A DNA stretch of 53,342 nucleotides from Nemertoderma westbladi (Eukaryota > Animalia > Xenacoelomorpha): the NCBI GenBank assembly GCA_032718475.1, contig JAUCBJ010007385.1, forward strand, positions 1 through 53,342, given 5' to 3'. Each line of letters begins with the position of its first letter. The stretch's first letter is position 1. Of this stretch, positions 1 through 53,342 are shown in pieces. The position numbers and the translations under genes were made by a program. The notes below the pieces were generated by a model, which worked only from the letters and a program-made list of their open reading frames with translations, did no database searches and was not told the DNA's origin.

Positions 1-1946
1 ATACAGGAGGTTCTAGATAGATGGTAGATGCTAGAAGTAGATGCTAAGGCTCCTACAACCATAGAATTCTGGTATTCATGAGACTTACCTAACCAATCTA
101 GTTGTCTACAGATCTCCTGAATCTCATCGGAAAACTCTATAATCCCGCTGCTAAGAAACTTTCGGGGCGCCATTAATTTCGCATATAAATACCTAGCTAT
201 GTTAGTCCTATTACCATACCTGATGTTTAGTGTATCCCAAACTTGTCTTAATCCATCTGGATGTCCAATAAATTTTAACGCCATTGACTTGGGAGATCCT
301 TCCAAGCACTCGATGAGGAATCTAAGTTTCTCTCCATTAGATAGTACAGAGTTCTGTATGTTATCTTTGTAATATTCATTAAAAGGTAACCATTTCATCT
401 CATCTCCATTGAACTTGACGATCTCTCCCACCTTCACCGCTTGCCGGGCTTCGGTTCTAGCCATTTGACGCGTAAAACTTTCTTGGGCCATCGTGTTATT
501 TAATATCGAATTATCGGTATATAAATTTCTCGGATTATGATCAGTTCTATAGGGAATATCATTATCAACAGGTCTATAATTACCCTTAATAGGGTTCACT
601 ATAGGAGTTTCTACTTCGCTAGCAGTATAAATGCGTGTAGGTTCCACACCTTGCGCATGAGATACTTCAGACCTAACGGGTTGACACATTGTTACAGGGG
701 GTGGTGGTATACCCTTTTGTAAATTTACTAATTTATCGCGCTCTAGCGCGATATTTTGCTGCACTTCTTGCAACTCTAACTTACTTTCCCTCACTGTTCC
801 CTTTAAATGTTGGACAGTCCCTTCTAACTCTCGGACCTGTTGGGAGGAGCGTATCTGATTCTCCTTCATCTCTCCGAGGAGAATATCCATCCCCCGCCGT
901 CTCTCGTCTACCCAATCAACCGCCGAAACGGGATCCGCCAACGTCGTAGCGGGCAGACGAGGGACAACGGGCGACAAATTTGGAATATTTCGCTCGGGGT
1001 CCAGGACCTGAACTGTCTCCTGGGCAGTTCTACGGGGCACAGGTAGCTTAGTGCTATGCAGAGGGAATTTATAGGTAGCTTCATGGAGCACTGGTGTGTC
1101 TATCACCGTAGGGGTGATTTCAAGAACAGGCCTAATTATTTCAGGCTCATCTACTATAGTAGGGAGTCTTTCTATTTCAATTATTTGGTCTGTGGGTTCT
1201 GTACTACCTAAGTTGGTGTTATTTAGTTGTCTTCTAACAGCTGGAGGCAAATCAGGCAATTTCTGACGGTGGGATGTTCTTCTACGTCTGCCTAGACGAG
1301 ATCTATTTCCTTTGCCTTCAGTATCTGTTGTATCTCCTTCATCAGAGGATGTAAATCCCTGTCTCTTGGAAGTAGTCCGACTTATCAGCTGCATATCACT
1401 AGCCGTTATCTGTTTATTTAAGTAATCGTGCTTCTCTTGAAGATTCTCCAACTCTAGTTGGACCTTTTCTTCAGATGCCCTCCGTACTGCTTCTGCCACT
1501 GCCTCTGCTGTTTTTCTTTCGGCTTCTGCCGCTGCCACTGCTGCTGCCGCTTTCCTTTCCGCTTCGGCCTCTGCCACTGCCACTGCTGCCTTTCTTTCCG
1601 CTTCTGCCTCTGCCACTGCTGCTGCCACTGCCGCTGCCTTTCTATCTTCTATACGTTTTTTCTTTAATTGTTCTTCTTGGTCTCTAGCGATGCGGATTCT
1701 TTCATCAATTTTCGCTCTATTCGCTGCCAACATTTCCGCATCTATTGCGTCCAACACAAACTTGGCTCCTTCGCTATTAGGGTTAAGTCCCTCTAACCTT
1801 CTCCTCAACTCGTCATCACCTAAAAAACGTTGATAGTCTGACAGATAGATGTCAATGGCATCCCTCTTATGCGGTTTCTCTGCTGTCACTTCGCTCTCGG
1901 TTGTATCTAGTAGACTGTCTGACAGATTCTGCTTTGCGTCAGACAT
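1..1946 (-). CDS. BEL gag N-terminal region (partial, runs off window)
   Basis: Segments translated by hand match the 20389 and 22322 ORFs (DAIDIYLSDYQRFLGDDELRRRLEGL; DERRRGMD; KFNGDEMKWLPFNEYY). Not every codon was checked for stops. Confidence 0.75.
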   Translation of the reverse strand, partial: MSDAKQNLSDSLLDTTESEVTAEKPHKRDAIDIYLSDYQRFLGDDELRRRLEGLNPNSEGAKFVLDAIDAEMLAANRAKIDERIRIARDQEEQLKKKRIEDRKAAAVAAAVAEAEAERKAAVAVAEAEAERKAAAAVAAAEAERKTAEAVAEAVRRASEEKVQLELENLQEKHDYLNKQITASDMQLISRTTSKRQGFTSSDEGDTTDTEGKGNRSRLGRRRRTSHRQKLPDLPPAVRRQLNNTNLGSTEPTDQIIEIERLPTIVDEPEIIRPVLEITPTVIDTPVLHEATYKFPLHSTKLPVPRRTAQETVQVLDPERNIPNLSPVVPRLPATTLADPVSAVDWVDERRRGMDILLGEMKENQIRSSQQVRELEGTVQHLKGTVRESKLELQEVQQNIALERDKLVNLQKGIPPPPVTMCQPVRSEVSHAQGVEPTRIYTASEVETPIVNPIKGNYRPVDNDIPYRTDHNPRNLYTDNSILNNTMAQESFTRQMARTEARQAVKVGEIVKFNGDEMKWLPFNEYYKDNIQNSVLSNGEKLRFLIECLEGSPKSMALKFIGHPDGLRQVWDTLNIRYGNRTNIARYLYAKLMAPRKFLSSGIIEFSDEIQEICRQLDWLGKSHEYQNSMVVGALASTSSIYHLSRTSC

Positions 1947-2203
1947 GCTTATGTGTACAGTTGAATGTCTACTGCTGTATTACAGTCTGAGCAAGTCTAG
2001 TAACTCAGTATTAACTGCTAGCCTATTAATTAATTACCGGTACTGCTACTCAGTGTAGCATGATATATATAATATATTAGAATACCGGTATGCTTATAGT
2101 ATATATAACTATTATTACAGACTAGGTTTATCACAGAATACCGGTATAATTTTAGCACAAATATATATAAAAATATAATAGGCCTATCGGAATACCGGTA
2201 TAC

Positions 2204-3852
2204 TACTAGGATCGGCATGCTGCATTGCAGCTGCATTTTTAAGAATGCTGTGCCGGCTTGTCAACAAAATTGCACCGCCACAACTCCCTATCACCCATGA
2301 CATTTGCTAGATCATCCGCATCTTTAAGGCCAGTGTCCTTTATGATGCGTCTCAAGAAAGTCATGGGCTGTCCACCATGCTTATTCACTCCATGAGGCTG
2401 CCAAAGTACAAGATTATGCACTGGCTGGTCCTCACGGCGAAAGCAATGTCCTGCAAAGCGGAGGCGATTTTGTTCTAGTGTCAAGCTTGGGGGAACCAAT
2501 GAGACACCTCCAATGTTATATAGTGTCTGGTTGGAGATGTGTGCATTGTACTTGACACAATGTACCCGGCGTAGCATTCTTGTGAATGTGCCATCCAGAG
2601 ATTTGGTGTCCTCAGCAGTTAGAGCCCAGCATGGACTCCCGTAGAGGAGTACTGGAACTACTGCTGCTCTAAATAATCGGACCTTAAGTTTCCGATTAAT
2701 TCTAGGTGACTTCCAAATCCTGGAAAGCCTATTCAAGGCTGCCCATGCCTTTCCCTTACGTATTCGAAGGTCCTCACCTGACTTCCGGATCCATGATCCC
2801 AGGTAACAGAAGTCGTCCACATGCTCAAGCATACCATCCTTTGAGCTTATGCTCAACCGATCAGAGACTTGCTGAGGACTTTCAAAGTTAACTGTCAGAA
2901 TTTTGGTCTTTCTGGAGTTTATAAAAAGACCAACACTAGAAGCAGCATGTTCTAATGAGCTGAGGAGCCGCTGGGCTCCCTCTAATGATTCTGAGAGTAC
3001 TCCTAAGTCATCAGCAAAGTCTAGATCAGTTAGGTACTTGGCAGGATTTCCACGACTTCTGGAGCCAGTAGGTGGAGTTATCATCACCCCATCATCATTA
3101 TGATGATCTAAGGACATGCGTAGAACATAGTCAACCACAATAATGAACAAGAATGGTGCAAGTGTGTCTCCTTGGAGGACGCCCCATAACACTTCAAATG
3201 GTTCTGTGTCACCGTCAACAGTAGACACAAATGTTGTCGAACCATCGTATACTGATCTGATTGCTGCAATAATTTCATCAGGAATCCCATATAATGAAAG
3301 TATGCTGAACATACGTGAGCGAGAGACTGAATCAAAGGCCTTGAAGAAGTCAACAAAGATAACAGCCAGATGCCTGTCTTTCTTTTTTGATAACTCTTCA
3401 ATTATCCTTCTAAGTGCCAAGATGGGCTCCATGGTCCCACGACCTTTACGGAACCCATTCTGATTTCCACGTAGCAGTCTCTCAATGGGATCCCTGATGC
3501 GATTTAATAGAATTCTATTGTATAGTTTTGCAGCAATCGAGATCAATGAGATTCCCCGAAAAGAACCATAGAGTGTTAGGTTGCCCTTCTTGGGAACTGG
3601 CACCAACTTATTTGTTTTCATTTCTTGTGGGACTCTTGTTGTACGGTACATGTCTACTATGATGGGATAGATGAGCTTTAAACACTCAGGTATTTTAAAG
3701 ACCTCAGGGGGAACACCATCTACTCCACTGGCACGATTGGTCTTAATGCTCTTTGCAGCAGCCTTAACTTCTGCAAAGGAGATATCGCCAATGGGAATAT
3801 CTGGGAGTACAGACTCAGACACTTTTACTTCTATAAAGTTATCAGGCATTCT
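2204..3852 (-). mobile_element. 5'-truncated RTE-clade LINE with 12-bp TSD
   Basis: TSD ATACCGGTATAC at 2192-2203 and 3853-3864. The paralogous BEL leader (~20136-20146) has this site only once (empty site). Short (GTA)n tail. Confidence 0.92.
2239..3849 (-). CDS. RTE reverse transcriptase (no endonuclease domain; 5' truncated)
   Basis: 536 aa with FRGISL, QNGFRKGR, FVDFFKAFDSV, GVLQGDTLAPFLF, DLDFADDL, FCYLGS and the RTE-type C-terminus RLRFAGHCFR. Confidence 0.9.
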   Translation of the reverse strand: MPDNFIEVKVSESVLPDIPIGDISFAEVKAAAKSIKTNRASGVDGVPPEVFKIPECLKLIYPIIVDMYRTTRVPQEMKTNKLVPVPKKGNLTLYGSFRGISLISIAAKLYNRILLNRIRDPIERLLRGNQNGFRKGRGTMEPILALRRIIEELSKKKDRHLAVIFVDFFKAFDSVSRSRMFSILSLYGIPDEIIAAIRSVYDGSTTFVSTVDGDTEPFEVLWGVLQGDTLAPFLFIIVVDYVLRMSLDHHNDDGVMITPPTGSRSRGNPAKYLTDLDFADDLGVLSESLEGAQRLLSSLEHAASSVGLFINSRKTKILTVNFESPQQVSDRLSISSKDGMLEHVDDFCYLGSWIRKSGEDLRIRKGKAWAALNRLSRIWKSPRINRKLKVRLFRAAVVPVLLYGSPCWALTAEDTKSLDGTFTRMLRRVHCVKYNAHISNQTLYNIGGVSLVPPSLTLEQNRLRFAGHCFRREDQPVHNLVLWQPHGVNKHGGQPMTFLRRIIKDTGLKDADDLANVMGDRELWRCNFVDKPAQHS

Positions 3853-4959
3853 ATACCGGTATACAGCTTACAGTTTGTAGTATATATAATTCTGGAATAG
3901 AATTAATTACAAGTACCGGTATAATTTCAGCCTAGATTTATAGAAATAAGATAATAGGCCTATCGTAAATACCGGTATATCAATTATTTTGGAATAATTG
4001 AATTTCTGAACTTTAGGGTTACTTGGTTACTTTAACTTACTTTATTACCGTTATTTAAGCAGTAATCCAACTGATATTGAGACCTAATGGTTGTATGGTA
4101 GGCCTACTATTTATAAATCGTTAGATTTGATTTATAATATATATATACCCGTTTTAATGGGTTTTGTCAATGTTTGAAATAAATGTTATTATTTCTGGGG
4201 AGTAATCACTACACAAAGCGGTGCGCTTTCAGTGAAGTGTTACTTATAAGACACTAAAACAAATAATTCTAATTTACCTAAGTTACTTAATACTACAAAT
4301 TACGTACAATTCGGGTTGAGATTACAATCTCTAAATAAACACAAAATTTACAAAAAACACAAAATACGAATTTTTAGGGTAATTTTACAAGAAGTCTACA
4401 AACCAGCCTAACAAAGGGTTAGAAAACTGGTTATTACACGGACAGGGTACTACGGTATTTGAAATAATAAGTAGTAGTAAATACACTGCGTTGTCTAGAT
4501 AGGAAAATACCACCGCCTGACGACCTATAGCCGTATCGCTATAGGTTCTACGTTATGTATCACGGAGTGTTCCTACCTAGAAGTTAATAGAGCTAATCGA
4601 ATGTGCCTATCAACCACTTTACAACACAAATATAATGTCTACAATAATTACTTCGGAAAGTACTGTACACTAAACCCTAAATTAGGTACGAGTACTTGTA
4701 CAACAAATAATCAGTAGTTAAATATACTTGAACAGCTAAAAGAACCACGGCATCTGCTGGAGTGACCGATGCACAAAATCACCAGTCTTTACCTACGCCG
4801 AGCAGCCCGTGTAGTACCGGGGTTAATTTAACTATAGCGGTATGTATAACAAACACAATTACTGTAGGAACAAACTTGGGGAATGAATGTTGCGGATAAT
4901 CGCATAAACTCTGAATAATAAATATTACGCTACGCGTACAAACTACTCAAACAAAATAC

Positions 4960-5560
4960 AGACCGAACACTGACAGACTACTATCAAGCCTAAACAAACT
5001 ACGGTATATGCAGACTCCGAAATGATTAGGGAGTATGCGCTCTAACCCAGTAGTGCGACTTATTCTTTAGTTGGGGGTTTACCTTACAGCGTTCGCTGCC
5101 CCGACTGCCTAACCGTACTTAATCGGACAGATGATCTACACACGCGGCAATCCGTTCAGACCTAATAACAGCCAGACACCTATCCAGCCTACAAATTATC
5201 TAAATAAAATTATACGCTACCCGTACAGACTTACACAAACAAAGTACAGACTAAACGATGGCAGACTACTCTCAAGCCTAAATAAACTACAGGACATGCA
5301 GACTCCGAAATGATTAGGGAGTATGCGCTCTAACCCAGTAGTGCGACTTATTCTTTAGTTGGGGGTTTACCTCACTGCGTTCGCTGCCCCTACTTCCTAA
5401 TCGTACTTAATCGGACAGGTGATCTACACACACTGCAATCCGTTCGGACTTAACAGCAATCAGACAACAGCTCAGCCTACAAATCGTCTGTACAATCTGA
5501 TCAGGTTTACACGCCTTCTGTTCAATACTGGCCTACAAACAAATAAAACTGACAGAAATA
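4960..5560 (-). repeat. 288-bp tandem repeat (~2 units) in BEL leader
   Basis: AATGATTAGGGAGTATGCGC at 5021 and 5309; mirrored at 18481/18769 in the second copy. Confidence 0.85.
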
Positions 5561-5777
5561 AGTAAGCTCCAAAAGAAACAAGGGGTGTACAGTCCCTAAT
5601 CTCTTAACCAGCCTACCGGTATACAACAATCAAATCGAATAATACTAGTGTACTTATACGGCAGTACCGGTTCTAGCGGTTGGGCCTACTGACCTACAGG
5701 TGTACTGTTCAGGTTTACCGGTTGACCGGTACTTTCAACTTTATTGCTTACTGCAATAAAGAAGCTATATCCTTTAA

Positions 5778-7019
5778 TGTTCGCGCTTTCAGACTTTTGG
5801 CAGTTTAACCCACCAAATTAAGATGTCTTCTAGATATTAAATCGGTTTTTAGTCTATGACAAGTATTTGATTCACTACACTAGTCGAAACCAATCCGTGC
5901 GCGACCATTCACCCGCTGGATATTCCCGGGAGATTGGGTTCGACGGTTTAATTTTATTGCTATGTAAGCTTAATGTATTATTCGACTGACAGTATTATAT
6001 AATCTCTGACAATATTATTCACCTTCGGTAATATTAACAGTTCCTTTAGGACGTGGCGCTTTATCTACATAAACAGAGTTATGACTTAAACTACTCACAA
6101 CGATATGGCTTAATTATAATTCACATATATGGCGCATTCTTTAGGAATTGCTTCTTTAACAGACTCACTCATACACAATGCTGCACAATACTGCACACTA
6201 ATCTGCCAATCTTCACTGATTTTAATCACATATAAAAGGAACACAGACTGACTCATGTAGGGTCTATCAAATAACATTAGATTCACTTCAAACCACTTTA
6301 ACATAAGTCACAATCGTTTATCTGTAACCTTTCTCTCTTACCTTCGGTATATCAAGAATATTGGGTTTCGGGGTTATTTCTCGTTATTCCAAATATAATT
6401 ATTCATCAACCATATTATGAAGAACTGACAGTAAATAGCAGTATAAAACAACAACTGAACACTGATTGTTATGAGTTTGCAATGTTTCAGCAGTCAGGAT
6501 GTATGATCATCAGTCAGCAGTAGTCGTTAGGTAGTCCGCAGTTAAAGGATATATGCCCTTTATAATTAAACCTACTAGTGTAAGACTAAAAACAGTAAAG
6601 CACAAAATACTTCCAAGCCGTTCTTTCTTTGGCTCAGGACTGAATGTAAACACTGCACATAGGCATTGCGTCATTTCTCGGAAATTTTCTGTACAAGGAG
6701 CCACAAAAACGCTCTAATTGGCTGACTGAACTGAGAGACGCCGTAGAACAAAGGAAATCAACACGTATGAATGTCAGCTGTTAACCGTAGTCATAGTAAC
6801 TACTGTTCAAGAGTAGCTATCACCCCTTTGCGTCACGAATTGCCATAGAATCATAAAATATGCCTTTCACAGTACACATACGGAGGAAATAGGTCTTAGA
6901 TCCTCTAAAAACACCGATACAGCAATAATACGGTCTCTTACACTTATTAAATCAACTACAGAGTATTTTAATGTAAAAGATAATAAAAATAACGGGGCAA
7001 TTCAGCAAAGGCTTTTACA
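5778..7019 (-). repeat. LTR of first BEL copy (1242 bp)
   Basis: On the minus strand it starts TGTAAAAGC and ends GCGCGAACA, the same termini as the LTRs at 16882 and 31482. Confidence 0.9.
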
Positions 7020-7471
7020 ATAATAAAAATAAACCCGCCTCTACATCGATTAATTAACTCATACCAGGGGAGTGCACAGCCCTGAATATACAGTATCATT
7101 ATTATATATTCTATTGGTCTTTGATTAACGTACAGTACAGTAGGCACTATTTTATTGTGCATTAGATCTCTTTTAGCACTGCTAGTGTTTGTTCATGTAG
7201 GGCCTACTTATGGTTTTACCAGGAAGCTTTCGATTTCTAATACAGGTAGTAGCTATAGATTTTATACAAATTCAAAAATATAATATAGTTTCAAATAATA
7301 TTGTTGCAAAATTAATCTGTTTATAATAAATAGTCTAAAATACTGTTCCTGCGCAGTTGACCAATATAGTAAACGCTTTTACATTATTAATATTATTATA
7401 TTATATTAAAGCTTTTCGAAGTACATTTTGTCTGTAAGAAATTTATCTTTCGGCAATTTCTTTCCTTTTCA

Positions 7472-7856
7472 TCATTTCTTCGATCTTGCCCGTCCTTTCT
7501 TCCCCTGTAAATATCAATTCATATACTGTTACACTCACTTAATTACGTATATGTACTGTATATAGTAGACCTAAACCCACATTATATCCTATATTATATT
7601 TAGTCAAACAAACCTTCACTTTCTTTCCCTTTCCTCTACGACTTCTAGATCTGCTTCCTTTACCACGGCGACTCCTAGACCTGCTCTTCTTTCCCTTCTT
7701 ACTTCCCTTTCGTTTTTTACGTCTCCTTTTCTCCATTTCGTTCCGGCTGGTGGAACGATTACCACTCTCTGATAGGCTCCTACTTTTCCTTTCATCTAAG
7801 GCCCAACTCGGCAAACTATCCAGCCCTAAATCGCTATCTTCCTCTTGAACAGGCAT
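7472..7856 (-). CDS. Protamine-like basic protein, copy A (exons 7856-7614 and 7504-7472; 91 aa)
   Basis: Exon 1 (81 codons) MPVQEEDSDLGLDSLPSWALDERK...KKSRSRSRRGKGSRSRSRRGKGKKVK; phase-0 intron GTTTGT...TTACAG (109 nt); exon 2 GKKGRARSKK then TGA TGA. Confidence 0.72.
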
Positions 7857-7972
7857 GCTTTTTCAATGTATTTACCAAAAATTATGTACAGTATTTCCTA
7901 AAGAAAAAATGATATCAGAATTTATTTTGTAAATCATTTTTCTCCTAAATGACATAAGTTGATGTGTCGTTC

Positions 7973-8108
7973 TATTATATATCATAGTTTGAATTCCAGA
8001 ACTTAGTTTTGATTGGTTGATTTGAGCAATACTCTTCTGATTATCTGATTGGCTAAAATAAACTTGTATTTGGTAGGCGGTTTTGGTGGGAGGTTTACCC
8101 GTTAACGG
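7973..8108 (-). promoter_or_regulatory. Putative Pol II promoter of protamine-like copy A (TATA, two CCAAT boxes, CCGTTAACGG palindrome)
   Basis: Minus strand TATATAATA 7973-7981; CCAAT at 8012-8016 and 8048-8052; CCGTTAACGG 8099-8108. The same motifs recur upstream of copies B and C. Confidence 0.55.
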
Positions 8109-8169
8109 GATTCGGCATTACTATGTTATGGGTACCCACTTTTTGACCTTTTATTTGACCATGTTAATG

Positions 8170-8880
8170 GCTATTAACAGCCACGTCTCTTTCGAGACAA
8201 CTGGCGGAATGGGTGAAGCGGTTCGGTGTCCCCACGCGTTGCGCTTCTGACGGCGGCCCACAGTTCTCAGGAAAGGATTTCCTAAGCGTCTGGGGAGTCG
8301 AGCCTATCACATCCTCCCCAGTTTACCCACAGAGTAACGGCCTTGCGGAGTCCGCTGTCAAGGCGACTAAGGCGTTACTACTGTAACTAAGACAGGGGGG
8401 AAACTGGACTCATCGTCATTCCAGGAGGAACTCCTGGAACTTCGCAACTTCCCCTGCGCCCACGGAAAGTCGCCGGCTGACGACCCGCACGGAGCTCGAC
8501 CAGGCAGTGCCCTCGCTCCTAAAATCCCAGACAGCCACATACAATCGTGGCGCACGACCCCTACCCCCCTTAGCGGTAGGGGCACCTGTGCGGGTTCAAA
8601 ACCCCACATCGAAACGTTGGGACCGCACCGGGGTCATTGTGGAATCAAATCCCAACCGGAAGTACAGCGTTCGGACGCCTTCCGGTCGGTGCCTCACCCG
8701 CAACCGCCGCCACCTCATCCAGGGCACGGCCACTGGCATCAACGACGGCTCCAGCGCTGCCACGCCCCGTCCAACGCCACAGAAGGGCATGTTCACTGGG
8801 CTGACGAACAAGCCAGTGTGTCTCCCGATCGGCACGCCGTTCCTACCCACGCCGCCGAAGGCAACCGTCCAATGGACTAT
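8170..8880 (+). pseudogene. Ty3/Gypsy integrase C-terminal fragment, frameshifted
   Basis: Near-identical to 12292-12852; SDGGPQF, SSPVYPQSNGLAESAVK, RPLPPLAVG..VRVQ, RNRRHL. Confidence 0.82.
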
Positions 8881-8905
8881 GATAGTTTGTGTAGGGGTGG
8901 ATGGA

Positions 8906-9058
8906 CCGTTAACAGTATTGTAATTATTTTTTTAGAATTATTTGTGGGCGATTTGTGGGAATTATTTATTCCGTTAACAGTGTTGGGATTATTTGTGGGC
9001 AGTAATTCCGTTAACAGTATTGGAATTATTTGGGGGTGGTTATTCCGTTGACAGTATT
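8906..9058. repeat. Short degenerate repeat built on CCGTTAACAG
   Basis: Motif at 8906, 8971, 9008 and 9045 (last one CCGTTGACAG); spacing 65/37/37. Duplicated at ~12883-13035. Confidence 0.7.
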
Positions 9059-9428
9059 ACATTTCTGTTAAATACACAAGTCAATAATTATTAGCTATCG
9101 ACTCAGTAATTATCCGACCGAAGGAGATTTAAAGTTAAAGATATATTAAAAAATGTTATAAAAATATTCTAATAAAAATTAAAAAAAATAAAATAAAACC
9201 ATTCTTACGATACAAACAGTAAATAGAACAACAAACTCGTACGAAATTAAAATGACCGTGGACAGAATGAATATTTCATGTGATGCTGCGGAATTGAGTA
9301 GTTTTGTATTAATAATTAAATATAATGCAATGCTACAAACAGCAAATAAATATTTAGATCTGGTTACATAACTATCCAATAATATGTGGGCTCAATCTAT
9401 CTTATTTACTCGAGTCGGCTGTTAACAT

Positions 9429-10185
9429 TTACGAGTAGTATGCTTCGCACATGATCGATATAGCTCTATGAGCTCGACGGGAATAAGCCTTGTAAAAGTG
9501 GTCCCCACAGATCTTGGAGAGCCACAGATGGAAATCTTCCAGCTTCTCTCTTAGTAGAATGTACTTCGCTAAGACCTGGTAGGCGCGTGTGAATCCATTA
9601 CTGGCGAGACTACCTCCGAATACTTCTCCTATTCCAGGGATGTACTTTACACTCCGATTTCCCAACTCTCGAGCCAGAATCCGTCGATGTTTCTTCGTCT
9701 TCAGGATCTTCCCTATCTTCTTTCCGTTTCCACTTCTTCTCGCGTTTCCTCGACTTCCCTTACCCTGAAAGAATTGTATTGAGCATTTTGTAAAATGATT
9801 TTACGATGTTTAATAAGAACCGAGTCACGAAAGTAAACTAAAAAAAGTAAAGTTATCTTTGTACATTATTTCAGGGAATACGCACAAAGAATCACTTATT
9901 TCCAGTGCGATTCCCCCAGAACTACTGTATTCTGCCTAGAAGAAACTTACTCTTTTAGCGATCGTTTAAGGATGCAAGGCGCATAGATGAAACCGGGTTA
10001 ACTTGAACCCACGGTAGCCAGATATGTTAATTATAGGTAATGGGCTAAACGACAAGGATATCACAGAGAAATATATCCCAACATAAATTATATTGTATTA
10101 AAATAAATAAACAAACCTTCCCTTTCATCCCATTCCATCTACGACTCCTTGACCTGCTTCTATTCCCTTTCTTCTTCGCAGCCAT
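9429..10185 (-). CDS. BANF1-like: BAF-domain protein with protamine-like basic N-terminus, copy 1 (exons 10185-10117 and 9764-9429; 134 aa)
   Basis: Exon 1 MAAKKKGNRSRSRSRRWNGMKGK; phase-0 intron GTTTGT...TTTCAG (352 nt); exon 2 GKGSRGNARRSGNGKKIGKILKTKKHRRILARELGNRSVKYIPGIGEVFGGSLASNGFTRAYQVLAKYILLREKLEDFHLWLSKICG...CEAYYS. Aligns without gaps over ~63 aa to recalled human BAF ([63 protein letters not shown]). Confidence 0.88.
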
Positions 10186-10299
10186 TTAGTCCCAACACGG
10201 ATACAGTACCTGTTATTATTATCTATCCTAATTAATTTAAATTCTGTTACAGATTTAATAGAGCGATTCGTGTATGACAACTTTTTTCAATGTTTGTTA

Positions 10300-10407
10300 T
10301 TTATATATGAAGACTAAATTCTAGAATTAGTTAACCCACCGATTAAATTATATTATAGGTGGTTGATTGGATGTAATAAACCAACGGCGTATTAATTCTG
10401 TTAACGG
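10300..10407 (-). promoter_or_regulatory. Putative promoter of BAF-like copy 1
   Basis: Minus strand TATATAAA 10300-10307, TTCTAGAA ~10319, CCAAT 10366-10370, CCGTTAACAG 10398-10407. Confidence 0.5.
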
Positions 10408-10639
10408 TATTCAGAATCCCCCCCCCCCCCCTGGACATTACATTGTACTCATTCTATTGTCTTAATTTGGAACAAGTCTCCACCACCCACAACCTACGTA
10501 GGTATGGGAGGCCCACTAAATTATTATACTGTACCTACAAATCCTAATCGCTTGAAATTTTAATCATAAACAGTTGGGTCCTAATATTTATTAGCATGGT
10601 AATACTTATTTATATTAGCTTAAACAGGGTGTTATATAT

Positions 10640-10935
10640 CTTTTGGGGCGAGCCCCGAAATATGCGAAGCCTTAGCATTGGGGTAGGCCTACCACTAATG
10701 ATTTGTCTGTCGTTATTGTCTGTCGTCGTCGTCTAATATTTGATCGCTAATAACTCGGTTATTCCATAATAAACTTAAACCAAACTTGGTACGTATGTAG
10801 ACCGTCAAACGTTTAGAAAGAATCTGAAGTTTAGTCAAAAATCCGACTGTCTGACATTTTGCATTCTCGGGCCGAGAATGTCATGTACTTTTGGCGGGAA
10901 CGGCGACCCACACATACAATGAAAAAAAAAAGAGT
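10640..10935 (+). mobile_element. Possible non-autonomous Helentron/DINE-like element fragment (second copy ~14627-14925)
   Basis: T-run start, short inverted repeat GGGGCGAGCCCC, GTCT/(GTC)n microsatellite and AAACTTGGTA motif. Recognised by architecture only. Confidence 0.4.
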
Positions 10936-11224
10936 TTCGGTATAATTGTTAGTTAAAACTGATTTCTGAGATGTTTCTGACTGTTGTTAGGGGGTAAGTG
11001 TGATGAGTATTATTTTTCGCCAACTACTGTAGGTGAAGAAATTTGTTAAAAAGATAAGTTTGTGTAAGGCCGTGGACAGTTTTGTAAAACGAGATTATAC
11101 AAAATAATGGCACCCGGTCTTGAGGAGAGGGGCTGTAGGTTGCATTCCTTTTCGGTGCTACAGTAGCTAGTTTAAGGATATCAGTTCCGAGGTTGCTAAG
11201 AGATCAGAGCAACCTATGAGAGAT

Positions 11225-11280
11225 GTCACACCATACAGCGCAGCCGTACTCCAACTTGGTCGTACATAAAACTGGTGTAG
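11225..11280 (-). pseudogene. Tiny LINE ORF2 relic (also ~15215-15270)
   Basis: With one frameshift, the minus strand reads VRPxLEYGCAVW, a post-RT motif of CR1/L2/Jockey-group LINEs. Confidence 0.4.
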
Positions 11281-11646
11281 GCCTATATTATAAGCTAAAT
11301 AAATTTTAATATAATAAGATGAACCAGACTCAACTTCGATTAACGCATACTAGGGGAGTGCCCTGCCCTGCCCTGAATATGTCATTATTATGTTAGTCCT
11401 TGGTAAGTATGTTATTGTGTAGACCTATTATAACTCTCTTATATTAGTTAGCTAGTGTTTTTTTTCATATTGTTTTACCAGGCAGCTAGTGATTTCTAAT
11501 AGTACAAATAGCTATCGATTTTATATAGGTAATTTAAAAAATATAGGGTTTCAAATAATATTGCTGCACAATTTATTAATTAATATGTTTATTGTAAATC
11601 GTCTAAATTACTGCCACAGTTGGCCGGTATCGTAAACTGTTCGATA

Positions 11647-11932
11647 TTAAAGCATTTTGAAGAACATTTTGTCTGTAAGAACTTTATCTTTCGGCATTTT
11701 CTTCCCTTTTCCACGTTTATTCGATCTTCCCCGTCCTTTATTTCCCTGTAAATATCAATTCATATTCTGTTACACTCACTTAATTACGTATATGTACTGT
11801 ATATAGTAGACCTAAACCCACATTATATCCTATATTATATTTAGTCAAACAAACCTTCACTTTCTTTCCCTTTCCTCTACGACTTCTAGATCTGCTTCCT
11901 TTACCGCGGCGACTCCAATACAATTCAAACAT
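11647..11932 (-). CDS. Protamine-like copy B, leaderless variant (exons 11932-11855 and 11745-11647; 58 aa) or pseudogene
   Basis: The first ~60 codons of exon 1 are replaced by a short filler that supplies an in-frame ATG: MFELYWSRRGKGSRSRSRRGKGKKVK|GNKGRGRSNKRGKGKKMPKDKVLTDKMFFKML*. Splice sites and promoter motifs intact. Confidence 0.5.
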
Positions 11933-12249
11933 TTTTGAAATAATATGTATTTACCAAAAATTATGTACAGTATTTCCTAAAGAAAAAATGATATCAGAAT
12001 TTATTTTGTAAATCATTTTTCTCCTAAATGACATAAGTTGATGTGTCGTTCTATTATATATCATAGTTTGAATTCCAGAACTTAGTTTTGATTGGTTGAT
12101 TTGAGCAATACTCTTCTGATTATCTGATTGGCTAAAATAAACTTGTATTTGGTAGGCGGTTTTGGTGGGAGGTTTACCCGTTAACGGGATTCGGCATTAC
12201 TATGTTATGGGTACCCACTTTTTGACCTTTTATTTGACCATGTTAATGG

Positions 12250-12852
12250 CTATTAACAGCCACGTCTCTTTCGAGATAACTGGCGGAATGGGTGAAGGGG
12301 TTCGGTGTCCCCACGCGTTTCGCTTCTGACGGCGGCCCACAGTTCTCAGGAAAGGATTTCCTAAGCGTCTGGGGAGTCGAGCCTATCACATCCTCCCCAG
12401 TTTACCCACAGAGTAACGGCCTTGCGGAGTCCGCTGTCAAGGCGACTAAGGCGTTTCTAACTAAGACAAGGGGGAAACTGGACTCATCGTCATTCCAGGA
12501 GGGACTCCTGGAATCCCAGACAGCCACATACAATCGTGGCGCGCGACCCCTACCCCCCTTAGCGGTAGGGGAACCTGTGCGGGTTCAAAACACCACATCG
12601 AAACGTTGGGACCGCACCGGGGTCATTGTGGAATCCAATCCCAACCGGAAGTACAGCGTTCGGACGCCTTCCGGTCGGTGCCTCACCCGCAACCGCCGCC
12701 ACCTCATCCAGGGCACGGCCACTGGCATCAACGACGGCTCCAGCGCCGCCACGCCACAGAAGGGCGTGTTCACTGGGCTGACGAACAAGCCAGTGTGTCT
12801 CCGATCGGCCACGCCGTTCCTACCCACGCCCCCGAAGGCAACCGTCCAATAG
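12250..12852 (+). pseudogene. Ty3/Gypsy integrase C-terminal fragment (second copy)
   Basis: ORF 12292-12852: FGVPTRFASDGGPQF...ITSSPVYPQSNGLAESAVK...RNRRHL; contains the second D and the E of the DDE triad only, with internal deletions. Confidence 0.85.
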
Positions 12853-13404
12853 ACTATGATAGTTTGTGTAGGGGTGGATGGACCGTTAACAGTGTTGTAA
12901 TTATTTTTTTGGAATTATTTGTGGGCGATTTGTGGGAATTATTTATTCCGTTAACAGTGTTGGGATTATTTGTGGGCAGTAATTCCGTTAACAGTATTGG
13001 AATTATTTGGGGGCGGTTATTCCGTTAACAGTATTACATTTCTGTTAAATACACAAGTCAATAATTATTAGCTATCGACTCAGTAATTATCCGATCGAAG
13101 GAGATTTAAAGTTAAAGATATATTAAAAAAATTTATAAAAATATTCTAATAAAAATGAAAAAAATAAAATAAAGCCATTCTTACGATACAAACAGTAAAT
13201 AGAACAACAAACTCGTACGAAATTAAAATTACCGTGGACAGAATGAATATTTCATGTGATGGCGCGGAATTGAGTAGTTTTGTATTAATAATTAAATATA
13301 ATGCAATGCTACAAACAGCAAATAAATATTTAGATCTGGTTACATAACTATCCAATAATATGTGGGCTCAATCTATCTTATTAACTCGAGTCGGCTGTTA
13401 ACAT

Positions 13405-14161
13405 TTACGAGTAGTATGCTTCGCACATGATCGATATAGCTCTATGAGCTCGACGGGAATAGGCCTTGTAAAAGTGGTCCCCACAGATCTTGGAGAGCCA
13501 CAGATGGAAATCTTCCAGCTTCTCTCTTAGTAGAATGTACTTCGCTAAGACCTGGTAGGCGCGTGTGAATCCATTATTGGCGAGACTACCTCCAAATACT
13601 TCTCCTATTCCAGGGATGTACTTTACACTCCGATTTCCCAACTCTCGAGCCAGAATCCGTCGATGTTTCTTCGTCTTCAGGATCTTCCCTATCTTCTTTC
13701 CGTTTCCACTTCTTCTCGCGTTTCCTCGACTTCCCTTACCCTGAAAGAATTGTATTGAGCATTTTGTAAAATGATTTTACGATGTTTAATAAGAACCGAG
13801 TCACGAAAGTAAACTAAAAAAAGTAAAGTTATCTTTGTACATTATTTCAGGGAATACGCACAAAGAATCACTTATTTCCAGTACGATTCCCCCTGAACTA
13901 CTGTATTCTGCCTAGAAGAAACTTACTCTTTTAGCGATCGTTTAAGGATGCAAGGCGCATAGATGAAACCGGGTTAACTTGAACCCACGGTAGCCAGATA
14001 TGTTAATTATAGGTAATGGGCTAAACGTCAAGGATATCACAGAGAAATATATCCCAACATAAATTATATTGTATTAAAATAAATAAACAAACCTGCCCTT
14101 TCATCCCATTCCCTCTACGACTCCTTGACCTGCTTCTATTCCCTTTCTTCTTCGCAGCCAT
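13405..14161 (-). CDS. BANF1-like: BAF-domain protein with protamine-like basic N-terminus, copy 2 (exons 14161-14093 and 13740-13405; 134 aa)
   Basis: Same structure as copy 1, offset 3976 bp. Exon 1 MAAKKKGNRSRSRSRRGNGMKGQ; one S>N change in the BAF domain. Confidence 0.88.
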
Positions 14162-15638
14162 TTAGTCCCAACACGGATACAGTACCTGTTATTATTATCT
14201 ATCCTAATTAATTTAAATTCTGTTACAAATTTAATAGAGCGATTCGTGTATGACAACTTTTTTCAATGTTTGATATTTATATATGAAGACTAAATTCTAG
14301 AATTAGTTAACCCACCGATTAAATTATATTATACAGTAGGTGGTTGATTGGATGTAATAAACTAACGGCGTCTTAATTCTGTTAACGGTATTCAGAATCC
14401 CCCCCCCCCCCCTGGACATTACATTGTACTCATTCTATTGTCTTAATTTGGAACAAGTCTCCACCACCCACAACCTACGTAGGTATGGGAGGCCCACTAA
14501 ATTATTATACTGTACCTACAAATCCTAATCGCTTGAAATTTTAATCATAAACAGTTGGGTCCTAATATTTATTAGCATGGTAATACTTATTTATATTACT
14601 GTAGCTTAAACAGGGTGTTATATATCTTTTGGGGCGAGCCCCGAAATATGCGAAGCCTTAGCATTGTGGTAGGCCTACCACTAATGATTTGTCTGTCGTT
14701 ATTGTCTGTCGTCGTCGTCGTCGTCTAATATTTGATCGCTAATAACTCGGTTATTCCATAATAAACTTAAACCAAACTTGGTACGTATGTAGACCGTCAA
14801 ACGTTTAGAAAGAATCTGAAGTTTAGTCAAAAATCCGACTGTCTGACAGTTTGCATTCTCGGGCCGAGTATGTCATGTACTTTTGGCGGGAACGGCGACC
14901 CACACATACAAATGCGAAAAAAAGAGTTTCGGTATAATTGTTAGTTAAAACTGATTTCTGAGATGTTTCTGACTGTTGTTAGGGGGTAAGTGTGATGAGT
15001 ATTATTTTTCGCCAACTACTGTAGGTGAAGAAATTTGTTAAAAAGATAAGTTTGTGTAAGGCCGTGGACAGTTTTGTAATACGAGATTATACAAAATAAT
15101 GGCACCCGGTCTTTAGGAGAGGGGCTGTAGGTTGCATTCCTTTTCGGTGCTACAGTAGCTAGTTTAAGGATATCAGTTCCGAGGTTGCTAAGAGATCAGA
15201 GCAACCTATGAGAGATGTCACACCATACAGCGCAGCCGTACTCCAACTTGGTCGTACATAAAACTGGTATAGGCCTATATTATAAGCTAAATAAATTTTA
15301 ATATAATAAGATGAACCAGACTCAACTTCGATTAACGCATACTAGGGGAGTGTCCTGCCCTGCCCTGAATATGTCATTATTATGTTAGTCCTTGGTAAGT
15401 ATGTTATTGTGTAGACCTATTATAACTCTCTTATATTAGTTAGCTAGTGTTTTTTTTCATATTGTTTTACCAGGCAGCTAGTGATTTCTAATAGTACAAA
15501 TAGCTATCGATTTTATATAGGTAATTTAAAAAATATAGGGTTTCAAATAATATTGCTGCACAATTTATTAATTAATATGTTTATTGTAAATCGTCTAAAT
15601 TACTGCCACCGTTGGCCGGTATCGTAAACTGTTCGATA

Positions 15639-16089
15639 TTAAAGCTTTTTGAAGAACATTTTGTCTGTAAGAACTTTATCTTTCGGCATTTTCTTCCCTT
15701 TTCCACGTTTATTCGATCTTCCCCGTCCTTTCTTTCCCTGTAAATATCAATTCATATTCTGTTACACTCACTTAATTAGGTATATGTACTGTATATAGTA
15801 GACCTAAACCCACATTATATCCTATATTATATTTAGTCAAACAAACCTTCCCTTTCTTTCCCTTTCCTCTACGACTTCTAGATCTGCTTCCTTTACCTCG
15901 GCGACTCCTAGACCTGCTCTTCTTTCCCTTCTTACTTCCCTTTCGTTTTTTACGTCTCCTTTTCTCCATTTCGTTCCGGCTGGTGGAACGATTACCACTC
16001 TTTGATAGGCTCCTACTTTTCCTTTCATCTAAGGCCCAACTCGGCAAATTATCCAACCCCAAATCACTTTCTTCAGGTTGAACAGGCAT
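15639..16089 (-). CDS. Protamine-like basic protein, copy C (exons 16089-15847 and 15737-15639; 113 aa)
   Basis: Exon 1 of 81 codons ending GKGKKGK; phase-0 GTTTGT...TACAG intron; exon 2 GKKGRGRSNKRGKGKKMPKDKVLTDKMFFKKL*. Confidence 0.75.
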
Positions 16090-16881
16090 AATTATTTAAT
16101 ATATTACCGATAATTATATATGTCCTAAACAAAAAATGGTTTCAGAATTTCTTTTGTAAATCATTTTTCTCCTAATTGACATAGATTGACAATTAGAAGA
16201 AAATACGTTACAAAAGAAATTCTGATATAATTTTTTGTTTACAGATTTTTGATAGATTTTGATTTTTTATAGATTGACATAGATTGATGTGCAGTTCTAT
16301 TATATATAATATTTTGAATTCCAGAACTTAGTTTTGATTGGTTGATTTGAGCAATACTGTTCTGATTATTTGATTGGCTAAAACTAAATGGTATTTGGTG
16401 GCGCTTTTGGTGGGAGGTTTACCCGTTAACGGTGTTAATTTTGATGAGGGGCGAATCAGTGCAATTTAAAGAAGAACGCTTGAGTTAGGCGTTTCCATGT
16501 ATTCACCATTAGAAAGACAAATAAAACTGCACCTACCTTCCCTACTCTCCCCTACATACTGTAGTATAAGTCGCACAGTTGTGTACAGTAGTCTTAGCTT
16601 CCTTACATTAATATTTTCTTATTAAATAATCCCAAACAAATATAGCCTAGCTATGTAATTATACCCCTACAGTATGCTATGCGAGCTAGCAGTGACCGTT
16701 GATGAACCTACACTAGCACTGTCTCGGTGGGAGACATTAATTTTTATTAAATAAGACAATTATGTTGATGTTTTAAAACAAATTATCCGTAGTTTTTTTA
16801 TAATTTTGTACAGTACCGTAGATGGACTTTATTTTTCTCCTTTCTATTCATTCCATTATTAGATTATATCAAAACAGATAA

Positions 16882-18105
16882 TGTAAAAGCTTTTGCTGAA
16901 TTGTCCGGTTATTTTTCCTTATTTTTCCCGTAAAATACTCTGTAGTTGGTTTACCAGGCATAAAAAGGCCGTGTCCTTGCTGTACTGGTGTTTTAGCGGA
17001 CATAAAAGCTATTTCTTCTGTATTTATACTTTAGAGGACATAATCCGTAATTCCGTGACGTAAAAGCTCGATACTCTTGAAAACAGTGTCGCTACCATGA
17101 CGACAGCTAGCAGCTGATATTGCCACGTCGACGTTTCTTTGTTTCTCTGTTCTCTCGTTGTTCAGGTTGACCAATCAGAGCGTTTGTTGTCTTTGTGTTG
17201 GAGGTATATACAGAAACTCAGTAGTTCAGTGTTATGTTTTTGCCCAGAGCCTAAGAACCGGCTTTGGCACCTCCGTGTTTTCAGTTTTTAGTCTTACACT
17301 AGTAGGTTTAATTATAAAGGGCATATATCCTTTAACTGACATACCGATCAAACTCATGGAATCACTGCTGACTGATCATACATGCTGACTGCTGAAACAT
17401 TGCAAACTCATAACAATCAGTGTTTTCATTGTTGTTTTATACTGCTATTTACCGTCAGTTCTTCATAATATGGTTGATGAATAATTATATTTGGAATAAC
17501 GATAAATAACCCCGAAACCCAATATTCTTGATATACCGAAGGTAAGAGAGAAGGGTTACAGATAAACGATTGTGACTTATGTTAAAGTGGTTTGAAGTGA
17601 ATCTAATGTTATTTGATAGACCCTACATGAGTCAGTCTGTGTTCCTTTTATATGTGACTAAAATCAGTGAAGATTGGCAGATTAGTGTGCAGTATTGTGC
17701 AGCATTGTGTATGAGTGAGTCTGTTAAAGAAGCAATTCCTAAAGAATGCGCCATATATGTGAATTATAATTAAGCCATATCGTTGTGAGTAGTTTAAGTC
17801 ATAACTCTGTTTATATAGATAAAGCGCCACGTCCTAAAGGAACTGTTAATATTACCGAAGGTGAATAACATTGTCAGAGATTATATAGTACTGTCAGTCG
17901 AATAATACATTAGGCTTACATAGCAATAAAATTAAACCGTCGAACCCAATCTCCCGGGAATATCCAGCGGGTGAATGATCGCGCACAGATTGGTTTCGAC
18001 TAGTGTAGTGAATCAAATACTTGTCATAGACTAAAAACAGATTTAATATCTAGAAGACATCTTAATTTGGTGGGTTAAACTGCCAAAGGTCTGAAAGCGC
18101 GAACA
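16882..18105 (+). repeat. 5' LTR (1224 bp)
   Basis: TGTAAAAGCTTTTGCTG...GCGCGAACA; direct repeat of 31482-32690. Confidence 0.93.
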
Positions 18106-18329
18106 TTAAAGGATATAGCTTCTTTATTGCAGTAAGCAATAAAGTCGAAAGTACCGGTCGACCGGTAACCAGTAGGCCTGACTGCCTGATCATCCGGACC
18201 GGTACCTACTTCCGTATAAGTACAGCAGTATTATTCGATTTGATTATATATGCCGGTAGGTCTTAATAATTAATCGGGGACGCCTGGTTTTTATTGGGAT
18301 TTTACTTAGGCCTATTTCTGTCAGTTTTA

Positions 18330-18960
18330 TTTGTTTGTAGGCCAGTATTGAACAGAAGGCGTGTAAACCTGATCAGATTGTACAGACAATTTGTAGGCTG
18401 AGCTGTTGTCTGATTGCTGTTAGGTCCGAACGAATTGCAGTGTGTGTAGATCACCTGTCCGATTAAGTACGATTAGGCAGTAGGGGCAGCGAACGCAGTA
18501 AGGTAAACCCCCAACTAAAGAATAAGTCGCACTACTGGGTTAGAGCGCATACTCCCTAATCATTTCGGAGTCTGCATGTCCTGTAGTTTATTTAGGCTTG
18601 AGAGTAGTCTGCCATCGTTTGGTCTGTACTTTGTTTGTGTAAGTCTGTACGGGTAGCGTATAATTTTATTTAGATAATTTGTAGGCTGGATAGTTGTCTG
18701 GCTGTTATTAGGTCTGAGCGGATTGCAGCGTGTGTAGATCACTTGTCCGATTAAGTACGGTTAGGAAGTAGGGGCAGCGAACGCGGTAAGGTAAACCCCC
18801 AACTAAAGAATAAGTCGCACTACTGGGTTAGAGCGCATACTCCCTAATCATTTCGGAGTCTGCATGTCCTGTAGTTTGTTTAGGCTTGATAGTAGTCTGT
18901 CAGTGTTCGGTCTGCATTTTGTTTGAGTAGTTTGTACGGGTAGCGTAATATTTATTATTC
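18330..18960 (+). repeat. 288-bp tandem repeat in BEL leader
   Basis: TAGGGGCAGCGAACGC at 18481 and 18769. Confidence 0.85.
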
Positions 18961-19879
18961 AGAGTTTATGCGATTATCCGCAACATTCATTCCCCAAGTT
19001 TGTTCCTACAGTAATTGTGTTTGTTATACATACCGCTATAGTTAAATTAACCCCGGTACTACACGGGCTGCTCGGCGTAGGTCAAGACTGGTGATTTTGT
19101 GCATCGGTCACTCCAGCAGATGCCGTGGTTCTTTTAGCTGTTCAAGTATATTTAACTACTGATTATCTGTTATACAAGTACTCGTACCTAATTTAGGGTT
19201 TAGTGTACAGTACTTTCCGAAGTAATTATTGTAGACATTATATCTGTGTTGTAAAGTGGTTGATAGGCACATTCGATTAGCTCTATTAACTTCTAGGTAG
19301 GAACACTCCGTGATACATAACGTAGAACCTATAGCGATACGGCTATAGGTCGTCAGGCGGTGGTATTTTCCTATCTAGACAACGCAGTGTATTTACTACT
19401 ACTTATTATTTCAAATACCGTAGTACCCTGTCCGTTGTAATAACCGGTTTTCTAACCCTTTGTTAGGCTGGTTTGTAGACTTCTTGTAAAATTACCCTAA
19501 AAATTCGTATTTGTGTTTTTGTAAATTTTTGTGTTTATTTAGAGATTGTAATCTCAACCCGAATTGTACGTAATTTGTAGTATTAAGTAACTTAGGTAAA
19601 TTAGTATTATTTGTTTTAGTGTCCTGTACGTAACACTTCACTGAAAGCGCACCGCTTTGTGTAGTGATTACTCCCCAGAAATAATAACATTTATTTCAAA
19701 CATTGACAAAACCCATTAAAACGGGTATATATATATTATAAATCAAATCTAACGATTTATAAATCGTAGGCCTACCATACAACCATTAGGTCTCAATATC
19801 AGTTGGATTACTGCTCAAATAACGGTAATAAAGTAAGTAAAGTAACCAAGTAACCCTAAAATTCAGAAATTCAATTATT

Positions 19880-20310
19880 TAAAATAATTGATATACCGGT
19901 ATTTACGATAGGCCTATTATCTTTATTTCTATAAATTTCGGCTGAAATTATACCGGTACTTGTAATTAATTCTAGTTTGTAATTATACTTATATATATAC
20001 ACTATAAGTGTAAACTGCATACCGGTATTTACGATAGGCCTATTATCTTTATTTCTATAAATCTAGGCTGAAATTATACCGGTACTTGTAATTAATTCTA
20101 TTCTAGAATTATATATACTACAAACAGTAAGCTGTATACCGGTATTCCGATAGGCCTATTATATATTTGTATATATTTGTGCTAAAATTATACCGGTATT
20201 CTGTGATAAACCTAGTCTGTAATAATAGTTATATATACTATAAGCATACCAGTATTCTAATATATTATATATCACGCTACACTGAGTAGCAGTACCGGTA
20301 ATTAATTACT
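19880..20310 (+). repeat. ATACCGGTA palindrome-rich degenerate repeats before the gag ATG
   Basis: TACCGGTA recurs at roughly 50-70 bp spacing, with TAGGCCTA in between. Confidence 0.7.
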
Positions 20311-20388
20311 AGGCTAGCAGTTAATACTGAGTTATTAGACTTACTCAGACTGTAATACAGCAGTAGACATTCAACGGTATACATAGTC

Positions 20389-22410
20389 ATGTCTGATACT
20401 AAGCAGAACCTGTCAGACAGTTTATTAGATGTAACTATCTGCGACTCAGATAGAGACGTACAAACGTCTGGTCGTAAATCCAGTTCACCTCCCACTGTGA
20501 GGAAGGTCATCCCTCCAGTAGTAATAACAGAACCTAGGCTGGTCCAACATCGTAGGTCTATCATAGGCACTCGAGCTCAGGTCAAGCGGGACCAAAAGGC
20601 AGCGGAACAGCAACAACCCGCTAGTCAAGAACTGATTCCTCAGCGGCCCAGCAGCTCCAGTAGTGAGGATACTGTAGAGCTGACACCCGAGCGCGGAGCA
20701 GAGATGACGGATGCGGTTTATACGGATCCCCTTCTCATCCTTCCTGCAGCCGTGCTCGCTGGGTTATTGATCGCGGTGGAAGAACACCAGATCGATTGGG
20801 CGAGAAGTCAACGGTCAACTAGAGATAGCTACGCGGGATACACGAGTGAAGAACTGAAGTCTATTGTCGAGTCGCAATGGAACTTCCCCGGACCCGGACT
20901 CCCGTTTGATTTATCAGAAGCTGCCTGGGAAGACATACACCGGATGGGAGTAGCCAAGGAAACCATCGATCCAGCTGTATGGAAGAGGTCCGCAGCCGGA
21001 TACGCACAGGGATTCTTCAGCTCTATGGAGCGAGTAGAGAGACAACTGTTTCAACAACCTCAAGGACCTCAAGAGCAGGGATCGCTGCTTTATCAAGTTA
21101 GAGAAAGAGTTTTGCGGATTAGGCTAATCTTATCCGCCTTTGAGGAGGCTTCTAAAAGAAAACAAGACACGTCGTTGCAAGTTGCCGTAAAAACTTGGTT
21201 TCAACGGGTGAGTCGCCAGGTTCAAGGAGCAGCTCAGTGGAAAGCTCAGTTGGAGGAGCGCTCAACCCATGGAGAATCGACGGACGCTATTTTTTCCCAA
21301 GTGGAAAGTGATGCAACGGCAGAGAAACCGCATAAGAAGGATGCCATTGATATCTATCTGTCAGACTATCAGCGTTTTTTGGGAGATGATGAGTTGAGGA
21401 GAAGGTTAGAGGGACTTAGCCCTAATAGCGAAGGAGCCAAACTCGTGTTAGATGCGATTGATGTGGATAGGTTAGCGGCGAACCAAGCTAAATTCGATGA
21501 ACAACTCCGCATCGCTAGAGAACAAGAAGAACAAGTAAAGAAAAAACGTATAGAAGACAGAAAAGCAGCGGCAGTAGCAGCAGCAGTGGCAGCTGCAGAA
21601 GCAGAAACAAAAGCGGCAGCGGCAGTGGCAGAAGCAGAAACAAAAGCGGCAGCGGCAGTGGCAGCAGCAGAGGCAAAAGCGGCAGTAGCAGCAGCAAAGG
21701 CAGCGGCTGAAGCGGAAGGACGCAAGCGGGAGGCAGTGGCAGAAGCCGAACGGAGAGCGACTGAAGAAACCACCCAATTAGAATTGGAAAACATTCAGGA
21801 GAATCAAGACTGCATAAATAAACAGTTAACAGCTAGTAATATGCAGATGATGAATCGATCTACTCCCAAACGACAGGGATATACATCATCTGAGGAAGGC
21901 GATACCACCGACACTGAAGGCGGAAGAAATCGATCTCGCCTAAGCAGACGTAAAAGAACATTCCACCGGCAGAAATTGCCTGATTTGCCTCCAGCTGTTA
22001 GAAGGCAACTAAATAACACCAAAGTAGGTAGTACAGAACCCACAGACCAAATAATTACAATAGAGAGACTCCCTACTATAGTAGATGAGCCTGAAATAAT
22101 TAGGCCTGTTCTTGAAATCACCCCTTCGGTGATAGACACACCTGTGCTCCCTGAAACTACTTCTAAATTCCCTCTGCATAGCACTAAGCTACCTGTGCCC
22201 CGCAGAACTGCCCAAGAGACAGTTCAGGTCCTGGACCCCGAGCGAAATATTCACAATTTGTCGCCCGTTGTCCCTCGTCCACCCGCTACAACGTTGGCGA
22301 CTCCCGCTTACGTTGTAGCGGGTGGACGAGAGACGGCGGGGGATGGATCTCCTGCTCGGGCAGATGCAAGAGACTGTCCAGCAATTCAAGGGCACAGTAA
22401 GGGAAAGTAG
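20389..22410 (+). CDS. BEL polyprotein N-terminal part (extended gag leader, Ala/Glu/Lys-rich coiled-coil), frameshifted from the remainder
   Basis: 673-aa ORF; homologous to the 5' gag region of copy 1, where the junction to the downstream region is in frame. Confidence 0.8.
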   Translation: MSDTKQNLSDSLLDVTICDSDRDVQTSGRKSSSPPTVRKVIPPVVITEPRLVQHRRSIIGTRAQVKRDQKAAEQQQPASQELIPQRPSSSSSEDTVELTPERGAEMTDAVYTDPLLILPAAVLAGLLIAVEEHQIDWARSQRSTRDSYAGYTSEELKSIVESQWNFPGPGLPFDLSEAAWEDIHRMGVAKETIDPAVWKRSAAGYAQGFFSSMERVERQLFQQPQGPQEQGSLLYQVRERVLRIRLILSAFEEASKRKQDTSLQVAVKTWFQRVSRQVQGAAQWKAQLEERSTHGESTDAIFSQVESDATAEKPHKKDAIDIYLSDYQRFLGDDELRRRLEGLSPNSEGAKLVLDAIDVDRLAANQAKFDEQLRIAREQEEQVKKKRIEDRKAAAVAAAVAAAEAETKAAAAVAEAETKAAAAVAAAEAKAAVAAAKAAAEAEGRKREAVAEAERRATEETTQLELENIQENQDCINKQLTASNMQMMNRSTPKRQGYTSSEEGDTTDTEGGRNRSRLSRRKRTFHRQKLPDLPPAVRRQLNNTKVGSTEPTDQIITIERLPTIVDEPEIIRPVLEITPSVIDTPVLPETTSKFPLHSTKLPVPRRTAQETVQVLDPERNIHNLSPVVPRPPATTLATPAYVVAGGRETAGDGSPARADARDCPAIQGHSKGK

Positions 22411-25400
22411 GCTGGAGTTGCAAGAAGTGCAGCAAAGTATCGCGCTTGAACGCGATAAATTAGTAAATACCCAAAAGGGTATACCACCACCCTCTGTAAC
22501 AATGTGTCAACCCGTTAGGTCTGAAGTATCTCATGCGCAAGGTGTGGAGCCTACACGCATTTATACTGCTAGCGAAGTAGAAACTCCTATAGTGAACCCT
22601 ATTAAGGGTAATTATAGACCTGTTGATAATGATATTCCATATAGAACTGACCATAATCCTAGAAATTTATATACCGATAACTCGATATTAAATAGCACGA
22701 TGGCCCAAGAAAGTTTTACGCGTCAAATGGCTAGAACCGAAGCCCGGCAAGCAGTAAAGGTTGGAGAGATCGTCAAGTTCAATGGAGATGAGATGAAATG
22801 GTTACCTTTTAATGAATATTACAAAGATAACATACAGAACTCTGTACTATCTAATGGAGAAAAACTTAGATACCTCATCGAGTGCTTGGAAGGATCTCTC
22901 AAGTTAATGGCGTTAAAGTTTATTGGACATCCAGACGGATTAAGACAAGTTTGGGATACACTAAACATCAGGTATGGTAATAGGAATAATATCGCTGGGT
23001 ACTTGTATGCAAAGTTAGTAGCGCCCCGAAAGTTTATTAGTAGCGGAATTATCGAGTTTTCCGATGAGATCCAGGAGATCTGCAGACAATTAGATTGGCT
23101 AGGTAAGTCTCATGAGTATCAGAACACTATGGTTATTAGAGCAGTGGCTTCTACTTTACCTAAAGGTGGAGTAGGTACACGCTGGGATAAGAAAGTGTTA
23201 TATATGATGGAACAACAACGGCGAGACCCTACCATGGCTGATCTCATGTCATTCCTAGATGGAGAAGTGAAATTACAGCTCCTGAAACTGTCTAGGGAGA
23301 AAACACCGGAAAACAAGGTAAGTGAAAAACCCGTCTCTAGGAGAAAAATAACACCAGTATGTTATACCGATGACGGCGAAAGCCAGACTTCTCAAGGAGA
23401 AGATAGCGGGAAGGACACGGATAGATCTTATTACGTGAATAAAATGCCTAAAGATCAGGTAAGTAAATTCAAGTCTCGAACAAATGACAGGAGGGAACAG
23501 GTAAGAAAAACTCCTCCCACGTCTCCCAAGAGAATTCAGGTGAGAAAACCCGAAGAAAAGGCAAGTGTACACAATGTGACTCAAAATAAGGTAAGTAACA
23601 TCAAACCGAAATGTGCGCTGTGCGACGGGACCCACTATTTGAATAGGTGTGATGAATTTCTAAAGAAATCATTAACGGAGAGACGCGAAGTCATGTGGGA
23701 TAAGCGGTTATGTTATAATTGCCTCAGACAAGGACACCAACGACGAACCTGTTTCTCTGACATAAGGTGTGCAAAGTGTGGTGCGAAACATCATACCTTG
23801 TTGCACGCTGAATTCGATCGAAATAGTCCGAATCAGGTAAGTGATTCCGAGTTACATGTCCAATTCAGTGATGTGAACGACACTGATCAATCTGAGATGG
23901 AAGGATTCTATACAGACGAGTTCTCTGACGAAAACGAATCCTGTTACATGATAAATACCGCAGTGTATCGAGCACTAACATATGAGAAAGATACAGAGAA
24001 CGACTTTACTCTAACTACTTCTGAACGACAACCACCTTGGAAAGAGACATCCTCCAATGTAGGGATCCGAGAGTTTCCTGTGGTGCAGGTAAGGGTTCAT
24101 GGACCTAAGAGGAGTTATGTAGTGAACGCCCTCCTGGACTCCGGCAGCACAGGAACATTCATCGATAAAGAGTTAGCCGAAGATATATTTGCTGGACAAC
24201 CCAAGTTCCAAACTAAGCTCAACATGTCAGGCATTATGCAAGTTTGGAAATCTACAATAACAGCTGATTATTATGTCGGAGCGTTGTCCACCCCCCAGGA
24301 CGAACTAGGAGAACACAGCATAAGGTCAGTGAAAATGGTGGCTATAAAGAACTTCGCTACTACTCAAGCAGACCTTTATAATTGGGACGAGGATGAGAGC
24401 ATCCAACATCTTAACATACCTCGATTTCAGACTGATTATCCTGGAGTGCAAATACTCATCGGCCAAAACGCGCATGAGGCGCTGGAGACGTTAGAGAAAC
24501 GGCCTGCTCAACCGCAGCCCCTACAGACCTATGCGGTAAGAACTAGAGTAGGTTGGTACTTTACTGGCCCTTCCCGTAGAACACTCAGAGAAAGACTACC
24601 GCAAGAGAGAGTCTACAAGGTGAGTGAATGGGAAGATGATGCTAGTGAGGGAGACGATTCAACTGAGGGAATTCCATACTCCTCAGATAACGACGATGTT
24701 CACCAGCTTTTTGATGAGGAGAATACCATCGATCTCCTTAAGGAAAACGAGGCTTGGCAAAATCAAGTTAACTTATGTCAACTTCTCTATCCATCTGAAC
24801 GAGAAGCTTATAACGACGAGTTAAATGACGTCATTGAGCGTCATAATGCCAAGATTCGGGATGAACATGCTGTACGATTCTTTACGCAAGAGGCGGTAGA
24901 GCCCAATTCCTACGATAAAGCCTTGTCGGTGGAAGAGGAAAGGGCCAAGCAGATCCAAGAGACAACTACATGTTTCCTCAAAGATCAAGGTAGGTATGAA
25001 GTCGGTTTACCTTTCCGCAAGAAAGAACCGAAGTTCATCAATAACAGACCTTTGGCGGAAAAAAGAATCGCGCAACTCCATCGACGCCTTACGGCTAATT
25101 CTTCAGCGAAAGCCATGTATCAAACACAGCTAGAAAAATTTATTAATAAGGGATACGCGGAGAGAGTACCGGAAGAAACACCTGTGACTGAAAGAACGTA
25201 TTATTTAACTCACCATTACGTTCCTAAACCCGGTAAACCACACGAAGTGAGAGTAGTGTTTGATGGCTCCGCTCTTTACATGGGTCAATCCCTTAACTCT
25301 GAATTGTTACCCGGACCCAACTTACTTCAATCTTTGTTGGGAATTCTTTTAAGATTGAGACAATATTCGATTGCTTTCGCCTCCGATATAGAAGGCATGT

Positions 25401-28400
25401 TCTTGCAAGTCAAAGTGTTGGATAGGGATCGAGATAGCCTACGATTTCTATGGTGGCCCGAAGGAGACCTCAACCAGAAACCGGTGGAGTACTGGATGAC
25501 CATCCAGGCCTTTGGGATAATCTCAAGCCCTTCCAACGCCTGTTCGGTAGTGCGTACTACTGCAGAGGACAACAGAGAGGCATTCTCTAAGGAAGTGATC
25601 GACAACATCAAGAGAGACATATACATGGACGACAATCTGAAGTCCCTTCCATCAGTTGAGGAAGCCATTGAGGTCGCTAAGGGAACGGTAGAGTGCTTAA
25701 AAAGAGGTGGGTTTCGATTAACCAAATTCACCAGCAACTCCCGTGAGTTTCTGGAGTCGATTCCTGCGGAAGATCGCGGAGCGAAAGATCTCGATTTGAT
25801 CAAAGATGATCTGCCAGAAACCAAGACACTCGGCTTGAAATGGGACACAGAGAGAGATATCCTGTTTTTCCAACTAAAACAGCGAGATAATCCTGTTCGA
25901 ACCAAACGGATTTGCTTAAGTATACTGAGCACTTATTTCGATCCATTGGGATTTATTAGCCCAGTTATATTGATTGCTCGAAGTTTGGTACAACAAATGT
26001 GGCTTGAAAACCACTCATGGGATGATCCACTTAAGGGGGAATTACTGAAGCAGTGGATGAAATGGGAAGATTCTCTACCGGCTATCGAGGAGTTTATAAT
26101 TTCCCGTTCATATTTTGGTCATGTTCTCCCTACGTATTCCTATCAACTCCATGTGTTTGGAGACGCCAGCGATATGGGAATCGGTATAGTAGCCTACCTA
26201 AGAGTGGAAACTCCGGATGGAATCAAAGTCGCCTTGGTTACTTCTAAGGCATTAATCAACAACAAGTTGAAAGTTCCTCGAGCGGAGTTAAAAGCGGCTC
26301 TATACGCTACAGCCATCGGCCGGAATGTAACCGAACAGATTGACTATACATTAGAGAAAACTGTCTATTGGACCGACGCTTTACTCGTGTTAGAGTATAT
26401 AACCAATGAAGTCTGTCAGTTCAGCGTCTTCGTTACCAACAGAGTAGCCATCATACTTAGTCGCACGACGATGGACCAATGGAGACATTGCCCCGGAACG
26501 ATTAATCCAGCGGACATCGCGTCCCGAGGAGCGACTCCAAAGGAATTGGTAAATACTCCCGAATGGTTAGGTGGACCCGACTTTCTCTACCGAGAAGAAG
26601 AAGAATGGCCACCCCATCTCACAACAGCAGAGATCAGACAGGCCAAGGGAGCGGAGAAAGTTAAACCCAAAACTCGAGCGAGTAAATCGAAGTTGTTTAA
26701 ACCTGCGGTTGATCTATCTGTATTATTTACTTCCGGAGATGATGCTTTGGATCAGAAACCCACCGCCACGACGAAAGAAGTCTTGGAAATCCGTGACAAG
26801 GATTGGAAATCTGGAATACCAGATATCTCGCAAGGACTCTCACCTCTCTTGCAGAGAGCGATACGTCACTACAGTTCCTGGAATCGGCTCTGTAAGGCTG
26901 TTACCTATTTGAAACGATGTTTTCATCATCGTTACTCCGGAACAAAGACCAATAGCGATGACGCTCCATCAACATCTGCACGAGTCCATGTTATTAAAGA
27001 TATTCCTAAATACAAGATACCCGACAGGTTTCTAAAGGAGAAGATCAGCTACCAGGAGCATGATGAAACCAACAAACAGATGCTGAGACTCCTACAATGC
27101 TATGAGGATTCCGATAAGTATTTCCTGTTGTTAAGAAATCCACAGATGCGCTTAAGGGATCGCTTCTCTAGTACCATGATAGATGGGTTAATACGTGTTG
27201 GAGGTAGATTAACAAACGCCCCATTATCCTTTGACACTAAGTTTCCCATACTCATTAGAAATCTTGATATACAAATCAAGATGATTGTAGATGTTCATAG
27301 CAAACTGTACCATGCTGGTAGAGAACGAGTTCTGAGCGAAATTCGAACTCGCTACTATTTTTATAAACCCCGTAGGGCTCTGAACCAAGTTCTTAGGAAC
27401 TGCATACCCTGTAGGAAAGCATTCAGTAGGCCTTTAACACAGCGAGAGGCAGAATTACCTAGGGAAAGAGTAAGCTTCTATGAACCACCCTTTACTAATA
27501 CCGGTGTGGATTTATTTGGCCCTATTGAAGTATATCGTGCCCGGACTATAGTCAAGAGATGGTGTGTCATCTTCGTTTGTATGACTTGTAGAGCTATCCA
27601 TCTCGATATGGTAAACGATCTATCCACCAACAGCTTCGTGTTGAGTTTACGACGACAGATCGCTCGCTTCGGAACCAGTAACACGATGAGATCGGATAAG
27701 GGAACGAACTTCATTGGCGCCAACAACGAAATTCAAGCTTACGTAAAGGACTGGAACAAAAGACAGGTGGACGATCAGCTAAGGATAACAGCGTCTAGCT
27801 GGACCTTCAACGCCGCCGACGCCCCTTGGTGGGGAGGAAGTTGGGAGAGATTGATTAGGAGCGTGAAGACTGCGTTCCACTTTATTGTGCCTTGTCGCGC
27901 TTATCTCACCGACGAACTATTGCGGACGTTAATGGAGGAAATCGCCGCCTATCTCAACGAAAGACCGCTTATGCCAGTCTCTTCAAATCCTGATTCCCTG
28001 GAAGCGCTAACACCCGCGCACTTTCTACTGAAGAAACCCGTAGCCATGCTCCCACGATCGGAGATCACAGACGGAGACGAGTACTGCCGTCGAACCTGGC
28101 AACTTATGCAGTTGCTATCCCGTCGTTTCGCTGACCATTTCGAGAAACATTACCTGCCCACTCTACAACTTCGAACTAAGTGGTTTGCGCAGCAAGAAAA
28201 CGTCAGCGCTGGAGACATGGTGCTTATTGTGGACCCCGATCTCCCACGTAAGCGATGGCAAACAGGACGTATCATCGAGACTTATATCTCGAGCGATGGT
28301 TTGGTGCGATCAGTAGAGCTCGTCGTCATGCGGCGGAACTTTAAGAAACCAGGGATAGTCTTTGAGACTCAACAGCTCAATCGCCCAGTGGGACGTTTAT

Positions 28401-28507
28401 GTTTACTGGAAAGAGACAGAGAGCTCTCCGGAAACTATGGAAGGCAAGAAACTCTTCCCACGACCACTTCCCTAATCCAACCGACATCTAGGGACTCCCC
28501 AACTTAA
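22322..28507 (+). CDS. BEL/Pao gag-pol polyprotein
   Basis: Three BEL-type Cys/His knuckles (CALCDGTHYLNRC, CYNCLRQGHQRRTC, CAKCGAKHHTLLH); protease LLDSGS; RT VRVVFDGS and YMDD; RNase H LHVFGDAS and NPADIASRG; integrase H-H-CIPC, GVDLFGP, SDKGTNF, WERLIRSVK. Confidence 0.97.
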   Translation: MDERRRGMDLLLGQMQETVQQFKGTVRESRLELQEVQQSIALERDKLVNTQKGIPPPSVTMCQPVRSEVSHAQGVEPTRIYTASEVETPIVNPIKGNYRPVDNDIPYRTDHNPRNLYTDNSILNSTMAQESFTRQMARTEARQAVKVGEIVKFNGDEMKWLPFNEYYKDNIQNSVLSNGEKLRYLIECLEGSLKLMALKFIGHPDGLRQVWDTLNIRYGNRNNIAGYLYAKLVAPRKFISSGIIEFSDEIQEICRQLDWLGKSHEYQNTMVIRAVASTLPKGGVGTRWDKKVLYMMEQQRRDPTMADLMSFLDGEVKLQLLKLSREKTPENKVSEKPVSRRKITPVCYTDDGESQTSQGEDSGKDTDRSYYVNKMPKDQVSKFKSRTNDRREQVRKTPPTSPKRIQVRKPEEKASVHNVTQNKVSNIKPKCALCDGTHYLNRCDEFLKKSLTERREVMWDKRLCYNCLRQGHQRRTCFSDIRCAKCGAKHHTLLHAEFDRNSPNQVSDSELHVQFSDVNDTDQSEMEGFYTDEFSDENESCYMINTAVYRALTYEKDTENDFTLTTSERQPPWKETSSNVGIREFPVVQVRVHGPKRSYVVNALLDSGSTGTFIDKELAEDIFAGQPKFQTKLNMSGIMQVWKSTITADYYVGALSTPQDELGEHSIRSVKMVAIKNFATTQADLYNWDEDESIQHLNIPRFQTDYPGVQILIGQNAHEALETLEKRPAQPQPLQTYAVRTRVGWYFTGPSRRTLRERLPQERVYKVSEWEDDASEGDDSTEGIPYSSDNDDVHQLFDEENTIDLLKENEAWQNQVNLCQLLYPSEREAYNDELNDVIERHNAKIRDEHAVRFFTQEAVEPNSYDKALSVEEERAKQIQETTTCFLKDQGRYEVGLPFRKKEPKFINNRPLAEKRIAQLHRRLTANSSAKAMYQTQLEKFINKGYAERVPEETPVTERTYYLTHHYVPKPGKPHEVRVVFDGSALYMGQSLNSELLPGPNLLQSLLGILLRLRQYSIAFASDIEGMFLQVKVLDRDRDSLRFLWWPEGDLNQKPVEYWMTIQAFGIISSPSNACSVVRTTAEDNREAFSKEVIDNIKRDIYMDDNLKSLPSVEEAIEVAKGTVECLKRGGFRLTKFTSNSREFLESIPAEDRGAKDLDLIKDDLPETKTLGLKWDTERDILFFQLKQRDNPVRTKRICLSILSTYFDPLGFISPVILIARSLVQQMWLENHSWDDPLKGELLKQWMKWEDSLPAIEEFIISRSYFGHVLPTYSYQLHVFGDASDMGIGIVAYLRVETPDGIKVALVTSKALINNKLKVPRAELKAALYATAIGRNVTEQIDYTLEKTVYWTDALLVLEYITNEVCQFSVFVTNRVAIILSRTTMDQWRHCPGTINPADIASRGATPKELVNTPEWLGGPDFLYREEEEWPPHLTTAEIRQAKGAEKVKPKTRASKSKLFKPAVDLSVLFTSGDDALDQKPTATTKEVLEIRDKDWKSGIPDISQGLSPLLQRAIRHYSSWNRLCKAVTYLKRCFHHRYSGTKTNSDDAPSTSARVHVIKDIPKYKIPDRFLKEKISYQEHDETNKQMLRLLQCYEDSDKYFLLLRNPQMRLRDRFSSTMIDGLIRVGGRLTNAPLSFDTKFPILIRNLDIQIKMIVDVHSKLYHAGRERVLSEIRTRYYFYKPRRALNQVLRNCIPCRKAFSRPLTQREAELPRERVSFYEPPFTNTGVDLFGPIEVYRARTIVKRWCVIFVCMTCRAIHLDMVNDLSTNSFVLSLRRQIARFGTSNTMRSDKGTNFIGANNEIQAYVKDWNKRQVDDQLRITASSWTFNAADAPWWGGSWERLIRSVKTAFHFIVPCRAYLTDELLRTLMEEIAAYLNERPLMPVSSNPDSLEALTPAHFLLKKPVAMLPRSEITDGDEYCRRTWQLMQLLSRRFADHFEKHYLPTLQLRTKWFAQQENVSAGDMVLIVDPDLPRKRWQTGRIIETYISSDGLVRSVELVVMRRNFKKPGIVFETQQLNRPVGRLCLLERDRELSGNYGRQETLPTTTSLIQPTSRDSPT

Positions 28508-29049
28508 TATCGTTCGGAGTGGGCGTGTGACTCTATTATTTTATATTATTTTATTATTTTTATATTTATGTATGTATTACTATGTAATTTTATTATAATC
28601 GTTTTATTTAATTTAGTAGAATATTATTTAGCGATTATTTTGTAGAATAGTGCAATATATTCGTGTTTATTACGTACATACTTACTTATATTATATTTAG
28701 TGCGACGGCGAAGAAATAATTATTTTTCTCTTTCCTTACTGTCCGTATTATATTATAAATACGTAACTACAGTAAGATGAAATGTCTGTACTTATTAAAG
28801 TACAATAAAGCCACTACTATATTTAAGTATTATTGGTAGGCAGAGTATTAGGAATGCAAAGTTCAGATCCTCGTGTCTCGGCTAAACCAAGCTCTGGGTA
28901 GACCTTGGAAACGACTTGCCTCTTCACACTGACATTGCTTCGTGCGATATTGCTCTCATACCGTATATTAAATAATACATATAGTAGCGTGATGTCCCTT
29001 TAACAGTAGCGTATAACGCAAAATAAATCTGTTAAACCCTTTGACCATC

Positions 29050-29644
29050 TGTAATTCTAGTCGATTAAGATATCGTGGCACCCACCGATATACTTGAAAG
29101 ACAAATTATAGAATCAGTGGTTAACGTCCCCAGACAAGTTCTGGAATAAATCGGTGCCCATCTCAAATATTAATTAGTTAATATTTACAAATCAAATAAG
29201 TCAAAATCTGTAAAATTCAGATCCTTCAACAATTCTAGTCAATTAAGATATCGTAGCATTTACCGATATTCTTAAAGAGACAATTTTCTTAGAATTAAGG
29301 ATCTTGTGTCCCTAGACATGTTCTAGAATCAAAACATGTCCATTTAATTATCAAATAATAAAATTTCAGGGAATAAATTTAAATTCATGCCTTTTAATGA
29401 ATTTAATAAATTGCCATTTTTACAAAATCTGTAAAATTCAGATCCTTCAACAATTCTAGTCAATTAAGATATCGTAGCATTTACCGATATTCTTAAAGAG
29501 ACAGTTTTCTTAGAATTAAGGATCTTGTGTCCCTAGACAAGTTCTAGAATCAAAATATGTCCATTTAATTATCAAATAATAAAATTTCAGGGAATAAATT
29601 TAAATTCATGCCTTTTAATGAATTTAATAAATTGCCATTTTTAC
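29050..29644 (+). repeat. 221-bp tandem repeat in BEL 3' region (2 near-identical units plus 1 diverged)
   Basis: CAAAATCTGTAAAATTCAGATCC at 29202 and 29423. Confidence 0.88.
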
Positions 29645-31481
29645 GCAATTTATAAAGTTCCCAAGATTCCATTAATTAATAGATCAAGGGAGCGGAGATT
29701 TATCTTATCATGCGTATGAGTGTGTGAAAGTCTCCCAAACATAGTCAATAGCCGATAAAATTCATAAAGTCATGTATAAAACAGAACATTGACTATTAAA
29801 GAATACTATTAAATAACATCCCAGATCTGTATGCATTGGAATCACCCTAATTCTACCGCTAGCTTTGCATAATGTCACCATAGCAACAACCACGCTAGAA
29901 TTAGAATTGAGTTAAACGAACAATAGAAAGCTTGTCCCATTGAATAGCATAGGGAATAAATAGCGCACTACTAGTATCCAAGGATACATAATAATACAGT
30001 GACATTCTGGAAGGCATTGACTAACGGACAAGTGACCCGAGTGTGTGTAATTTGTGACAAGTTGTGTGTGTGGTACTTGTGAGCTTATAGGCGAATGTTA
30101 CTACTAAGGTGTGTTTACAGTAGCCAGTCGCAATCGTAAAGTAACCTAACTCTCCAAGGAAAACCTGAAGTACATCTAAGCCTTTGGGACGGACAGTTGA
30201 GTGACTTGTGCCGGTTGTCGTTGTCGTTGTGCGGCTACGTCGTTGGCGAAAGTACAGCGGCGACGACACATCGGCGCTGAGGATCTCGTACTGTCCGGGG
30301 GTTGATTGGGGTAGGCAGCGACGCCCGCTCGCCTAAATGTGGACTCATTATAATATGGATAAACTCATATATAGCAGATATGATGTCGACTATATATCCT
30401 GCCCAGCGGAGTCGGAACCATAAACTGAAATTCGAATGCGAAAATTCTATTCGAAATCGACTCGAAAGAAAAGACACTAAAGAAACAAATGGACGCGGTA
30501 ACTCCAACGTATATTTGGAATTCTTGATAGAAGCATTGTAACAACAAACAAATATCACCCGCGTTTACCCTACCAGACATGCGTCTTTGGTATTATTACG
30601 ATAAACGCTCTAGACCCAACTAATAAACGGAAAGACATAAACATCCACGTAAACCGAAACTTGTTGACGTATCACCTATGCTCACTCGGCTCGAACGATC
30701 CTGGAGTAAACCTACGATCAGAGTCCCGGAATACTCGGTCAAACCTCCTCATTCCTTAGTTGGACCTCAGACCTGCGATCCTGGTGGTGTCGCGGATCCT
30801 CGCGGACTGTATTCACTGTTCAAAGATCTAGTGCTACCCTAACAATTAATCGGTAACACTCCGACCGTGATTTCTAGCTAGCCGCCCATCTTACCTAGCC
30901 GGATTGTGACGCGGACATTTAATATCGCCGTTTAACCCTTACCATCGTCCCGGCTTGACACGATATAACCTGTCACCAGAGTGGCGGAGAACGTTGTACC
31001 AAACGAGTTAAACGCTATTCTACAAAGATCAGAAAGGAAACCTACGTTTGTTCAGATAAACGTAAGTTATAACAGCAAGTCCAAGCGATAAACGAATTGT
31101 CTTTATCTCAGTTCGATTGTGAAATCCAGAATCTCTAAGAAGATATCGCACTTAGACAACCCCATTCTCTGCGAGAGTTTTTGGATGAACGTATCCAGCT
31201 ACGAGCGGAGGAAAATCAGCTCGAGGAGAAGCATATCGAAACGGCGGATACCCCGACCATAATCCTACACCTTCTGATGCAATCATATTGCACCCTTCAC
31301 CCAGGATTTACAGCCCTCCTAGTAAAGTGGCTCCCCCAAAGAGAAAAGGACTCTTGCTAGCCTCAAGAAACTGCGTAAACGCCGTCCGCGCAAGAAAGAC
31401 TAACTGTTTAGAGTATTTTTATATTTTAGAAACTGTGATTTGTATATTTTATAGACTGAAAATCCCATTTTCTGGGAGCGG

Positions 31482-32690
31482 TGTAAAAGCTTTTGCTGAA
31501 TTGTCCGGTTATTTTTCCTTATTTTTCCCGTAAAATACTCTGTAGTTGGTTTACCAGGCATAAAAAGGCCGTGTCCTTGCTGTACTGGTGTTTTAGCGGA
31601 CATAAAAGCTATTTCTTCTGTATTTGTACTTTAGAGGACATAATCCGTAATTCTGTGACGTAAAAGCTCGATACTCTTGAAAACAGTGTCGCTACCATGA
31701 CGACGGCTAGCAGCTGATATTGCCACGTCGACGTTTCTTTGTTTCTTTGTTCTCTCGTTGTTCAGGTTGACCAATCAGAGCGTTTGTTGTCTCTGTGTTG
31801 GAGGTATATACAGAAACTCAGTAGTTCAGTGTTATGTTTTTGCCCAGAGCCTAAGAACCGGCTTTTGGCACCTCCGTGTTTCAGTTTTTAGTCTTACACT
31901 AGTAGGTTTAATTATAAGGACATATATCCTTTAACCTGCTAAATATCTCACTGCTAACTGATCATACATACTGACTGCTGAAACATTGCAAACTCATAAC
32001 AATCAGTGTTCAGTTGTTGTTTTATACTGCTATTTACTGTCAGTTCTTCATAATATGGTTGATGAATTATTATATTTGGAATAACGATAAATAACCCCGA
32101 AACCCAATATTCTTGATATACCGAAGGTAAGAGAGAAGGGTTACAGATAAACGATTGTGACTTATGTTAAAGTGGTTTGAAGTGAATCTAATGTTATTTG
32201 ATAGACCCTACATGATTCAGTCTGTGTTCCTTTTATATGTGGCTAAAATCAGTGAAGATTGGCAGATTAGTGTGCAGTATTGTGCAGCATTGTGTATGAG
32301 TGAGTCTGTTAAAGAAGCAATTCCTAAAGAATGCGCCATATATGTGAATTATAATTAAGCCATATCGTTGTGAGTAGTTTAAGTCATAACTCTGTTTATA
32401 TAGATAAAGCGCCACGTCCTAAAGGAACTGTTAATATTCCCGAAGGTGAATAATATTGTCAGAGATTATATAATACTGTCAGTCGAATAATACATTAGGC
32501 TTACATAGCAATAAAATTAAACCGTCGAACCCAATCTCCCGGGAATATCCAGCGGGTGAATGGTCGCGCACAGATTGGTTTCGACTAGTGTAGTGAATCA
32601 AATACTTGTCATAGACTAAAAACTGATTTAATATCTAGAAGACATCTTAATTTGGTGGGTTAAACTGCCAAAGGTCTGAAAGCGCGAACA
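31482..32690 (+). repeat. 3' LTR (1209 bp)
   Basis: Direct repeat of 16882-18105, preceded by a purine tract. Confidence 0.93.
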
Positions 32691-32691
32691 C

Positions 32692-34050
32692 GAGGTTTTA
32701 AATACGCGAAAAAACCTCATATTCAAAGGTCTCCGGGAATACCGCGGAGAAAACCCTGAGAACTTGGTACGTAGTTTTATTCTAGAGATTCTGGGTGTGC
32801 GATCCGCTCATGAAGAATTGGAAATCGAATGCGCTTATCGCCTTGGTAAACCCAGTTCTGACCGTCCACGCCCATTAAAGGTCGAGTTTCTACGACTTAA
32901 GGATAGAAACATCATTTGGGAGGCTGGTAAGGCACTCATCGGCACCGAGTTCCGAATGACCTCGGACTACCCTAAAGAAATCCGAGATCAACGTCAAGTT
33001 CTCTACAGATTATCGCGTGAGGCACGCAATCAGGGGTATCTTTCTAATGTCCAAGGAAGCATTCTAACTGTAAATGGTCGCCGATTTACGGGATGGGATA
33101 TAGCAGCTGACACTAACATATCGCTGGAGAAGTTGATGAATGTTGGTGGAAGTTACGCCCCTAGTCACCGGAATCCGTATCGAAGCCGTCTGGTGGGGAA
33201 CAACAGCAATGTTTTTTCGGGCGGCACGTTCTCTCAGGCTGTAAACTCTGCTGCCGCCGTTCCGGTTGATGTTGCCCGCAAGGAACCCGATACATCCAAC
33301 AGTTTTATGGTCAGTGCGAGCAATGGCTCTGGTACTGATACAGATTACTTACATTTTGGTAATAATAGTAGTACCGGTAACGATCATTTATATAATTCTA
33401 CTAATCAGTCATTTTACCGGTCTGTACAAGTACCCATGCCCACAGTACCGATATCTAATAGTGTTAACACTGAGAATGTCACAAGCTATGCTTCAGGTGC
33501 AGCTCACCTGGCTAGGCACGTTGAGACAACAACACACACAGTCAGCAGCATGCATAATAGTGATAGTTTAATTCCTGCTACCGGTACCAGCAGTACTGCC
33601 TCCGGTACTGGTACTGTGGACATGACGCAATCAGCTCCCTGTAATGTTATTAGTGATGTAACCATGGTAACTACTGGTATTAACTCAAGTATAGACGGTA
33701 GTAGGCCGGGTGAAAGTACAGTGGAGTCAACAAGTGTGGACCCATTAGCTCCTGTTATCAGGGAACTAGAGAGTAAAGCGAAAAAGCGTGGCAGAGATAC
33801 AAGCCGCAGAAATGTGAGAAATAATGTTAAGAGAAATCGAAGTCTGGAGCAAAGGGGTCTGCGCTCGTTCTCCCTTAATAGAGTTGCAGATTATAACACT
33901 AGGTCGAGGGCAGCCTCAGCAACAACTGGCGTAGAGGGGTCGGGGGGAGGGAACCGACAGCCAGTTGCTGTTGCTGGCCAGCCGACCAACGCGGGAGTTA
34001 CTGCTCCAGCTGGTAACCCTCACCAATCGGACAACAAACAAGGGGGTTAG
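32692..34050 (+). CDS. LINE ORF1p (L1 ORF1-like RRM/CTD plus Ser/Thr-rich tail), N-terminally truncated
   Basis: Frame is open from the LTR boundary: EVLNTRKNLIFKGLREYRGENPE...IECAYRLGK...PRPLKVEF...DYPKEIRDQR. Confidence 0.8.
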   Translation, partial: EVLNTRKNLIFKGLREYRGENPENLVRSFILEILGVRSAHEELEIECAYRLGKPSSDRPRPLKVEFLRLKDRNIIWEAGKALIGTEFRMTSDYPKEIRDQRQVLYRLSREARNQGYLSNVQGSILTVNGRRFTGWDIAADTNISLEKLMNVGGSYAPSHRNPYRSRLVGNNSNVFSGGTFSQAVNSAAAVPVDVARKEPDTSNSFMVSASNGSGTDTDYLHFGNNSSTGNDHLYNSTNQSFYRSVQVPMPTVPISNSVNTENVTSYASGAAHLARHVETTTHTVSSMHNSDSLIPATGTSSTASGTGTVDMTQSAPCNVISDVTMVTTGINSSIDGSRPGESTVESTSVDPLAPVIRELESKAKKRGRDTSRRNVRNNVKRNRSLEQRGLRSFSLNRVADYNTRSRAASATTGVEGSGGGNRQPVAVAGQPTNAGVTAPAGNPHQSDNKQGG

Positions 34051-34070
34051 ATGGTAAATATTCCAGTGGG

Positions 34071-37000
34071 GTGGAAAGTGAAAGGAATTCTAACTTTCAA
34101 TTTAATAATTTTAACTTGTCTATTGGTAATCTTAATGTAGAGAGTTTGAGCTCAAGGCTCTGTGATCCCTATTTTATCGAAAATGTAAAGCAACACGATA
34201 TTTTTATATGCACCGAAACGTGGCTAGGGCCAATATCCAAACTAGATATAGATATTCAGGGTTACGAACATAAATCAGTAACAAGAAAATACAAAAAGGC
34301 AGGGGCCAAGCGGTTTTCTGGGGGGGTGACAGTATATTATAAAAATGTTCTTGGGTGCGCTATTGAAATATTAAATAGGCCAGAGTACGAAGACCTGCTT
34401 TGGCTTAGACTTATAGGTGAAAAGTTGGGACTGTACAAAGATATAGTCATTTGTGCAGTATATATTGGCGCCGATGGCCTAAGGGCACAAATCGCAGACT
34501 CCATGTGTTTATTCGACAAAATCGAGGAAGGTGTACTTTTATATGGCGAAACACATGACATAATTGTAGTAGGTGACTTGAACTCCAGGACGGGGACGGA
34601 GCTAGATTATATCGACAGCGACGATTTCACTGGAAATAGTTTCTTTGACAATTTACTACCTCCAGATTATATTGGGGAGGTGTGCAGAAAATTAGAAACA
34701 ACTGTGATAAAGTGGTTAACCAATATGGGAGAAGACTATTGCAATTGTGCCGGTCGACTGGTCTTAAGATAATGAATGGACGGGTGGGTGAAGATGCTAC
34801 ACAAGGACAATGCACATACTACTCAGTATCAGGAGCAACAGGATTGGGTAAATCAAATATTGACCTTATGCTAGTTGATACTAAATTATTACGCAACACT
34901 GTGGCTTTCAAGGTTCATGTTGACAGTATGCTACCTACCAAACACTGCATGGTAAGCGCAACATTAGCCTGGAAAGCTACAATAAGAGAATGTAATACCA
35001 CCCAGGGAAATAGTGACAAAAAACATACAAATGACTATAGTACACGGTTCTCATGGAAACAGACAAAAAGTAGTCAGTTCGTGGATCTACTTGGTTCTGA
35101 CGAATTCAAAGCCAGCGCAAACAGTCTCTTAGACGACCTCGGAAGTGGCAGTTACACGCAGGAATCTGTCGAAGAAGCAGCCAAGAAGTTAACAGACTGT
35201 ATACAGACTGTAGCGGGACAGTTATTTAAAGTCGGGACAAATAACACATGTAAGAGTAGGGATAGTACTAACGACAATAATGAGTGCCTGAGGTTTAATG
35301 ACGAATGCTTAGAAAAGCGAACGGCATTTAGGAATGCACTCAATAAGTGGAAGTCTGATCGGACAGTGGCGTCAAAAATCGTTGTATCCCACACCCGTAG
35401 TATGTATTGTAAGACACTGAGACGAGCACGGGCAAATCACAGACGTGACCAGTCACGAAATTTGGAACAGTTAAGTTTGGAGGTAAATGAGACAAGGAAA
35501 TTTTGGACTCTACTGAAAAATTCAACCGGTAACAAAAATAAATCACAACAATCTAAATTATCTCTTGATGACTTCGAAGAACATTTTAGGAACCTATGTT
35601 CTGGAACACCAGAATTTTCGGACATGGGAGTAGATCCACATGTTGACATAGACGTTAATAACAGTAAAAATTTAATGGAAAAGGAACTGTCTCAGCCCTT
35701 TACGGAGGATGAAGTAAATATTGCTATTGACAAACTTAAAAGACACAAAGCCCCGGGAATGGATATGCTACTAAATGAGTTCTTCATTGAAGGTAAAGCA
35801 GCCCTTACTCCACTAATAACCCCTTTGTTCAATGCTGTGCTCTATTCTGGTAACTTCCCAAGAGCCTGGGCTGCGGCTCTGGTAACGCCAATCTATAAGA
35901 ATAAAGGTAGTAAGGATGACGCGGGAAACTACAGAGGAATATCTTTGTTAAGTTGCTTAGGAAAACTATTCACCTCAATTCTAAACTACAGAATTTCCTG
36001 GTGGGCAGAAGGTTTTCAGTTGTTAAACGACTCCCAGGCTGCTTTTCGTGTAGGCTACAAAACAACAGACCATTTGTTTGTGTTAAGTGGGTTGATAAAT
36101 TATCTCACGTCTCATGGTAATAAACTGTATTGCGGATTTATAGATTTTCAAAAGGCATTTGACCGTGTGGAACGCGATGCTCTATGGGTGAAACTCAATT
36201 GCCTTGGATTTTCAGGAAAGATATTTCAGGTTATTAAGAGTCTCTATGAAAGTGTGAAGTCGCGAGTGAAATGGAATGGGGGCATATCTGAGGCGTATGA
36301 CTGCTTTTTGGGCGTATTGCAAGGGGAATGTTTGTCCCCGGTACTTTTTATTCTTTTTCTCAATGACCTGGAGGCTGAGCTGAGACTTGGCGGTGTGAAT
36401 GGTATCACCCTATCCCACTTGCAGCTATGTCTATTACTTTACGCGGACGATCTGGTACTAATAGCCACCACAGGATCGGACTTACAGAGATCTTTTGATA
36501 TCTTAGGGGCTTATTCAGAGTATTGGGGCCTACGGGTTAATCTGGACAAAACAAATGTCGTAGTTTTCCGGAGAGGGGGTTCATTGGCGAGAGGAGACAA
36601 ATGGTTTTATAAAGGGGAGAGTGTTGGTGTTGTCTCACAATACAATTATCTGGGAATCACCTTGTCATTTACAGGTAAATTTGCATGCGCCCAAAGAATA
36701 CTGGCGCAAAAGGCTGAAAAGGGTTTATTCTCGCTCTATAGGTATTTTATTAAATTCCCAAATTTGTCATTTGCATTGAAGTACAAGCTATTCTCGATAT
36801 TGATTGCGCCAATTTTAAGTTACGGTGCCGATGTTTGGGGATTTCATTCTGCTCCGGCAATTGAGTGTGTTCATTTAGCTTTTTTGAAACGCCTACTTGG
36901 AGTAAAACGGAGCACTCCTGATTTTGCCGTCTACGGGGAAACTGGGGCTGTGCCGCTTTCAGTTTCACGAAAGCTGACAATTGTAAAATTTTGGGTAAGA

Positions 37001-37634
37001 ACTTTGACTCTCCCGGAGACGAGACTGACTAAACGTATGTATCAGGTACTTTACGAGGATGCATTGCAGGGGTCAGCGACAAACTGGGTTTCAATGGTAA
37101 GGGATGTAATTAAATGGCCTGGGCCAAAGTTGGGCATGGGAGTCTCAAAATGTTGGGGATGCCAAATTATTCTTAAATAACGTAAGGGTAGTTTTAATGG
37201 ATCAATTCATACAAGGGTGGTGGGCTGATATATCAAACTCTTCCAAAGGACAATATTACGTTAAAGATAAATTCGGAACAGAAGAATATCTACATTTATT
37301 AAAGGACAATAATGGCTTACGTCAAACCCTCGCAAGGTTTCGGTGCTCGTCCCACAACTTAGAGATTGAAGTTGGTCGTTGGGATCACAGAGCTGTACAG
37401 GATCGGGTGTGTAAAATTTGTAACTTAGGGGAAGTAGAACATGAGTACCACTTTCTGCTTGTGTGTCCTGCTTACTCAAATATAAGGCAAACTTATTTAC
37501 GGCAATATTACACTATAAACCCATCGGTATATAAGTTTAAGGCATTACTACGGCGCAAACCAGATTTAAAAAACTTAGCTTTATATCTGAGTAAAGCATT
37601 TGCCGTAAGGGAGCGATTGCTAGCAAGATTATAG
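34071..37634 (+). pseudogene. LINE ORF2 (APE endonuclease, RT, CCHC finger) split across three frames
   Basis: DIFICTETW, GGVTVY, VGDLNSR; YRGISLL, FIDFQKAFD, GVLQGECLSP, LLYADDL; RCSSHNLEIEVGRW...CKIC...EHEYHFLLVC. Frameshifts near 34680 and 37110. Confidence 0.9.
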
Positions 37635-37813
37635 TTAATGTGCAATTCAACAATAACATATACGTATGCTTGTTGTCGATTAATAATAATAATAATCAGT
37701 ATGCACAACTACTAACGGAGCTATAGGGTTTCGGGCGCTGAATACCTTCCATTGTGCACTGAATAGTAGTCCCTTTAAAGAATTCATGCTGAAACAAAAA
37801 CTCCCATGGCTCC

Positions 37814-38298
37814 ATACTACTACCACTTACTACTATAATCGGCCTGCTGCATTGCAGCTGCACATTGAGATGCTATGCTGACTTTCGCGAGATTATCCGC
37901 ATCTTCAAGGTTAGGGTCCTTTAAGAGGCGAATCAAGAAAGTCATGGGCTGTCCATCATGCCTAGTTTCCCCTTGAGGCTGCTAAAGCATAAAGTTGTGC
38001 ACAGGCTGGTCCTCACGGCGAAAGCAATGTCCTGCAAAGCGGAGGCGACTTTGTTCTAGTGTCAAACTTGGGGGAATCAATGAGACACCTCCAATGTTAT
38101 ATAGTGTCTGGTTGAAGATGTGTGCATTGAACTTGACACAGTAAACCCGACGTAGAATTCTTGAGAATGTGCCGTCCAGAGATTTGGTGTCCTCAGCAGT
38201 TAGGACTGACCGGACTCCCATAGAGGAGTACTGGTACTACCGGTGCTCCAAATAATCGGACCGTAAGTTTCCGACGGATTCTATGTGACGTCCAAATC
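37814..38298 (-). mobile_element. RTE 3' fragment of the same family as 2204-3852
   Basis: LTAEDTKSLDGTF...RLRFAGHCFRREDQPVHN; same 3' UTR motif GCTGCATTGCAGC; (GTA)n-like tail. Confidence 0.88.
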
Positions 38299-40046
38299 TC
38301 TATGTGGTAGTACTTTCTATAGTGACTGAGTCAACTAGTTCAATGCAAACCTGCATCAATCGATAAACTAAGGTCGTCGATTACACCACACGACGCATAC
38401 TCCTCGAGTTAAACTCCCTTCGAATTACGAGTGACATCTTCTGTCCATTTTAGCATTCATTTCCCAATTTTCTTAATTGTTATCCATCACCATATGTGGA
38501 TGACACTAAACGGAGTTACTAGTTGCTCAAAAACGCTTTTCCATTAGTGTCACCTCTTGAAATCTTCTCCGTGACAGGCTGTTTTGTTTGGAACCGGATG
38601 ACCCATGTTGGTGGCTTCCAGCAGAGTGAAGCATCTAAGGTTGCTCAATCCGCAGCATGGTGATGAAGCTTGTTGGTACTTTTTGAGTGATATATAAAAT
38701 GAGCATCAATACATATATATTTAAAATGTTCACTGGATGGTAGAAGAGCTATTTCTTCGTCATTCGTACGTGGCATAAAGGCCCCGTTCACACTGCCTGC
38801 CGCTTTGTGCACGCATATTCTGTGGGTGGAGTGAGCCACATAATAGGCGAAGACTCAGCTGCAAACTGTCACATTAACATCAAATTGTTGTCATTGTGAT
38901 AAGCTAGTAATTTGTGAGATATAAAGCTGTCAAGTGGAAATTTTTGTATAGAATTAAATTGTACCAAAAGTAGAGATTTTTGTCTGATGTTTATCATGTT
39001 TATGTTATCTGTTTACTAAAGTGTTCATCAAATCGTTCAACCATTGTGTGTGATATTTCATCAGAGGACCTATCCTGTTTTGTTAAGCCCCAAAACTATG
39101 ATCATTGTTTGTACTTGCTTCAGACAGCATTGAGATATGAGCATAATTATGAATGATATGAATTATGAATTATATCCTGATAGGGTTCCCCTGATTAACT
39201 ATTAGGTCCGTATAGATCAAGTATAGATCAAATTTCAATTAACTGGTGACGAGAAACCTAAATCTTTAAATGGCGGGTCGTTTTTAATAACGACATATTT
39301 AAATAATATTTATGATTAACGTTTGCTCGCCCTACATGAATAATAGCATATTTGTTTGCAGCGATCGATAGTTGACATTCCTTTGCTATTCAATTATTTG
39401 TGTAGATTTACGTTCCAGAAATCCGTGCTGGGCTTTGGAATCAATTTGTGGATACGTAAATAAGAAATAAGTTCACGTTTCACACACATTTCCATAATTT
39501 TGCATACATAACGAGTATGAGCAAACTTCGTGCATAATAATACGCCCAAAAATTGGTTATATTACAAGACTATTTCAAAATACTCTCCAATAATTCCAAT
39601 GACCGCCACTTAATAAACATTTATCTATTTAATATTGATAACAGTAACTTTCTCCACTCGGCTAAAATAATTGTTCTTATCGAACACTTTAACCGATTCA
39701 CTGTGGTGTGGCCTTATTCATTCTGATATAGCAGCACTACTTATACGCACTAGGGCATATGGAATTCATTGGAATTTAATAAATATATTCAACGGATATG
39801 GTGGAAAATATATTAGATTGTTCTAGGCCTCAATGACTAATATGAATGAATAGTAAAGTGAACTGTTAATTGAGTTCTTTGTCAACTTAATCTACTTCTA
39901 CTAGCTAGTTTGCTGTCCGAATAAACGTGGAATTACATCATTAACCTTTCCTATAATTTCAATTTTCAATGTATTGATTGCCGCTCGTTTTGCACATCTT
40001 CATTGTGCCAATATTTATACGAAATTGCAATTTGCAATATGCAATA

Positions 40047-40199
40047 CGACCCGCTATAACCTATGTCATATATAGACCTACCTGAACTTGAGAGAAACGA
40101 AATTGCGACAACTATGGAGAATCGGGAAGCCTGGAAGGATCTCATTTCCACTCTCCGAGTTCGCTCGACCTAGTACTGTAATTAATAGTAGTAGTAGTA
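40047..40199 (+). mobile_element. Short RTE 3'-end relic (different subfamily)
   Basis: RPAITYV...TMENREAWKDLISTLRVRST* followed by (TAG)n. Confidence 0.5.
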
Positions 40200-42240
40200 T
40201 TTTGTAATATTTTAATGGCAGATAGAAAACCAATATTATCTTCTGTGGTGTTATTTCGTTTGTATTTCTTCACCAGTTAAACATTTTGTATAGAAGTATA
40301 TTTGAGTATTTCTGGCCTTAAATTATTTCCGTATCTACACATAACCCTCAGTACCAGATGCCTATTCTTGGATCTCCGAATAATCAATTAACAATACTGC
40401 TGTGTAGAAATAAAGACACAGATGTGACAATGCGATAATAATTGAATATGTAACAGTTTGCTCAGGCGTTCAACCATGACATAGTTATCAAACCTATATT
40501 AATAAAAATGAGAACTATTTTACCAATTAATAGAAAGGCCGGGTGAAAGTAAGCAGTGCCTAACAATAAAAACGGTGAAGGGATGCGACTGGGATAATTA
40601 TACACAAAGTTTAAACATTCTTCAAAAGGGTGTAACTAAAGATGGAAAGCAAAAATTAACTTTTTTAACTTTTGAGATAACAACTACTAAAAAGTCAATT
40701 TGTAAATATAAGTTTTGAATCACGACCATCCCAGCAAATAATTACGTTATTTCTGAGAAGAGAATTCGATTGGTGAAAAAGGTGTTAATTGAAATGGATT
40801 TATGTAAATTACGGTATGTTGTGATTATCAGCGCATTTGTACACAGTAAATAATTTTATTTTTTTCAAAATGAGTTTCATTTCATATCAAGACGTCTTAG
40901 AGACATTGCAAAGTATATTCAGTCAGTGGTATAAAAGACAGCAGCAACACATGGACGGAATTCAATTGACAAGATAATATTTTTAAGGAATCTAAGTATT
41001 TAATATTTCCCAGAAATTTTAATGAGAGAATACTTACATCACGGCGATGGCAGGATTGTCAGCGGCTAAGGGTTTAAAGTATTATTTATTCAGTACATTT
41101 TAATGCGAACGTGACAAGTAACAATGTATTTCTGATGCAGGAAATATGGGAATTAATAGGCTTTTCCGACACAAGTCACATCCAACCGAAAAATTCACAG
41201 CAGAGTTTTAATGAATGTCATATGTGTTGATTCCTAAAGCAAATTAATGTTAATTATGTATATGCAGGTAGCGAAAACGTCATTCTGCAATGTCATCTAA
41301 TTTACTAACCTCCTCTGCAGCGATATGTTTTCTAATTCAAATTTAATAAAAAGTTCGATATGTACACGATATGGGCCTTCGCGCAGCACGTGAGGTGTTC
41401 CAATTTTAAGTAAGAACTATATAGAATGGATTACAAGCAAAATATTGAGAAGATTAACCATGAGCTCTCTAGCGGCAGACTGGAAAACGGCGCCAAGACA
41501 AGGAAATTGGATAAGAATTTACTTCATATTTCCGCGGCAGACAGAAGAAAGAATCTAATTTCTTATACGGAATTAATTTTTTAGCTCTATAGGATAATAA
41601 ATTTCTACTTATTATTGCGAATATTTGGGACTTATATTTCTATTTTTAAATTTTGCTTGTGTTTTATATACCTGTGTTTGTTATAGTTATATTTACTGCT
41701 CAAAAAATACAGTACCTGTCAAAATAAATTTGTTGTTATCTCTATTTTCAGTATTCGTATTGTACAATTTATTGTTACTTATATTTTATAACTTCGGGAA
41801 TAGTTAATAATAATCTGTAACTGCATTTGCTTATTGCGTCTTCCTAGAAGTAATCTGGTCAAAAAAATTTTCATTTCCGCAAAGTTTAGCAAACGTAGAA
41901 ATCTGATAGGCTATTCTCTAATGCCGAAGCCAATAATTATCCCTTGCTGGCTGGCTATAAGAAAGATATAAGATATGTCATGACCAGTTTTCAACATATA
42001 CCCCACCCCAACCATTGGATTTAGTGAGACTCACTCAACAGTAAACACACCAAACCAGCCTGCTTGCTACCTCAGCAGCTCAGCTAGCGGGGAGGGAGTC
42101 AAGTTACCTTAACGTTGCTATGATACAGATAAAAATACTTCCCCATTCACTTACATGTGCAGATTTAATCCTGCTTTAGCGAATATTACAATATTATACA
42201 CTATTTAATATTTAATCAATAAATAATCATACACGAAGTG

Positions 42241-42870
42241 GGGCCTTCGCGCAGCACGTGAAATGAGTTAATGCTAAGTATCAACTCGAAAGGATTATAA
42301 AAACATAGGAGAAGATTTTCCCGGAAAACGTTAACCCTCTAGCGGGAGACTGGGTAACTGAAGAAGGAAGGATTAGTTTCCCTACAAAGCCACATCCTAT
42401 GGTCTATTACATATCTACCAAGTTTCCGATTGACGGATCATAAATAACGAAATGTTGGAAGGTTTTCACTTTCATACATTTAGCCCTCTAGCGGCATATT
42501 AAAGAACTACGGATCGATCACCTTCCTCACAAAGACGAGGCATGTGGTCTAGTACATACCGGTACTGTATATTCCAAAATTCAGCTTAAATAGATTAAGA
42601 TCAAGGAATTCGCAAAGGTTATCACTTTCCTACATTTCGCCCTCTAGCGGCAGACTCGAAAACTCCGGACCGATTACTGTCCACACAAAGACTTAGGATG
42701 TCTTCTAGTACATATATGACAAGTTTCAGCGTAATCAGATCATAAACAACTAAATGGAAGAATAATTTCACATTCGGGACATTTCGCCCTCTAGCGGCAG
42801 ACTGGAGAACTGCAGACAGATTAGCCTCCTTTGAAATTTACAGCTAATGGTCTAGTACACCGATATGTTG
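42241..42870. repeat. ~150-bp degenerate tandem repeat, possibly inside a Helentron-like element; partial sibling at 41373-41485
   Basis: CCCTCTAGCGG at 42335, 42484, 42640 and 42787; GGGCCTTCGCGCAGCACGTGA at 41373 and 42241. Confidence 0.65.
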
Positions 42871-43207
42871 ATATATAATTAGGGATGTCCCGGAATTCCG
42901 GCGGTTTTTGCCCGATTCCGGTTCCGGTCGGAATTGCCGGAATGGGGTCAATTCAGGCCGGAATTTTACCGGAATTGCAAGGTTCATATCTAGTTTGATA
43001 GTTGCAATTAGTCTGTTAAATTATTATCAACATTTATATATTTTTTAAACATTATTACCAATTAGTTTAAGATACTTTTCAACACTTGTAAACAAGTATA
43101 GAAATAAAGTTTTCTTCGACCGTTAGAGCTAACATTTAAGGATGAAAGGCATAGATGCCCCTTGAGTAGCCCCTTCAAACCATTCGTGCCGAATCGAAAA
43201 CTGCCTT

Positions 43208-43278
43208 GGCCCACATACCGGGATCGAACCCACGACCTCCAGATAGATTGTAATTCAATGCAACCACTACACCAAGGT
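43208..43278 (-). mobile_element. tRNA-derived SINE head or tRNA pseudogene
   Basis: Minus strand A-box TGGTGTAGTGG and B-box GGTTCGATCC; no clean cloverleaf. Confidence 0.55.
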
Positions 43279-43525
43279 GGAACCTAAATAACCTATGTAA
43301 CGAAGGAAAATTCACAGCCACCCTGTTTATTACAGTGAATTCAGTCTTGATGGGTATGTAACACATTTCCAAAAAAATTTCACCTGGTAATCAAACTAAA
43401 ATGGTCCCACCATATGTTACACCACTTAGGTAGTATTCATATACAATTCACAATAATCCTTTTAATTTAAATTAACTAATTAAACCCTTTGTCGTTCTGA
43501 GGATATTTTATGAAATGCATCATTA

Positions 43526-43799
43526 GGCCCGTGCTCCACTGGTAAGTCGTAAGTCGTTTTCAGATTTTATCTTAGTCAGAATCTCAAAATGAATGCCTCC
43601 TTGCTCCATTGGTAACATAAGTCATAAGTCATTTGATAGAAAATATAAGATGCGTCTCACATTTACTGCATGCCAATCACAGGCCTCTTGCCGGATATAC
43701 ACCATAACACATGAGTCATAAGTCAAAAGATGGAACATGGGACATAATCACTTTCGACTCATAAGTCGTAACTTACGACTTACCAGTGGAGCACGGGCC
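43526..43799. mobile_element. PIF/Harbinger-type MITE nested in the hAT element
   Basis: 29-bp perfect TIR GGCCCGTGCTCCACTGGTAAGTCGTAAGT; 3-bp TTA TSD. Confidence 0.88.
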
Positions 43800-44844
43800 T
43801 TAGCGGGTGGTTTTTCCAATTTAATTATTACAATTTGCTTATAAAATGGCGTTTTTTTAGATTGATTTTACATTATTGTACATTGATTTTGTACATTATT
43901 TTACATTGAATTAATTATTAAATAATATGATAATTACAGGCGGCTATATAAATTGCTAACCTTGTAAAGTTAGCAATGGAACTCGATTAACGATTAACAC
44001 AATTACAATTACTACTTTAACCTAAAACTAATATAAATATAAACCGTTATTACAACACGTACAGATCCTGCGAGTTGTCGTTAGTTCAGTTCTGCGTCGT
44101 AGGTGCTGCATAATATAGTAGTTTTGTTTCTATTTACAGCAAATCCATTTCTTACCATAAATCTATTTATTCCCAGCAACAATTAAACTGTGATGAAATA
44201 AAAATGTGATGTACTAGTGGCCTCGTTTATTGTTTTGGTTCGAATAACATGTCACTGTAACATGCTGCTTTCCCTTAAAGACACAAGGATATCGCACCAA
44301 TGGACACAGTGACGCGAAACCGTAGGTATTTGGTTAACGAGGTTTTTAGGTATGAGTCTAAATGCTAAAAACCTAACTTTTGGCCAAAGTTATAGATTTT
44401 AGAAAAAATATAAATAATATAAGATATTACGAAAAAAAAATATATTGAATTCCCTGTCGTATAAGGCCGAAGTACCATCCCGTCCCCATAAACGGCCATA
44501 ACGGCCCAGGCCATTCTCCACTCCACCCACCTTAATTCCCCCCAAGGTTCTGATTCATCTCATTATCAAACTTAGCTGTAGAAATTAAAAAATTCATCTG
44601 TTTCACAAAAAATTATACAGTTTAATGGGTCATTTAGTGTATTTCACTAATTATTCCGGTTCCGGCCGGAATTCCGGTCGGAATATTCCGGCATGTTGAA
44701 TTCCGGTTCCGGTACCGACCGAAATCAAAATATCGATTCCGGGACATCCATATATATAATGTAACTAAATATGTTTTAGTAAAGAGATACAAACCGGTAA
44801 TAGTTAGTTAGTTAAACCTAAAAGTATAAGTGGAGCTGATTGAG

Positions 44845-47790
44845 TTAGAGTTTAATATAAACCAAACAGTTACGGACAGTTTCGTAAACAAATAATCCTT
44901 GATTGGTTCCAGCAGCCAACCCACCGAACCCGTCTACCGGCACCGCACCCAATCGGGATACTTTACTTCCATCATCAACCGAGCGATAAACACCGACATA
45001 ATGTTTATCATCTTCTTCTAAAGGAACTAAGAGATACCATCCGCCTTGGTACAGCCGCTTCACTCCCCCGATAGGGACGGATTTACCGCAATCTAGAACG
45101 GAGTGCGTTCTATCCAATACGAGGGTAACGTTGGGGTTGGAGCCGCGAACGTTATAGTCGCAGACGGATATCTTCCGTTCGTCGGGTTGGAATAGAAAGG
45201 CGGTTAATGGGTTGTAGCCGTACCTACCGGTACCAATAAGTCTCCCGGGTTGATCGACACGGGAAATCCAACTAATCGAACAATCGTTTGTGTTAAATGT
45301 AATAATGTAATTACATTCAGTAATTACATATACATAACGACCCCAATACCGCAACAACCCAGTTATAGATCCTAGAGGTCTACCGAGGTGTCTCTCGTTA
45401 CCCAGACAACGATGTCGGACTTTCCCTCCAACCGCCTCTGTATCTATAAGAAACAGACAAACATCCGTCGCGGCGATCCAGATTGTATCGCTGCGACCCT
45501 CCAAGAATAGAATCGGTTTCTTTGCGGCGTTGCAGTTGCTTTTTACCCCAACTGGTTCTCCACGTGGAGATAAAGAATCGTCGGCGTTGACGTTATAGAA
45601 ACAGATCCTGTTGGTTACGGAGTCGGTTATCCCCAGGATCCTCCCGCCACCACCAATCGGGCCGACTTTACCGATTCCCATTCTCTGACAATCGATCCGA
45701 CAAGTCTCCTTTAGAGTCGGACGTTTTAGTAAAACTTTCTCATATTGGAGGAGATCAAATCGCATCTCCATTTCAACCCCCACTGGATCCCCCACCTTCT
45801 TCAGTTTCCCTGAATCCCCCACTTTCTCTACCTCCACAGGATCCCCCGCCTTCACCAGACCCACTGGATCCTCTACCTCCCCTGGATTCCCCGCCTTCAC
45901 CAGACCCACTGGATCCCCCGCCTTCACCAGACCCACTGGATCCTCTACCTCCACTGGATCACCCACCTTCACCAGACCCACTGGATCCCCCGCCTTCACC
46001 AGACCCACTGGATCCTCTACCTCCACTGGATCACCCACCTTCACCAGACCCACTGAATCCCCCGCCTTCACCAGACCCACTGGATCCCCCGCCTTCACCA
46101 GACCCACTGGATCCTCTACCTCCACTGGATCACCCACCTTAACCAGACCCACTGGATCCCCCGCCTTCACCAGACCCACTGGATCCTCTACCTCCACTGG
46201 ATCACCCACCTTCACCAGACCCACTGGATCCCCCGCCTTCACCAGACCCACTGGATCCTCTACCTCCACTTGATCACCCACCTTCACCGGACCCACTGGA
46301 TCCCCCGCCTTCACCAGACCCACTGGATCCTCTACCTCCACTGGATCACCCACCATCACCAGACCCACTGGATCCCCCGCCTTCACCAGACCCACTGGAA
46401 CCTCTACCTCCACCGGATCCCCCGCCTTCACCAGACCCACTGGATCCTCTACCTCCACTGGATCACCCACCTTCACCAGACCCACTAGATCCCCCGCCTT
46501 CACCAGACCCACTGGATCCTCTACCTCCACTGGATCACCCACCTTCACCAGACCCACTGGATCCCTTGCCTTCACCAGACCCACTGGATCCTCTACCTTC
46601 TCCACCTCCACTGGATCCCCCACCTTCACTAGACCCACTGGATCCCCAACCTTATCCACCCCCACTGGATCCCCCACCATCTCCATCTCCTCTGGATCCC
46701 TCCCCTTCTCTCCTAAATCCCCTTTATTTACGACACATACACGACCGATAAACCCTCCCAACCCCTCTGGTAACTCGACTGGAACGAAACGTACTTCCGG
46801 CACCGCAACAAGTTCAACCTCAGAGATCCGCTGCTCGATTTCTTTGTATTTCTTTAGGATCTTCTTGGCTTCCGGTATTTCTTTGATCAACTCGGAATTC
46901 TTTATCTTCTTATAATATTCGTTTTCTTCAGGAATTCTAATATCAGCGAGATTTTCTTTTGCTGCGGATATTTTACCCGCCGTTTCGGTTTTTAGATCCC
47001 CAATCTCCTTCATCATCGCATCTTCAGCCGCCTTTAATTCGTTGTATAAACATTGGAAGTGTTTGCGGACGTCGTCGGTGGAAACTTTAGTGACGTCGTC
47101 TAAATCCTCCCGAACTCCTTCCAACACTGTTAGTTTATTCTCCAATCGCGATCTCAACTTCCACGGACCGTCTACTAAGTTTCCTCGGATTGTTTGACAG
47201 ACTTCGTTTGAATACAAAATCGCGTGATCTTTAGAAACACCGTCAACTGAATGGCATTGACGGCATACCAGAGATTCGCATTTCTCGCAATAATGGCGTT
47301 TGTTTAGACCGTGGTTTCCACACAGATCCGGATCCGGTTCTTTAGATCCACCAACTGCTCCTTGTTTTTCCAGGTCGATGTCGTCAAAGCTGCATCCCGC
47401 CTGTCCACCCGCTGCTGCCGAATCAGTTTGGTTAACATCATCACAGACATGGAAGAGTTCACACGGTCGGCACAATTCTGTCCCGCAATCTTTACAGGGA
47501 TTAGTTCCTTTATTTTTTCGACATTCCTCACAAGGCTTTTCTTTACGAATCAAATCGATCATAGCGGTGACGATATGAATGACGGCCGGCAACGATTCGA
47601 GTTTCTTCACCTCGGTAGGATTCCGACACCGCGGACATTCTATCGATAGTCCATCACCGAGTTGTTTAGAAACTTTAGCGATACATTTGAAGCAAAACGA
47701 GTGAGAACACTTCAACACTCGCGGCTTCTCCAATAATCGTAGACAAATAGAACATTCCAACTCTCGTTCCAGTAATTGTTCTTGTTCCAT
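44845..47790 (-). CDS. Intronless TRIM (RING/B-box/B-box/coiled-coil) E3-ligase-like protein with internal repeat and putative beta-propeller C-terminus, 981 aa
   Basis: C3HC4 RING (CSIC...CSHSFCFKC...CPRC), B-box1 (CEEC...CKDC...CRPC..H), B-box2 (CGNH...CEKC...CRQC...H), heptad-rich segment, beta-strand-rich C-terminus. Confidence 0.88.
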   Translation of the reverse strand: MEQEQLLERELECSICLRLLEKPRVLKCSHSFCFKCIAKVSKQLGDGLSIECPRCRNPTEVKKLESLPAVIHIVTAMIDLIRKEKPCEECRKNKGTNPCKDCGTELCRPCELFHVCDDVNQTDSAAAGGQAGCSFDDIDLEKQGAVGGSKEPDPDLCGNHGLNKRHYCEKCESLVCRQCHSVDGVSKDHAILYSNEVCQTIRGNLVDGPWKLRSRLENKLTVLEGVREDLDDVTKVSTDDVRKHFQCLYNELKAAEDAMMKEIGDLKTETAGKISAAKENLADIRIPEENEYYKKIKNSELIKEIPEAKKILKKYKEIEQRISEVELVAVPEVRFVPVELPEGLGGFIGRVCVVNKGDLGEKGRDPEEMEMVGDPVGVDKVGDPVGLVKVGDPVEVEKVEDPVGLVKARDPVGLVKVGDPVEVEDPVGLVKAGDLVGLVKVGDPVEVEDPVGLVKAGDPVEVEVPVGLVKAGDPVGLVMVGDPVEVEDPVGLVKAGDPVGPVKVGDQVEVEDPVGLVKAGDPVGLVKVGDPVEVEDPVGLVKAGDPVGLVKVGDPVEVEDPVGLVKAGDPVGLVKAGDSVGLVKVGDPVEVEDPVGLVKAGDPVGLVKVGDPVEVEDPVGLVKAGDPVGLVKAGNPGEVEDPVGLVKAGDPVEVEKVGDSGKLKKVGDPVGVEMEMRFDLLQYEKVLLKRPTLKETCRIDCQRMGIGKVGPIGGGGRILGITDSVTNRICFYNVNADDSLSPRGEPVGVKSNCNAAKKPILFLEGRSDTIWIAATDVCLFLIDTEAVGGKVRHRCLGNERHLGRPLGSITGLLRYWGRYVYVITECNYIITFNTNDCSISWISRVDQPGRLIGTGRYGYNPLTAFLFQPDERKISVCDYNVRGSNPNVTLVLDRTHSVLDCGKSVPIGGVKRLYQGGWYLLVPLEEDDKHYVGVYRSVDDGSKVSRLGAVPVDGFGGLAAGTNQGLFVYETVRNCLVYIKL
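45775..46700 (-). repeat. Coding minisatellite of 27- and 18-nt units within the TRIM gene
   Basis: CCACTGGATCCCCCGCCTTCACCAGAC (27 nt) and CCACTGGATCCTCTACCT (18 nt), encoding GDPVGLVKA/V and DPVEVE. Confidence 0.95.
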
Positions 47791-48007
47791 TATCAGATCA
47801 GATAGTAGGCCTACTGCTACTGATCAGCTCACTGTCTGTGTTGCTGTGTTGTGTTGTACTGCTGTACTGACAGTTGAGCTGTGTGGGTTGATTGATTGAT
47901 TTTATACATACTGCACGCACATTACTGCATTACTGAATAGGCCTATACTCTATAGGCCTATATACTTAAATCCTAATTTACCGGAAATTTATTTTGCATT
48001 GTTTTAA

Positions 48008-49092
48008 CCCTCCCCCGGTAACGTCAACGTGGGGTAAAATAATACCCCAAGGGGATTACTTTTGATATTTTTCGACAATCTCTCATATTATGTATGTCCA
48101 ACTTCATAGTATCTTCCAAAAAACTTGTAATCTACCGATTGTGGGGGTCAAACCCATAAAATTTTGTTTATGAAAAATCAAAAATGTTATGGGCACTTAA
48201 TTTGAAAACAACTTAGTTAGGTAAGATGGGGTATAAAAATACCCCATAACGTTATGGTGCTCGTTTAGTGGTGCTTTGTGACTCATTTGGGTTTCATTGG
48301 AACCACAATGGTCGATTTAGTTGTACTAGACAGCTAGAGGCATGTTTTAACTTTGTTTTTTAAGACCAAATTATCAGTATTATGAAGCTACTGTATTGTG
48401 TATGGCCTGTATTTCACAACCCAAGACTTAGGCCTAATCGCGATGCGATACATAGATTGCTAAGTATATGTGAATAATTCTTATTGTGTAGGCTTTCTTA
48501 GAGGCGTTCTGGCCTTTTGGGTCTCATTTTGGGTTCATTGAAACTGCAATGTATAATTTAGTTGGACAATAATCACATTTTATGACCAAATCATCAGTAC
48601 TTTTGCAGTCATGGTGTATATTTCATATTACAATTCAAGATCTTGTGCTATTGCGAGGTGATATATCTGTATATATATATCACTTTGTTGACTTTTAGTG
48701 GTGGTATTTGACTCATTTTATGCTTATTGGAACTGCAATGGTATACTTCAGGGTGTACTTGACCCATAACACCACTAAAAAACCTAAAATGAGAAACACT
48801 CTCACAGCTAATGCTTCGCTATGATAGTATCTTGTTGCAAAACGCCCCATCGCGACGTTAACGATGATCGCGATTGTAGTGGGATAACTTTTGTGGCATT
48901 GAGCGTTGGGTAGACTTCAACCAAATTGAAAAAAAAAATTCACAACTTATTTTTTCACCATTTGACAAATTCTGGGAGGGGGATTGCAAGTGTTTTTCTG
49001 TTTAATGTTACTTAAAATGTCTTATCAATTTGGGGTATAAAAATACCCCATGTTACCGGTGAAGGATAATTTTTTACCATACCGGGGCAGGG
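48008..49092. mobile_element. Non-autonomous piggyBac-type element
   Basis: TTAA|CCCTCCCCCGGTA ... TACCGGGGCAGGG|TTAA; subterminal GGGGTA...TACCCC repeats. Confidence 0.8.
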
Positions 49093-49676
49093 TTAAGTAA
49101 ATCGGGCTGTCCAATTACTGTAAATCAGTAAATTAATGGACGGCAGGATAATATATGTTTACAATTATATAATAAAATTGACTTGCCTAGGTAACATCTA
49201 GGTCTAATTCTGTACAGTAGTTTACAATAAATCACGTGTATATGGTATTAAACTTGAAATAAAATTAACTTTACAGTTTAAAATATATCAGTTACGTAGC
49301 TACAGTTTAAAAAGTAGTATCGCATACCGAGGGTAAAATTTATTTGACAGGGTACAATAAAATTCAAAGATATGTTATACCTATTATATGTAAAACCTTT
49401 TAGTGTAATCTACTGATCCTCCAATTTTTATTCAACATATAATTATTTTACTTAGAGGTTAAACTTTTTTTTTAACTATTATTCGCGAACTAGTAGTTTT
49501 AACCAGATTTTAACCATTACATATGCTATTAAATATAATTTATGTAGTTCTAACATAACTTATTTACATATATCAACGTACTTAGATTTATTTTGTATTA
49601 TTGTTCGATTGTTGATTTTACTTGTACAGGTTCAACAAGCTTAGGCTTTCTAATACCTTAAACATTAAACATTAAA

Positions 49677-49746
49677 ATCAAGGACTTCTAGAACATAGTA
49701 TTTATTCTATGTCTAGAATATATACTATATTCTAGAAGTCCTTGAT
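49677..49746. repeat. 70-bp hairpin palindrome (33-bp arms, 2 mismatches)
   Basis: ATCAAGGACTTCTAGAACATAGTATTTATTCTA-TGTC-TAGAATATATACTATATTCTAGAAGTCCTTGAT. Confidence 0.85.
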
Positions 49747-49823
49747 AAAATACGAACACGTAGTTTAAAACTTATCACATATGTACAGTAAAATTAACTC
49801 GAAATATCAGTATAATTTTATAC

Positions 49824-49893
49824 AATAAAACAAGGTAGACAAAAAATAAAACAAGGTAGACAAAAAATAAAACAAGGTAGACATCAATAAAAC
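49824..49893. repeat. 21-bp direct repeat x3
   Basis: AATAAAACAAGGTAGACAAAA repeated. Confidence 0.8.
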
Positions 49894-49909
49894 AGAAAAA
49901 TTAAATAAA

Positions 49910-52190
49910 AAACAAGTAGAAAATGTGCAATATTCGATTAAAATGGAGGGATAGCCTTATGAGGTTTTACCTCGTTTCCATAGGGTCCCTGTGCTCTATG
50001 CGGCAGACAATATTATTTGCACCAAAATTGTAATGAAAATGGAATGGCGCCAATGAAATGAAAGTCTAAAAGTAACTTTAAAAAAAGTCAATAAATACAA
50101 TAATAAAAACACTTAGGCCTATAAAATAAATAATTATGAAGTTCAATAAAATACAATGTTTGTTATCTTAATTAATAATTATAACAGCTGCTGTAGGTAG
50201 TAGTCTTCGAGGTTGTGTTTGAACACTTCTAAAGTTTTCACGTTCGTTAAGCTTTGAGGCAGTTCGTTCCAAATTTTTGGGCCCAAGTAAGTGAACGCTT
50301 TCTTGCCGCAAACTGTCGTACAATGGGGGAGCACAGCTGATGACTCAGTAGAACGCAGTGAGTGTGTTTGACAACGAATGTTAACGAAGTCTGACATGAA
50401 ATCGGGTGATATGTTGTTAACAATTTTGAACATATGTGTTGCTACTGTATAACTGTATTTATTCTTTCGTTTAGAGGGAGCCAATTTATTTATTTGAAGT
50501 GTTGGATTCCGATATGTTCATGGGGACCGTTAACCAAGGCAATATCTAACACATTTCCTCTGCAGTGCTTCCAATTGCTTACGAAGGCGTTGAGTTATGC
50601 TGTAAAACCAAGTAGATGCGGCGTAATCGATATGTGGCTGTATTTCAATCTATTGTTACATTTCTTTATTACCTTTGTGGCCATATCGGTCCCACTTAGA
50701 TGTTGGTCTAGCACGGAGCCAAGGTAAGTGACCGATTTTGCATTTTTTTATACACAATAGACTTCTAGTTCAGGTGAAGAAGCTATCTTATGGTGTGTTC
50801 CAATGAGTATGCTGTAGGTCTTATCAAAGTTTATTGTCAGTTTATTTTGTACGCACCAGTCGAATACTCTGTCCATTGTTGAACTCAAACTTTTAGAAAT
50901 TAATTCTGAGTCATCATTGGTTTTTATTAAGTTTGTGTCATCGGCAAAGGTTGGGTCCAGGGTGTCATCCTCTATTACCATGTGGAAGTCGTTAGTGTCT
51001 CCTTGGTACAGTAGAACTCCCAAGATAGATCCCTGGGAAACCCCATATTTAATAGGTTTAGTCTCCGATCGTGTGTTGCCAATAGCAACGTACTGTTGTC
51101 TACCAGAGAGATATGATTCGAACCAATCTTTTGTTTTATCGGTAGCGCCCGTAGCCTTTAGTTTTTCTAATAATATATTGTGATTTACACAGTCAAAGGC
51201 TTTTCGAAAGTCTGTGGTGATGATACCAGTGAGATTGGCATTGTCTAATAGCGCTATCTACAAAGACTAATGCGGTTTCAGTTGAATATCCCCCCCGAAA
51301 GCCCGATTGAAGTTTACTTATTAGTTTGTTATTGATATAGAGGTCTTGTAGCTGGTTAAATGCAACTCTTTCAAGTATTTTAGACAATATTGGAAGTAAT
51401 GAGAGTAGGCGAAAGTTTCCTCTCTCTAGTCGCGAACCACTGCTTTTATATGCAGTCTTTACACAAGCGATCTTGTAACTTGTATGGTACTTAGTGGTTA
51501 TTATAGATTGGTTAATAATATTCAGCAGGGGGGATATAATGACTGATAACCCATCATTTATTATCTTTGGCGGTATCTCATCCGATCCCGTGGCTTTAGA
51601 AACATCAACCCTAGAACATATTTTGTAAACCTCGTCATATGTCGTAGGGTGTATTTCGAAAGAATTTTCCACAACTCCCAGTTTTTTGTAATAGTCCACG
51701 GGGGCCATGTCTTTCAATGCTTTCCAAAGTTTTTTACTGTCTTTACCAGCCAATGCAATTTTCTCTTTGATATACGCAGTCTTCTTCTTTCGAATTATAG
51801 TTGTAGTTTCATTGCGGGTTTGTTTTAGAAGTTGTTCATCATTATGGCTGCGTGTCTCTTGGAATCTATGGGTTTGATTGACTGTGATTTCTATTAATAA
51901 TGGCTTCTTTGACCTCAGTATCCACCCAGGGCTGTGAATGACATCGAACTCGATACTCGCGTTTGGGTTCTAGTTTATCTAGGGCAGTATTTAGAGCTAT
52001 CGCTAAAATATTGGTTGCCTCATCCACATCGGTAGTAGTTGCTATCTTATCTATTTCTCTATTGTTATGTAATTCGAATATAAGTTTCTTAGCGGTATAT
52101 TCATTATAGGATCTACACTTGATATAATTTGGTTCCTTAGGAAAACATTTTTTTACGTTTTCTAGTTGCAAACCCCACGTAATATTTTAA
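49910..52190 (-). mobile_element. Degenerate CR1/L2-group LINE ORF2 and 3' UTR
   Basis: Fragments KATGSDEIP, LPILSKILER, QSGFRGGYST, DFRKAFD, QGSILG, FADDT, FTYLGPKIWNELP; several frameshifts and deletions. Confidence 0.88.
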
Positions 52191-53079
52191 TTGTACATGT
52201 AATAATTACTCCAGCAGTAATTACCATATTTGGGTTTGAAACAAAGATATGGTCCAATAGTGTAGCCATGACCATACTACAGATACGACCCGCCAAGCTG
52301 CTGCAAAGCCCCTAAATTTAGTGGGCCAGTTATTTCTCTTAGATAGAACCCCTGAAACAATAGGTCTAGCGCGTCGAAAGCACTTGGCCTTAACTAAAAT
52401 TATGTCCTCTTTCAGATGAGGCAAATAAAAAGTTAATAGCTCCAGTAGTTTTCGAGATATGAGGAGTTCCTGGCACCCATACCATATCAGCACTTCTCGG
52501 AGTTGATAAAATTACTCAAAATACAAGCATCACCCTTCAAGACTTTGGTATAACCATTAAACCATTTTATGCTTTTTATGCTTTTTCGTTAGTCGAATTA
52601 ATTTTTAGTAATCGATAGCGAATTCAGAATAAAATCTTCATTGTTTATTTTATAATAGACACCAAAAGAGCACCAAAATTACAAGTAGCTCGAAATTTTC
52701 AAATAGCCAAAAGTGGTAATTTGGCCGTATAGTTTGGCTACTGAGCTACTTTAGAATGTGCTGATTATGCTGTTACTGTGTTAGGCATCAATGCCTTATC
52801 ATTATTACATTACCTGATTACCTGTATTTATTTGACTATTTATTATATCACCTCTCTCTACACGGGCTGGCAGCCACGGGCACGGGGGCCTAATCTAATC
52901 TGGACATAGTCTGATAGTAGGCCTATCTGAATCTGTATGGAGGGGAGGCCGTACAGCCGTAGCAGTTATAGTTGGAAAGTGCTGTGTGTATAGATGACGC
53001 TCGCTCGCTCGCTCGGTCTACAGAGTGGCACTTACTTCGACTAGTCAGGGCTTTTTTATAGATCAAATGACACCAACCC

Positions 53080-53342
53080 TTCAAATAAATAAATTGGCTC
53101 CCTCTAAACGAAAGAATAAAGGCAGTTATAGCATCATATATGTTCAAAATTGTTAACAACATATCCCCCGATTACATGTCAGACTTCGTTAACATTCGTT
53201 GTCAAACACACTCACTGCGTTCTACTGAGTAATCAGCTGTGCTCCCCCATTGTACGACAGTTTGCGGTAAGAAAGCGTTTATAATTTACTTTTAGCCTTT
53301 CATTCCATTGGCGCCATTCCATTTTCATTGCAATTTTGGTGC
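53080..53342 (+). mobile_element. Second, oppositely oriented 3' fragment of the same CR1/L2-group LINE
   Basis: Reverse complement of ~50020-50497 with an internal deletion. Confidence 0.8.

Follow-up and report, generated by a model that had tools for sequence, protein, structure and literature searches.

PL-type and tailed BAF-like genes with a common 5′ half in a tandem cluster of Nemertoderma westbladi

The minus strand of the analysed window (the whole 53,342-nucleotide stretch of contig JAUCBJ010007385.1 from Nemertoderma westbladi) carries five genes in the order PL-BAF-PL-BAF-PL (Table 1), as a preliminary description of this DNA had reported for their order and single orientation. 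The genes for lysine- and arginine-rich PL proteins and those for BAF domains behind a basic tail (tailed BAF) are, on their sequences, almost certainly homologous, and common ancestry is supported for the 5′ half, comprising a promoter-proximal motif, the end of exon 1, the intron site and the first 19 codons of exon 2. In the full account, given a probability of about 0.4, this half would be common by descent, the PL genes would have arisen from tailed BAF by loss of the domain, and both products would condense DNA in sperm.

By comparison of the two copies of the repeated unit, the PL/BAF alternation is the product of one recent duplication of about 4 kb, and the cluster therefore represents about three independent genes, not five. 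BAF_B differs from BAF_A at about 5 coding positions. The cluster is flanked by two Bel/Pao elements, and a neighbouring RING protein had no match in word-indexed protein searches.

Table 1. Positions of the PL and tailed BAF genes and of the duplicated unit in the window
Feature	Position	Strand	Remarks
PL_A core promoter	16275..16336	-	shared TATA-proximal motif, TATA 16306-16300, predicted start 16275
PL_A exon 1 CDS, 81 codons	15847..16089	-	acidic leader followed by a K/R/S/G tract containing SRSRSRRG twice
PL_A intron, 109 nt, phase 0, GT..AG	15738..15846	-	splicing predicted
PL_A exon 2 CDS, 32 codons + stop	15639..15737	-	codons 1-19 homologous to BAF exon 2
BAF_A core promoter	14251..14313	-	motif, TATA 14283-14277, start site 14251 = beginning of X4 contig
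BAF_A exon 1 CDS, 23 codons, basic tail	14093..14161	-	
BAF_A intron, 352 nt, phase 0	13741..14092	-	spliced out in run X4
BAF_A exon 2 codons 1-19, remainder of 42-residue basic tail	13684..13740	-	
BAF_A domain, 92 codons, without internal intron	13405..13683	-	opens in register with residue 1 of human BAF
PL_B	11647..11932	-	PL_C-type promoter; 28-nt filler in place of most of exon 1
BAF_B, second tailed BAF gene	9429..10185	-	exons 10185-10117 and 9764-9429
PL_C, 91 aa	7472..7950	-	start site 7950; exon 1 CDS 7856-7614; intron 109 nt; exon 2 7504-7472
Duplicated unit, two copies	8516-11916 and 12505-15908	.	97.5% identity

Aligned in register across the shared phase-0 intron, PL and BAF agreed at 75 of 105 nt and 20 of 35 codons, and the junction register was the best among all offsets tried. 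The last 16 codons of exon 1 matched at 38/48 nt (p = 1e-5) and the first 19 codons of exon 2 at 37/57 nt (p = 4e-5), both against composition-matched shuffles, with 9/19 amino acids in the latter (p = 0.003, shuffles), and block shuffles of 2, 4 and 7 codons gave p ≤ 0.003; the segments were those chosen in the preliminary description, and these p values are somewhat optimistic. The codon classes of serine and arginine agreed in all eight cases (Ser 3/3, Arg 5/5), and 10 of the 15 differing codons were one base apart; the excess of identical codons taken alone (10/20, p = 0.20) was non-significant. A blastn alignment spanning the donor gave 78% identity over 85 nt (E 6e-13). The intron opens with GTTTGTTT in all five genes, which accounts for 5 of the 9 occurrences of this 8-mer on both strands of the window. 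Upstream, the 30 nt preceding the TATA box resembled BAF in PL_C (p = 0.006) and PL_A (p = 0.03), and spacing was similar in PL and BAF (TATA to start, 31 and 32 nt; 5′UTR, 94 and 90 nt), while likeness in the 5′UTR, in the intron beyond 8 nt and in the 3′UTR was non-significant (p = 0.2–0.6). At BAF residue 1 precisely, likeness dropped from 7–12/15 nt to 2/15.

The exon likeness, common phase-0 donor and colinear 19-codon starts of exon 2 given in the preliminary description are borne out, the likeness exceeding that between composition-matched shuffled sequences. Its term paralogues applies to the 5′ half only. A common end of exon 1 was recovered over the last 16 codons, but in BAF_A this exon ends in GMKGQ and not in the described xKxK, and PL_B is without most of exon 1. 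Contrary to its statement that PL stops after codon 19 of exon 2, this exon extends to 32 codons in both PL_A and PL_B, and in PL_C it closes at TGA TGA after 10.

The PL_A protein (113 aa; K 23%, R 17%, K+R 40%) has a net charge of +35. The 28-nt filler of PL_B includes an in-frame ATG at 11932, and by its sequence the gene could encode a 58-aa product or be a pseudogene. Neither of the two PL exons matched a Pfam family, and the PL leader had no match in a word-indexed search of longer proteins. PL-type SNBPs are described as rich in both Lys and Arg with masses of 6–40 kDa, and P-type protamines as highly arginine-rich with masses of 3–10 kDa (PMC11607694); PL_A agrees in composition with the PL type. 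P-type protamine was rejected as a class (Arg 17–20%, Lys equal or higher, 91–113 aa), and the earlier label of protamine does not hold at 17% Arg. H1-type PL, defined by a winged-helix globular domain (PMC13148410), was likewise rejected, given the lack of a Pfam match in the PL exons.

The tailed BAF domain belongs to the BAF family by its match to Pfam PF02961 (64.1 bits, cut-off 25; E 1.7e-17) and its predicted five-helix BAF fold (pLDDT 90.1, TM 0.78 to human BAF), obtained from an alignment-based model that replaced a poor single-sequence fold (pLDDT 48.7). In Foldseek at E ≤ 0.001, 8 of 8 matches were human BAF (TM 0.77–0.78). Residues K6, G25, G27 and L46, which are essential for DNA binding in BAF (PMC2173821), are conserved in the alignment, and the LEM-binding residues G47, V51, K53 and K54 are replaced by A, L, R and E. 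Position 14, proline in BAF, is also glutamate here; glutamate occurs at position 54 in 2 and at position 14 in 1 of 128 relatives. Human BAF carrying 54E loses emerin binding, and the 14A mutant always condenses chromatin. A canonical BANF1 orthologue was rejected on the altered LEM-binding residues and the 42-residue N-terminal tail. The domain is predicted by modelling to fold as BAF and, tentatively, to dimerise through helix 3: the homodimer scored 0.43 against 0.15 for the best control, with contacts agreeing to 100% and pLDDT ≥ 85, but as BAF dimers are solved and the model may reproduce them, this indicates likeness only. The mark used for homodimers was attained by 7 of 16 homodimers from animals and by 0 of 30 single chains from eukaryotes.

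Identity of the domain was 33% to human BAF and at most 34% to any of 128 aligned BAF domains (128 of 132 hits; 4 segments under 70 aa were dropped), and a tree of these 128 relatives did not place tailed BAF. A comparable SR tail was found in none of the 132, and BAF exon 2 had no match in word-indexed protein searches. Searches of metagenomes for a related locus confirmed 0 of 247 candidates; among 24 viral candidates, 3 gave a match of no more than 31 residues at 38% and were set aside. A scan with a degenerate BAF motif gave 1 metagenome locus.

Expression was read from a public run (X4) recognised as cDNA-like by its behaviour. A joint found in X4 only skips 352 nt with CT..AC ends at the BAF_A intron, one X4 contig starts at the BAF_A start site, and another, differing at 1 position, covers 7671 to 7950 of PL_C, its end at 7950 being loose. 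Both BAF-type and PL-type start sites are transcribed, and the BAF intron is spliced. Among the X4 joints listed, none linked PL exon 1 to BAF exon 2. The X4 records, which are filtered, include neither cover of PL exon 2 and the PL 3′UTR nor a PL splice joint, an absence that carries no weight. The runs also contain further diverged PL-like sequences (loose ends at 7614 and 7736); a third tail type occurs in X4 and X3, and there is a diverged BAF paralogue.

That low-complexity basic tails arose by convergence and share the intron position by chance is very improbable. Sequences rich in K, R, S and G match easily and the excess of identical codons is non-significant, but the shuffles and block shuffles, the codon classes, the rare common 8-mer at the donor and the promoter motif largely refute it. 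It is also improbable, to a lesser degree, that unrelated older neighbours swapped a 5′ module by gene conversion or unequal crossing-over, neither being wholly descended from the other. Such an exchange would suit the mosaic PL_B and the patchy likeness, strong at the junction, weak in the promoter and non-significant elsewhere; this patchiness, however, tracks constraint on coding, splice and promoter sequence, the pattern that an old duplication of the whole gene should leave, and the TATA-to-ATG spacing is preserved. As to direction, left undecided in the preliminary description, descent of PL from tailed BAF by deletion is now modestly favoured on sequence grounds, since divergence of the domain from other BAFs exceeds that between the two tails (57% identical, 20/35; pS 0.46, pN 0.24), an argument that uses 23 synonymous sites, may carry gene-conversion bias and was made without this animal's canonical BAF. 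The alternative graft still stands but is rather unlikely: one tandem copy of an older PL family would have received an in-frame BAF open reading frame behind codon 19 of its exon 2, as a retrocopy or by DNA-level fusion, giving a chimeric DNA-bridging protein. With a graft at the tail split, the folded domain would have had to outrun the disordered tail, unless the donor was an already diverged paralogue. The collapse of likeness exactly at BAF residue 1, the diverged PL-like sequences in the runs and PL_B, which shows that chimeras form at this locus, speak for a graft. The domain without internal intron would suit a retrocopy, given the coding intron after 42 codons in fish banf2w (PMC8268354), but this comparison relies on one fish gene, and neither a poly(A) remnant nor a target-site duplication was noticed by eye.

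The lack of any BAF trace in PL also speaks for a graft. The check that the preliminary description proposed, for decayed BAF signal past PL exon 2, found none: codons 20–32 matched BAF at 5/39 nt, below chance; DNA tests behind PL_A gave p = 0.10–0.68, and p was 0.40 and 0.89 at the protein level; shifting the frame by one base after codon 19 uncovered no likeness either (p = 0.68, 0.50); and matches in PL_C (p = 0.016–0.07) lay in AT-rich DNA past the BAF gene, outside the domain. A hand-picked pairing of the PL 3′ end with the last BAF helix and 3′UTR was rejected (p = 0.12, post hoc). At 46% divergence, simulated in-place decay was detectable in 94 and 75 of 100 trials, against only 32 and 5 of 100 at 55%; descent of PL from tailed BAF therefore requires that deletion be assumed. 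It is unlikely, finally, that genes of this ancestry serve outside sperm, as chromatin factors of soma or oocyte, as RNA-binding proteins or as factors related to retroelements. BAF acts on retroviral DNA and the cluster lies between two Bel/Pao elements, the tissue and library of X4 are not on record, and basic composition alone is described as a poor guide (PMC12216123). Against this, the genes resemble SNBP genes in size and charge, in the leader and the basic tract, in the TATA promoter and in their variable tandem copies, and the testis-enriched mouse BAF-L acts in histone-protamine exchange (PMC8877947).

A sperm role for PL and tailed BAF is probable from composition and analogy. In the favoured account, a BAF paralogue that already bore the tail would have been copied in tandem, deletion of the domain from one copy would have founded the PL genes, and both products would serve as DNA-condensing sperm proteins. 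The tailed BAF dimer would bridge two DNA duplexes, its 42-residue basic tails would neutralise charge, and the altered LEM face may release it from the nuclear envelope. Phosphorylation control is established for SR-type motifs, and the SR repeats may confer it here. PL would be made as a precursor and lose its acidic leader, with about 69 residues at 54% K+R remaining; SNBP genes are typically described as having tandem variable copies and leader cleavage (PMC9917458, PMC12216123).

For most protamines the traces of the ancestor are lost, and origins are argued from a few cases (H1, H2B, HMG box). Here domain-bearing and domain-less genes still align in promoter, intron and codons, which makes the origin open to a direct test in related species. 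Whichever direction holds would be new, be it descent of a protamine from BAF or capture of BAF by a protamine-like gene; if the BAF-to-PL transition is true, its intermediate and end states are preserved side by side. Tailed BAF is also a natural variant that, by prediction, would condense DNA while not bound to the nuclear envelope. A sperm packing system derived from BAF, made of tailed, envelope-independent BAF and domain-less PL descendants and independent of H1, H2B and HMG boxes, is a tentative proposal; a literature search returned no paper on a BAF-derived sperm protein.

Compared with BAF/BANF1 (PF02961; PDB 1ci4), tailed BAF has the same predicted five-helix fold, GIG motif and DNA-binding residues and, as a tentative prediction, the helix-3 dimer interface, and differs in its low identity, its SR/K/G tail, a domain without intron and the changes G47A, V51L, K53R, K54E and P14E. 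Vertebrate BAF-L/BANF2 is a BAF paralogue tied to spermiogenesis; it has about 90 aa and no tail and reportedly does not bind DNA (PMC8877947), whereas tailed BAF keeps the DNA-contact residues and adds a basic tail. One vertebrate BAF-L gene has an intron upstream of the domain, following a non-coding exon 1 and just upstream of the ATG (PMC8268354 Table 2), a layout from which, by analogy, an upstream tail could grow and which speaks for descent of PL from tailed BAF. The hypothetical protein P0111 of the acanthocephalan Neoechinorhynchus agilis also has its BAF domain preceded by a K/R-rich extension at the N-terminus (96 aa, K+R 32%), but with 28% domain identity and only 2 SR/RS dipeptides, unlike PL exon 1, and on sequence its extension likely arose independently of the SR tail. 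The review of SNBP origins, in the part available, lists H1, H2B, HMG and de novo origins, with BAF absent (PMC9917458). Drosophila HMG-box SNBPs and the SPKK-tailed sperm H2B of hydrozoans and echinoids resemble the present genes in independent domain recruitment, tandem amplification and fast change (PMC9917458), with another chromatin domain than BAF. H1-derived PL proteins and protamines (molluscs, tunicates, liverwort, wasps, spiders) similarly combine a folded chromatin domain with a K/R-rich tail that is freed from it (PMC13148410, PMC11607694); here the domain is BAF instead of a winged helix, the tail is N-terminal, and tail and domain would be separated at the level of the gene, not by the cleavage described there.

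PL_A, a tail-only basic (protamine-like, PL) gene, and BAF_A, a BAF gene with a basic N-terminal tail, were compared without gaps, anchored on the splice junction. Identity was 84/126 nt and 21/42 residues (shuffle means, 47.5 and 7.6; p = 1e-5), and in the core of 16 + 19 codons, block shuffles preserving repeat periodicity gave p = 5e-5, 5e-5 and 0.003. The exon similarity reported in the preliminary description thus exceeds that of composition-matched shuffles and, judged from the sequences, points firmly to homology. In the core, codon class agreed for Arg (5/5, p = 0.03) and Ser (3/3, p = 0.15); the excess of identical codons was not significant by itself (10/20, p = 0.20). PL and BAF also aligned in the 30 nt upstream of the TATA box (p = 0.006 for PL_C, 0.03 for PL_A), with no significant alignment in the next 30 nt, TATA-to-start spacer, 5′ UTR, intron body or 3′ UTR (p = 0.14–0.99). 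The 5′ UTR lengths are close (94 and 90 nt). The common phase-0 donor was confirmed, all five introns being phase 0 and opening with GTTTGTTT (PL splicing is predicted).

The proposed PL-BAF-PL-BAF-PL order in one orientation was recovered, but because the locus contains a 97.5% identical repeat, with 84% identity between PL_A and PL_C, the alternating order stems from a single recent duplication, or perhaps from an uncollapsed allele. Between exons 1 of PL_A and PL_C, synonymous divergence (pS) was 0.091 and nonsynonymous divergence (pN) 0.034, in line with purifying selection, over few sites.

Features of the locus and its surroundings
Feature	Positions	Strand	Description
PL_A		minus	two exons; 113 aa
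BAF_A		minus	two exons; 134 aa
PL_B		minus	two exons; most of exon 1 gone
BAF_B		minus	two exons; 134 aa
PL_C		minus	two exons; 91 aa; TGA TGA stop after 10 exon 2 codons
Duplicated unit	12505-15908; 8516-11916
PL_A extra segment	16126-16274		~98 nt more from TATA to ATG, PL_A only; forms an inverted repeat, start-site motif duplicated; other runs include contigs lacking it
Donor	14083-14092		7 to 8 of 10 letters as in the banf2w intron 1 donor printed in PMC8268354 (Table 2), probably by chance
Short repeat	14630-14900; copy near 10650-10900		probably SINE or MITE; many matching contigs in 4/4 runs
Integrase-like fragment	8168-8923; 12280-12852	plus	within duplicated unit
Bel/Pao, right	16882-32690		near full-length; LTRs 16882-18105 and 31482-32690 (96.7%); 2062-aa pol frame 22319-28507
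Bel/Pao, left	1-7019		inverted, diverged; extends past left window end
Non-LTR retrotransposon	2239-3867	minus	RT domain; interrupts left Bel/Pao
Non-LTR retrotransposon	32680-37634	plus	RT domain
RING/B-box gene	44845-47823	minus	one 992-aa frame, TRIM-like; long tandem repeat of 9 codons

The window is animal DNA dense in transposons (RT LINEs, a Bel/Pao element, a RING/B-box gene), in which the PL/BAF genes occupy a 10-kb island flanked by two Bel/Pao copies in opposite orientation. No matching 5-nt sequence was seen at the flanks of the right copy. The fragment in the duplicated unit resembles the end of an LTR retrotransposon that encodes integrase; a Pfam search with it gave no match, and the first 396 residues of the RING/B-box protein retrieved no homologue.

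Among four public sequencing runs, X4 behaves as cDNA, though none is catalogued as RNA. Only X4 has a contig omitting exactly the 352-nt BAF intron (contig start, 14251); another X4 contig carries a PL_C-type exon 1 with one difference over 280 nt, and its end at 7950 bears a loose stretch of 24 letters, presumably a template-switch adapter. Each of these ends coincides with the A in TGTCA, at 32 and 31 nt past TATATAA; PL and BAF genes are therefore both transcribed, and their start sites are equivalent. Run X1 carries a BAF paralogue (29 differences in 237 nt), and other PL-like 5′ parts occur in the runs (loose ends at 7736). In a third tail type, found in X4 and also in intron-bearing X3, the exon 1 end runs straight into RGRSKRRGKK without an intron; by eye, its 30 nt match exon 2 codons 5–14 of PL_A at 18 positions and of BAF at 17 (PL_A versus BAF, 20).

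Human BAF residue 1 aligns in register with exon 2 codon 20, and exactly there PL likeness falls from 7–12 to 2 matches per 15 nt. The domain passes Pfam and is modeled with the BAF fold (pLDDT 90; TM 0.78 to 1ci4); a homodimer predicted via residues 41–51 and 90–92 scored 0.43 versus 0.15 for the control, which likeness to solved dimers may explain. By alignment, tailed BAF retains all of residues 6, 25, 27 and 46, which human BAF needs to bind DNA, and has A, L, R and E at 47, 51, 53 and 54, essential for emerin binding; the human 54E mutant loses emerin binding and has reduced DNA binding (PMC2173821). Among 128 BAF relatives, E54 is shared by 2 and E14 by 1.

N-terminal extensions of at least 15 residues occur in 56 of 132 BAF relatives, some models perhaps being mis-started; only one, acanthocephalan, has a K+R content above 30%, and SR/RS dipeptides never number more than four. 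Because no such tail occurs among these relatives, the SR/basic tail is, on this sampling, derived and not ancestral to BAF. The K/R-rich acanthocephalan extension (P0111/P0133, 96 residues) showed no likeness to PL exon 1 and possibly marks an independent tailed BAF.

Descent of PL from a tailed BAF is given a probability of about 0.55. No relative shares more than 34% identity with the domain, against 57% between the tails, which suggests that divergence of the domain began before the tails separated; this was counted for BAF first, as was the intron immediately upstream of ATG in a fish BAF-L gene (PMC8268354, Table 2). The suggested search for decayed BAF downstream of PL exon 2 was negative. 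Simulated whole-domain decay in place was mostly detectable at the measured pS of 0.46 and mostly missed at 0.55. A BAF origin of PL would therefore probably have involved deletion of the domain. Insertion of BAF into a pre-existing PL gene would fit the abrupt end of likeness at BAF residue 1, the larger PL-like family and a domain without a coding intron, where the fish gene has one after 42 codons (PMC8268354); we consider it less likely than BAF first, and module exchange between genes less likely still.

Origins of SNBPs (sperm nuclear basic proteins) named in the available part of PMC9917458 are H1, H2B, HMG box and de novo. The corresponding parts of PMC13148410 and PMC12216123 contain no mention of BAF, and that of PMC13251019 mentions it only as the SWI/SNF complex. 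No BAF-derived or BAF-fused sperm protein was found in the titles or abstract openings searched, which cover few of the subscription journals; much SNBP biochemistry appears there, and an earlier description may exist. The family, which connects basic proteins devoid of the domain with a tailed BAF paralogue, is real and apparently previously unnoticed; its direction and sperm role are less settled than its homology.

PL_A has an acidic leader followed by a 69-residue tract of 54% K+R, an arrangement like that of precursor-type sperm proteins (PMC12216123). Unlike H1-derived PLs, it lacks the defining winged helix (PMC13148410), and its Arg content is too low for a protamine (PMC11607694). By composition PL_A would be PL-like, and a candidate for a sperm role. 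Mouse BAF-L is testis-enriched and works in histone–protamine exchange without DNA binding (PMC8877947).
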